In this document: piece by piece, positions 1-52,446 of the stretch
Position numbering within the stretch: position 1 is the first letter of the stretch
Layout: the number at the start of each line of letters is the position of its first letter
IMG/VR virus record: IMGVR_UViG_3300020463_000029
Location: 1-52,446 of that record
Length of the DNA: 52,446 bases
From: a virus
Lineage: Duplodnaviria > Caudoviricetes
Strand: one strand, 5' to 3'
Notes under the pieces: model-generated
Databases searched by the model: none
Seen by the model: the letters and a program-made list of their open reading frames with translations, nothing else
What the model was told of the DNA's origin: nothing
Program-made: the position numbers and the translations under genes

Positions 1-957
1 TTGGATGTAGGTGCAACTGGTGTTGTACAAGTCACAGGAGATTTACAAGTTGACGGAACTCAAACTACTGTAAATTCTTCTACATTAGAAATTCAAGACA
101 ATGAAATAGTTGTTAACAAAGGTGAAACAGGTTATAGTGTTTCAGTTACAGGACAAGAAGCAGGTATTAGAGTTGAAAGAGGACAAAGTGCAGATGTTAG
201 AATGGTGTATGATGAAACCATTACTTGGAATGATCCAAACACACAAACAACATCACAAGGTCCAGGACTTGGTCAACAAGCAGGACAAGGTCCAAACCTA
301 GGTGGATTTAAACTAGTAGATGCTGGTGGTACAACAATATCATTACAACTTGCAAACATTAATAACAACAATGCAATTTACTTTGAGCCAGGTGGAGCAG
401 GTACATTAAGAGTTATTAGAGCAGGATACGAAGCATTACTAACAGATGTAAATGATATTCCAAATAAAAAATATGTTGACGATGAAATTAATAATGTTGT
501 ACTAGGTGCAAACTTTCCTAAAATTATACAAGGTGATACCGAAGTAAGAATCACCGACAACAGTACATCAGGTACAACAAGTATTATTGAAACAAAAATT
601 GATAATGTTTTGTATGCAAAATGGAAACCAAGTCATTTAGAAATTTACAATCAAATGACAGATATTGGTAGCATCAGAATAGAAGATGATGTTATAAGTG
701 GTTTAAATTCTAACCAAGATATTGAAATACAAGCACCAGGAACTGGTAGTGTGCGTATAAATGATTCATTGGTGGTCAATAATAGACCAAGCCTACAAGA
801 CCCGCAAGTGGACCCTCAATTTGACGCTAACGGGGTGAAATTGTACAGTAAAACACCAAGCGGAGGTAATACAGGATTATATTTTGTAAATACAAATGAC
901 GCAAGAGGAGAAGTGATCAGTACGAATAGAGCACTACTTTTTGGATTAATATTTTAA
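1..957 (+). CDS. Virion structural/fibre-like protein, 5'-truncated by the window edge
   Basis: The frame is open from base 1, so the TTG is probably not the real start. Beta-rich Gly/Thr/Asn sequence with the fibre-type motifs GDLQVDGTQTTVNS and NKKYVD; ends in a hydrophobic helix, NRALLFGLIF. Confidence 0.7.
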   Translation: MDVGATGVVQVTGDLQVDGTQTTVNSSTLEIQDNEIVVNKGETGYSVSVTGQEAGIRVERGQSADVRMVYDETITWNDPNTQTTSQGPGLGQQAGQGPNLGGFKLVDAGGTTISLQLANINNNNAIYFEPGGAGTLRVIRAGYEALLTDVNDIPNKKYVDDEINNVVLGANFPKIIQGDTEVRITDNSTSGTTSIIETKIDNVLYAKWKPSHLEIYNQMTDIGSIRIEDDVISGLNSNQDIEIQAPGTGSVRINDSLVVNNRPSLQDPQVDPQFDANGVKLYSKTPSGGNTGLYFVNTNDARGEVISTNRALLFGLIF

Positions 958-966
958 GGAGAAAAA

Positions 967-1299
967 ATGGCAATAGTAAACCAAAACATAACAACAGGAG
1001 CAACAGTTGATGTATTAACTGTACCAGCAGGCAAATCATATGCAATAACTTCTGTGTTGATAACAAACACAGGTCCAGAAGATGCCACAGGTGCAGAAGA
1101 TAGCAGATTTTATTTGTATGCAGTCACAGGCGCATACAGTTCAACATCATCAATGATTGTTAACAATGCTTTATTGCCTGGTGCTGAAACTTTTACACTA
1201 GACACAGAAAAATTAGTTTTAGGTGCAGGTGATTATTTTAAAGTTTCTTGTTCAGGTACTAACAGCATTTCAGTTGTAGTAAGTTACTTGGAGGTATAA
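967..1299 (+). CDS. Small beta-sandwich virion adaptor-like protein (paralogue of 9265 and 22665)
   Basis: 110 aa with an AAGGAG RBS. Pattern TVPAG...ITSVLITN...KLVLGAGD...VVSYLEV is shared with the other two ~110-aa ORFs. Confidence 0.7.
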   Translation: MAIVNQNITTGATVDVLTVPAGKSYAITSVLITNTGPEDATGAEDSRFYLYAVTGAYSSTSSMIVNNALLPGAETFTLDTEKLVLGAGDYFKVSCSGTNSISVVVSYLEV

Positions 1300-2147
1300 T
1301 GAGATATCTCAAAAGACAAAGTACCAACAAAAGATTGTTGAATGGTAAAGGATTGATCTATACTCAATACGAAGATATTGAAGCACAATCAGTAGGAGCA
1401 TTTTTAGTTCCTAAGGGAACATCAGCACAAAGACCATCTTCACCATCTGAAGGACAAGTTAGATACAACACAACTAACAGACAGTTAGAAGTGTATGAAT
1501 TCAATTCAGGTACAAGTCAAGTAGAATGGAAAACATTTAGATTATCTGAACCACAAAACATCACACTACAAAATCTAGGTAACGGTGACGACACAGAAGT
1601 AAACTTTGGTATACTAAACGACAACTTTGGTTCAGGTCTAGGTTATCCAACAACTCCAGAAAATGTTTTTGTTCTTGTAGAAAATGTTGTACAAATTGCA
1701 AATACAAACTATACATTAACACAAAATCCTTGCAACACAAACACAAATCAAATGGAAGCAGTGTTTGATTATGGTGTTGCTACAGGAAATCCAGCAACAG
1801 GAACTGGTGCATTTAAAATTAAAACAAACACAACTCCAGGACCAAACTTCGGTCAATTACTTGCAACAGACTTTCAAACAAAAGGTTATCACGTTGGTCA
1901 ATCACTGGTAGTTACTGGTACTGCTTCAAACAACGGAACATACACAGTTACAGCAGTTACTACGCAATACTTGGTTGTTAATACTTCACTTGTTAATGAG
2001 GCAAACAACGCATTAGGTAACACATTTTTCTTAGATGGCAAAAGTTCAGTTACAGGAAACTCATATCCAGCAGGTTATTATATTACCTTTGGTACAGCAG
2101 TACCTACGGGCAAACCTGTGAACGTTTTGCACAATTTTGACAAATAA
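1299..2147 (+). CDS. Virion structural protein
   Basis: TAATG coupling to the upstream gene. Carries PKGTSAQRP...GQVRYNTT...LEVY, a motif that recurs in the neighbouring fibre proteins. Confidence 0.7.
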   Translation: MRYLKRQSTNKRLLNGKGLIYTQYEDIEAQSVGAFLVPKGTSAQRPSSPSEGQVRYNTTNRQLEVYEFNSGTSQVEWKTFRLSEPQNITLQNLGNGDDTEVNFGILNDNFGSGLGYPTTPENVFVLVENVVQIANTNYTLTQNPCNTNTNQMEAVFDYGVATGNPATGTGAFKIKTNTTPGPNFGQLLATDFQTKGYHVGQSLVVTGTASNNGTYTVTAVTTQYLVVNTSLVNEANNALGNTFFLDGKSSVTGNSYPAGYYITFGTAVPTGKPVNVLHNFDK

Positions 2148-2164
2148 TACATTTCCAAAATACA

Positions 2165-2171
2165 ATAAATA
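2165..2171 (+). promoter_or_regulatory. T4-type late promoter (ATAAATA)
   Basis: Intergenic ATAAATA 17 nt before the ATG at 2188; close to the T4 gp55 consensus TATAAATA. Confidence 0.65.
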
Positions 2172-2187
2172 CTAAAAAAGGATTAGT

Positions 2188-5100
2188 ATGCCAGTATCAA
2201 ATGTAGGTAAAATATCAGGGCCATTATTAAAGGCAAATCTAACTAGAAATAGCGATTTGACTTTTGATAACACAGCAGTCACTTCTACACCTACTTTATT
2301 CATAGGACACACAAATAATAAGTTAGGTATTAGAACTGATTCACCTACTAGAGAATTATTAGTTAACGGAGATACAAAAGTAACTGGTGATGTTATTGCA
2401 ACAAATTCAGCATCATTTGGAAATTTAACATTTGATGGTCCAACAAATACTTTATCGGCTAGTGTTGGCAAAATAAATTTAAACAGTGCTAGTAGTTTTA
2501 CATTTAACGAATTACGTACAGACAATTTAAGTTTTACAAACAGCACAATCAGAGGATATGCTGGAGATAACATTAATATTCATCCAGGACCTGGCACAGG
2601 AATTTTTAATATTCCTATGGATTTAAAATCCTATGGTAATATTCATGCAACAGGAGATATTTCATTTGACGGAAATATATTCATTGGTGGAGATGGAGCA
2701 GAAGATTCATTAAGTTTTGAAGGAGATATCACTTCAAACATAATGCCCGATGCAACATCAACTTATAATTTAGGTGAAACAGGAAAACGTTGGGGACAAA
2801 TGCATCTTCAATCAATGCCTGGTTTACAAGACGTTGTTATTGACAACACAATTTCTTTGGCAGGTGTTGCCGTAAACTTAGGTATTCAAAATAAATGGTA
2901 TGTCAGTACAAATGGTGCAGACAACCTTGCAGGTAATCACCCTAACTTTGCGTTTGGTACAATCAAACACGCATTAAGTTACATCCAAGAAAGTTCTGCT
3001 GGTCCACATCAATTGCACATTTTACCTGGAACATACATAGAAGAATTTCCTTTAGAGGTTCCAGAAAACGTGACTGTAAAAGGTGCAGGTATAAGATCAG
3101 TAACAGTTAAACCTACACAGGCAGGAAGATTTAATGACGCATTTATAATGAATAATGCATCTATGGTTACAGATTTGGCTATACAAGAATTTCAATATAA
3201 TTCAACAACAGATGTTGGTTACGCATTTAGATTCGCACAAAACGCCGGCATAGTTACAAAATCACCTTATATACAAAACGTATCTGTAATAACACAAGGT
3301 TCTAACAGAACAGCATCTGATCCAAGAGGATTTGCATCCGGTGATGCGGGTAAAGGTGCATTATTAGATTCAAATGTATTGGATACTGCTTCTCCAAGAA
3401 CAAGTATGCTATTCAATGGCGTAACTTTTATTACACCAGGTGTAGATGCAGTAACAGTTAAAAACGGATCAAGAATTGAATTTATAGATTGTTTTACATA
3501 CTTCGCAAACAGAGGTTTGTATATGCAACACGCATTAAATCAATATACGCCAACAGCAGGAACTTATGAACCAGCAACTGGTGTAATGACATTGACTATC
3601 GGCAATCACTCTATAAGAGTTGGAGAATCCATAACCATTGCAGACAACAGTTTAACTTTTACGTGTGCTATGGACAATCATCAAACAGATCACACGTACC
3701 CAAGATCAACGGATCCTTATTCAGGCAAAAAAGTTTCCGTAACAGGAACAACTGCTACGTCTATAACTTGTAACGTTGGTATATCAAGCAACACAACAGC
3801 ACACATATTTAAAAGTGCTTCTGCTAATTCTGTAACAGAAGGCACAATGAATGAAGCAAGAGTAATAGCAAGTGCCACAATATACGGTAATCAAGGTGTT
3901 GTTGCAGATGGAAATGGTTGTTTAGCATATTTGATCAGTCATAACTTTGCTTATGTTGGCACAGGAAAAGATGTAGAAAATGATGACTATCTAATAAATC
4001 AAGAAAATGAAGTTGTAACAACTAACAATGCAAAAGTACATTTTGTAAGTCAAGACCAAGACGGAGATTTTAGAGTAGGTGAAAACTTTATAGTTGATTT
4101 AGGTAAAGGTACAACAAGTATTAACATTACTGATTCAGATTTAGGAGGTTCAACATTAACAGTTGGAACACCAGGTGCAACAACTATAATTGATGCTACA
4201 AAAATAGATGTGCCTAATTTTAGAATTTCAGCAAATGCAATTTCTACATTAGAAAATGGTTTAACAATTAATGCTTCTGGCAAAACTGTAATAGATGGTA
4301 ATGCTACAATGATGCAAAATTTAAATGTTACTGGAAATACAACAATAACAGGTTCAGGCATAAACCTTGGTGATCAACCAGGTGATACATTAAACTTTGC
4401 TCAAGAATTTCAAAATGATTTAATTCCTGTAGAAGATAGAGAACATAATTTAGGAAGTGCAAATAAAAATTGGAGACAAGCAAATTTAAACAAAGCAATA
4501 TTTGATGGTATAGAAATTACAAATAATGTAATTAGAGCAAATGATTCTAACAGTTCTGTAGATTTAAGAGCAAATGGTACAGGATCAGTAAATTTAGAAA
4601 ACTTATCATTCAACACACAAATACAAAGTGCTGGCGATGTTGGATTCGGAGTTGGTACAAACAGTTTACAATTTACAGGATTATCAAATATAGAGGTACC
4701 AGCAGGTACAACAGCACAAGATCCTGCACAAGGTAATGCAATTAGATATGATACAGATAGACAAAATTTTGAAGCATTTTCTACTGGAAAAATTCCATTT
4801 GGTGGTATTAGAGATGGTGATTATGACACTTATATTGATCTATCAAACAATCAGTTTAACTTTATAGCAGGTGGAACATCTGTAGGAACAATAGATGGAT
4901 CAGGTAATTTTGTTGCAAATAGACTCAGTTCACAGGATCAGTTTGCAATAGATAATAATCAAATCACAACAGGCACAGCAAACAATCCTGAAGCATCTTT
5001 ACAAGCGAACGGCAATGGTAAAATATTCATGGATACTTCAAATTTTGAAGTATTTGGTGGTACATTCTTAAACACAGTAACCAACTCTGATTTTGTATTA

Positions 5101-5355
5101 ACAGGTACGGCTCCTAAAGCCAACAGATACATTCACTTTGATACCACTCAAGCATACAGAGGACACTATGGTAATGAAACTGAAAGAGATGCAAAAACAC
5201 CAAGAGCAGGTGAAGTATTTTGGAACCAAACAAGTTCCACACTAGAAGTTTACACAGCAAATGGTTGGAAATCAGCCACTGGTTTACAGGAAATAACGGT
5301 TACAGAAGAGTTTGCACAGGATTTAAACGTATTATACAATCTTATATTAAACTAG
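2188..5355 (+). CDS. Large virion fibre-like protein with a beta-helix (pectin-lyase-like) domain; paralogue of 5530
   Basis: 1055 aa. N-terminal GKISGPLLKANLTR matches GRISGQLLKSNLLR of the next gene. Also shares YVSTNG.D...G....F.TI..AL (beta-helix entry), SPYIQNVSVITQG, ISHNFAY and DQDGDFRVG. Confidence 0.75.
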   Translation: MPVSNVGKISGPLLKANLTRNSDLTFDNTAVTSTPTLFIGHTNNKLGIRTDSPTRELLVNGDTKVTGDVIATNSASFGNLTFDGPTNTLSASVGKINLNSASSFTFNELRTDNLSFTNSTIRGYAGDNINIHPGPGTGIFNIPMDLKSYGNIHATGDISFDGNIFIGGDGAEDSLSFEGDITSNIMPDATSTYNLGETGKRWGQMHLQSMPGLQDVVIDNTISLAGVAVNLGIQNKWYVSTNGADNLAGNHPNFAFGTIKHALSYIQESSAGPHQLHILPGTYIEEFPLEVPENVTVKGAGIRSVTVKPTQAGRFNDAFIMNNASMVTDLAIQEFQYNSTTDVGYAFRFAQNAGIVTKSPYIQNVSVITQGSNRTASDPRGFASGDAGKGALLDSNVLDTASPRTSMLFNGVTFITPGVDAVTVKNGSRIEFIDCFTYFANRGLYMQHALNQYTPTAGTYEPATGVMTLTIGNHSIRVGESITIADNSLTFTCAMDNHQTDHTYPRSTDPYSGKKVSVTGTTATSITCNVGISSNTTAHIFKSASANSVTEGTMNEARVIASATIYGNQGVVADGNGCLAYLISHNFAYVGTGKDVENDDYLINQENEVVTTNNAKVHFVSQDQDGDFRVGENFIVDLGKGTTSINITDSDLGGSTLTVGTPGATTIIDATKIDVPNFRISANAISTLENGLTINASGKTVIDGNATMMQNLNVTGNTTITGSGINLGDQPGDTLNFAQEFQNDLIPVEDREHNLGSANKNWRQANLNKAIFDGIEITNNVIRANDSNSSVDLRANGTGSVNLENLSFNTQIQSAGDVGFGVGTNSLQFTGLSNIEVPAGTTAQDPAQGNAIRYDTDRQNFEAFSTGKIPFGGIRDGDYDTYIDLSNNQFNFIAGGTSVGTIDGSGNFVANRLSSQDQFAIDNNQITTGTANNPEASLQANGNGKIFMDTSNFEVFGGTFLNTVTNSDFVLTGTAPKANRYIHFDTTQAYRGHYGNETERDAKTPRAGEVFWNQTSSTLEVYTANGWKSATGLQEITVTEEFAQDLNVLYNLILN

Positions 5356-5391
5356 TATATTAACCGTGTACTATATTAAAAACCAAAATTC

Positions 5392-5399
5392 TATAAATA
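5392..5399 (+). promoter_or_regulatory. T4-type late promoter TATAAATA
   Basis: Perfect match to the T4 late consensus, in an intergenic region. Confidence 0.8.
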
Positions 5400-5406
5400 C
5401 AATTAA

Positions 5407-5510
5407 TGTTGTTATCCGACCAGATGCAACAGGACAAACCCTGGTTCAACCCGGGAAGAACTTGCGAATATTGTAAGGTGAAAAGGTAGGTTGGTGGGAC
5501 AAGATCCCCG
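5407..5510 (+). ncRNA. Candidate structured cis-regulatory 5' leader RNA (family unassigned)
   Basis: GC-enriched ~105-nt tract between the late promoter and the RBS. Four hairpins can be drawn, plus a loop-to-distal pairing CCGACC(5416-5421)/GGTTGG(5489-5494). Confidence 0.55.
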
Positions 5511-5529
5511 TGCTAAAAAGGAGTAAACA

Positions 5530-8500
5530 ATGGCCGTTGGTCGAATTTCGGGTCAACTCTTAAAGTCAAACTTGTTGCGACAAGGTACAAACTTGGCTTT
5601 TGAGACTGACTTGTTATACATTGATGTAGTAAACAATAGGATCGGCGTTAAGACCGCTACTCCGCAATATCCACTAGATGTAGTTGGAACAGCACGTACA
5701 ACAAACTTAGAAGCAACAGGTCAATTAGACATTGGTCAAATCACAATATCAGGTAACTCTATAACAACAACTGCTGGACAGTTGAACTTGTCTGCTCCTG
5801 ATGGTATTTTATACAACAATAATCTACAGGTAGATGACCTTATAATTGCTGGTAATTCTATTACAGCAACAGACACAAATCAAAATTTTGAAATTCAAAC
5901 ACAGGGTACTGGTATTTTAGAAGTACACGGTAACACACGAGTAAACGGAAATATTCACGCAACAGGAAATATTAGAGCAGATGGTAATATACAAATAGGT
6001 GACAGTGATACAGATTCTATCACTATTAATGCTGATATTACATCGAACTTAACACCTGATGTATCTAACACATACAACATTGGTTCTGCTGTAAAACGTT
6101 GGAACAATGTTTATGCAAACAATTTAACTGTTGACAACTTAACACTTTCAGGAAACATTACAGTACAAGGACTAAACTTAACAGCACGTCCAGGTAAAAT
6201 AATATACGTTGCAACAAACGGTGATGACAGTAATTCAGGTACGCACCAAAATGATCCTTATGCCTCAATCGAACAAGCATTGGCAGTAGCAATAGCAGGT
6301 GATCACATTTACATATATCCAGGAACATACACTGAAGCATTTCCAATGAATGTACCAACTGGAGTATCAATAAGAGGTGATGGACTGAGAGCAGTTAACA
6401 TTCAACCTAGTGTTGCAACAAACACTAAAGATGCATTTATTTTAAATGGCGAAGTAACAATTGAAGACTTAACTGTTAAAAATTTCTATTATGATTCTGG
6501 TAACAACACTGGATACGCATTTAGATTTAATCCTACTGGAAATGATGACAGTACTGGATTTTTAGTAACAAACAGATCACCGTATATTAGAAACATTTCT
6601 GTAATCACACAAGGAACAACATCTACAGCAACAGATCCAAGAGGTTTCGCGGCAGGCGATGCTGGTAGAGGTGGATTTTTTGATGGCGAATTAGCGGCTC
6701 CTGGTAGTCAAGAAGCAAGTGTACTATTTCAAAATGCAACATTTATCACTCCAGGTGTTGATGCAATTACACTTACAAATGGTGCAAGAGTTGAATGGTT
6801 AAACAGTTTCACGTACTTTGCAACAACATCTATTAATGCTTATGATGGAGTTAACGGATTAAGAGGCACAGGTACAACTCAATTAAGAGTTTCAGGTTTA
6901 TCTGGTGGTGCTATCACTCAAGGTAATGTAATTTCTTATTACGATATTGGCGGATCATTAGTTGCATCAGGAACTATTGCCGCAGTAGATAATGATAAAA
7001 TTTTTATTAATGGAAAATCTGCAGGATTTATTTTACCAGCAGAACAAAATGGAAAAACAATTAACGCATTAGGTAATGCACAACTTAATACAGCAGAAAA
7101 GAAATTTGGTTCTGCAAGTTTACAATTAGCAGGTTCAGGTGATGCGGCAAAAATAAACACAAATGCAGACTTTGGATTTGGAACAGGAGACTTTACTATA
7201 GACTTCTGGGGTAATTTATCAGCACTACAATCAACAGTATTGTTCGATATGAGAACAAGTGCCGCACTACAAAACAGTTTATATGTTTATGTAACAAACA
7301 ATGGTCCAAAAGTTTATGTAAACGGTTCTGAAGTTATTTCAGGCTCACAAGGATTTAATTTAAACACATGGACACACTTTGCTCTTGTAAGACAAAGTGG
7401 AACATTAACGATGTATGTTGCTGGACAAAACGTTGGTTCTGCAACAGTGAACCAAGACTTAGGTGGTGCTAAACCACTTGTAATTGGAAACAATTGGAAT
7501 CAAACATTAGGTTTAACAGGTTACATAGATGAATTTAGAGTGTACAAAGGTTCAGCAGTTTACACAGGAAACTTTACACCACCAACAGTTGGTGCAGTTG
7601 GTAATGCAAACACTGTGTTAGTTGCAAACTTTGATGGCAACAATGCATCAACAATATTTTTAGATAAAAATTTAATTGCACAAGATATTAGATTTAGTAA
7701 TGGTGCAACAGCAACAGCATTTACTTTAGTTGATTATGCAGACTTTGGTGCAGAAGTTAGATCAATAGCATCAGCATCAATTTACGGAACATTTGGAATG
7801 AAAGGTAACGGTCCAGGTGTTAGAATGTATCTTATCAGTCATAACTTTGCTTACATAGGCAATGACTACAATGTAGATAACGATGCAAACACAGTAATAC
7901 AAGCAAACGAAGTTGTTGCAACAAATGGTGCAAAAATATTTTTTAGTTCAGTCGACCACAAAGGAGACTTTAGAGTTGGTGATCAATTTAGAGTTGATCA
8001 AAACACAGGACAAGTAGATTTTACAAGTGCAAACTTAAACATTGATGTTGATCAAGCACTTACATTTACAACAGGATCAGATGTAACAGTAATTTCAGGA
8101 AGTTCAATTGAAACTGGAAATGTAAAATTATCAGGAAATACTATCACAACCACATCTGGAGATTTAACTTTAGATTCATTTGGTAACAATACAGTATTCA
8201 ACGACAATGTAGATGTAAATGGAAACCTTTCTGTTATAGGTGATATTACAATTGGTGGTAATGTTACTATTGGAGATGAATCAACAGATGAAATTACAAT
8301 CTCTGCTGGTATAGATTCTAATTTAATTCCAAACATAGATACCACATATGATTTAGGTTCTTCAACTAAAAATTGGAACACATTGTTTGCTCAAGAGGCA
8401 CAAATTGATAGTGTTAACATTGTTGGAAATGTAATTCAATCAAATAACACAAACGCAGATTTAGATATTAGAGCAAGTGGTACAGGTAACGTAACATTAG

Positions 8501-9258
8501 AAAACTTCGCTGTACAAAATGATACAATTACAAACACATCAGGAGATTTTATTGTTAATCCTGCAAGTAACATTTTCAAAGTTCAAGGTACAGGTTCAAT
8601 AAGAATACCATCAGGTACAACAGCACAAAGACCTGGTTCAGCAGTTGCTGGTATGATGAGGTACAACACAGATGATACTGTGTTTGAAGGTTACAACGGC
8701 TCAAACTGGGTGGCATTAACTGGTGTATATGACCTAGATAGAGACACTTATATCACAGCAGAACAGACACCTGGTGCTGATGATGATACAATAAGATTTT
8801 ACGCAGGTAATACACTGGTTGCAAACGTAAGTCCAACAAGATTTGACGTAACAACTTTAAGGGTAGATGATATTCAAATCAGTGGAAATACACTGACAAC
8901 TGTTCAAACTGACCAAGATTTGATCCTAAATGCCAACGGAAATGGTACTATTAGGATTGAAGACTTCAGATTCTCTGGAAATACGATAACTAATGTTATA
9001 TCTTCTCCATTAGTGTTTAAAACTACTGGAAGTGGGTATATTGATGTATCAAACTCTGGTGGATTTGTACTTCCAGTTGGTACAGGTGCTGATAGACCAC
9101 CGACTCCATTGTTGGGTATGATTAGATACAATACCAACGATGAAAGGGTTGAACTTTATGACGGTAGCCAATGGGGTTCAATTGCGGGTTCATCAGGTGC
9201 TGTAAGTATTATTGATGCAACAGAAATAGCCGTACAAATTGCGGTAACGTTAGGATAA
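5530..9258 (+). CDS. Large virion fibre-like protein with beta-helix and LamG/concanavalin-like lectin domains
   Basis: 1242 aa with an AAGGAG RBS. LamG-type segment KFGSASL...FGTGDFTIDFW...WTHFALVR...GYIDEFRV (~7050-7650); two PxGTxAxRP...GMxRYNT motifs; ends IAVQIAVTLG. Confidence 0.8.
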   Translation: MAVGRISGQLLKSNLLRQGTNLAFETDLLYIDVVNNRIGVKTATPQYPLDVVGTARTTNLEATGQLDIGQITISGNSITTTAGQLNLSAPDGILYNNNLQVDDLIIAGNSITATDTNQNFEIQTQGTGILEVHGNTRVNGNIHATGNIRADGNIQIGDSDTDSITINADITSNLTPDVSNTYNIGSAVKRWNNVYANNLTVDNLTLSGNITVQGLNLTARPGKIIYVATNGDDSNSGTHQNDPYASIEQALAVAIAGDHIYIYPGTYTEAFPMNVPTGVSIRGDGLRAVNIQPSVATNTKDAFILNGEVTIEDLTVKNFYYDSGNNTGYAFRFNPTGNDDSTGFLVTNRSPYIRNISVITQGTTSTATDPRGFAAGDAGRGGFFDGELAAPGSQEASVLFQNATFITPGVDAITLTNGARVEWLNSFTYFATTSINAYDGVNGLRGTGTTQLRVSGLSGGAITQGNVISYYDIGGSLVASGTIAAVDNDKIFINGKSAGFILPAEQNGKTINALGNAQLNTAEKKFGSASLQLAGSGDAAKINTNADFGFGTGDFTIDFWGNLSALQSTVLFDMRTSAALQNSLYVYVTNNGPKVYVNGSEVISGSQGFNLNTWTHFALVRQSGTLTMYVAGQNVGSATVNQDLGGAKPLVIGNNWNQTLGLTGYIDEFRVYKGSAVYTGNFTPPTVGAVGNANTVLVANFDGNNASTIFLDKNLIAQDIRFSNGATATAFTLVDYADFGAEVRSIASASIYGTFGMKGNGPGVRMYLISHNFAYIGNDYNVDNDANTVIQANEVVATNGAKIFFSSVDHKGDFRVGDQFRVDQNTGQVDFTSANLNIDVDQALTFTTGSDVTVISGSSIETGNVKLSGNTITTTSGDLTLDSFGNNTVFNDNVDVNGNLSVIGDITIGGNVTIGDESTDEITISAGIDSNLIPNIDTTYDLGSSTKNWNTLFAQEAQIDSVNIVGNVIQSNNTNADLDIRASGTGNVTLENFAVQNDTITNTSGDFIVNPASNIFKVQGTGSIRIPSGTTAQRPGSAVAGMMRYNTDDTVFEGYNGSNWVALTGVYDLDRDTYITAEQTPGADDDTIRFYAGNTLVANVSPTRFDVTTLRVDDIQISGNTLTTVQTDQDLILNANGNGTIRIEDFRFSGNTITNVISSPLVFKTTGSGYIDVSNSGGFVLPVGTGADRPPTPLLGMIRYNTNDERVELYDGSQWGSIAGSSGAVSIIDATEIAVQIAVTLG

Positions 9259-9264
9259 AAAAGA

Positions 9265-9597
9265 ATGGCAACAAATTTTAGAAATAATGTAACAAAAAAC
9301 ATTGGAACTGTTCCTGTGTCAGTATACACAGCGCCAGTTTCGATTTATTCAACAGTCGTTGGATTAGTTCTAGCAAATTTAACTGAATCAGTTGTGAAAG
9401 CAAGTGTAACATTAACAGCAACACCAGATTCAGTGACAGGTTTTATTGTAAAAGATGTTTTGATTGCACCAAACTCTAGTTTACGTGTTTTAAACTCAGG
9501 AGAAAAATTAATTGTAGCAAGTCAAAACAGTTTAAACGTACAGTCAAATATTAACGACTCACTTGATTGTGTGTTAAGTTATGTGGAGATAAGTTAA
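9265..9597 (+). CDS. Small beta-sandwich virion adaptor-like protein
   Basis: 110 aa, MATNFRN...VYTAP...VVGLVLAN...GEKLIV...LSYVEIS; paralogue of 967 and 22665. Confidence 0.7.
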   Translation: MATNFRNNVTKNIGTVPVSVYTAPVSIYSTVVGLVLANLTESVVKASVTLTATPDSVTGFIVKDVLIAPNSSLRVLNSGEKLIVASQNSLNVQSNINDSLDCVLSYVEIS

Positions 9598-9598
9598 G

Positions 9599-10060
9599 AT
9601 GTCGAATACAGTTGGACAAGATACAAATGTATATTTAGAAAACGGTGTAAAAGATCGTTACTTCTATGGTTTACGAAGAACCGACGAAGGAGAATTATAC
9701 ATTGGTAAGGTTGACCAATTGTCAGCAAATGATCCGATAACAATTAACTTACCTGGAAACATTGACGACAACTATAAAGATTTTGATCAAGGTTATGATT
9801 TTTATGAAGGAAGAGATTTAAATCATAGCAAACCATTTGTAAATTTAAAGTACGAACAATTTAGATGGGATGATGTAAATTTAAATTATTACATCAATGA
9901 TGAAGGAGAATTTGTTGTTAGATTGAACAGTAATCGTGGAGATGGTACTATCACATATCCACAAACAGATGAAACAGTTGTTACAGAAACAACTCCGTTT
10001 ACATTTGATAAGACAACATATAATATGGATAGTAATGAAATAACATTCGATAGAAGTTAA
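9599..10060 (+). CDS. Virion-associated protein, paralogue of 11371
   Basis: Shares RYFYGLRRT.EGELY and YEQ..WD..NL.YY.N..GE.V with 11371; has an extra C-terminal TFD...DS...TFD tail. Confidence 0.7.
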   Translation: MSNTVGQDTNVYLENGVKDRYFYGLRRTDEGELYIGKVDQLSANDPITINLPGNIDDNYKDFDQGYDFYEGRDLNHSKPFVNLKYEQFRWDDVNLNYYINDEGEFVVRLNSNRGDGTITYPQTDETVVTETTPFTFDKTTYNMDSNEITFDRS

Positions 10061-10078
10061 AAACGTGGGAGGAAACGA

Positions 10079-11362
10079 ATGACAAGACAACTAATTAACA
10101 CCGGTATTTTGCCTAACGATGGTCAAGGTGACTCGTTACGTGATGCTGGTACAAAACTAAATTCCAATTTCAGTGAATTATACACTGCACTTGGAAACGG
10201 TACAGCACTGACAATTGTCAGTAATAATTTATTAAACGCAACAGGTTCAAACAAAGTAAGTTTTTTATACACTAATCTTTCAGATCTGCCAAGTGCAAGT
10301 ACGTATCACGGAATGTTCGCCCACGTTCATTCTGAAAATGCTTCTTACTATGCTCACGCAGGTGCATGGGTTAAACTCGCAGACGAGAATAAATCCATTG
10401 ACATTTTTACGGATGTAGATACTTCAACAGCGGCTCCATCAAATGGACAAGCACTTGTTTGGGACCAAGGTGCAAGTAAATGGAAACCAGGCACAGTATC
10501 CGGTGGTGGCGGCGGAGGTGGTGCAACTACCTTCTTGGCACTTACAGATACACCTACAACTTTTTCAGGTTATGCAAATGGCTTCTTAAGAGTTAACGGT
10601 GCAGGTGATGGTTTAACACTTGTAAACAATTTTTCAATTGATACTTTATCAGATGTTGACACAACAACTAGTGCTCCAGCATCAGGACAAGTTTTAAAAT
10701 GGAACGGTACACAATGGGCGCCGGCGAATGATGCAACATCAGGTGGCGGTGGATTAGACGCTGATACATTAGATGGTTTGGACAGCACATACTTTTTAAA
10801 TTACAACAATTTAACAAACAAACCAGCAATTCCAACAGCGTTCACAGGATTATCAGATACTCCTACAAACTTTACAGGTGCGGCTGGTAGATTTGTTAAA
10901 GTAAATGGTTCAGGTACTGCTTTAGAATTTGTTACATCTTCTTCGGCTTCAACAGCATTGAACGATTTAACAGATGTTACGGCTTCAGGTGCGGCACAAG
11001 GTGATGTATTATATTACAATGGAACTGCATGGGTTTTACAAAATGGTCCAGTAATTAGATGGAATATTACAAACAACGGCGCAAGTGATTACACATTTAA
11101 TGGTCCAGGTTTTCCTAGTGCTGTAAATGATCCAGTATTATATTTGATGAGAGGACACACTTACGTTTTAGTAAATGGTGGAGGCTCTACACACCCATTT
11201 GAAATAAGAGTTTCAAACGGCGGAAGTGCGTACAGTACAGGAGTAACAGGTTCACAATCAGGAACACAGGTATTTACGGTACCAATGGATGCACCAAGCA
11301 CATTGTATTATCAATGTACGGCGCATAGTGGAATGGGTAACACAATTAATATTGTAAGTTAA
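10079..11362 (+). CDS. Fibre protein with a T4 gp9/gp10-like N-terminus and a C-terminal cupredoxin-like domain
   Basis: N-terminal INTG..PNDGQGDSLRDAG.KLN.NF.ELY; repeated L.DV......GQ.L.W fibre units; C-terminal THPF...VPMDAPSTLYYQCTAHSGMG. Confidence 0.75.
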   Translation: MTRQLINTGILPNDGQGDSLRDAGTKLNSNFSELYTALGNGTALTIVSNNLLNATGSNKVSFLYTNLSDLPSASTYHGMFAHVHSENASYYAHAGAWVKLADENKSIDIFTDVDTSTAAPSNGQALVWDQGASKWKPGTVSGGGGGGGATTFLALTDTPTTFSGYANGFLRVNGAGDGLTLVNNFSIDTLSDVDTTTSAPASGQVLKWNGTQWAPANDATSGGGGLDADTLDGLDSTYFLNYNNLTNKPAIPTAFTGLSDTPTNFTGAAGRFVKVNGSGTALEFVTSSSASTALNDLTDVTASGAAQGDVLYYNGTAWVLQNGPVIRWNITNNGASDYTFNGPGFPSAVNDPVLYLMRGHTYVLVNGGGSTHPFEIRVSNGGSAYSTGVTGSQSGTQVFTVPMDAPSTLYYQCTAHSGMGNTINIVS

Positions 11363-11370
11363 GGATTATA

Positions 11371-11745
11371 ATGGCACAAGTTTTTGGAGTAGGCATAGAT
11401 GAATTACAGAAATCGCTGGCAAACAGCAGATATTTCTATGGTTTACGCAGAACTGAAAACGGTGAATTGTACATGGTGAAAGCAGATTTACTTGAACTAG
11501 AAGACGGTGTTCAATTGAATAGACCAGGTAATATTGATTCAAATTATAATAATTTTTCAAGAGGAGAAGATTTTTTTGAAGGCAGAGATCAACAGCACAG
11601 AACAGTTTATTCGAACCTTGTTTATGAACAGTACAAATGGGACGGAAGAAACCTATTTTATTATGTGAATAAAGATGGTGAATTAGTATTAAAAGTTAAC
11701 GAGGCTCAAACGTATTTAGGATATGTTGAACCTTATAGTAGTTAG
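11371..11745 (+). CDS. Virion-associated protein, paralogue of 9599
   Basis: 124 aa with an AAGGA RBS; motifs shared with 9599. Confidence 0.7.
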   Translation: MAQVFGVGIDELQKSLANSRYFYGLRRTENGELYMVKADLLELEDGVQLNRPGNIDSNYNNFSRGEDFFEGRDQQHRTVYSNLVYEQYKWDGRNLFYYVNKDGELVLKVNEAQTYLGYVEPYSS

Positions 11746-11750
11746 AGGAA

Positions 11751-11757
11751 ATAAATA
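11751..11757 (+). promoter_or_regulatory. T4-type late promoter (ATAAATA)
   Basis: Intergenic, upstream of the AAGGA RBS and the ATG at 11776. Confidence 0.65.
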
Positions 11758-11775
11758 GTAGTAAGGAATTAATCA

Positions 11776-14700
11776 ATGGCAGATTTTCGAATAGATAGGA
11801 TACGTTTTAAATGGAGAGGTGATTGGACAGCAGGCACTCTCTATGTAAAAGATGACGTTTTAAGATTCGGTGCAAAAGTTTATGTTTGTATTGAAGTTCA
11901 CACATCAGATTCAAACTTTTATAATGATTTAAATTCAAGTACTCCTAAATGGACGCAGATGATGGACGGTCAAAGTTGGACCGGAGATTGGAAAGCGGCA
12001 ACTTTTTACAAAATTGGCGAACTAGTAAAAGTTGGTGGTCTAATTTACAAATGTATCGAAGGACATATTTCAAATGCTGATGCAAACAACGGTGTATTAG
12101 GTGACGAATTAAAATGGGTTTACTTTGCACGTGGAGAAGATTGGCAAACTGTATGGCAACCAAACACATTGTACAATGTTGACCAGACTGTAATCTACGG
12201 TGGTTCAATTTGGAAATGTAACACAGCACACACATCTTCAACAGCAGACGCAGGATTGGCTTTCCATGCAAGTTATTGGGATCTATATTCTAAATCAGAC
12301 AACTGGAGAAATGTTTGGACAGAAAATACTTTATACTATCCAGATGATATTGTAAGATACGGTGGTAACATTTATAGATGTTTAACAGGACACAGATCAG
12401 CACCAGTTAACAACTGGACAAATCCTACATACACAACAGGAGCAACAGGAACAAATGCGGCATTTTTTGTTTGGAGAGTAGGAACAACTTATTATGTAAA
12501 CATCACGAACGCAGGTACAGGTTACGCAAACTTAAACACATTTAATATTGTTGGAACAGCACTAGGTGGCGATGTTGGCTCACACGATGCTGTGATTCAA
12601 GTAAACACAGTTGATGGTTCGGGTGCAATACAATCAGTTTCAATCACAGGAACAGCAAACAATGTAAATGATGGATTAGAAGCCAATACTGCTCAATGGG
12701 AATTAGTATTAACTGGTATCAGTTACGTTGGAGATTATGCAAGAGGAACAAGATACAAACCAAATGAAATAGTTAGATGGTCTCCAGGCACGTGGAAAGT
12801 GTCAACAGGTCATTGGGCAACTGATCCTAGAATGGTTGAAGCAAACTTCAGTTTATGGATTCCAGGTTTAGAGTATGAAGACCTTTGGACGGAATCACAG
12901 TACTATCAACAAGGTGATGTGGTACTTTACGGAGGTTACACATATGTTGCACTTGTAAGTAACATTGGTATAACTCCAACATTAACAGATTCGACAAACA
13001 CTTGGGAAGCACAGGTTTTAGGTTACACATTCAAAGGAGAATGGGTTGGACAAACAATACAAAATGGTCAACTTCAACCTTATGTTTACAAAACAGGAGA
13101 TGTTGTAAGAGCAGGTGGTGATTTATACATTGCTGTAAGAACAAATTCTGATGTTGGACCAGACACAAGAGATGTTTATGATCCAGGTACAGACGAACCT
13201 TTCCCATGGCAGTTATTAGTAACAGGAAATATGTTCAGAGGTCCTTGGGTGGATCAAGATATAGGCGGAGTTACAGGTGAGTCTACTTATTTCCCAGGTG
13301 ATCTTGTAACAATAGCAGGAACACTTTACAAATGTATTTTAAAACATGAAGCAAATTCTTCAGATGCTAAACCACCATTAGATTTTGCATCAGAAAATGT
13401 TGGTCCATATTGGGTATTAGTGGCACAAGGTCACACTCCAAACGTATTGGAATATCCTGGAGATATAAAAACCCAAGCAGATGATTCTACAAGATTGAGA
13501 ATAGGTATTGGAACAACAGGACAATTATTAAAAGCAGGTTCAAACACTTATCCTTTCTGGGAAGATTTTGAAAAAGTAAACAAAGTTTATTATGTTGCAC
13601 CAGATGGAATTGATCTAGAAACAGCAGGTAACAAATTAAGTTCACCATTTAAAACAATCAAGTATGCTTGTGATTACATCCAAGGTGATTTGGCAAATAG
13701 AGCACCAGCAACAATATTCATTAAAACAGGAATATACGAAGAAATTTTACCTATCACAGTACCAAGAGATGTGGCACTTGTAGGAGACGAATTAAGAAGT
13801 ACAACAGTAAAACCAGCGGCAGGTTATGAAACTGGTTATGATATGTTCTATGTAAACAATGGAACAGGAATTAGAAACATGACACTACAAGGTTTAACAG
13901 GAACTCTAGGTGCTATGAATCAATATGGTACAAAAAGACCAACAGGTGGTGCTTTTGTTTCATTAAATCCAGGAACAGGTGTAAACGACGCAAGTGCTTG
14001 GATCACAAGTAAATCATGTTATGTACAAAACGTTTCAACATTTGGATCAGGATGTATTGGATTAAAAGTAGATGGTGACCTACACGCAGGTGGTTACAGA
14101 TCAGTTGTTGCTAATGACTTTACACAGGTTATTGACAACGGTATTGGTTATTGGGCAAACGGTGAAGGAAGATCAGAACTTGTTTCTGTATTCACGTACT
14201 ACTGTCACATAGGATATCTTGCAACTAACGGTGGTAAAGTTAGAGCAACTAACGGAAATAATTCTTATGGAGATTTTGGTTCAGTTGCAGAAGGTGTTAC
14301 ACCAACTGAAACTCCTATCACAGGTAAATTTAATAACAGAACAGGTGAAGCAACAGTAGATAAAGTTTACAACGATGAAAACGAAATATTTGCTTTTGCT
14401 TATGATCACGCAGGACAAGATTACACATCTGCAACAATTACAATTTCAGGTTCAGGTGAAGGTGCGGCAGGTTCTATTGCGTATGAAAATACAAGAGATA
14501 ATGCTGTAAACAGAATTAGAATATTAGGTCCTGGAGATTCAACACCAGCAGGTGGTGCCGCTTATACAAGTAAATCAGGACCAGCAATTTCAGGTGATGG
14601 TACATCAATCAAACTAAATGCACAGTTCCAAGGTACAACTGCACAAACAGTTGGACAAAGAATTTACATTTGGGAAGGTACAGGCAGAGGACAATACGCA

Positions 14701-16920
14701 ATTATTGATTCATTTAATGAAGTAACAAAAGTTTGTACAGTTAAAAAAGAATTTGATAACACACCAGGCTGGCAACATTTCTTAGGAGGATTCAAAATTG
14801 AAACAGAATTAGATCCTTCAACAAAATATTTTATTGAACCAAGAATTCAGGTTTCAGAACCAGCATATGCAAATTCAACAGCAAGTATTCCACTTGCAGG
14901 AAATTATGACATAGGTGCACAAAGAAGAGTAGGAGCATCTAATGTAACTGTTTTATTAGGAAACGGAAGAGGTTTAAGAACAACAGATGGTTCAAGTTGG
15001 ACAACTGGAAACGCAGTACCAACAGCAAACTGGACAGACTTAGAAGGTGGTGCTAACTGGTTTATGGCAGTGTCAACTGATGGTACAGTAGCAAGATCTC
15101 AAGACGGTGCAAACTGGAGTGACATCAGCAGTAATTTAGGTGCTGATCTTTTCACAGGTGTTGCTTATGAAGGTACTACATGGATTGTTGCTTCAAGAAC
15201 AGGTGTTGTTTACAGATCAACAGATGAAGGTAATACATGGACAAACCAACAAGTTGAACCATATGATGGATCAACTCCAGTATTTCATTATGCGGCGGCA
15301 GGTAACGGATTGTTTATATTATCAAACAACCTAGGTCAAACTTGGGAATCAATTAATGATGGTGTAACATGGCAAATGGCGGCTGACATCGGTGGTACAA
15401 GATACCTTGTTAATTCTTTACAATACTTAGGTGGAAAATTTGTTGCAACTGTACAAGATTCACCATTTGATGATTCAACATCAGCAAACAAATTCTTTGT
15501 TTCAAATGCTAACGTGGCACAAAGTTCAACAAGTGCAACAACAGTATGGACAGAATCAGATGCTCCACCACACACAGGACCATACAATGTTACTTGGTCT
15601 CAAGGAACTTTTGTTGCAGTGACACCTTCAGGTGAAGTTGCTTACAGTTATGACTGTGTAAGTTGGAAACAATTAACAACATTATCAGGAACATTCGGAA
15701 GAATAGTAGGCGGAAGATCAGGTGGCAATTACTTTGTTCCATTATCAACAGGACCAATGAGTAACTTAACAATATTGAAAAAAGGTGCTCCACCACTTTG
15801 TAGAGTAATTACAAATGCAGGTAAAGTATCTAAAATACAAATACTTGATCCAGGTTCAGGATACGCAAGTGCACCAACAGTTTCAATCACGGACAATGTT
15901 AATACAGTAGATGTAAGTGTACAAGCAAGAACAGCCAACGGAGTATTAGGACAACCAACATTTACAAATAGAGGTACAGGTTTTATTAACGTAAGTGCAA
16001 CTCTTGATGGAGATGGATTTAAAGATGAATATCAAATTGGTAAAGTAATGCAAGTTCAAGATTTATCTAGAGAACCAGGACCAGGTGACTTGTTATACAT
16101 AAATGGTATTGATGATAAAATTTACAGAGTGACTCAAATAACAAATGTACAAGGAACTGCGCCTAACATATCAGCACAATTTAGAATATCACCAAGTCTA
16201 AAATCAAATGAATCTCCTAATCATTTAGAAACATTTACAATTAGACAACAATATTCACAAGTAAGATTAACAGGACATGATTTCTTAGATATTGGTACTG
16301 GTGGTTTAACAACTACAAACTATCCAACACTTTATACTAACGCAGGTTTCACTGAAGGATATGATCCACAACCTGCAAGAGAAGTTGCAAACAATGGTGG
16401 TGGTAGAGTATTCTACACGTCAACAGACCAAGATGGTAACTTTAGAGTTGGTGAATTATTTGAAGTTGAACAGGCAACAGGTATTGTTACACTTAACGCA
16501 GACTTATTCAACCTATCAGGATTAAGTGAATTAAGTTTAGGTGGTGTTGTATTAGGTGGAACTGAAGTTGTAATTAGAGAATTCAGTACAGATGCAACAA
16601 TGTCTGCTAATTCAGACAATATTGTACCAACACAAAAAGCAATCGTAACATATATTGGTAACAGAGTATCAGGTGGTGGTGCTAACTTGAATGTTTCTGG
16701 TTTCAGAGCAGGTCAGGTTAAAGTAAGAAATAGAGAAATGTTCAATGAAGCGTTCCCAACTAACGGTGTTATAAGTTTCCCTCAAGTAACCAATTTAAAT
16801 GGTGGAATGGGCGGTTACTTAATGGCGTTGAATTTCTTTACAGGAGGAACAGCAAGTACTGAACTAAATGAAGGGGATCCGATTAGTGCAATTGACGACT
16901 CTAATGGATATGGCTCATAA
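11776..16920 (+). CDS. Giant virion protein: about 8 CBM5/12-like repeats, beta-helix and BNR/Asp-box propeller
   Basis: 1714 aa. Repeats W.....Y...D.V.YGG..Y.C...H.S; Asp-boxes SQDGANW, STDEGNTW, SINDGVTW, SYDCVSW; C-terminal YSQVRLTGHDFLDIGTG shared with 16955. Confidence 0.8.
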   Translation: MADFRIDRIRFKWRGDWTAGTLYVKDDVLRFGAKVYVCIEVHTSDSNFYNDLNSSTPKWTQMMDGQSWTGDWKAATFYKIGELVKVGGLIYKCIEGHISNADANNGVLGDELKWVYFARGEDWQTVWQPNTLYNVDQTVIYGGSIWKCNTAHTSSTADAGLAFHASYWDLYSKSDNWRNVWTENTLYYPDDIVRYGGNIYRCLTGHRSAPVNNWTNPTYTTGATGTNAAFFVWRVGTTYYVNITNAGTGYANLNTFNIVGTALGGDVGSHDAVIQVNTVDGSGAIQSVSITGTANNVNDGLEANTAQWELVLTGISYVGDYARGTRYKPNEIVRWSPGTWKVSTGHWATDPRMVEANFSLWIPGLEYEDLWTESQYYQQGDVVLYGGYTYVALVSNIGITPTLTDSTNTWEAQVLGYTFKGEWVGQTIQNGQLQPYVYKTGDVVRAGGDLYIAVRTNSDVGPDTRDVYDPGTDEPFPWQLLVTGNMFRGPWVDQDIGGVTGESTYFPGDLVTIAGTLYKCILKHEANSSDAKPPLDFASENVGPYWVLVAQGHTPNVLEYPGDIKTQADDSTRLRIGIGTTGQLLKAGSNTYPFWEDFEKVNKVYYVAPDGIDLETAGNKLSSPFKTIKYACDYIQGDLANRAPATIFIKTGIYEEILPITVPRDVALVGDELRSTTVKPAAGYETGYDMFYVNNGTGIRNMTLQGLTGTLGAMNQYGTKRPTGGAFVSLNPGTGVNDASAWITSKSCYVQNVSTFGSGCIGLKVDGDLHAGGYRSVVANDFTQVIDNGIGYWANGEGRSELVSVFTYYCHIGYLATNGGKVRATNGNNSYGDFGSVAEGVTPTETPITGKFNNRTGEATVDKVYNDENEIFAFAYDHAGQDYTSATITISGSGEGAAGSIAYENTRDNAVNRIRILGPGDSTPAGGAAYTSKSGPAISGDGTSIKLNAQFQGTTAQTVGQRIYIWEGTGRGQYAIIDSFNEVTKVCTVKKEFDNTPGWQHFLGGFKIETELDPSTKYFIEPRIQVSEPAYANSTASIPLAGNYDIGAQRRVGASNVTVLLGNGRGLRTTDGSSWTTGNAVPTANWTDLEGGANWFMAVSTDGTVARSQDGANWSDISSNLGADLFTGVAYEGTTWIVASRTGVVYRSTDEGNTWTNQQVEPYDGSTPVFHYAAAGNGLFILSNNLGQTWESINDGVTWQMAADIGGTRYLVNSLQYLGGKFVATVQDSPFDDSTSANKFFVSNANVAQSSTSATTVWTESDAPPHTGPYNVTWSQGTFVAVTPSGEVAYSYDCVSWKQLTTLSGTFGRIVGGRSGGNYFVPLSTGPMSNLTILKKGAPPLCRVITNAGKVSKIQILDPGSGYASAPTVSITDNVNTVDVSVQARTANGVLGQPTFTNRGTGFINVSATLDGDGFKDEYQIGKVMQVQDLSREPGPGDLLYINGIDDKIYRVTQITNVQGTAPNISAQFRISPSLKSNESPNHLETFTIRQQYSQVRLTGHDFLDIGTGGLTTTNYPTLYTNAGFTEGYDPQPAREVANNGGGRVFYTSTDQDGNFRVGELFEVEQATGIVTLNADLFNLSGLSELSLGGVVLGGTEVVIREFSTDATMSANSDNIVPTQKAIVTYIGNRVSGGGANLNVSGFRAGQVKVRNREMFNEAFPTNGVISFPQVTNLNGGMGGYLMALNFFTGGTASTELNEGDPISAIDDSNGYGS
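16426..16451 (+). repeat. 26-bp exact repeat (second copy at 22235-22260)
   Basis: GACCAAGATGGTAACTTTAGAGTTGG occurs in both paralogous giant genes and encodes DQDGNFRVG. Confidence 0.85.
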
Positions 16921-16922
16921 TG

Positions 16923-16929
16923 ATAAATA
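16923..16929 (+). promoter_or_regulatory. T4-type late promoter (ATAAATA)
   Basis: Intergenic, upstream of the AGAGGA RBS and the ATG at 16955. Confidence 0.65.
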
Positions 16930-16954
16930 ACTTTAAACAGAGGATATAGCAACA

Positions 16955-19900
16955 ATGGCTGAGTTTAAACTAGGTAGAATTCGATTTGTATGGAAAGGTT
17001 CTTGGTACACAGGAGCCGTTTATTCAGTAGATGATGTAGTAAGATATGGTGGTAGAACATATATCTGTGTGGTTAACCATACAGCGGCATCAGAATTCCA
17101 AACTGATTTAACAGCGGCAAATTGGGCATTGATGTCCGATGGTCAAGAATGGAAAGGTGACTGGAGTCTTAACACAACTTACAAACCAAATGACATTGTA
17201 AAATACGGTGGATACATTTATATTTGTAACACAGGTCACACATCAACAGCAGTTGCTAATGATGGATTAGAAGTTGATATTGCAAAATGGGATCTTTTCA
17301 TTGAAGGATTTAATTACACATCAGATTGGGCAATCAGCACAAGATACAAAATTAACGATTTAGTAAGATACGGAAATTCAATTTATCTTTGTACAACTGC
17401 ACACGTTTCTGCGGCAACAACAGCAGATGGTTTAGAGGCTAACAGTGCTAACTGGGAATCTTTTGCAAAAGGTTTTAATTGGTTAAACAACTGGGCAATT
17501 AATACAAGATACAAATCAAATGACACAGTAAGATATGGTGGACAACTTTACATCTGTATTACTGGACACACATCAGCGGCTACAACTGCTTTAGGTTTAG
17601 AACCAGATCAAGCAAAATGGCAAGCAGTACACCCAGGTATCGAATACAAAGGCACTCACGCAGGTACAACAAGATATAAAGTAAATGATGTTGTTAAGTA
17701 TGGTGCAAATTTATACATTGCAACAGCAGGACACACATCAACAACAGATTTAAATGCAGACTCGGCGAACTGGGGATTATTCATTCCAGGTTTAGAGTTT
17801 GAAGATTCATGGAGTTCATCAACACAATATCAACAAGGTGACATTGTAACATACGGAGGTTTCCAATATGTTGCATTAACTCTTAACTCAAATAAAAATC
17901 CATCAACACAAACAAGTGATTGGGATTTATTTGTAACAGGGTTCAGTTTAAAAGGTGATTACAACAATGGAACGGCTTACAAAACAGGTGACGTTGTTAG
18001 AGTTGGTGGTATAACTTACATTTCAATTGCAGACACAACAGGTAACAGACCACCGAATGTATTATACTGGGATAAACTTAACGAAGGTTTATACTGGAGA
18101 GGTACTTGGACAAATGCGACTTACTACGACAAAGGCGACATTATAAGAGGTGCAATCAATACTGATACTTCTTATGTTGCAGTAACATCACACACTGCAA
18201 ACAATGTAGGTCCAAGCACAATTAACGAACCAGGTTATGCACCGGGGGCAGGTGTTGACACTTCAGTTTGGCAACTATTAGCAGGTGGTCCAGAGAATGA
18301 TACTTTATCTGCACAAGGTGATTTATTAATTTACGGTGCTTCAGGTCCAAGTAGATTAGCAATTGGTAATCCAGGACAAGCACTTGTTGTAAACTCAGCA
18401 GGTACTTTACCTCAATGGGGTTATGTTGGACAAATTGATCAAGTTTATTATGTAAGTCCAGATGGAAGTGATGTTCCAGCACCAGATGGTGGTGTAACTT
18501 TAGATAGAGCATGGAAATCTATAAGATATGCACTACACCAAATGGACAAAGGACCAAGAAATCCACAAGCAGTAAATCTTTTAGAAAGAAACAAAGCATT
18601 TATTCAAGATGAAACTATTGCTTGGATCAATGCACAGATTGCCGGTGCAATTACTCCATTCACAGGATCATTTACATACAACGCAGTAAAATGTAGAAGA
18701 GATATTGGTATTCTAATTGAATCAGTATTACATGATTTAAGACATGGTGGTAACAGAAAATCTAGAATGTCGGCATTAAGTTATTTCACGCCAGCAGGTG
18801 CTTCATATGTTACTGGACAAACAGCAGAAACGGCGGCGGCTATTGTTAGAGCGGCATACATTGCTCAACAAGTTGTTTCAAACAATACAAGTTACAGTGC
18901 ATCACAAGGTACAACTTTACAAGTTTCAGATTTAACAAAAAATGCTGAAGCAGGCACAACAACATCAATAGAAACTTTAATGAAACTTTCTTCAGATGCA
19001 ATTACGGCTGGAGTTGTTACAGGTATACCTACTGAAGTTTATCCAAACACAACATTAAACGTGAAAACAGGTACATATCAAGAAATTTTACCAATGAGTG
19101 TAAAAGAAAGATGTGCAGTTGTTGGAGATGAATTAAGATCAACAAATATCAGACCAGCAGGAGTTATTACTAATTCAAGTGATACACAATACAGTTTACA
19201 AGGTATACAACGTTTAGAAGCAATCGTCAGTGATATAATTCAAAACAGTGCAGTAACAGTTACGCCAACAGGTGGTGTAACAGGTTTAACTCCTACATCA
19301 GGCACAGTATTAGGAATTGCTGATGTTACTGGTACAGATGTTGCAACAACAACTACAGGTTCAGGAACAGGATTAAAAGTTACAGTAGTTTGTAATGCTT
19401 TCCAATCTTATTCTTCAGTAACAATCACTTCACCAGGACAAGGTTATGGTGCAGGCGATCAAATTACTATACCATCAGCAACAAGTTGTAATGCAAACAG
19501 TAACAATGCGGCAACACCTTTAGGTGCAGACATTGTATTGAACACAACAGGCGTTACAAGTGGTAACACATTAACACAAAACACAGCGGTACCGGCAGGT
19601 TCAGCGGCGGCGGCAACTGCGGCAACAACTTTAGCAGACAATATTGAAAAATACATTGACTTCAAAATAAATGCTAACGGTTCTGAACCAGCAATGACAG
19701 GTTCGAACATACCTAACACAACAGCAGGATACACAGATGCACGTTTAAGATTATTAGCAAACAAAGATTTCATTGCTAGAGAATGTTCAGAATATGTGAA
19801 AAGACAGAATCCAAGTTTAAACTTCAATCAAACTGATTGTGAAGATGATATTAAAGATTACGTAGACGGAATGATACATGACTTGTACTACACAGGTAAC

Positions 19901-22651
19901 TATGAATCACTTAAAGGTGCTAAATGGTATGTAAATTCTGTACAAGGTAGCACAACAAAAGATATGTTCTATATGAGAAATGCTACAGGTTTAAGAAACT
20001 GTACACTACAAGGTTTATCAGGAACATTAGGATCAGCAAACAGTTATGGTACAAAACGACCAACAGCAGGTGCGTTTGTTTCATTAGATCCAGGATTTGG
20101 TCCAAACGATTACAGAACATGGATCGCAACTACTGTGGCTGGTACAGGTCAATTTACACCAACAGATGGTACATATGATCCTGCAACAGGAACAACTGTT
20201 TTAACAATTGGTGCACACCAATTACAACCAGGTGACACTGTAAGACTTGCAACAGCAAGTTTAACTTTCCAATGTTCACAGGACAATTATGGATCAAACC
20301 ATGCTTATCCGAGAGCATCAGACCCGGCGGCAGGTGCAGAATTAATGGTAGAAGCAGTTACTCCAACAACAATTACAATTAATGTTGGTGCAAGTGGCGG
20401 TGGAGACCAATACGTACACAGATGGGTAAGTGCAACTGCAAACGCAGTTCAAGAAGAACACGTATCAAGAGCAGGTGGTAGATCACCTTACGTACAAAAC
20501 GTAACAAACTTTGGTACTGGTGCAACAGGTTTAAAAATTGACGGTGATATACACGCAGGTGGTAATGATTCAATCGTTGCTAACGACTTTACACAGGTTA
20601 TTTCCGATGGTATTGGTTGTTGGATTACAAACTTAGGTAGAGCAGAACTTGTATCAGTGTTCTCATACTACGGACACATTGGTTACCTAGCAGAAAACGG
20701 CGGTAAAATTAGAGCAACAAACGGTAACTCATCATATGGTGATTTTGGTACTGTTGCAGAAGGTGTTGACAGCACAGAAGTTCCAATCACTGCATTTGTT
20801 GACAACAGATCATCTGACGCATTAGTTGATTCAGTGTTCACAGATGGTTCACAAATTCTTGCAATGCAATATGCAAACGCAGGTAGAGAATATTCTAATG
20901 CAACATTTACAATATCAGGTGATGGTTTTGGATTAAATGGTGTTGCGGCAACATACAATACAGGTGGTGTTCACGAAATTAGATTAGACGAAACGCCAGC
21001 AAGTAACCCATCAGACTTTGGTGGTGATGGATATGTTACAACAACTAACGCGGCACAGGATGGTAACACAACACAAATTACTTTAGCGGCGGCAGATTCA
21101 TCAGCAAGTGGTGTGTATGTTGGTATGGCATTGTTCATTACAGAAGGTTTAGGTGCTGGACAATATGGTTACATCGACACTTACAATGCATCAAGCAAAA
21201 TTGCAACAATTAAAAAATTCTCAGATGGTAATGCAGGTTGGGATACACTAGGTGGTATTTCAGTACAAGCAGATTTAGATTCAACAACAATCTATGAAAT
21301 TACTCCGAGAGTTGTAATTGGTGCTCCGGCAGGTGATGGTTCTACAGGTGCAAGATCGGCAGTTGGTAGAGCAGTAGTTGCCTCAAACAAGATTACAAAA
21401 GTTTTAATTTTAGATTGTGGTGCTTCTTATACGACTGCACCAACAGTTACATTTACAGATCCAAACAACACACAAGACGCTCCAGTACAATCATTTATTG
21501 GTGATGGCGTATTAGGACAACCAACATTTGTTGCAAGAGGTACTGATTATGTTACAGCATCAGCAATAATTACTGCACAAGGTACGCAGGCAACTGTTAA
21601 TGCAATTACTAAAGCAAGTCCGGCTGTTATTACAACATCAGCGGCACACAACTTTAGCACAAATGATAAAGTTACATTCACAGGAATTCTTGGAATGGTT
21701 GAATTAAACACTGGTGTAAGATATTATGTTAAAGTATTGAACACAACTTCTTTTGAAATTTATGCAGATGAAGATTTTGCAACACCAATTGATTCAACAA
21801 ACTACACTGCTTACGCAAGTGGTGGTACTGCAGAATTACAAGGTGGTTTCAGAGATTCATTACAATCAGGAAAATATGTACAGGTAGAAGGTTTAAGTTC
21901 TTTACCAAGAGCAGGTTCGAACATACAGTTCAGTCATTTACCTACAAAATATTTCAAACTGGTTTCTGTACAGTCACAGTTAGGAACACAAACTCCTTAC
22001 TCTGCACTATTACAAGTTTCACCAGACATAAAAGTTTCAGAAGCACCACAACACGGACAAGAAGTAACAATTAGATTAAGATACTCTCAGGTACGTTTAA
22101 CTGGACATGACTTCTTAGATATTGGTACTGGTAATCTTGCAGAAACAAATTATCCAGGTTTACCTACACAGAACGCAATTCCGGCAAATGAAGCCGTTGA
22201 AGGTGGTGGAGGAAGAGTATTCTTTACTTCAACTGACCAAGATGGTAACTTTAGAGTTGGAGATTTGTTTAACGTAGAACAGGCAACAGGTATTGCATCA
22301 TTGAATGCAGATGCGTTTAACATTTCAGGATTACAAGAATTACAGTTGGGAGATCTAGCATTAGGTGGTACTAGTGCTTCTATACAAGAGTTTTCAACTG
22401 ATGGAACAATGGCGGCTAATTCAGATGCTATTGTGCCGACACAACGGGCAATTAGAACTTATATCGCTTCACAGATCGGTGGTGGTGCAAGTTCGCTCAA
22501 TGTTAACTTAATTACTGCTGGATTAGTGGTAATTACAGGTAATACGATAAGTACAAGTAACGGAGTAGCAATCAATATGCAGAGCTCGGTGAACTTTGAA
22601 AAAGGTGTAACTGGTGTTCCGATAGCGATGAACTACTTAATACATAGTTAA
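16955..22651 (+). CDS. Giant virion protein, paralogue of 11776, with CBM-like repeats, beta-helix and helical C-x-R-D modules
   Basis: 1898 aa. MAEFKLGRIRFVWKGSW matches MADFRIDRIRFKWRGDW; about 8 CBM-like repeats; shares VANDFTQVI, RATNGN.SYGDFG and TSTDQDGNFRVG. Confidence 0.8.
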   Translation: MAEFKLGRIRFVWKGSWYTGAVYSVDDVVRYGGRTYICVVNHTAASEFQTDLTAANWALMSDGQEWKGDWSLNTTYKPNDIVKYGGYIYICNTGHTSTAVANDGLEVDIAKWDLFIEGFNYTSDWAISTRYKINDLVRYGNSIYLCTTAHVSAATTADGLEANSANWESFAKGFNWLNNWAINTRYKSNDTVRYGGQLYICITGHTSAATTALGLEPDQAKWQAVHPGIEYKGTHAGTTRYKVNDVVKYGANLYIATAGHTSTTDLNADSANWGLFIPGLEFEDSWSSSTQYQQGDIVTYGGFQYVALTLNSNKNPSTQTSDWDLFVTGFSLKGDYNNGTAYKTGDVVRVGGITYISIADTTGNRPPNVLYWDKLNEGLYWRGTWTNATYYDKGDIIRGAINTDTSYVAVTSHTANNVGPSTINEPGYAPGAGVDTSVWQLLAGGPENDTLSAQGDLLIYGASGPSRLAIGNPGQALVVNSAGTLPQWGYVGQIDQVYYVSPDGSDVPAPDGGVTLDRAWKSIRYALHQMDKGPRNPQAVNLLERNKAFIQDETIAWINAQIAGAITPFTGSFTYNAVKCRRDIGILIESVLHDLRHGGNRKSRMSALSYFTPAGASYVTGQTAETAAAIVRAAYIAQQVVSNNTSYSASQGTTLQVSDLTKNAEAGTTTSIETLMKLSSDAITAGVVTGIPTEVYPNTTLNVKTGTYQEILPMSVKERCAVVGDELRSTNIRPAGVITNSSDTQYSLQGIQRLEAIVSDIIQNSAVTVTPTGGVTGLTPTSGTVLGIADVTGTDVATTTTGSGTGLKVTVVCNAFQSYSSVTITSPGQGYGAGDQITIPSATSCNANSNNAATPLGADIVLNTTGVTSGNTLTQNTAVPAGSAAAATAATTLADNIEKYIDFKINANGSEPAMTGSNIPNTTAGYTDARLRLLANKDFIARECSEYVKRQNPSLNFNQTDCEDDIKDYVDGMIHDLYYTGNYESLKGAKWYVNSVQGSTTKDMFYMRNATGLRNCTLQGLSGTLGSANSYGTKRPTAGAFVSLDPGFGPNDYRTWIATTVAGTGQFTPTDGTYDPATGTTVLTIGAHQLQPGDTVRLATASLTFQCSQDNYGSNHAYPRASDPAAGAELMVEAVTPTTITINVGASGGGDQYVHRWVSATANAVQEEHVSRAGGRSPYVQNVTNFGTGATGLKIDGDIHAGGNDSIVANDFTQVISDGIGCWITNLGRAELVSVFSYYGHIGYLAENGGKIRATNGNSSYGDFGTVAEGVDSTEVPITAFVDNRSSDALVDSVFTDGSQILAMQYANAGREYSNATFTISGDGFGLNGVAATYNTGGVHEIRLDETPASNPSDFGGDGYVTTTNAAQDGNTTQITLAAADSSASGVYVGMALFITEGLGAGQYGYIDTYNASSKIATIKKFSDGNAGWDTLGGISVQADLDSTTIYEITPRVVIGAPAGDGSTGARSAVGRAVVASNKITKVLILDCGASYTTAPTVTFTDPNNTQDAPVQSFIGDGVLGQPTFVARGTDYVTASAIITAQGTQATVNAITKASPAVITTSAAHNFSTNDKVTFTGILGMVELNTGVRYYVKVLNTTSFEIYADEDFATPIDSTNYTAYASGGTAELQGGFRDSLQSGKYVQVEGLSSLPRAGSNIQFSHLPTKYFKLVSVQSQLGTQTPYSALLQVSPDIKVSEAPQHGQEVTIRLRYSQVRLTGHDFLDIGTGNLAETNYPGLPTQNAIPANEAVEGGGGRVFFTSTDQDGNFRVGDLFNVEQATGIASLNADAFNISGLQELQLGDLALGGTSASIQEFSTDGTMAANSDAIVPTQRAIRTYIASQIGGGASSLNVNLITAGLVVITGNTISTSNGVAINMQSSVNFEKGVTGVPIAMNYLIHS

Positions 22652-22664
22652 AGGAGAATAGGAC

Positions 22665-22985
22665 ATGGCTTCAGGAAGAATAGGAAAATCAAATCTTTCA
22701 GCCGCTACCGATACGACTGTTTATACTACACCTGCTTCAACTTTCACGGTTGCAACAGTGAGTATATGTAACAGAGGTAATCAAGCCATCACAGTAAGAT
22801 TAGCGGTGGCGGACGCGGCGACTCCAGATTCATCAGAATTTGTTGAATTTGAGACAGAAATACTGTCTCATGGGGTTTTAGAAAGAACTGGACTTGTTTT
22901 AAATGCTGGACAACTGTTAGTAGCACGATCAAGTGGTGCTAATGTTTCGGTTGTAGTAATGGGCATTGAAACTAGTACAGCATAA
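22665..22985 (+). CDS. Small beta-sandwich virion adaptor-like protein
   Basis: 106 aa with an AAGGAG RBS; VYTTPAST...VSICNRG...LERTGLVL. Confidence 0.7.
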   Translation: MASGRIGKSNLSAATDTTVYTTPASTFTVATVSICNRGNQAITVRLAVADAATPDSSEFVEFETEILSHGVLERTGLVLNAGQLLVARSSGANVSVVVMGIETSTA

Positions 22986-23001
22986 TTTTAAGTAAAGTAA
23001 C

Positions 23002-23008
23002 ATAAATA
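23002..23008 (+). promoter_or_regulatory. T4-type late promoter (ATAAATA)
   Basis: Intergenic, upstream of the AAGGA RBS and the ATG at 23030. Confidence 0.65.
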
Positions 23009-23029
23009 TATAAAAAAGGAAACATTAAA

Positions 23030-23362
23030 ATGGGAAGATATATATCAACAACTGGAACTGCTGGCGTAGTCACTAAACAAGTGAACACAACGTACCAAGC
23101 AGTTGTAAATGATAGAATCTTAGCAGACAGTTCAAGTGCGACTTTTACAATCACACTACCTTTGAATGCATCATTATTAGTTAATGATACAATTCAAGTC
23201 ATAGATGCTACTTCAAACTTTGGTACTAATGCAGTAACAATAGCAAGAAATGGCTCTTTGATTCAAGGAGCGGCAGACGATTTAACTGCTGACTTGAATG
23301 GCGCTATTATGACATTAATTTACACTGGTCCAACTTATGGTTGGATAGTAGGTGCTGTATAA
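23030..23362 (+). CDS. Tail-fibre-associated protein, single T4 gp34-repeat-like domain
   Basis: 110 aa; D......FTITLP.....D.I.VID....F.TN..TI.RNG..I.G...DL....L.Y....GW resembles the proximal tail-fibre repeat unit. Confidence 0.6.
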   Translation: MGRYISTTGTAGVVTKQVNTTYQAVVNDRILADSSSATFTITLPLNASLLVNDTIQVIDATSNFGTNAVTIARNGSLIQGAADDLTADLNGAIMTLIYTGPTYGWIVGAV

Positions 23363-23409
23363 TATTTTATATTGTACAACATTATTATTAACTTGGAGAA
23401 ATTGAAACA

Positions 23410-24372
23410 ATGGCTAGTTTAAAATCATTACTAGGAAGTAAGCAAGACGCATTCGTATCTGTCACCGAAGAAAATTTGGAAAAAGGCAGAATTTACGTTT
23501 ACACTCCTGGAACTAACTACTCAAGACTCTGGTGCGGATTTTGTTTCCATCCAGATACATCAGGTACAGCGGTAGTAGAAGTTTGGGGTGCTGGCGGATC
23601 AGGCGCTGAAATGTGTTGTTGTGGTTTTGGTACACCTGGAAATGCAGGTGCTTATGTACGTAAAACAGTTTCTATGGCTCCAGGAGATTTCATTTGTGGA
23701 TACATTGGACAATCTTGTGGTAACGCAACTTCGTTATGTTTTAGAGGTTGTTCAGAAGCAACTCAAGTTAGATTTTGCTTAGGTGGAGCAGAGACTTGCG
23801 TTTGTGCAGAAGGTGGTAAAGGTGGATTAACTTATTGTTCAACTAGTCCTTCATATTATTGTTGTTACAGAGCAAATGGTTTCTGTGTAACAAGAACAGA
23901 CAATGACAACTGCGGAATTGTTTGTAACCATTGCAACGGTTCATGGATAGCGTGTGCATATGGTGGAGATGTTAACTGTCCAGGAAAAATTTCATGTGTA
24001 TCAGCATTTGGCTGTTACCCTTCATGCGTATGTATGTTTACTGATCACGTTCCAACTCCGGCTGGAATGTTTTCTAAAGAAGGCGCAATGATGTCTTATA
24101 CAAGAGAAAACGACAATGACTTTGCTCAATGGTCAGGTTCAGGTCACCACCAACACTTAGGTGTACTTGGATCAGGAAGATTCCCAAGAGGTGGTATACC
24201 TTTTGCAACTTGTTGGGGAGCGAGTAAGGCTTGTGGTTGTTATGAAAATGATGGTTGTGTACCTGTTATGCCTATTGGAACAGGTGGTAGAGGACCTAAC
24301 CCTTGTCCAGGTGTTAGAGATCACGCAATCAGAGGTGGACACGGTGGTGTCAGAATAAGGTTTACGGCTTAA
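23410..24372 (+). CDS. Cys-rich, Gly-rich adhesin-like protein 1 (30 Cys in 320 aa by hand count)
   Basis: EVWGAGGSG...GG.GG...GGHGGVRIRF glycine-rich fibre-tip scaffold with an MCCCG motif. Confidence 0.7.
   Translation: MASLKSLLGSKQDAFVSVTEENLEKGRIYVYTPGTNYSRLWCGFCFHPDTSGTAVVEVWGAGGSGAEMCCCGFGTPGNAGAYVRKTVSMAPGDFICGYIGQSCGNATSLCFRGCSEATQVRFCLGGAETCVCAEGGKGGLTYCSTSPSYYCCYRANGFCVTRTDNDNCGIVCNHCNGSWIACAYGGDVNCPGKISCVSAFGCYPSCVCMFTDHVPTPAGMFSKEGAMMSYTRENDNDFAQWSGSGHHQHLGVLGSGRFPRGGIPFATCWGASKACGCYENDGCVPVMPIGTGGRGPNPCPGVRDHAIRGGHGGVRIRFTA
23605..23630 (+). repeat. 26-bp exact repeat (second copy at 24577-24602)
   Basis: GCTGAAATGTGTTGTTGTGGTTTTGG, encoding AEMCCCGFG, in two of the Cys-rich paralogues. 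Confidence 0.85.
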
Positions 24373-24381
24373 GGAGATATT

Positions 24382-25398
24382 ATGGCAAGTTTAACAACAT
24401 TACTTCAAACCAAATATGATTTCGTAGTAGGAAATGAAACTAACCTTGAAAAAGGTAGAATCTATCAATACGCATCATTCTCAAGCAGACAGATGAATTT
24501 CAGATGTCACGTTTGTTGGGTTGCACCATCGGCTGGTACAGCAACTATTGAAATTTGGGGTGCTGGTGGATCTGGTGCTGAAATGTGTTGTTGTGGTTTT
24601 GGAATTGCAGGAAACCCAGGTGCATATTCTAAAAAAGTAATTACAATGGCTGAAGGTTGTTTCATTTGTTCAATACTTGGTATGCCATGCAGAAACGAAG
24701 ACGATTTATGTTTTAGAGGTTGCGGTGAACCAACTCAAGTATGTTGGTTTGGTAATGCTGGTGGCGACGGTTGTATGTGTGTTCAAGGTGGAATGGGTGG
24801 TAGATCATACTGTTCTACAGGTAACTCACCATACTGTTGTTTCGTAGCAGGCGGCTTCTGTCATACACAAGGCGGTGACCAATACTGCGGTATTATTTGT
24901 AATTTTAAAGATGCTAGTGCAAACCCAGAATTTTGTGCTCAAGCATATGGAGGTGATGTAAACTGTTACGGTGGTTTCAGTTGTACATCTTGGAGAGGTT
25001 GCAGAGTTAACTGTAACTGTAGACGTGTAGAAGTTTCTAAATTCCCTCCAGGAATGATTTCAACATTAGGTGGTGAAGTACACTACACAATGGACGAAAA
25101 CTCAGGAAGATCAGATTGGTCTGGAATGGGTGGTTGGATGAACGCATCACATGGTTATAACTTGGCAACAAGATCACCTACAAGAGGTGGACCATACACT
25201 GCTTGTTGGACAGGTAACAGAAGTTGCGGTTGTTATCAAGCAAACGGAAGAAATCCATTTATGCCAGCAGGCTTAGGTGGTCAAGGACCAACACCGTGCG
25301 ATGGTGTAAGAGATCACGCACACATGGGTGGCCCTGGAATGATAAGAATTAAATTTATAAGTACAACAAACGATTACGATTTACCAAGTGCACCGTAA
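24382..25398 (+). CDS. Cys-rich, Gly-rich adhesin-like protein 2 (29 Cys in 338 aa by hand count)
   Basis: AAGGAG RBS; colinear with protein 1 through MASL..LL, WGAGGSGAEMCCCG, CW...RSCGCY and P.PC..VRDH. Confidence 0.7.
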   Translation: MASLTTLLQTKYDFVVGNETNLEKGRIYQYASFSSRQMNFRCHVCWVAPSAGTATIEIWGAGGSGAEMCCCGFGIAGNPGAYSKKVITMAEGCFICSILGMPCRNEDDLCFRGCGEPTQVCWFGNAGGDGCMCVQGGMGGRSYCSTGNSPYCCFVAGGFCHTQGGDQYCGIICNFKDASANPEFCAQAYGGDVNCYGGFSCTSWRGCRVNCNCRRVEVSKFPPGMISTLGGEVHYTMDENSGRSDWSGMGGWMNASHGYNLATRSPTRGGPYTACWTGNRSCGCYQANGRNPFMPAGLGGQGPTPCDGVRDHAHMGGPGMIRIKFISTTNDYDLPSAP

Positions 25399-25420
25399 TA
25401 AAAAGGAGTAAATATAGTAT

Positions 25421-26392
25421 ATGGCAAGTTTAAAAGGATTACTTACTGTTAGAAACCCAGCAGAGATGGTTGAAGACAACCTAGAAACTGGTTATATCTA
25501 TTCATGGACTCCTGGAACTAACTACACAAATTTCTGTAATGGTGTCTGTTGGACTGCAAAAGCCAACGGTACAGCAATTATTGAGGCTTGGGGAGCAGGT
25601 GGTTCAGGTGCTAGAATGTGTTGTTGCGGTGACGGATTACCAGGCAATGCAGGTGCTTATGTTAAAAAAACAATCACAGTAGAAACAGGTGACACAATGA
25701 CAGGCTGTACAGGTATGGCTTGTTATGCACACCCACTATGTCACTCAGGATGTTCAGATCCAACTATGTTATGTTGGGTCACAGCATCTAACGGAAATGG
25801 TTGTATTTGTGCAAGAGGTGGTTACGGTGGTAAAACTATGTGTACAACAGGAAGTTCTTTATACTGTTGTTTCAGAGCACAAGGTTTCTGTACTGTAAGA
25901 TGTAATAATGATAATTGTGGAATGGTTTGTAACTGGTGTGAAGGTGCTTGGGAGGCACTAGGATACGGCGGTGATACAGGTAAAAACTGTTGCGGTCAAT
26001 TATCATGTTCAAGTTTCTTCGGATGTTGCCCACACTGTAAATGTTATTTCCAACAGCACGTGGCAACCCCAGCAGGTTTATTTGCTGAAAATGGAGCACT
26101 TATAACGTTTAACAAAGAATCAGACGGTACGCCAATGTCGCAATGGTCAGGTAACCAATTATTCCAGTTCTATGCGGCACTTAACTTGGCTACTAAATCT
26201 CCATATCAAGGTAACCCATTAAGTTACTGTTGGAGATCAGATAGATCTTGTGGTTGTTATGAAATGCAAGGATGTAACAATTACCTACCTGTGGGAACAG
26301 GCGGTATTGGTCCAAACCCTTGTCCAGAAGTAAGAGATCACGGAATTAGAGGTGGATTTGGTGGAATAAGAATCAAGTTCCAACCATCATAA
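25421..26392 (+). CDS. Cys-rich, Gly-rich adhesin-like protein 3 (32 Cys in 323 aa by hand count)
   Basis: Colinear with proteins 1 and 2; TAAATA at 25409-25414 lies just upstream. Confidence 0.7.
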   Translation: MASLKGLLTVRNPAEMVEDNLETGYIYSWTPGTNYTNFCNGVCWTAKANGTAIIEAWGAGGSGARMCCCGDGLPGNAGAYVKKTITVETGDTMTGCTGMACYAHPLCHSGCSDPTMLCWVTASNGNGCICARGGYGGKTMCTTGSSLYCCFRAQGFCTVRCNNDNCGMVCNWCEGAWEALGYGGDTGKNCCGQLSCSSFFGCCPHCKCYFQQHVATPAGLFAENGALITFNKESDGTPMSQWSGNQLFQFYAALNLATKSPYQGNPLSYCWRSDRSCGCYEMQGCNNYLPVGTGGIGPNPCPEVRDHGIRGGFGGIRIKFQPS

Positions 26393-26405
26393 TAAATGGA
26401 GTTAG

Positions 26406-26412
26406 ATAAATA
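26406..26412 (+). promoter_or_regulatory. T4-type late promoter (ATAAATA)
   Basis: Intergenic, upstream of the AGAGGA RBS and the ATG at 26434. Confidence 0.6.
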
Positions 26413-26433
26413 AAACTGTAAGAGGATAAAATT

Positions 26434-27087
26434 ATGCCAATGAACAAAAGTTTTAATATTGCAATGCCAAACAAGCCGTACGTTGAAGACTTCAGCGAAA
26501 ACAAAGTACAAGCGGCTACTTATACTGGTCCAAGATATCTAAAAGTTCAATATGCGAACGACACAAAATATATTGCAAACATCATAAGTGACGGTGACAC
26601 GATGGATGAAGTAAATGCAGGTCCATCAGCAGTAATGGAAAATCACACTTCTACAGTTATTGATGCAGATTCAGAAACATTGGTTGCGGCATACTTAAAC
26701 AATATGTATGAAACAGGTGTAGTTACTGATCATTCAGAAGATTTAGGAACAACTGATGATAACGGTGATGCAGAAACTTGGGAATATGTATGGAATGACA
26801 ACGGTGTTATTCATCAAATTTACTTACAAGGCACTGCAAAGTTTGAAAGCAATGCAGTAGTGGCTCCAGAGTTCAGATCACACGCAGTTTCAGTTGATAC
26901 TTTCAACGATTCAATAACAACGCAAATTGCTCAATGCACAGAAGAATTAGCAAGGGCTGATGTTTACACAGACGATGAAAAAACAGCAATTACAACTTAC
27001 AAAACTTGGTTAGAAGGTATTTCAACGAAGTATGCGGCTGTTGATCACTGGAAAATTCCTTTCCCACAATTCCCTGATTTCAAATAA
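26434..27087 (+). CDS. Acidic protein, possible tail-fibre assembly chaperone; paralogue of 27134
   Basis: 217 aa. Shares ATY.G.R, E.WEY, PE...H, ELAR..D.Y, YK.WLE and H.KI..P..P with the next ORF; the C-terminus resembles Tfa-type chaperones; lies after the adhesin-like genes. Confidence 0.5.
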   Translation: MPMNKSFNIAMPNKPYVEDFSENKVQAATYTGPRYLKVQYANDTKYIANIISDGDTMDEVNAGPSAVMENHTSTVIDADSETLVAAYLNNMYETGVVTDHSEDLGTTDDNGDAETWEYVWNDNGVIHQIYLQGTAKFESNAVVAPEFRSHAVSVDTFNDSITTQIAQCTEELARADVYTDDEKTAITTYKTWLEGISTKYAAVDHWKIPFPQFPDFK

Positions 27088-27133
27088 TCAGTTTTAAAAA
27101 TTACAATCTTAAAACTCCATAAGTACGATTACT

Positions 27134-27781
27134 ATGGAACGAATTAAATTTCAAATACCTATCTGGGACGAACCACATCAAAACAAATTTGAAAATGGAA
27201 TCACACACGAAGCAACATACGTGGGTAATAGATTTGTTTTGGTTGCAGTGCGTAAAAAAGATGATCTACTGCAAGAACCACTTGTAGAGTACAGCCAAGG
27301 TGATAAAGAAAAAGGTGACATTAAATATTTTATAGATGATGACAAGTACACACTTGAAGTAGATAGTTGGAAACATCCATTTGTGTGTGCGGCATTAACT
27401 TCGAAATATGATCACGAACCTTGCCCTAATTGGAGTGAGAAAATAGGTGTTGATGATGAAGTCTGGGAGTACACTTATTCAGACACTCACGCAGTGATAA
27501 AACATATTTTTAAAACGGATACCATTTATTACAAGAATGGAGAATTTACTCGTCCAGAAGTCCATACACATCCAATAGATGAAAAACAATTTTGGGAACT
27601 TTTAGAAGTGCATAGACAAGATATGATTAGAGAACTTGCCAGAGGCTCAGATGCATACAACGAACCAGATTTAAAAGCATTTGAAGAGTACAAACAATGG
27701 CTAGAAATAGCACCAACACGTTACAAGAATATTAAGCACTACAAGATTAAGTGTCCAGACTTGCCTAAAATTAAGTCATAA
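27134..27781 (+). CDS. Possible tail-fibre assembly chaperone; paralogue of 26434
   Basis: 215 aa with the shared motifs above; ATAAGTA at 27119-27125 lies just upstream. Confidence 0.5.
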   Translation: MERIKFQIPIWDEPHQNKFENGITHEATYVGNRFVLVAVRKKDDLLQEPLVEYSQGDKEKGDIKYFIDDDKYTLEVDSWKHPFVCAALTSKYDHEPCPNWSEKIGVDDEVWEYTYSDTHAVIKHIFKTDTIYYKNGEFTRPEVHTHPIDEKQFWELLEVHRQDMIRELARGSDAYNEPDLKAFEEYKQWLEIAPTRYKNIKHYKIKCPDLPKIKS

Positions 27782-27805
27782 TTAAACCACAGCAATTTTT
27801 CAACT

Positions 27806-27813
27806 TATAAGTA
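27806..27813 (+). promoter_or_regulatory. Late promoter variant TATAAGTA
   Basis: One mismatch to TATAAATA, 6 nt before the ATG at 27820. Confidence 0.55.
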
Positions 27814-27819
27814 ATTAAA

Positions 27820-28770
27820 ATGACAGAAAATAAAAGACCTAAGGCTTTTTTTCTTAATGGTGGAATGGGTAGAATTATATCTGCAATCCCTGCCTTGGAA
27901 AAATATCAAGAAGCAAACACAGATCCTGACTTTATAATTGTAATAGAAGGAATATGTGACATACTAAATGGACATCCAACACTGGATGGAAAAACTTATG
28001 ATATGTATCATAAGAATTTATTTCATACAAAATTAGTAAACATGGATATTGTAAGTCCAGAACCATACAGAGTAAATGAATATTTCAATCAAAAATGTAG
28101 TATTGCCCAAGCATTTGATATTCTTATTAACAAGCAAGGAGTAAGAGATTTACCTAAACCAACTTTAGTTTTAAGTAAAGAAGAATTATTGTCCGCCAGA
28201 AAAGCCATAGACGAAATAAAAGAAAAAACAAAGAAAGAAAAAGTTGTAATAATACAACCATTCGGACGTGCTATAAAACAAATAGACAATTCTTTTGTTG
28301 ATGCAAGTAATCGTAGTATAGAGTTTCATAACTTAAAAAACATGATACGTAAATTAATGAAAAAAGACTTTGCAGTTGTGCTTATGTCTGAATTTGGAAT
28401 AGATTTTAAAGATGCAGGTTTTCAAGATGAGGTTGCACTACCTGAAAAAGTAACTTTAAGACAATGGGCAGGCATAATAAAATATGCAGATGTATTTTTA
28501 GGTTGTGATTCAGTTGGTCAACATTTAGCATATGCCGTTGATACTCCAGCAAATGTTGTGTTGGGTGCAACATACCCTGAAAACACTTCATATCCTGATG
28601 TAAAAAATTTTAATATAATTGATTTAGGACAAATGACAAGAGAATATGATCCTATAAGAATAAGTTATGATGAAAGAATTAGTAGAAAAAATGAAACTAT
28701 TATGAGCATGACTCCAGAAATAGAAGATTATGTGGTATCAGCAGTAAACGGTGATCCAATTGAGGAATAA
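27820..28770 (+). CDS. GT9-like (heptosyltransferase-family) glycosyltransferase 1
   Basis: N-terminal FLNGGMGRIISAIPAL, central IIQPFG, C-terminal LRQWAGIIKYADVFLGCDSVGQHLAYA (GT9 DS...H.A.A signature). Confidence 0.7.
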   Translation: MTENKRPKAFFLNGGMGRIISAIPALEKYQEANTDPDFIIVIEGICDILNGHPTLDGKTYDMYHKNLFHTKLVNMDIVSPEPYRVNEYFNQKCSIAQAFDILINKQGVRDLPKPTLVLSKEELLSARKAIDEIKEKTKKEKVVIIQPFGRAIKQIDNSFVDASNRSIEFHNLKNMIRKLMKKDFAVVLMSEFGIDFKDAGFQDEVALPEKVTLRQWAGIIKYADVFLGCDSVGQHLAYAVDTPANVVLGATYPENTSYPDVKNFNIIDLGQMTREYDPIRISYDERISRKNETIMSMTPEIEDYVVSAVNGDPIEE

Positions 28771-28773
28771 ATT

Positions 28774-30603
28774 ATGGACAACATAGAACAATATAACAAA
28801 ACAGGATACATTGCCGCAATAGCCAGAGGACACAATGCAGGTGTTTGTTTGTTAAAAGACGGTGAAGTAGTATTTTCTATTGAAGAAGAAAGATTATCCA
28901 GAAGAAAATATGATGGTGGTCCATATGCATCCATGGTTGAGATTTTGAAATACACAGACAAAATTGACTATCTTGTTATTGCACATACACAGTCACTAAA
29001 AGATCCTTCAACAGGTAGAGTAGATTACTCAGGTGATGATGTGTACACAGGTATGGCTAGAAAACTTGGTTTAATTGATCAACACATACACAAGACAGAA
29101 CATCCTCAAGTAATTGACTTATCACACATACATCACAAACTTCATGCCGCGTGTGCATTTTACAGATCAGGCTTTGACAAAGCAGTTGCAGTAATTGTAG
29201 ACGGTGCAGGAACTTTTATTCCTATACAAAATAGTATTGCAGGCGAGATGACTGTGTTTGAAGTTGAAAGTATTTTTAGTTGTGATTATCCAAATGATAT
29301 TTTTGCACTTTACAAACATTATGGCACAGGTAACGCAACACCTGGAGCATATTATCCACAAATGGATTCAGAAAATATAGGAGAAGCAGGACATACACAC
29401 GAAGCAATATTTTCAGACAAAGCAGGTATTGTAAAAGTTTACGAAGCAGTAACACAATATTGTGGATTTAGCGCCATTGAAGCAGGCAAGACAATGGGAT
29501 TATTTCCTTATGGAAAGAAAAATGATGTAATTCCACCATTATTTCAAAAAGAAGGAAAGTTTGAACTGTCAAATAGAAATTTAATTATTCCAACATATCC
29601 TAATGCATCAGTTATAAACAGTCAACACTATCCATTTTTAGATGAACAACCTTCATCTGATAAAACAGATGATTGGACAAAATTGCAAAGTAGGAGAGAT
29701 TTATCTTATGCTGTACAAAAAGAATCACAAAAACAATGTTTAGACTTAATTTACAAAGCAGTTGAAATGAGTGGTTGCAAAAATGTTGTATTCTCTGGAG
29801 GATACGGATTAAATTGTGTAGCAAATTATTATTATTTAGAAAGTTTACAAAAAGACGGCATTAAATTTTATGCAGAACCAGTGTCAAATGATGCCGGTAC
29901 GGCAATGGGTGCCGCAATGTTGTTCTATTACAGTTTGACACAAACAAAAGAAAAGAAAGTTGACGAACCGACGCTATACTTAGGTCCAAAAAGAACATAC
30001 ACTAAAGAACAAATTGAAAAAATTTGTAGTCAACCAGGCGTAGAATTAATAGATGCAACAAATGAAGAAGTAGTAAAAATAATTGCTGATAGAAATATTG
30101 TGTCTATTTTCCAAGGACAATCAGAAAACGGTCCAAGAGCATTAGGAAACAGATCAATATTATATGATCCAAGAGACCCTAATGGTAAAGATCACGTAAA
30201 CATGGTAAAACATCGTGAATATTTCAGACCATTTGCAGGTACAATTTTACATGAACACGTGCATGAATGGTTTGACCTACGAGGCATGGAAGAAACACCT
30301 CATATGATGTATGCTGTAAATTGTCAACCAGGCATTGAAGAAAAAATTCCAAGCATAATACACGTAGACGGCACTTGTAGAATACAATCTGTTAAGAGAG
30401 AACAGAATCCATTGTATTATGATCTAATAAAAGAGTTTCATAAACAAACAGATTGTCCGATTATCTTCAACACATCATTTAATTTAGGTGGAGAACCATT
30501 AGTTGAAACATTAGATGATGCTGTAAGAACATTAATACACAGTGCAATTGAGTACTTGTACTTGCCTGAATATAACAAACTAGTGAAAGTAAAAAATGGA
30601 TAG
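28774..30603 (+). CDS. O-carbamoyltransferase (NodU/CmcH/TobZ family)
   Basis: EEERLSRRK, HHKLHAACAF, VDGAG, GKTMGL, SGGYGLNCVAN, DAGTAMGAA, GPRALGNRSIL, KHREYFRPFA, HVDGTCRIQSV and NTSFNLGGEP. Confidence 0.95.
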   Translation: MDNIEQYNKTGYIAAIARGHNAGVCLLKDGEVVFSIEEERLSRRKYDGGPYASMVEILKYTDKIDYLVIAHTQSLKDPSTGRVDYSGDDVYTGMARKLGLIDQHIHKTEHPQVIDLSHIHHKLHAACAFYRSGFDKAVAVIVDGAGTFIPIQNSIAGEMTVFEVESIFSCDYPNDIFALYKHYGTGNATPGAYYPQMDSENIGEAGHTHEAIFSDKAGIVKVYEAVTQYCGFSAIEAGKTMGLFPYGKKNDVIPPLFQKEGKFELSNRNLIIPTYPNASVINSQHYPFLDEQPSSDKTDDWTKLQSRRDLSYAVQKESQKQCLDLIYKAVEMSGCKNVVFSGGYGLNCVANYYYLESLQKDGIKFYAEPVSNDAGTAMGAAMLFYYSLTQTKEKKVDEPTLYLGPKRTYTKEQIEKICSQPGVELIDATNEEVVKIIADRNIVSIFQGQSENGPRALGNRSILYDPRDPNGKDHVNMVKHREYFRPFAGTILHEHVHEWFDLRGMEETPHMMYAVNCQPGIEEKIPSIIHVDGTCRIQSVKREQNPLYYDLIKEFHKQTDCPIIFNTSFNLGGEPLVETLDDAVRTLIHSAIEYLYLPEYNKLVKVKNG

Positions 30604-31573
30604 AAAAACAGCAATCTTTTTAAATGGCGGTGCTGGTAGAATGATTAGTTCCATACCGGCAGTAGAAAAATATCTAGAAGAAAATCCAGATAAAGACCCA
30701 ATACTGATTTGTGAGGGTGGTACAGATGTATTCAAAGGTCATCCTAAGTTGCATTTCAGAGCATATGACAATTGGCACAAAAATTTATTCCAAGATTTAC
30801 TTAAAGATAGAGATTTAATCAGTCCAGAACCATATAGAATATGGGAATACTACAATCAAAAATGTAATCTAGCACAGGCATATGATATTGCAATAAATGA
30901 TAAAGGAATAAGAGACTTACCAAAACCTAATTTAAAACTTTCTAAAGAAGAATTATTACTTGCAAGAAAAATGATTGCAGAAGTAAAAGAAAAAACTGGT
31001 AAAGACAAAGTGATTGTTTTCCAACCATTTGGAAGAGGTGCCCAACCTGAAGAATTGAAAGAAAGTGAGAAAGAAAAAACACCGGATATTGTTGATGTTA
31101 CAGGTAGAAGTATTGAACTTAAAAACATCTGGAACATTGTGCGTCAATTATCTAAAGATGTTGGTGTTATGATAATGAGCGAATTTCCATTAGACTTTCA
31201 AAAACACATGAACAAGCCTGTTGCCACTCCAATGGGAGTACACATTAGAGTATGGATGGCTGTGATAAAACAAGCAGATCATTTCCTTGGTTGCGATAGT
31301 GTAGGACAACACATGGCTTATTCCTATGATAAAACAGCAACAGTTGTAATAGGTTCAACTTATCCCATAAACACCAGTTTTCCAGATGCAGAAAAATTCA
31401 ATGTAATTGACTTAGGAAAAGACGACAGAGTATACAGTCCTATAAGAGTTACATCAGATGAGTTTTCAGACCGTATAAATGAAGGCATTATGGCTATGGA
31501 GAGCGAAACTGAGGATAGAATAGTGAAGTCAGTACATAGATTGATAAAACACGGTAAAAATACCCGTAAATAG
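30596..31573 (+). CDS. GT9-like glycosyltransferase 2, paralogue of 27820
   Basis: FLNGGAGRMISSIPAV, SPEPYR..EY.NQKC, FQPFGRG and ADHFLGCDSVGQHMAY; overlaps the carbamoyltransferase stop by 8 bp. Confidence 0.7.
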   Translation: MDRKTAIFLNGGAGRMISSIPAVEKYLEENPDKDPILICEGGTDVFKGHPKLHFRAYDNWHKNLFQDLLKDRDLISPEPYRIWEYYNQKCNLAQAYDIAINDKGIRDLPKPNLKLSKEELLLARKMIAEVKEKTGKDKVIVFQPFGRGAQPEELKESEKEKTPDIVDVTGRSIELKNIWNIVRQLSKDVGVMIMSEFPLDFQKHMNKPVATPMGVHIRVWMAVIKQADHFLGCDSVGQHMAYSYDKTATVVIGSTYPINTSFPDAEKFNVIDLGKDDRVYSPIRVTSDEFSDRINEGIMAMESETEDRIVKSVHRLIKHGKNTRK

Positions 31574-31610
31574 CCTTTTTATACACACAACACAACTCCC
31601 GCCAATTAGG

Positions 31611-31616
31611 TAAATA
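31611..31616 (+). promoter_or_regulatory. Late promoter core TAAATA
   Basis: Intergenic, upstream of the AAGGA RBS and the ATG at 31640. Confidence 0.55.
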
Positions 31617-31639
31617 CACTATAACAAGGAAATTTCTAT

Positions 31640-32074
31640 ATGTTTGATGTATCAAGATTTTTTGGCAAAGGAGACAGAAACACTCTATTATTGAAGAATG
31701 GCTTAAATTTTTCATATAATGGACCATATCTAGTCGTAGAAGAAGGTCTAGTTTTAGACCAATGGCACGTGAATACATTCACGTCTGCAGAATATACCAT
31801 CAGTGTAGATTATGATACAAACAACAAAGAAGTATTGAAAGTATTAGTAGTAGCAAGTCCTAATCAATCAAGTCTTACAATATATGGCAGATCAAATTTA
31901 GGTAATAATTTAATAAAACTAAACAGCACTGTAGATAATTCACTTGTGAAAGTAACTGTTGATCCAGCAGATAAATCACAAACAGAAAAATACACAGGTA
32001 GTAAAGTAATTTTTGGTGCGTCCTATTTTTCAACACAGAACGCATTAGTAGGTGGACAACAGGTAACAAGTTAA
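31640..32074 (+). CDS. Small virion structural protein
   Basis: 144 aa beta-rich protein, LDQW....FTSAEYTI.V.....KE...VLV; has an RBS and a late promoter. Confidence 0.6.
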   Translation: MFDVSRFFGKGDRNTLLLKNGLNFSYNGPYLVVEEGLVLDQWHVNTFTSAEYTISVDYDTNNKEVLKVLVVASPNQSSLTIYGRSNLGNNLIKLNSTVDNSLVKVTVDPADKSQTEKYTGSKVIFGASYFSTQNALVGGQQVTS

Positions 32075-32075
32075 G

Positions 32076-33938
32076 ATGGCAGTTGTATTAAAACAATTTG
32101 AAACGGAACATGGATTTAAAAGTCCTGGATTTACGGTTGATAATGCTGGAAATGTTGTTGTAAGAACTATTACAAACACATACACTCCACCAGTTACTCC
32201 ACCAGCACCAGATTTTAACACAAATGAGACTGCGGGTGCATTTACATGGTTAAAAGATGGTAGTGCAGTTTCAGGAAATAATCCTAACATAACAGTTGAA
32301 CGTGGTAAAACATATAGTTTTGTATTAAATCTATCAAGTTTAACTTTTAACATATTCCAACCTGATTCCAATGACGCAAACACACCTGGCAATTTATACA
32401 GCACAGGTTTAAGTCATCAAAATGTTGTTACAGGAAGCACACTTGCAACAGGTTCATTAACTTTTTCGCAAACATGGGCACAACAACAAAGTGGTTATGA
32501 CAGAACAGCACAGGTACTTGTCCCTAACACAACAGGCACAGCCTTAGCAGGTAAAAAAATTCCAGTATTAATTGTTTTACATGACACAAATGAAACACAA
32601 GGACAGGGTATTGCAAAAGTAAATTGGGTTAGCGATAGAATTTTAATTGCTCCACAAGGTTATAGCAACGAATGGAACGTTGGTTATCAAACAAGTAAAG
32701 CAAATGATGTTGCACTAATAGATTCAATCATAGCAAGTTTAGATGGTTACGATAATGTTGACACAAGAGAAATAGCAATAGTTGGTTTCGGCAATGGTGC
32801 ACAATTGGCATTACAATATTCAAACTATACTCAGAACGCATCTGTTAAACACATTATAACTTACAATGGTTTGTTGCATGAAGACCAATACTTGCCAGCA
32901 GGACCAACTTTTTACAACTATACTTTAGATCCACAAAACACAGATAATTCTACAATAGTAAATTGGTCAGCAGTTACACCATTGTCAGGTAAAAAAGTTA
33001 CAATGTTCAATGGTAAAAATGAATTAAATTATGTTTATAATGGTGGTACATATCAAAACCAAGTTTTGTACAGTGCAGTAGATACTATCTATGCAATGGC
33101 ACAGGCAGACAGCACTATCGCAACTAAAGAAACTACAGGTTCTCAACAACCTGACAGTAGTGAATTAATTTCATATGAATCAGGCGATATTAGATTATTC
33201 AGTTATCTTGATGTTGCAAATAATTTTGCCAATTATCAAAACAATATAAGAAGTCAAATTACAACTCAAATTACAGTTGCATCTTATTTAGATATTCCAG
33301 TTTCAACTACACTGACAGGTGCGACAGCACAAGGTAAACAATCAGGCACATTAACTTATGAAGTTCCTGTTGATGCTCCAGATTCATTATTTTACGCTGA
33401 TGCAGATGGAATTCCTGCAGGAATAATCACAGTTGCCCAACCTTCATTGATTGGAGCAGGTGTATTCAGTTCAATTTTAAACACAGGAAATTTTTTAAGC
33501 AATGGCGTAAATGCAAATGTTGAAATTAAACCAACAGGCACAGGTTTAGTAACTATCCAACCAGAGGCAATTGGTACTATCACCAACATGAACGTCAATG
33601 CACAGCAATTAACAGCAACAAATAATGTTAGTTTGACACCAAATGCTGATGTAACAATTAGTCCACAAGCAGGTGGAAATTTATCAATAAGACCGATTGA
33701 TTTAGGTGCTGTAGATAACGTTACTATTGGGGGAGTTATTCCAAGAAATGGAACCTTTTCAAATATTGTTTCTGCCCAAGGAACGTTAAATAGTACTACA
33801 ATAGGTTTAACCACTGCGGCTTCGGCGGCTTTTACAGGTGCGACTGTAACAAACGACCCAAGCAGTGCTAATGACGTAACTAAAAAGCAGTACGTTGATA
33901 ACACAGCCACAGTGTTAGCGATTGCATTAGGAGTATAA
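32076..33938 (+). CDS. Fibre protein with an inserted, apparently inactive alpha/beta-hydrolase (LpqC/PHB-depolymerase-like) domain
   Basis: 620 aa. PVLIVLH...IAPQG...WNVG...DVALI..II...VDTREIAIVGFGNGA (Ser of GxSxG absent); C-terminal IGG..P..GTF, TKKQYVD and AIALGV. Confidence 0.7.
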   Translation: MAVVLKQFETEHGFKSPGFTVDNAGNVVVRTITNTYTPPVTPPAPDFNTNETAGAFTWLKDGSAVSGNNPNITVERGKTYSFVLNLSSLTFNIFQPDSNDANTPGNLYSTGLSHQNVVTGSTLATGSLTFSQTWAQQQSGYDRTAQVLVPNTTGTALAGKKIPVLIVLHDTNETQGQGIAKVNWVSDRILIAPQGYSNEWNVGYQTSKANDVALIDSIIASLDGYDNVDTREIAIVGFGNGAQLALQYSNYTQNASVKHIITYNGLLHEDQYLPAGPTFYNYTLDPQNTDNSTIVNWSAVTPLSGKKVTMFNGKNELNYVYNGGTYQNQVLYSAVDTIYAMAQADSTIATKETTGSQQPDSSELISYESGDIRLFSYLDVANNFANYQNNIRSQITTQITVASYLDIPVSTTLTGATAQGKQSGTLTYEVPVDAPDSLFYADADGIPAGIITVAQPSLIGAGVFSSILNTGNFLSNGVNANVEIKPTGTGLVTIQPEAIGTITNMNVNAQQLTATNNVSLTPNADVTISPQAGGNLSIRPIDLGAVDNVTIGGVIPRNGTFSNIVSAQGTLNSTTIGLTTAASAAFTGATVTNDPSSANDVTKKQYVDNTATVLAIALGV

Positions 33939-33945
33939 AAAGAGA

Positions 33946-36900
33946 ATGGCAAAAAGACGAGTAGAAAATTATAAATTTACACCAGGTATTCCATTAAGTG
34001 GAAATCTATATCCTAATGCCTGGGCACAAATCAATGCTAACAAAGAATGGTTAAAAGATGAATCAAATGCTTTTATCAATTTCAAAGTAGCACAAGACAC
34101 AGCGGCAGATTTATATCCTAATACATCTGCTAGAATTACAAATAATTTAGACTATATCAAATCAGAAGTTGCGGCTTGGGTAGCAGTACAAGTTGCAGGC
34201 AACGTATCACCATTTGCAGGTTACTCTAAACTTGCGGCAGATATAAAAACTGACACAGGTAACGTTGTTAATGCGGCTTACAGAGACACAAGATATGGTG
34301 GTAACGAAAATATTAGACTGCAATCAGGAACATACTTTGCTGACGGTGTATTACAATTAGCCAATGATGGTGATCCAGAAGTTGCTTATCTTACAAAAGC
34401 AAGAGATATTGTTGTAAACTATATTTTACCAGGAATAGCATACAGTTCTATAAACTCAGATGGGTTCTCACAGAATACAACAGGTACAAACGGTGAAGCA
34501 GGCGGTGTATCAGGTTACACAACAAATCACAATGTGATTACAAATGCAATAGACAATGGTATTTTAACATTACCAGCATTAGTAAGTTCCGTTTACGTAT
34601 TTGAAAACTTTACATACGATTCATATCTATGTGAAAGAGATATGGGTTACAATATTGATGGTATTCTTAAAGATTTAAGATACGGTGGTAATGAACAATC
34701 AAGATATAATGCATCAACATACTGGGTTGGTACAGTATCAGTATTAAGTGGTGACAGACAACCTGAAGAGGCTGTTAAAAATGAAATACGAAACATCATA
34801 AACAATTATGTAATACCAGGAAATGCTTTTACAACAAAACAAAATCCTGTTGTAACACAACAAACAATTTTAGGCACACCAGGTGAAGCAGGTGCAACTA
34901 CACGTGTTACATCATTGTTTGGTATTATTACCGATGTTGTTATAAATGGTTTAGATAATTTACCTGCACAGATAAACAACGGAATTTCAAGTGTTAAAGT
35001 TCCTGAAAAAATTGATTTAGAAAGATTATTATTAATTACAAATGCAACAGATAACAATGTGTTGTATACTTTCAATGATCCGGCAAAAGGTGCAACTGCT
35101 GAGTACAAAAGAGAATATTCTACTGATACATCGAACCCAACTGCTTTTGTTGATCCAGATTTTCCAAAAGCATTTCACGGAAACGATGCAATAACAACTT
35201 TATTTTTAGAAACAGATACATCTACAGACAACAGCACAGACAGAATTCAAATATTTGTAGAAGATAATCAATTAACTGTAAGACCTTTTGACTTTGGTAC
35301 TGACGCAATTGAACGTATGAGGGTTGCACAACCTGAATCAATGCTTGACGCTGACTTTGAATACGGTCTTCAGCCAACAAAGTGGAGTGCAATTTCTACA
35401 CAAAGAGGTTATCCATCAATTTATGAAGTACCAGGTACAGACTTTGACGTTTCAGGTGTAACATCAGATGCATCAGCAGGTACACAAGGTATTGGTTCGT
35501 CTTTAATAACAGTAACAACTGTTGGACCACACGGTTTTGAAGCAGGACAACCTTTAACAATTACAGGTTTTGACAATGGTGTTGCAGGTGCAAGTAGAGC
35601 CGCTGGTTCTTTCACAGTAAACACAGTTGTCAGCACAACACAATTTACATATTACGCAAAAGCAAAAGTTGGACAAGTTAATCCAACAACAATCAGTACA
35701 AATGCAACACAATTAAGAGAAGGTGCATTTTACACAGGTGCGGCAATTGGTTTTCCAACTTTCAGTGTGTCAGACAATGGTTCATCTGGTAGTATTGTAA
35801 CAGCACTTGCGGCTTTAAGTGGAACAACATTCTTACCATACAGTGGCGCAACTCCACCAATTGGTGCTCCATTATCAGGAACAGGTATTCAAACTGGAAC
35901 ACAAATTACAGCAATTAATGGAACAGGTGGTGCGTTGGCTTCTCCAACTGTCACAGGTGATTATCTTTCAGGTGTAACAGAAATACAAGTGGCGGATTCA
36001 GCAGGTATTGTACAAAACTCTGTAATTGATAGAGGTGATGGTTATGCAGTAACAATCACAAACGTTGCAGGAAATTCCTTAACATTGTCAGCACCATTGA
36101 CACAACCTCTGGTAGGTGATGTCACTCAATATACAAATTTAGCAGGTGCTAATTATTCACCACAAGGACAATTAGCAAGATTTAATATTACAAGAACAGG
36201 CGGAAATTATTCTGCGGCAATAGTTGCATCAGGTGAAAACTATGCAGTAGGTGACGCAATAGTTGTGTCAGGCACAGACTTAGGTGGTTCAACTCCAGCA
36301 AATGATTGTACAGTTCTTGTTCAAACAATTGACACAGGTGGAGAAATTTTAACAGTAACAGCAAGTGGATCAGCATTCACTGGTACAGGTACAGCAACAG
36401 GTGTTGCACCTACGTTCAATGGCAATGCAGGTTCAGGTGCACAATTAAATCTAACAAAAACAAATGGAACTTATTCAGTCGCATTGAATTCACCAACATA
36501 CACAAACATTTCAGGTACACAAACAACACCAGGTGGTTCAAATGCAACATTTGATGTCACAGCGGCAGGCGGTAACTACACAGTTGCAGTTAATAATGCA
36601 GGTAGTGGTTATGCACAAAATGATGTGATAAGAATTACAGGTTCAGAGTTTGGTGGTACTACTTCAAATCACTTGAACATAAGAGTAACAGCAGTAAGCG
36701 GAAGCGGAGAAATACAAACTATAAATGCAGGTGGTAATGCTCCAGATCAAACAGTTACGTACAATTCACCAGCATTTACTTCCGACCAGGCAGGTGTAAA
36801 TGCCCAGTTCAATGTAACAAGAACTGGAACGACTTATTCAGCAGTAATAACTGGCATAGGTTCAGGTTATGTACAGAATGAAGTATTAACTTTTGTAGGA

Positions 36901-39900
36901 ACAAATTTAGGTGGTGCGACAACTGCCAACGATGCTACAATTACTGTAGATTCTGTTGACGGCAACGGTGGTATATTAACTTTCACTGTAGGCGGTACAG
37001 CAGTTGACACAAAAGATTACACTGCATTATCAACAGGTGTAAATCTTGTTGGTTCATCAGGTACATTTGATATTGCAATTTCAGGTGCAGTTGCAACTGT
37101 TACTTCAAATACGGCAGGTGATGATTACGGTGTAGGTCAAGAAATTATATTATTAGGTTCGCTATTTGGTGGACAGGACAGTGTACATGACATTACAGTT
37201 ACAGTAACGGCAGTTACTGGTGGAACTGGTGCAGGTCCAATAAGCACATTATCACAAGCATACACAGGTTCAGCAGGAGCGGCTCCTGTTGATGGTACTT
37301 CAGGTTACAGTGTAGGCGACTTATATGTAATTAATGGAAGTGATGCTGGTGCTTCAGCGGCAGTAAATGACGCATATGTTTCAGTTTCAAGTGTGAATGG
37401 ACAAGGTGGTATTACAGCCTTAGCAGTTACAGGTACAGGTACAGATGCTAATGTTGATTATGTAAGTCCTGCATACACAACATCCGCTTCGGGTACTGGT
37501 GCAGTATTTGATATAAACAGAACAGGTGCAGTTTACACAGCAACTTTCAGCAACAATGGTAGTTCGTTTGTAGGTGCAGAAACAATAGACATTGCGGGTA
37601 CGGCATTAGGTGGATCATCACCAGCAAATGATTGTCAAATTACTGTTAACACGGTGTCAGCAGGTGCAGTTGCAACATTTACAGTAACTGGTACAGCAGT
37701 GAACACACAAACATTCACAAATGTTAACAAAGCATACAGAACAGGTGTTGGCTTATCTGTTGATGTTGAACTATCAGGTGGAACATACACAGTATCATTA
37801 AACAATGCAGGTTCAGGATACAACGCTAATCAATCATTTACAATACCAGGTACTTCTTTATTTGGTGCGACACCAACAAATGATTTAACATTTGATGTTG
37901 GTTCAGTAGATGCACAAAGCACAGGTGTTGTAACTGCTTTGGCTAATCAATCAGGAACAGCAAACACAGGTACAGGTCAAAGTTTAAATGTTGCAGGTAC
38001 AAACAGAACACCACAAGGTGTTGGTGCACAATACAGTGTAACAAGAACAAACGCCACAGACTCATCAACAGCATATACAGAATGTCAAGTTACTTCCACA
38101 GGATCAAACTATGCAGTAGGTGACAAATTAATTATTTCAGGTGCTAATTTAGGTGGACAAAATATAACAAATGATATTACAGTAAGAGTACAACAAGTTA
38201 ATACAAATGGTGGAATACTTGCAAGTACACACGAAGGTACAGCAGTTGGTGGTACAGGTTTACAAGTATTCAGTTCTGTAACAATATCAGATCCAACATC
38301 ACAGAACATAGCACAAACACAAACAGTTACTTACAGTGCATTGGCAACAATGCAGATTGATTTTGCAACGCCTCATGGACTAGTTCCAGGAAATGCTTTC
38401 CTTGTAGTAATACAATCAGATGATGGCGCAAACAATCACATACTTGCATCAGGACCATTCCTTGCAACGGCAATTCCATCACCAACGCAATTAAGATATC
38501 AAGTTAGATCTCCAGGTGCTATAACGGATTCAGGATGGCAAGGATTTGTTTATGGTAGACCAGATTCATTCTTTGTACACAGACCATTTGATGGTGGTGT
38601 ACAATTAGGTACAGGTGGTCCGGCACACGGTGCACAGGCAATACGTCAATCTAAAAAATATATTAGATATCAATCAGGTAAAGGTTGTATGTACACAACG
38701 GGTGCCTTATTTGCTCCAAGTTACGATATTCTAAATGTAACAGCAGATGGTACAAATTCTGGTGCAACAATCACCGTGACAATAGATGATGTAGATCACA
38801 ATTTACAAGTTGGTGCAAAAATAAGATTAGTTGGTATTGCAACATCAGGATATGATGGCACATACACAGTTGCTTCAGTAACAAGTGAAAGAGTATTAAC
38901 AATAACAGCACAAATTACTTTAGGAGCCACAACAGCAGAATTTACAGATCAACCACAAGTATCGTTGTATCAATGGAATGGTGCAACTGTAAGATCAGGT
39001 ATATTTGATGATCAAAACGGAATTTTCTGGGAATATGATGGACAACAAACAAACGCAGTGCAACGTACAGCAACAAGACAGTTGGCTGGTACTGTAACAG
39101 TTACTCCAGACTCAAACACAGTAACAGGTGTTGGTACAAGATTTAGAGAACAAGTTAAAGCAGGTGACAGAATTGTAATCAGAGGTATGACACACGTGGT
39201 AGCAGGTGTGGCAAGTAATACGTCAATGAACGTTACTCCAGATTATAGAGGTGTTAATACTTCTGCTGGTGTTAAAATTTGTGCAGTTGTTGATAAAAAA
39301 GCAAAACAATCAGAATTCAATAGAGATGTATTGGACGGAACAGGAGCAAGTGGATACAATTGGAACGTATCTAAGATGCAGATGATTGGGATACAATTTT
39401 CATGGTACGGGGCTGGATTTATTGACTGGATGTGTAGAGGTCATAAAGGTGAGTTTATATTTGTTCACAGAATGAGAAATTCAAACATCAATACAGAAGC
39501 ATTTATGAGAACAGGTAACCAACCTGTACGTTACGAAGTAACAAATGAAGGTCCAAATGGCAAACTAGAAGCAGATATGACTACTGTACAAACTACTGTG
39601 CCGTTAGTTGATGCTTCATTCTTCCCAACAACAGGTGGAACAGTTTACATTGATAACGAAGTTATTACATTTACAGGTGTGTCTGGTGACACATTAACAG
39701 GTTGTACACGTGCGGCACAGTTAACAAACTTTGCTTCTGGTGCCACAAGATCATACACAGGTGGTACAGCAAGTACACACTTTAGAAATTCAGGTGTTGT
39801 ATTGATATCCAACACAGCATCTCCAAACATATCACACTGGGGATCAGCATATCTAACAGATGGTAACTTTGATGAAGATAGAGGATACCTATTCAGTTAC

Positions 39901-40971
39901 GCGGCGACAGGTCTTTCTTTAACAACAACAAGACAAACTGTATTCCTATTAAGACTAGCACCATCAGTATCAAATGCATTGACAGGTGATCTAGGAGACA
40001 GAGACTTATTGAACAGAGCACAGTTGCTACTAGACGGAATTGAAATAACATCGAACCAAGCGGCGGCAGGTGACCAAGGTCAGTTGGTTGTACAAGGTGT
40101 ATTGAATCCACAAAACTATCCAATTGATCCAGCAGATATTGGTTGGGCGGACTTAACGGGTGTTGCCCAAGGTGGTCAGCCAAGTTTTGGTCAGATAGCG
40201 GCAGGTGGTTCAGTTAACTGGAACGGTGGTGCATCAACTACTACTCAAACAGCGGCAACTCAAGCACAGATGACTGCAACAGCAAACCACTGGTTCAACT
40301 TAGGTGGTAACAGAAACTATGCATACTTCCTTGAAGCACAATGGGAAGGTAAAGGTTTAAGAGTTGGTATGGCAGTTACTTCAGGACAATTCCCATCAGG
40401 TACAGTTGTTACACAGATTATTGACTACAACTCATACTACTTTGTAAGATTTAACAATAGACACACAGGTATATCAGGTGGACAAGCAGTTGACTTTGCA
40501 CTAGGTGGTGACCTAACAGGTACAAACTTCTTGTACATGGATCAAACAACTTGGGAGGCTTCAGGTGCAGTAAGTGGTACAGAAGTTGATACGGCTTACG
40601 CTAATTTCCCACCAGGTACAACAGTGTCACAAGTTGACCCACTAGATACATTTGGTGCAACAAACTTCTACAGAGTGGTGTTTACACAGACATCATCAGG
40701 AACTATTACAGCAGGTAGTAACATAACGTTTGTATTTGGTCAACCGCCATATGCACAACCAGGTGAAACAATCTTTTCATTCATTGCGGTACCGGGTGAA
40801 CGTGCAAACTTGGGACTTGATAAGATCAAAGTATTGACAAACACAACACTAGGTGGACGAGGAACGTTCCCTAATGGTCCAGACGTGTTAGCAATCAACG
40901 TTTATAGAACAGCAGGTACAGGTGGTGTTTCATCAACAGTTACACTACGTTGGTCAGAAGCACAAGCGTAA
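33946..40971 (+). CDS. Giant tail-fibre/virion protein (2341 aa)
   Basis: N-terminal helical C-x-R-D modules; DAIERMRVAQPESMLDADFEYGLQPTKW; 8 copies of G..Y...D.I.I.G..LGG....ND..I.V; lectin-like RQSKKYIRYQSGKG...KMQMIGIQFSWYGAG region. Confidence 0.8.
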   Translation: MAKRRVENYKFTPGIPLSGNLYPNAWAQINANKEWLKDESNAFINFKVAQDTAADLYPNTSARITNNLDYIKSEVAAWVAVQVAGNVSPFAGYSKLAADIKTDTGNVVNAAYRDTRYGGNENIRLQSGTYFADGVLQLANDGDPEVAYLTKARDIVVNYILPGIAYSSINSDGFSQNTTGTNGEAGGVSGYTTNHNVITNAIDNGILTLPALVSSVYVFENFTYDSYLCERDMGYNIDGILKDLRYGGNEQSRYNASTYWVGTVSVLSGDRQPEEAVKNEIRNIINNYVIPGNAFTTKQNPVVTQQTILGTPGEAGATTRVTSLFGIITDVVINGLDNLPAQINNGISSVKVPEKIDLERLLLITNATDNNVLYTFNDPAKGATAEYKREYSTDTSNPTAFVDPDFPKAFHGNDAITTLFLETDTSTDNSTDRIQIFVEDNQLTVRPFDFGTDAIERMRVAQPESMLDADFEYGLQPTKWSAISTQRGYPSIYEVPGTDFDVSGVTSDASAGTQGIGSSLITVTTVGPHGFEAGQPLTITGFDNGVAGASRAAGSFTVNTVVSTTQFTYYAKAKVGQVNPTTISTNATQLREGAFYTGAAIGFPTFSVSDNGSSGSIVTALAALSGTTFLPYSGATPPIGAPLSGTGIQTGTQITAINGTGGALASPTVTGDYLSGVTEIQVADSAGIVQNSVIDRGDGYAVTITNVAGNSLTLSAPLTQPLVGDVTQYTNLAGANYSPQGQLARFNITRTGGNYSAAIVASGENYAVGDAIVVSGTDLGGSTPANDCTVLVQTIDTGGEILTVTASGSAFTGTGTATGVAPTFNGNAGSGAQLNLTKTNGTYSVALNSPTYTNISGTQTTPGGSNATFDVTAAGGNYTVAVNNAGSGYAQNDVIRITGSEFGGTTSNHLNIRVTAVSGSGEIQTINAGGNAPDQTVTYNSPAFTSDQAGVNAQFNVTRTGTTYSAVITGIGSGYVQNEVLTFVGTNLGGATTANDATITVDSVDGNGGILTFTVGGTAVDTKDYTALSTGVNLVGSSGTFDIAISGAVATVTSNTAGDDYGVGQEIILLGSLFGGQDSVHDITVTVTAVTGGTGAGPISTLSQAYTGSAGAAPVDGTSGYSVGDLYVINGSDAGASAAVNDAYVSVSSVNGQGGITALAVTGTGTDANVDYVSPAYTTSASGTGAVFDINRTGAVYTATFSNNGSSFVGAETIDIAGTALGGSSPANDCQITVNTVSAGAVATFTVTGTAVNTQTFTNVNKAYRTGVGLSVDVELSGGTYTVSLNNAGSGYNANQSFTIPGTSLFGATPTNDLTFDVGSVDAQSTGVVTALANQSGTANTGTGQSLNVAGTNRTPQGVGAQYSVTRTNATDSSTAYTECQVTSTGSNYAVGDKLIISGANLGGQNITNDITVRVQQVNTNGGILASTHEGTAVGGTGLQVFSSVTISDPTSQNIAQTQTVTYSALATMQIDFATPHGLVPGNAFLVVIQSDDGANNHILASGPFLATAIPSPTQLRYQVRSPGAITDSGWQGFVYGRPDSFFVHRPFDGGVQLGTGGPAHGAQAIRQSKKYIRYQSGKGCMYTTGALFAPSYDILNVTADGTNSGATITVTIDDVDHNLQVGAKIRLVGIATSGYDGTYTVASVTSERVLTITAQITLGATTAEFTDQPQVSLYQWNGATVRSGIFDDQNGIFWEYDGQQTNAVQRTATRQLAGTVTVTPDSNTVTGVGTRFREQVKAGDRIVIRGMTHVVAGVASNTSMNVTPDYRGVNTSAGVKICAVVDKKAKQSEFNRDVLDGTGASGYNWNVSKMQMIGIQFSWYGAGFIDWMCRGHKGEFIFVHRMRNSNINTEAFMRTGNQPVRYEVTNEGPNGKLEADMTTVQTTVPLVDASFFPTTGGTVYIDNEVITFTGVSGDTLTGCTRAAQLTNFASGATRSYTGGTASTHFRNSGVVLISNTASPNISHWGSAYLTDGNFDEDRGYLFSYAATGLSLTTTRQTVFLLRLAPSVSNALTGDLGDRDLLNRAQLLLDGIEITSNQAAAGDQGQLVVQGVLNPQNYPIDPADIGWADLTGVAQGGQPSFGQIAAGGSVNWNGGASTTTQTAATQAQMTATANHWFNLGGNRNYAYFLEAQWEGKGLRVGMAVTSGQFPSGTVVTQIIDYNSYYFVRFNNRHTGISGGQAVDFALGGDLTGTNFLYMDQTTWEASGAVSGTEVDTAYANFPPGTTVSQVDPLDTFGATNFYRVVFTQTSSGTITAGSNITFVFGQPPYAQPGETIFSFIAVPGERANLGLDKIKVLTNTTLGGRGTFPNGPDVLAINVYRTAGTGGVSSTVTLRWSEAQA
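36130..38260 (+). repeat. Eight degenerate protein-level beta-module repeats inside the 2341-aa gene (boundaries approximate)
   Basis: Examples: GENYAVGDAIVVSGTDLGGSTPANDCTVLV, GSGYVQNEVLTFVGTNLGGATTANDATITV, GSNYAVGDKLIISGANLGGQNITNDITVRV. Confidence 0.75.
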
Positions 40972-40973
40972 TT

Positions 40974-41357
40974 TTATTTTTCTTCTAAAGGTTTTAATTG
41001 GCTATCACCTTTTATAATTCGATAATTATCTTCAGGATCATCAGCAGTGCTAACTTCAGTAATACTGCCGGAGTCGGTGATGCATTGTAATTGATGTGGC
41101 ATTAGAGGCAAATTTCTCCATGTTTCGCCTTCTTTTAATTCTTTTGTGTAAAGTGTTGCGTCTTTCGTATCAATCCAACTTAATAAAAATCTACCTGAAT
41201 TAACAAACCAACTTTCATCTTTTGTTTTGTGAAAATGCATAGAAAATTTAGCATTCTTTTTTGTGAATACTAAAAGTTTTCCGCAATATAGATCATTGGA
41301 AGAGAATATTAATTCGTAACCCCAAGATTTATCTACTTTACCTTCTTTATTAATCAT
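40974..41357 (-). CDS. Cupin-fold protein (sugar isomerase-like)
   Basis: VDKSWGYELI, FSMHFHKTKDESW, PLMPHQL and EVST..D.ED.YR are cupin motifs. Confidence 0.8.
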   Translation of the reverse strand: MINKEGKVDKSWGYELIFSSNDLYCGKLLVFTKKNAKFSMHFHKTKDESWFVNSGRFLLSWIDTKDATLYTKELKEGETWRNLPLMPHQLQCITDSGSITEVSTADDPEDNYRIIKGDSQLKPLEEK

Positions 41358-42165
41358 TTAAAAATTCTTCAACTGTTTTAAATTTGTGTTGTATATGTTT
41401 ATTTAATTCTGTCAAATCTGCTGAGGTGTAGGTCTGATATTGTCCTTGTAATTTTCCAGGCATTGGTACTATTTCTATTTCAGCATTGTATTTTTTGGCA
41501 ACTAAATCAGCAACTTTTTGAAAAGAAATAGGTGCTCCTGTACCTATATTGAAAATTCCTGACACATCTTTTGTAAGCATTTTGCCATGCACTTCGCACA
41601 CATCATTTACACTTACAAAATCTCTTAGATATTTGTCACTGTTTTCAAATAATTTTATTTTGCCTGTTTTGGCTTGGTTTGCAAATTTAGTAATTGGTGA
41701 TGCTTGATCGCCTTTGCTTTCTTCATTGTTTCCATACACATTAAAGTATCTAAAACCTTGCACAAGAACTTTGAATTCACCCATTATGCTTTCCACAAAT
41801 CTGTCAAACATATATTTGCTCCATGCATAAGCATTTAGTGGATACACGTCACCGTCTTCTTTGAAGTTTCCAGTGTTACCGTACACACTTGCCGAACTGG
41901 CATATTGAAAATTTGTACCCATTGTGTCACACATTTCTAAAAGTTTCATACTGTATTCTAGATTATGTTTTAAAATTTTGTCTACGTTTCTTTCAGTGGT
42001 GCTTGATATCGCTCCTAAATGAATAACCCAATCATATAAAGAAGGATCAGGAAAATGATTTACACCTTGCCAAGGAAAGCCAATTACTTCGTGCCCTTCT
42101 TTAGTTAATTGCATTCCTAAATGATTACCTATAAATCCTTTATATCCTGTTAAACAAATTCTCAC
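41350..42165 (-). CDS. hldD: ADP-L-glycero-D-manno-heptose 6-epimerase-like extended SDR
   Basis: TGYKGFIG, HLGAISSTTE, YASSASVYG, YAWSKYMFD, GFRYFNVYG, RDFVSV and YQTYTSADL; GTG start; lies near hldE. Confidence 0.85.
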   Translation of the reverse strand: MRICLTGYKGFIGNHLGMQLTKEGHEVIGFPWQGVNHFPDPSLYDWVIHLGAISSTTERNVDKILKHNLEYSMKLLEMCDTMGTNFQYASSASVYGNTGNFKEDGDVYPLNAYAWSKYMFDRFVESIMGEFKVLVQGFRYFNVYGNNEESKGDQASPITKFANQAKTGKIKLFENSDKYLRDFVSVNDVCEVHGKMLTKDVSGIFNIGTGAPISFQKVADLVAKKYNAEIEIVPMPGKLQGQYQTYTSADLTELNKHIQHKFKTVEEFLND

Positions 42166-42764
42166 GTATTACTCCACAATTTTATAATTTCTTCTGAACC
42201 TTTTGGCGCTATATCTTTTGTTAATTGATCTGTATGATGTGCAACATAATTGATATTGATGTTTACTCTTGATCTCGCATCTGTACAAGTGCTACCTGAG
42301 TGTTCCATATAACTAGGAAATATAACCATAGAGTTTGCAACACTTCCAACTTTATCGCCATCTTTAAATTCTGTATATCCGTTGTTTGTATTACAATAAA
42401 AAATTGCTGTGTAACTTAATGGCACACTTACATCACAATGCATACCATGAGTAACAATTTCACTTTGACTAGGAATATTATTTGCTTTAACACGTAAAAA
42501 AGTATGTGGTTGTAACACAGTAAATATTGGTATTAACATATTCCATAGTTCTGGTCCTGTTACAATGTTGCTAACTTCGTGAAATTTGTGTACAAATTGT
42601 ATTTGCAATCTTTCATCTGTGTTTGCTTGGTGTGGATGTACCAAGTGGTCTTGATAAAACCAAGGAAATTTGTCACTAAACATTATGTCACTAATACCTT
42701 GAAATTGTTCTTGACTCAAAGCATCTGTAATTATAATTTTGTTATTTTTTATTGTTTTGTTCAT
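42162..42764 (-). CDS. Phage 2OG-Fe(II) oxygenase-like protein
   Basis: H-x-D (MHCD), TAIFYCNTNNGYT, distal His (MEHSG) and R.N.N.NY. Confidence 0.75.
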   Translation of the reverse strand: MNKTIKNNKIIITDALSQEQFQGISDIMFSDKFPWFYQDHLVHPHQANTDERLQIQFVHKFHEVSNIVTGPELWNMLIPIFTVLQPHTFLRVKANNIPSQSEIVTHGMHCDVSVPLSYTAIFYCNTNNGYTEFKDGDKVGSVANSMVIFPSYMEHSGSTCTDARSRVNININYVAHHTDQLTKDIAPKGSEEIIKLWSNT

Positions 42765-44001
42765 TAACTTTGTCCACTATATTAGATGTTGAAAAACCTT
42801 TTACCGTTGGAAAAATTTTTACATCTGCTAATTCATTTCCTACTGTTGTTGCCACAGTATAATCTCCACCTTTGACTATAATATCTGGTCCATTATTTTT
42901 AATTGCTTCTATCGGAGTATCTTCTTCAAACACAACAACTTTATCTACCCAAGGTAATTGTAATAATTGTTGTTCACGTATGATAGCATTGTTAAATGGT
43001 CTATCATCGCCTTTTAATCTTTTAACACTTGTATCTGAATTGATTCCAACAATAAGAATATCCCCTTGTTGTTTTGCAAATTTTAATAATTCAAAATGTC
43101 CTTTGTGTAATATATCAAACACACCATTTGTCCATACAATGATGTCTTCAATATCTGTTTTAGAAATAATAGATACTCCTCTTTTTTGTACAATTTTTTG
43201 AGCACCTTTGTATGCAAGTTCACAAGCACTAGGAATATCTTTGTGCTGACTGTAATGAGCAATAATGGCAAGTACAGAATCACCTGCACCACTTACATCT
43301 GATACTTCTATTGCATCACCTTTTATGTGTTTGTAGGAATCTTTGCTTACCACATGAATGCCATTTGCACCGTCAGTTACAATTAACCAAGTCCATAAAT
43401 TTGATTTGCATCTATCTTGTGCAATTTCTATGTTGAATTTGCCAAACCATGCCTCGTATTCTTTCATGTTTGGTTTTATTAAAAATGCTCCAATATATCT
43501 ACTGAATCCTTGCTTTGGGTCGACATAAACATTTTTACATTTTGTTAAAATTTTTTGGACTGTGTCTTTTTGTATAACTCCTTTATTGTAATCGCTGATT
43601 AAAACTGTGTCAGTATCTACAAGGTCTTTCAATAATTCATCTTCAACTGTGCTTTTGGTATATGACTGTTCTTTGTCTACTCTTAACAGATGTTGACCAT
43701 TTTGTCCCACCATTCTTGTTTTGGTTGTGGTCATTTCTGCATCTTGGCAAACACGTGATGATATGTTATTTTGCAGTAAAATTTCAATGATTTTGTGCCC
43801 GGCAATGTCTTTGCCCACGGCACCATATAGCCACGTGTCTGTGCCCAAGTTTGACAGGTTTAAAGCGAGGTTTCCTGCCCCTCCAACGTTGAAGTCTTTA
43901 GTTTTTTCTTTGAGTACAATGACTGGTGCTTCAGGACTGACTCTATCGCAGTCTCCTTCAATCCAGGAGTCTAGCATTACATCACCAATTATTTTAATCA
44001 T
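42742..44001 (-). CDS. hldE: Bifunctional heptose-7-phosphate kinase / heptose-1-phosphate adenylyltransferase
   Basis: PfkB domain GDVMLD...RVSPEAPV...GGAGN...SDYNKG...VDPK...KPN..E...DVSGAGD; nucleotidyltransferase domain TNGVFDILHKGH...GINSD.SVKRLKG..RP...KGGDY...GFSTS. Confidence 0.95.
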   Translation of the reverse strand: MIKIIGDVMLDSWIEGDCDRVSPEAPVIVLKEKTKDFNVGGAGNLALNLSNLGTDTWLYGAVGKDIAGHKIIEILLQNNISSRVCQDAEMTTTKTRMVGQNGQHLLRVDKEQSYTKSTVEDELLKDLVDTDTVLISDYNKGVIQKDTVQKILTKCKNVYVDPKQGFSRYIGAFLIKPNMKEYEAWFGKFNIEIAQDRCKSNLWTWLIVTDGANGIHVVSKDSYKHIKGDAIEVSDVSGAGDSVLAIIAHYSQHKDIPSACELAYKGAQKIVQKRGVSIISKTDIEDIIVWTNGVFDILHKGHFELLKFAKQQGDILIVGINSDTSVKRLKGDDRPFNNAIIREQQLLQLPWVDKVVVFEEDTPIEAIKNNGPDIIVKGGDYTVATTVGNELADVKIFPTVKGFSTSNIVDKVNEQNNKK

Positions 44002-44429
44002 TGCATTAATTTTAACATTTTGAACACTGTATCCAATTTCAATTGATTATTTTTATTTTGGATAGTTTTACGTAATCCTTGATGCAAAGGTTTAGGCCAA
44101 TGACCAAAACTTACCCAAGCATAGCCATCGTGTTCTGTGTTTAATTTTGGAATAAATTCATTTTGAACAACGCAAATGTATGTATGATACAAAAAGTTTT
44201 CATCATTACTAATAAAAGTTTCCATGGGTATTCTTTTTATAATTTTTTGTTCACCAATTTCTTCTTTTATTTCTCTTTGGAGACCTTCCCATAAATTTTC
44301 ATTGGTAGTTGTGCCACCAACTAATCCCCATACTTGATTTTGTTTACTCTGTGTTCTATGCAACAACAAGAAACGTTGTGTGTCTAAAGTGTAGAAGAGT
44401 GCTCCACACCCGGTTATTTTACTGCTCAT
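43998..44429 (-). CDS. NUDIX hydrolase (143 aa; likely start at 44429 rather than 44528)
   Basis: Complete Nudix box GGTTTNENLWEGLQREIKEEIG. The start MSSKITGCGALF avoids overlap with gp15 and follows ATAATTA (44435-44441, minus strand). Confidence 0.9.
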   Translation of the reverse strand: MSSKITGCGALFYTLDTQRFLLLHRTQSKQNQVWGLVGGTTTNENLWEGLQREIKEEIGEQKIIKRIPMETFISNDENFLYHTYICVVQNEFIPKLNTEHDGYAWVSFGHWPKPLHQGLRKTIQNKNNQLKLDTVFKMLKLMQ

Positions 44430-44445
44430 GTAATTAATTATGTGA

Positions 44446-45903
44446 CTAAGAGATCTTCCAAGTGCCTTTTCGATATTCACCTTCGAACGATAATAACCAT
44501 TCACTACCATTCCATTTGTATTGCACACCCGTCTTTAAATTGGTAATGTATGAAGGTATAAATGTGCTGTCACCTGGATCAGGATTTGCACTTGAATCAA
44601 AAATAATTTCCCAATTGGTACCATTCCATTCAACAATGTCATTAGCACCTGCTACCAAATCAATATTACTGATGCCTTTCCAAGCATCTGCACCATCAAC
44701 ATTTGAAGCACTGCCTATATCTTTTAATAACAATAGTCTTTTTCCATTTTGTTTCACACTTGATGGATTGTATGTTGTTGGATCAACAATAAAGTCTACA
44801 GATCCTCTCGTATCTACTGGGCCAACAATTATTGTGTCAGTTGGAATAGTGTCTTCGTCCCAAGTTACTAAAAGTTGGAAAGGGTTGGTTTCGTTAACTG
44901 CAACTGTACCAATTACTGGAACATCTATTCCTTCTCTATGTAAAGATATTTGACTTAATCCAGTTTTGAAATTTGGAATTACATTTAAATATCCGTCCCA
45001 TACTATTCCACCAATTACACCTTTATCTATAATTTGTACTACACTGTTTAACACGTACACATCAAATTGTGTGCCTGTTGTTCCTTGTACAGAACTTGTA
45101 TCTTTTCTTGTTGCAACACTTGAATCAATAGTGCCGTCTGCACTTGCTCTAATATCTGCTTTAATACTTTTTTCGTAATCATCTTGATATGCCATTAGTT
45201 CAGGCATTGTTTCACTTAAATCAATATTTCCTGTTCTTTCGTTGAATATACTTGTTATAATATGAGTGATAACTCCTAACTTTTTAACTTTTGTAGGTGG
45301 ACTGATGTATATCGGCATTGTGAAAGTCATTGATGCAACATCTATTTCTGTTTCTGTGCCTGTTGGAATTGTATTAGAAGCAAATGTTATGTTTGTTAGT
45401 TCCACAACACTTAAACTTGTCCAGTCTACATAATTGTCAGTAGTTTGTATTTCTAAACTAGGGTTAAACAACATCATAATTTGTTCCATGATTTGTAATT
45501 TTTGTTCTGTGTTACTTGTCCACATATCAACATTCATTGTTAGTGTGTAAGGTGTAGGCATTAAACGTTCTACAGTAACATTTTTACCTTGTGTGTTTAA
45601 GTATTCTTTGTTATTACTGTCATATGCACGTTCTCTGATGTGTATTTTACTAACAAAACTTGCGTCTGCAATTCTTGTTCTATCCATTTCTAAGCCTTGT
45701 ACATATGCCGCCATTCTTGGAACAGAAGGTAATTTATTTTCAGAATTATCTCTTATGATGTGTGCAACTTGTCTTGTTATATTTCCATACATCACTGGTA
45801 TTTGTCTAAGAGCACCATCACCATCTTTATATGAAAAATTACTCAATAGACGAATTAACTGTGTAATATATCTTCTAATTTGTCCATCGTAAAAATGTTG
45901 CAT
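44446..45903 (-). CDS. Tail sheath stabiliser/completion protein (T4 gp15-like) with a C-terminal extension
   Basis: HFYD.QIRRY...F...IPVMYG...LPSVPRM...MPTPY.L......W......Q..QI.EQI...FNP; neck-gene context. Confidence 0.8.
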   Translation of the reverse strand: MQHFYDGQIRRYITQLIRLLSNFSYKDGDGALRQIPVMYGNITRQVAHIIRDNSENKLPSVPRMAAYVQGLEMDRTRIADASFVSKIHIRERAYDSNNKEYLNTQGKNVTVERLMPTPYTLTMNVDMWTSNTEQKLQIMEQIMMLFNPSLEIQTTDNYVDWTSLSVVELTNITFASNTIPTGTETEIDVASMTFTMPIYISPPTKVKKLGVITHIITSIFNERTGNIDLSETMPELMAYQDDYEKSIKADIRASADGTIDSSVATRKDTSSVQGTTGTQFDVYVLNSVVQIIDKGVIGGIVWDGYLNVIPNFKTGLSQISLHREGIDVPVIGTVAVNETNPFQLLVTWDEDTIPTDTIIVGPVDTRGSVDFIVDPTTYNPSSVKQNGKRLLLLKDIGSASNVDGADAWKGISNIDLVAGANDIVEWNGTNWEIIFDSSANPDPGDSTFIPSYITNLKTGVQYKWNGSEWLLSFEGEYRKGTWKIS

Positions 45904-46064
45904 TATTTTTTCTCTTTATTTTTCTCGTTAAATTTTTTACTTTTAGGTGCGTAATATGTTCTTACTTTTCCCATATATTTTTTAGTTACCTTTTTGAGTC
46001 CTTGTGGCCCTGCTGTATGATCCATTGGTATCCCAACTATGCCAAATAACTCTTTTAATTTCAT
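45903..46064 (-). CDS. Small basic protein, 53 aa (absent from the ORF track)
   Basis: MKLKELFGIVGIPMDHTAGPQGLKKVTKKYMGKVRTYYAPKSKKFNEKNKEKK; TAATG overlaps at both ends exactly fill the gp14-gp15 gap. Confidence 0.75.
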   Translation of the reverse strand: MKLKELFGIVGIPMDHTAGPQGLKKVTKKYMGKVRTYYAPKSKKFNEKNKEKK

Positions 46065-47221
46065 TATTCATCCGCCTTAGGTCTTAATGCTTTTGATAAA
46101 CTTTGTCTTTCTTTAACTGTTTCGCCACCAACATTTCTAGTTTTTGTGTTGTTAATAAATGTTCCTTTTTGTGTCGCTCTTGTATCTGTTTGTGATAATG
46201 TATGACGTATATTATCTTCCATTTTCACCCAACGTCCACCATCATATCTAAACAATCTATTTGGTAAAAAGTCAGTACGTAAAAAATAATCCCCTTTGTC
46301 TGAGGCAGTTGGGAAACTTATTCCAAATCCAAATACTTCACCATTAGGTGCAAGTCCGTCACCTAGCAAGTAACCGTCGTAACCAGTTTTACTTGGAGTC
46401 TGATTGACTCTGTCAGCCAATGTGTTTTGTGTGGATGCATCTAATGTACTTGTATCAGTTGTAACAAGTTCAGGTTTTCCTTTATCATCAACTTGCAGTG
46501 TGTAAAAATGTGCAATATCATATCCTGACTTGCCTGAATCTGCTTCTGCTTGTTGTACCACTGCATTATTAATTTGCATTTCTTGTTCATATGTAGAAAG
46601 TACATCACGTAATTTTTGTGCAGACCCTTCTTCTGTAGGTAAGTCAAGTATGTCTTTAAATTCTTGTGAGTCGTAAATTTGTTTTAATTTTACTCTATAA
46701 AGATGTGGATACCAAGTAGGTGAAAAACCTTCTGCCGCTCTGTTAATATCTTCTACAACATAAAAACGTTTTAGTGCAACTTGGAAATCATTTAATGCAT
46801 ACTCGTCTTTCAAGTGTGGTAATTCAAATACATCACCAGGCATAATTTTTCTGCCTAAAGTTTTTACACTTGAAGTGATTGGTATTGTCATAAACAATGT
46901 GTCATTGGCTAAGAAAAGTCCAAATTGACTCATATCAAAGTCTATGTCTGAAACATTATAAATTCCACGAAGTTTATACACGTCAGGGTCATACTTTCTA
47001 TCCCTATTTTCTAGGAACAACATATCCTGAATGTTGGTTTCTTTTACTGCATTATATCTAGGTTGAGCGGCTGTGGCGTCATCCTCACTTGGATTCTTAG
47101 GTCCTAGGTATTTGTGTACAAAGACATCAGTACCGCCAACAGTGAACATTTCTGCTACTGTTTTATCTAAAAACGTGTAATCATGACCTTTTTCGGGTTT
47201 ATATAGACTTAATCTAGGCAT
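46064..47221 (-). CDS. Neck protein (T4 gp14-like)
   Basis: 385 aa; D.LF.E...R.Y...MSQFGLF...D.L...GR..MPGDV.ELP pattern; lies between gp15-like and gp13-like genes. Confidence 0.7.
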   Translation of the reverse strand: MPRLSLYKPEKGHDYTFLDKTVAEMFTVGGTDVFVHKYLGPKNPSEDDATAAQPRYNAVKETNIQDMLFLENRDRKYDPDVYKLRGIYNVSDIDFDMSQFGLFLANDTLFMTIPITSSVKTLGRKIMPGDVFELPHLKDEYALNDFQVALKRFYVVEDINRAAEGFSPTWYPHLYRVKLKQIYDSQEFKDILDLPTEEGSAQKLRDVLSTYEQEMQINNAVVQQAEADSGKSGYDIAHFYTLQVDDKGKPELVTTDTSTLDASTQNTLADRVNQTPSKTGYDGYLLGDGLAPNGEVFGFGISFPTASDKGDYFLRTDFLPNRLFRYDGGRWVKMEDNIRHTLSQTDTRATQKGTFINNTKTRNVGGETVKERQSLSKALRPKADE

Positions 47222-47228
47222 ACTGTTA

Positions 47229-47236
47229 TATTTATC
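47229..47236 (-). promoter_or_regulatory. Late promoter GATAAATA driving the gp14 operon
   Basis: TATTTATC on the + strand, 7 nt upstream of the minus-strand ATG at 47221. Confidence 0.7.
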
Positions 47237-47246
47237 GGATGGTCAC

Positions 47247-47264
47247 TACTGATAAATATCAGTA
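47247..47264 (+). promoter_or_regulatory. Late promoter GATAAATA (47251-47258) inside a perfect 8-bp inverted repeat
   Basis: TACTGATA-AA-TATCAGTA directly before the AAGGA RBS of gp13. Confidence 0.7.
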
Positions 47265-47276
47265 AGGATATTATAA

Positions 47277-48035
47277 ATGAGCAATTTAACCACAGAAAAA
47301 CAAGAGGTATTTGACTACGTATTCAATTCGCTAGGTGGCGGAATGGTAGATGTAGAACTGGATCCTTCACACTACGAAACAGCATTACAGGATTCATTAG
47401 ACAGATTTAGACAGAGAGCAGACAATTCAGTAGAAGAAAGTTACATATTTTTGCCCCTTGAAAATGATGTCAACGATTACACCCTTGCTAATGAAATAAT
47501 AGAAGTACGTCAAATATTCAGAAGATCAATTGGGTCAAGATCAGGTGGTGGAGATGGTGGTACAATCTTTGAACCATTCAATTTAGCATACACAAACACA
47601 TATCTTTTAGCAAGTTCTAATATGGGTGGTGTTGCAACTTACAATATGTTTTCACAATACCAAGAACTAATAGGACGTATGTTTGGTTCATTTATTGAAT
47701 TCAAATGGAACACAACAACAAAAAAATTGACTATTTTACAAAGACCAAGAGCAAACGAAAAAGTGTTAATGATGGTGTATATGCACAGACCAGATACAGA
47801 ATTATTCAAAGATTATTTGGCAAAAAAATGGATTAAAGATTACACTTTGGCAAAATGTAAGTTTATGCTTGGTGAAGCCAGAAGTAAATTCAACACAATA
47901 GCAGGACCACAAGGTGGCACTTCATTAAATGGTGACACTTTAAAACAAGAAGCACAGGCAGAAATGGATAGACTTGAATTAGAAGTCAAAACTCAAACTG
48001 CAGGTGGTCAAGGTTATTCATTCTTAATTGGTTAA
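47277..48035 (+). CDS. Neck protein (T4 gp13-like)
   Basis: DY....LG...VDVEL...WIKDYTLAKCK..LGEARSKF..I.GP.GG..LNG..LK.EA..E...LE is a gp13-type pattern. Confidence 0.85.
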   Translation: MSNLTTEKQEVFDYVFNSLGGGMVDVELDPSHYETALQDSLDRFRQRADNSVEESYIFLPLENDVNDYTLANEIIEVRQIFRRSIGSRSGGGDGGTIFEPFNLAYTNTYLLASSNMGGVATYNMFSQYQELIGRMFGSFIEFKWNTTTKKLTILQRPRANEKVLMMVYMHRPDTELFKDYLAKKWIKDYTLAKCKFMLGEARSKFNTIAGPQGGTSLNGDTLKQEAQAEMDRLELEVKTQTAGGQGYSFLIG

Positions 48036-48042
48036 TTCCATA

Positions 48043-48071
48043 TTGACATATTAGTATTTTTGTTGTATTAT
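48043..48071 (+). promoter_or_regulatory. Sigma70-type (early/host-like) promoter
   Basis: TTGACA (48043-48048), a 17-nt spacer, then TATTAT (48066-48071). Confidence 0.75.
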
Positions 48072-48079
48072 CGTATGAT

Positions 48080-48721
48080 ATGCAACATCAAATGATTCCA
48101 TTATTCTCCGTGCCTTTATACAAAGCATCAATAGGTGAATTGGATGTATTGCAGAAAACATGGATAAGAGAATTAGATTTCCCACCACAAAGTGTTGGTA
48201 CAGATCATTCAGATGACCACTTGCCACCAGAAAATAGAGGTATGCATTTATTGGATACTCCACAATTAAAATCGCTGAAAGCAAATATACAAAAAAGTTT
48301 AAAACATTTTACAAAAGATGTGCTAGGCATAAAAGAAGAGTTTAGAATCACAACAAGTTGGATTAATAGGAACAACAAAGGCGAACAAATATACAAGCAT
48401 TCACATCCTAACAGTGTAATAAGTGGTGTGTACTACATAGAAACAACACCAGATTGTGCCCCTATAATATTTGAGAAACCTTATTTGTACACAAATATTG
48501 CACATCAAAATGTTCAACTTACGTATGAAGAAAACAACAAAAACGAATACAACACAGACTACTATGGTGTTATGCCTAAACCAGGAGACGTATTGATGTT
48601 TCCGTCCTGGTTAGAACACACAGTATATCCTCAACCTGCTGACGTGGCACGAATTAGTTTGGCTTTTAATAGTTTTCCTGTGGGCAAAATTGGATCAGGA
48701 ACAAAACAGTTAGAAATATGA
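48080..48721 (+). CDS. 2OG-Fe(II) oxygenase-like protein (TIGR02466 type)
   Basis: LFSVPLY, SWIN, HSHPNSVISGVYY, FPSWLEHTV and RISLAFN. Confidence 0.85.
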   Translation: MQHQMIPLFSVPLYKASIGELDVLQKTWIRELDFPPQSVGTDHSDDHLPPENRGMHLLDTPQLKSLKANIQKSLKHFTKDVLGIKEEFRITTSWINRNNKGEQIYKHSHPNSVISGVYYIETTPDCAPIIFEKPYLYTNIAHQNVQLTYEENNKNEYNTDYYGVMPKPGDVLMFPSWLEHTVYPQPADVARISLAFNSFPVGKIGSGTKQLEI

Positions 48722-49344
48722 TTATAGGAATATGTGGCTTGATAGGAGCAGGCAAAGACACAATAGCAGATCATTTAGTTAATGATCATTCATTTGTAAA
48801 ATTGTCTTTTGCAGACAAACTTAAAGACAGTGTTGCCACAATGTTTGATTGGAATAGAGACCTACTAGATGGCAAAACAGAACAAAGTAGAAAATGGCGT
48901 GAACAAATGGATCCTTTCTGGAGCATGGAATTAAAACATGAAGTGACTCCAAGACTTGTATTGCAAAAGTTTGGTACAGAGTGTATGAGAGATGGATTCT
49001 ATGATGGCATCTGGGTCAGTTTAGTTAAAAAGAAACTTAAAGACAATCCACAGATTAATTGGGTAATACCTGATGTAAGATTTGAAAATGAAGCAAATAT
49101 GATACAAGAACTAGGTGGTGAAGTTTGGTGGGTAAAACGTGGACAACTGCCTATGTGGTTTAGAATGTATCAAGACATTGGGCAGAAACCTAAAGATGTA
49201 CACGCATCTGAATGGGCATGGGCAAATACAAATTTTGATGCTGAATTTGAAAATAACGCAACAATTAATAGTCTTAAAAATCAGGTACAAGATCACCTTG
49301 TTTCCAACGGATTCCTTCAAGGTGCAAAGATCTTTGGCAATTAG
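48718..49344 (+). CDS. Deoxynucleoside monophosphate kinase (T4 gp1-like)
   Basis: P-loop GLIGAGKDT, SFADKLKD, TPRLVLQKFGTE, DVRFENE and HASE; ATGA coupling to the upstream gene. Confidence 0.9.
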   Translation: MIIGICGLIGAGKDTIADHLVNDHSFVKLSFADKLKDSVATMFDWNRDLLDGKTEQSRKWREQMDPFWSMELKHEVTPRLVLQKFGTECMRDGFYDGIWVSLVKKKLKDNPQINWVIPDVRFENEANMIQELGGEVWWVKRGQLPMWFRMYQDIGQKPKDVHASEWAWANTNFDAEFENNATINSLKNQVQDHLVSNGFLQGAKIFGN

Positions 49345-49615
49345 CACACACCGTCTTTAAATTACTAAACTTGCAATTATCAAGATTACCATCTATATGA
49401 AATACGTTGAAGTGCGATTTATAGTTGCTTTTGTGACCACATTTATCACATTGCTTGTTAATACGATAGCCAGCCACGTGCCATTTCGGCATATATCCGC
49501 TTGGGCCTCCATACCGCAAACACAACTCACACTTCTTTCTGTAATATGTCTTGCCTGCCTTTTTATAATTTACTGCGGCTGGTCTTTGACTACATTTTGT
49601 ACATAATGGTCTCAT
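49274..49615 (-). CDS. Zinc-binding HNH-like protein
   Basis: Four CxxC pairs; HIDGNLDN....NL..VCANCQ; GTAAATA at 49623-49629 (minus strand) upstream. Confidence 0.7.
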   Translation of the reverse strand: MRPLCTKCSQRPAAVNYKKAGKTYYRKKCELCLRYGGPSGYMPKWHVAGYRINKQCDKCGHKSNYKSHFNVFHIDGNLDNCKFSNLKTVCANCQRSLHLEGIRWKQGDLVPDF

Positions 49616-49687
49616 ATGTACGTATTTACCTGCCCTTTCCTACCCCTTTTTTATACCTGTTAATTTGGTGCATTTCGTCACAACGTC

Positions 49688-49694
49688 ATAAATA
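49688..49694 (+). promoter_or_regulatory. T4-type late promoter (ATAAATA) for the tail sheath gene
   Basis: Intergenic, upstream of the AGGAG RBS and the ATG at 49739. Confidence 0.7.
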
Positions 49695-49738
49695 CAAACA
49701 ATATAAAGTTTAAAATACTTTAAGTAGGAGATAAGCAA

Positions 49739-52446
49739 ATGGCATTAGTTTCACCAGGAGTACAAGTCAGCGTAATTGACGAAAGTTTTTATACACCAGC
49801 AGAACCAGGAACGGTTCCATGTATATTCATAGCAACAGCACAAGACAAAACGTCTAGTTCTGGAACAGGCACAGCAACAGGAACAACAGCGGCAAATGCC
49901 GGTAAAGTTTTCTTGATGACTTCACAAAGAGAATTAGCAGAAACATTTGGTGATCCAGTATTTAAAACTGATGCAAGTAATAATCCAATCCACGGTGGTG
50001 AAACAAACGAGTATGGATTACAAGCGGCTTATTCATTCTTAGGTGTTGCCAACAGAGCATTCGTTGTAAGAGCAAATGTTGACTTAGGTCAACTAGAAGC
50101 AAGTGCAACAGCACCAGCGGCAAATCCAGTTGCAGGTACATATTGGTTCGACACAGTAAATTCAAAATACGGAGTATTTGAATGGAATGGTTCAGCGGCA
50201 ACTACAACAGGTGGTCAATCATTCACAAATCAAGCAGTAACAGTAATTACAGATATCGATCAAATCAGTGCAAGTGTTCCTAAAAATTCAGTTGGACAAG
50301 CAGGTGATTATGCGATCAATGCCACTGACACAAACAACGATTTATTCTACAAAAAATATGATGGTAACTGGGTAGCAGTAGGAACAGCAGACTGGGTTGG
50401 TTCAAATCCAACTATCAAAGGTTCAGCAGGTGGTACCGTAGGTGCAGGTAATTTTACACTTGATGTAGGTGCAGGTCCACAAACAATAACTCCAGGTGCT
50501 CAAACAGTTACAGCGGCGGCGGCGGCAGTTGTTGCGGCAAATGTAGCAGGATTAAGTGCAAGAGACAACGGTGGTATCTTAGAAATATATTACACAGGTG
50601 CGGCAGGCAACACAGTTCAAATAGCAAATGGTACAATAGATGTTAGTGCATCATATGGTATAACAGCGGCTACTTACAATGTACCAGCATTATCAGTTGC
50701 TCCACACACTTCAGTACCAGAATTTAAATCAACAGATTCAACTCCAAGACCAACTGGTTCAGTTTGGTTAAAAACTACAGAGCCTAATTTAGGTGCTAAA
50801 TGGAGTGTTAAAAAATGGAACGACACAACAAAATTATGGGAAACTATAAGTGCTCCATTACACACTAACAACGAATCTGCAATCTACAATTTAGATAGAA
50901 CAGGTGGCGGTGCTGGTTTGGCAGTAGGTGATTTATTCATTAACTACGGCAACGGTTCGACTGAAGTTGACCATGTTATTTTCAGAAGAGAATCAACAGG
51001 TTCAACAAAAGTAACAGGTTCAGCAATAATATTAGGAACTTTAACATCAGGTAGTAAATCATTTACTCTTGCAGAATCAATTGTAGGTCAAGAGACTTTA
51101 AATGCACCAGTAACAATCACTTGTTCATTAAACGGTAATGCCGCTGACGCAGATGTGATTGCAGGTCAAATAAACGGCGCTGGATTTACAAATGTTAAAG
51201 CAAGTGTTGACTCATCAAAAAGAATAGTAATTGAACACACAAAAGGTGGTGAGATGAAGTTTGTTGACACAAACGGCACTTTAGCAGAAGCAGGTTTCTT
51301 ACAAACAACAACTAACATGGGATATGAGCCAGGCACAGGTTCAGGAACAAATCCTAAACAGTACAGAGCAAGTAACTGGAAAGCATTAACTTATACTGCA
51401 AGTGCAACAGCAGTAACTTCATTAACAAATGATGGTCAATTATGGTACTCATCAATTGTAGACGAAGTAGACATAATGTATCACAACGGTACAACATGGA
51501 AAGGTTATTCAGCAGTAACAAATTCAGACCCAGCAGGTCCACAAGTTTCTGCAACTGCTCCAACTACACAGTCAGATGCAACAGCACTTGTTGATGGTGA
51601 CTTATGGATTAGCACAGCAGACTTAGAAAACTATCCAGGAATTTACAAATGGAATGGTTCAACTCTAAAATGGGTATTAGTAGATAAAAGTGACCAAACA
51701 ACTGAAAACGGAATTGTGTTTGCAGATGCAAGATTTGGTACAACAGGTGGAACGGCTTCGGCGGCTCCAGCAGGTACTATTGCAGATTTATTAGCAAGTG
51801 ACTTTTTAGATGCAGATGCTCCAGATCCAGCATTATATCCAAAAGGTATGTTGTTATGGAACACAAGACGTTCAGGTTTCAATGTTAAGAAATTTACAAG
51901 AAATCATGTTGACACAACAGCAACAAACCCTAGACAAGGTGATGCAAGTATGTCAGCATACTATCCACACAGATGGGTAACTGAGTCGGCTAACCAAACA
52001 GATGGTTCAGGTTCATTTGGTAGACACGCACAAAGAAAAGTTATTGTACAAGGTTTACAAGCAGAGATGAATGCTAACCAAGAAGTTAGAGATGATGAAT
52101 CAAGAATATTCAACTTATTAGCAACACCTGGTTATCCAGAACTAATAGGCGAAATGATTTCACTAAACGCAGACAGAGGCTTGTCAGCATTTATAGTTGG
52201 TGACTCACCAATGAGATTAACACCAGATGCAACAAGTTTACAAAACTGGGCAACAAACGTTAACAAGGCTGTTGAAGATAACGACAATGGTTTAGTTACA
52301 ACAAACGAATATCTAGGAGTATTTTATCCATCAGGATTTACTTCAGACAACTTCGGCAACAATGTTGTTGTTCCAGCATCACACATGATGTTAAGAACTA
52401 TTGCATTAAGCGATCAAGTTTCTTTCCCATGGTTTGCACCAGCAGG
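49739..52446 (+). CDS. Contractile tail sheath protein (T4 gp18-like), 3'-truncated, at least 902 codons; absent from the ORF track
   Basis: MALVSPGVQVSVIDES...SQRELAETFGDP...YSFLG.ANRA.VVRA at the start; FNLLATPGYP and VVVPASHM...D.VS.PWFAPAG at the window end; AGGAG RBS. Confidence 0.92.
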   Translation, partial: MALVSPGVQVSVIDESFYTPAEPGTVPCIFIATAQDKTSSSGTGTATGTTAANAGKVFLMTSQRELAETFGDPVFKTDASNNPIHGGETNEYGLQAAYSFLGVANRAFVVRANVDLGQLEASATAPAANPVAGTYWFDTVNSKYGVFEWNGSAATTTGGQSFTNQAVTVITDIDQISASVPKNSVGQAGDYAINATDTNNDLFYKKYDGNWVAVGTADWVGSNPTIKGSAGGTVGAGNFTLDVGAGPQTITPGAQTVTAAAAAVVAANVAGLSARDNGGILEIYYTGAAGNTVQIANGTIDVSASYGITAATYNVPALSVAPHTSVPEFKSTDSTPRPTGSVWLKTTEPNLGAKWSVKKWNDTTKLWETISAPLHTNNESAIYNLDRTGGGAGLAVGDLFINYGNGSTEVDHVIFRRESTGSTKVTGSAIILGTLTSGSKSFTLAESIVGQETLNAPVTITCSLNGNAADADVIAGQINGAGFTNVKASVDSSKRIVIEHTKGGEMKFVDTNGTLAEAGFLQTTTNMGYEPGTGSGTNPKQYRASNWKALTYTASATAVTSLTNDGQLWYSSIVDEVDIMYHNGTTWKGYSAVTNSDPAGPQVSATAPTTQSDATALVDGDLWISTADLENYPGIYKWNGSTLKWVLVDKSDQTTENGIVFADARFGTTGGTASAAPAGTIADLLASDFLDADAPDPALYPKGMLLWNTRRSGFNVKKFTRNHVDTTATNPRQGDASMSAYYPHRWVTESANQTDGSGSFGRHAQRKVIVQGLQAEMNANQEVRDDESRIFNLLATPGYPELIGEMISLNADRGLSAFIVGDSPMRLTPDATSLQNWATNVNKAVEDNDNGLVTTNEYLGVFYPSGFTSDNFGNNVVVPASHMMLRTIALSDQVSFPWFAPA

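Follow-up and report, generated by a model that had tools for sequence, protein, structure and literature searches.

A conserved pseudoknotted leader RNA that pairs with codons 3-5 of a late baseplate gene in uncultured jumbo myoviruses

Introduction

The S4 operator of the E. coli alpha operon is a double pseudoknot that takes in the start codon together with some of the coding sequence and acts by ribosome entrapment; its helix H1 covaries, and its coding-side strands are constrained by the protein (PMC3616713). The S15 operator of E. coli rpsO (RF00114) is a pseudoknot that likewise includes the start codon, overlaps the coding sequence and works by entrapment, and the 30S subunit can bind it while the fold persists (PMC3616713). 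In phage T4, the pseudoknot of gene 32, situated 67 nt upstream, is the nucleus from which gp32 binds cooperatively along an unstructured A+U-rich tract, while the stem of gene 25 and the hairpins of gene e and I-TevI are structures at initiation regions, placed relative to the TATAAATA promoter (PMC3014915). From the DNA viruses of IMG/VR, Fremin, Bhatt and Kyrpides (2023) reported 8,495 covarying csRNA candidates, 879 of which are located no more than 25 nt 5' of a gene with a known domain (PMC10690425).

Here we describe a leader RNA from that same data source, and an object of the same kind as those candidates (PMC10690425), in a stretch of 52,446 nucleotides, hereafter called the window (IMG/VR virus record IMGVR_UViG_3300020463_000029). 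The main text of the csRNA study contains no mention of baseplate or tail and describes no pairing with coding sequence, and its supplementary lists may include the motif or its leader portion (PMC10690425). Full-text literature searches gave no description of the motif, and the codon 3-5 pairing and the coding-sequence stem reported below are undescribed as far as we have seen.

Results

A long leader on a late baseplate wedge gene

An intergenic gap of 174 nt (5356-5529, + strand) holds a late promoter and a 138-nt leader. The ORFs on its two sides are tandem paralogues, of which the upstream one (2188-5355) is leaderless. The downstream ORF (5530-9258) is a gp7-like baseplate wedge gene: it matches baseplate wedge subunit families over almost its full length (phrog_13163, E 1.5e-184), and its product contains a Laminin_G_3 domain. 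A gp9/10-type gene (10079-11362) lies downstream of this leader-bearing gene, and among its neighbours we found no candidate for an RNA-binding protein. A first-pass annotation of the sequence had called this gap the longest in its block, as indeed it is, those elsewhere among the ORFs listed for the first 22.6 kb measuring at most 40 nt. It had also called the tract GC-enriched, which holds in a modest degree: the GC content of 5392-5529 is 0.42, the window averaging 0.367, and 14% of 138-nt segments are equally rich or richer. Within the tract, the segment 5407-5510 reaches 0.49.

CheckV rated the window, which is the whole IMG/VR virus record, as 19% complete. Related contigs of 100-186 kb were rated 27-52% complete, and from these values the genomes are estimated at ~270-370 kb. 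The tail sheath encoded in the window is nearest to those of jumbo phages such as Atu_ph07 and PA5oct, with an identity of just 37-38%.

The leader directly follows a T4-type late promoter, TATAAATA, read from the sequence at 5392-5399 (+ strand) as the first-pass annotation had placed it. In the relatives described below the promoter has the form NATAAATA or CTAAATA, and TAAATA, which served as the search anchor, stands 5' of each of the 220 distinct leaders. The window has eight NATAAATA sites ahead of ORFs on its + strand. The distance from promoter to start codon is 138 nt at this leader, against 24-52 nt at the seven other late promoters of the window.

Metatranscriptome contigs from two studies span the leader, although as assembled contigs they do not allow ends, strand or cleavage to be read, and DNA carry-over is possible. 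Two of them cross the promoter (4895-5544 and 5332-5858), and one starts at 5404, five bases past the promoter, which is a weak hint of a transcript start there. No terminator was found either between the upstream gene and the leader or 3' of the leader. Without a terminator upstream of the leader, read-through transcripts exist.

The leader is tied to one gene in uncultured phages

Queried with the N-terminal 300 residues of the downstream protein, IMG/VR yielded 92 candidate stretches, 89 of them relatives, and a profile built from ten diverse N-termini found at least 590 relatives among at least 599 candidates. The leader-bearing genes share the N-terminal peptide MA[VI]GRISGPLLK. Exact searches with P4 in each of its two forms (see below) gave at least 120 matches apiece. 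About nine of the 120 16-mer matches listed are chance occurrences in unrelated GC-rich DNA; among the matches listed, the remaining 16-mer matches, like every 19-mer match with sufficient sequence 3' of it, stand before an ORF beginning with this peptide. Every true pattern match, again among those listed, adjoins the same gene on its upstream side. The element is single-copy in the window and in each of five larger contigs. Possible extra copies, hits of at most 23 bits to the covariance model R1 (see below), proved to be coding DNA with broken pairs. The distinct leaders gathered number 220.

Among isolate phages (50,697 records), blastn with the window stretch and the leaders of two relatives gave no match, and tblastn with the N-terminal 300 amino acids gave only partial matches of less than 60% identity. 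The element is a feature of uncultured giant aquatic phages (jumbo myoviruses). It also fell outside the known RNA families; the first-pass annotation, unable to assign it to one, had proposed a search of Rfam. None of the 4227 models of Rfam 15 matched anywhere in the window at the gathering score, nor in 5300-5600 at E ≤ 10. In eight diverse relatives (24,018 bases), searched to E = 5, the only match was mir-155 (E = 2.5), inside coding DNA.

Covariation supports a pseudoknotted fold

The first helix, P1, is the hairpin TGTTGT(T)ATC/GATGCAACA (5407-5416 with 5423-5431, + strand), with one bulged U and the loop CGACCA (5417-5422). Double changes occur at all nine of its modelled pairs, and 90-92% of its cells pair in an alignment of 100 sequences. 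Its stem sequences differ wholly from clade to clade, and in some relatives an extra hairpin is inserted 3' of GACC. The second helix, P2, has 3 bp (CCU 5440-5442 with GGG 5453-5455, + strand) and encloses an invariant GGU (5443-5445, + strand) together with the 5' strand of a pseudoknot. All P2 cells are paired in the 100 sequences, with pair 1 as UA 67 and CG 33, pair 2 as GC 96 and CG 4, and pair 3 as UG 89, UA 6 and CG 5. The variants of the helix are CCU/GGG, CGU/RCG, UGU/GCA, UGU/ACA, UGC/GCA, CGC/GCG and AGU/GCU, the last of which, the A-U version, was found in three type-B leaders. The helix CCCTGG/CCCGGG drawn at this place in the first-pass annotation survives in its outer three pairs, which are kept in relatives, while the rest of it is not.

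The pseudoknot, PK, is of the H type and is supported by covariation: CAACC (5447-5451) pairs with GGUUG (5489-5493, + strand). At least nine fully complementary combinations occur, namely CAACC:GGUUG, UAACC:GGUUA, UAGCC:GGCUA, CAACU:AGUUG, UAUCC:GGGUA, CAGUC:GACUG, CAGCC:GGCUG, UCGCC:GGCGA and UCUCC:GGGGA. In the 100 sequences double changes are seen at all five pairs, and 96.4% of cells are paired. The exceptions are an A-C mismatch at the middle pair in 14 of 129 type-A leaders and a few terminal mismatches. Loop 3 of the pseudoknot contains an optional hairpin, P3 (CTTGCGA/TTGTAAG, 5461-5467 with 5471-5477, + strand), all five modelled pairs of which covary wherever the hairpin exists. Relatives have zero, one or two hairpins at this site, and P3 is therefore a variable insert in loop 3.

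The last hairpin of the leader, P4, occurs in two forms. In an earlier count of 215 distinct leaders, 129 had type A, the form of the window (GGGA-CAAGA-UCCC, 5496-5499 with 5505-5508, + strand), and 86 had type B (CCGUG-AAA-CACGG). In type A the stem GGGA/UCCC also appears as GGCA/UGCC, the varying pair being GC 82, CG 8 and UA 5; one relative has the stem CGGUG/CACCG. Besides the GGU of the P2 loop, the conserved unpaired bases are AAC before P2 and an A-rich loop 3. Exceptional leaders are L198, which lacks P1, and L374, which lacks P1, P2 and the 5' strand of PK. The Shine-Dalgarno sequence AAGGAG (5518-5523, + strand) is unpaired and lies 9 nt after P4, and the ATG (5530-5532, + strand) is unpaired between P4 and the long-range pairing LR1 described below, so that in the supported fold both lie in a single strand of ~29 nt. 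The first-pass annotation had the structured tract end shortly before AAGGAG. This is right for the last leader helix, which AAGGAG follows by 9 nt, and wrong for the element, which runs to ~5611.

Two covariance models were used to assess the nested helices P1-P4, to which both alignments were fitted; PK and LR1 lie outside both models. For R1, built from the window's own clade and used to align 56 type-A leaders, 97.2% of cells pair, as against 80.8% in shuffled and 32-49% in slid controls; double changes occur at 19 of 29 pairs, and none of 500 shuffles reached any of these measures. For R2, which includes 24 nt of coding sequence, 93.4% of cells pair over 100 leaders, a set enriched by choice with 12 special loci, as against 76.3% (shuffled) and 33-47% (slid), with double changes at 26 of 32 pairs. 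The aligned sequences being related, the shuffle controls overstate significance. The compensatory changes are also visible by eye in the raw upstream sequences, and RNAalifold selects the PK helix unaided.

G-U pairs had been taken by the first-pass annotation as a sign of structure at the RNA level. They are indeed frequent, the third P2 pair being U-G in 89 of 100 sequences, and because U-G pairs are A-C mismatches on the other strand, the structure is that of + strand RNA. Placement of P1, P3 and P4 agreed with the helices first drawn, all three now being supported by covariation. The absence of covariation in homologous leaders had been named as an outcome that would count against the leader, and the covariation found is decisively the opposite. 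The other adverse outcome named, a folding energy no better than that of shuffled controls, is what the single sequence gave: its minimum free energy is -26.3 kcal/mol, whereas shuffles average -28.6 (z +0.61), 142 of 200 being equal or better, and extension to 5405-5545 gave z +0.47. We conclude that the leader of this late structural gene, first seen as a candidate novel pseudoknotted RNA, is a conserved structured RNA with strong covariation and without a match in Rfam.

The P1 loop pairs with codons 3-5

UGGUCG first emerged as the partner of the P1 loop when the gene start was folded together with the leader. In this pairing, LR1, the loop CGACCA (5417-5422) pairs with 5538-5543 (+ strand), which comprise the last base of codon 3, the GGU of Gly4 and the CG of Arg5, and both covariation and codon bias support it. 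The first-pass annotation had instead paired the loop region CCGACC with GGTTGG; this had to be abandoned, GGTTG being the strand that covaries with CAACC in PK. LR1 has a core of 4 bp, extended to 6 bp in the window by flanking pairs that fail in 42 and 33 of ~95 sequences. Core pair 1 is GC in 95 of 99 sequences, pair 2 is AU in 81, UA in 9, GU in 6 and other in 3, pair 3 is CG in 95 and UG in 3, and pair 4 is CG in 91 and UG in 6.

The loop and the codons change together. The loops GACC, GACT, GGCC and GGCT accompany GGTCG in 190 of 190 leaders, and the loop GTCC accompanies GGACG in seven of eight, an association with a probability of 1.4e-9 in Fisher's test (uncorrected for relatedness). 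When the GGACG codon form was sought blind to the leader, 12 loci (seven distinct leaders) emerged, and GTCCA stood in the P1 loop at all 12. The GUCC+GGAC state has four independent origins on a phylogeny of 204 downstream proteins. A kissing interaction of the P1-loop ACC with the P2-loop GGU was considered and rejected: its changes are one-sided only, and the GGU is unaltered in all loci whose loop is GUCCA.

Codon usage at the 3' strand is strongly skewed. Gly4 is GGT in 206 of 214 distinct genes, compared with 44% for glycine elsewhere in the same genes, and Arg5 is CGN in 210 of 214, its third base being free (A, C or T), against a background of 48-53% CGN and 48% AGA. The codons GGA AGA are used in one clade that has lost the loop motif. 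In all, 22 of the 220 leaders lack a recognisable loop motif, and GGTCG is still present in 17 of these 22.

Homologues with the same N-terminal peptide and leaders of 18-40 nt, here called leaderless (ten distinct), have GGTCG in none of ten and CTC at Leu10 in none of ten, whereas GGTCG is present in all 32 leader-bearing genes from the same search. The leaderless paralogue of the window (2188) uses CCA TTA TTA. For the link between leader and codons such homologues are a natural control, which we regard as decisive. The helices, the pairing of P1 loop and codons 3-5 and the exclusive tie of the element to the baseplate gene are what the analysis shows.

A stem within the coding sequence

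Further codons 3' of LR1, within 8-12 and 24-27, are strongly skewed towards ones that these genes seldom use elsewhere: Gly8 is GGT in 87%, Pro9 CCG in 88% (background 10%), Leu10 CTC in 89% (2%), Lys12 AAG in 79% (21%), Glu25 GAG in 91% (10%) and Asp27 GAC in 75% (33%). This synonymous bias marks a stem, P6, formed by 5551-5554 with 5608-5611 and 5558-5565 with 5598-5605 (+ strand), that is, +22..25 with +79..82 and +29..36 with +69..76 in gene numbering. Its cells are paired in 90%, against 20-61% in slid controls, and minimum free energy folding recovers it in 174 of 215 leaders. Linked synonymous changes are seen at +33:+72 (A-U 156, G-U 23, G-C 13) and at +30:+75 (C-G 169, U-A 8). Double changes, counted over the whole stem, do not exceed those in slid controls, and we therefore regard P6 as moderately supported. 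An inner hairpin between +37 and +68 is not claimed, no register being kept and its pairs being 30-83% paired.

No conserved anti-Shine-Dalgarno sequence was found in the leader. CUCUU, in codons 10-11, pairs with the Shine-Dalgarno sequence in 110 of 214 folds cut at +60, and in 9 of 215 folded to +105. In the longer folds it pairs within P6, and it was not adopted as an anti-Shine-Dalgarno element, though it may act as one transiently.

Discussion

By analogy, the nearest working precedents for the element would be the S4 operator of the alpha operon and the S15 operator of rpsO: as in these, part of the leader pairs at or just after the start codon. The S4-binding leader of the alpha operon (rpsM), the Rfam family Alpha_RBS, has no similarity of sequence or model to the element, which belongs to a phage late transcript and a baseplate gene rather than to a ribosomal protein gene. 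The likeness lies in a pseudoknotted leader with the initiation region inside the fold (PMC3616713), and a further difference in the coding-side strand, which here covaries via synonymous sites. With rpsO the element shares a pseudoknotted operator overlapping coding sequence; rpsO differs in being much smaller and in its two-state switch between hairpin and pseudoknot, for which we found no evidence of a counterpart here, and the element had no Rfam match.

The comparison with the T4 gene 32 leader made in the first-pass annotation stands in a loose sense, that of a T4-type phage with an H-type pseudoknot at the mRNA 5' end and translational control (PMC3014915), while the specific pseudoknot then drawn is wrong. 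The downstream gene here is a baseplate wedge gene, and the pseudoknot is followed by P4 and then by only ~9 nt to the Shine-Dalgarno sequence; in contrast to gene 32, there is no A+U-rich spacer, and the domain abuts the Shine-Dalgarno sequence and pairs with codons 3-5. The structures of T4 gene 25, gene e and I-TevI differ in being single local hairpins. In e and I-TevI the promoter lies inside the hairpin, which late transcripts escape, whereas here it lies 5' of the whole fold, which the late transcript would carry in full.

We propose, with a probability of roughly 0.6, that the element acts in cis as a translational operator, with the ribosome-binding site of the gp7-like baseplate wedge gene enclosed in its fold. 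Translational control, the general form of the autoregulatory element suggested in the first-pass annotation, is favoured because the fold includes the first codons, and the occurrence of the element as a single copy tied to one gene is read as that of an operator acting in cis. It would span the transcript from its start (~5404) through the first ~27 codons (~5611). The leader would fold into P1, the H-type pseudoknot (P2 and CAACC:GGUUG, with the optional P3 in loop 3) and P4; the P1 loop would then pair with codons 3-5, closing the strand that bears the Shine-Dalgarno sequence and AUG on both sides by tertiary structure, and P6 would follow inside the coding sequence. The mRNA can enter the channel of the 30S subunit only if +9 to +14, which lie within its footprint, are single-stranded, and LR1 therefore has to open at every initiation. 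The 30S subunit could thus reach the Shine-Dalgarno sequence and yet would be unable to thread +9 to +14 until the loop-codon helix opens. In this way the fold would set or gate the initiation rate of one low-copy baseplate protein, most probably by repressing it. A trans-acting factor, such as a phage protein and perhaps a baseplate subunit not yet assembled, may hold the fold closed in the manner of S4 and S15; a baseplate gene product in the role of RNA-binding repressor is a speculative candidate. A tentative extension, which we hold to be distinctly less likely than not, is that the element senses assembly: free baseplate protein (the gp7-like product or one of its wedge partners), or else a small molecule, would bind the pseudoknot core and so fasten the P1 loop to codons 3-5. 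The ribosome would be trapped, and synthesis of the wedge-initiating protein would be matched to baseplate assembly.

Other functions would use the same structure differently. The fold might activate translation or guide folding, keeping the Shine-Dalgarno sequence and AUG single-stranded as a standby site that raises initiation. Both are unpaired in the supported fold, and P6 holds CUCUU away from the Shine-Dalgarno sequence (110 of 214 pair without P6; CUCUU lies in P6 in 174 of 215). The stem of T4 gene 25 enhances initiation. That gene, also a baseplate gene, has its conserved stem at the initiation region (PMC3014915). Such a role seems unlikely all the same: the spacing between Shine-Dalgarno sequence and AUG is already normal, a helix at +9..+14 inside the 30S footprint is expected to hinder, and the leaderless homologues manage with 18-40-nt leaders. 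A riboswitch, in which P1, P2 and the pseudoknot form an aptamer whose ligand decides whether the P1 loop clamps codons 3-5, would suit a pseudoknotted core with invariant unpaired bases and covarying stems, optional stems of varying length (zero to two hairpins at P3, inserts in P1), a position in the 5' UTR beside the ribosome-binding site and a P4 region that, like expression platforms, is lineage-specific (types A and B); glutamine riboswitches are moreover described from related marine myophages (PMC9004378). We nevertheless consider it improbable, the element being always attached to the same structural gene, which is unconnected with metabolism or transport, no mutually exclusive pairing having been found (the P2-loop GGU ignores the A-to-U change in the P1 loop) and none of the 4227 Rfam models matching.

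The remaining readings place the function outside initiation. As an mRNA stability or processing element, the fold would guard the late transcript from decay dependent on the 5' end or mark a processing site between the tandem baseplate genes; P1 begins within a few bases of the putative transcript start, and there are read-through transcripts from the upstream gene, with no terminator and with RNA contigs that bridge the junction. We judge this quite improbable, as a plain hairpin would be enough for protection and both the pairing with codons 3-5 and the codon skew up to +82 would be left unexplained; the contigs show no break inside the leader, although contigs cannot reveal cleavage. Phage and metagenome DNA has been the source of many orphan ribozyme classes, and pseudoknots and invariant bases are present here too; a last reading is a self-cleaving ribozyme or a small RNA with a gene of its own. 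It is the least credible of the readings and highly improbable: no ribozyme model of Rfam matches, the RNA contigs run through the leader, which weakly opposes cleavage, and the element is joined to the coding sequence via LR1 and P6. For the free-standing small RNA entertained in the first-pass annotation we found no support, as the leader is continuous with the coding sequence and no terminator follows it.

The element adds an RNA family with hundreds of natural variants from a phage group that has no cultured carrier, and indicates that a phage late structural gene can carry elaborate post-transcriptional control. The natural compensatory pairs GACC:GGUC and GUCC:GGAC are ready test mutants. 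The first 27 codons are shaped by RNA structure, which is relevant to the annotation and expression of such genes, and the element may serve as a metagenome marker for the phage group. Should the tentative assembly-sensing reading prove true, the element would be the first autogenous operator of translation on any phage gene for tail or baseplate, and would represent an RNA family both new and widespread among uncultured jumbo myoviruses, in which the P4 types A and B would mark two co-evolved specificities of RNA and factor.

Two minor features of the leader may be added. A small ORF beginning at the ATG at 5406-5408 was considered and set aside: it has no Shine-Dalgarno sequence, the frame of its core varies among relatives, and type B has CTG. 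The hexamer GGACAA occurs twice, at 5432 and 5497, as had been noticed at first reading.

Variation within the structured leader

The leader upstream of the gp7-like baseplate wedge gene (5530-9258) varies among the homologous loci collected from IMG/VR contigs. The hairpin adjoining the Shine-Dalgarno sequence, P4 (5496-5508), takes one of two forms, GGGACAGGAUCCC or CCGUGAAACACGG, each of them sharply conserved. The window itself carries type A, as contrasted with the type B loci, L063-L074 and L284-L403. When placed on the tree of the downstream protein, the form of P4 switches six times, which suggests either modular exchange of the hairpin or its co-evolution with some partner.

The P1 helix (5407-5431 in the window) is also subject to variation. 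At nine loci (L127, L130, L140, L166, L171, L251, L267, L269 and L274), the P1 loop contains an additional hairpin, differing in sequence from locus to locus, immediately 3' of GACC, the loop motif that pairs with codons 3-5. The insert thus turns the P1 loop into a junction in which GACC is still exposed. Two leaders are reduced: L198 lacks P1 and retains P2, the pseudoknot and P4, while L374 retains only the 3' strand of the pseudoknot (5489-5493 in the window) and P4. Both are still located upstream of the same baseplate wedge gene.

The GGU of the P2 loop (5443-5445) is near-invariant, being present in 212 of the 214 parsed leaders; the exceptions are L083, with GAU, and L206, with GGC. 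No sequence that pairs with this GGU was found. The bases between the late promoter and P1 (5400-5406), together with their counterparts in relatives, are conserved as CUAUUAAUG or CUAUUACUG. Conservation here exceeds the known requirement of T4 late promoters, and these bases may belong either to the region where transcription initiates or to the RNA fold.

Genomic setting of the leader

Baseplate wedge paralogues sharing an N-terminal module, G[RK]ISGPLLK, lie in tandem at 2188-5355 and 5530-9258, with further copies at 11776 and 16955. Among these, only the second (5530-9258) bears the structured leader. Leaderless and leader-bearing copies also occur together on other contigs, for example L466 and L463 on a single contig.

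The window covers only part of the genome of a jumbo T4-like myovirus. CheckV rated its completeness at 19%, and related contigs of 100-186 kb at 27-52%. Its tail sheath (49739-52444) shares 37-38% identity with its nearest relatives, those of Atu_ph07, PA5oct and Phosso. The structural module includes sugar- and carbamoyl-modifying genes (28774-30603, and 41350-42165 and 42742-44001 on the minus strand), their types being a Nol-like carbamoyltransferase, a nucleotide-sugar epimerase and a heptose kinase/adenylyltransferase-like domain. Three giant open reading frames encode 1714 aa (11776-16920, matching tail fibre families), 1898 aa (16955-22651) and 2341 aa (33946-40971).
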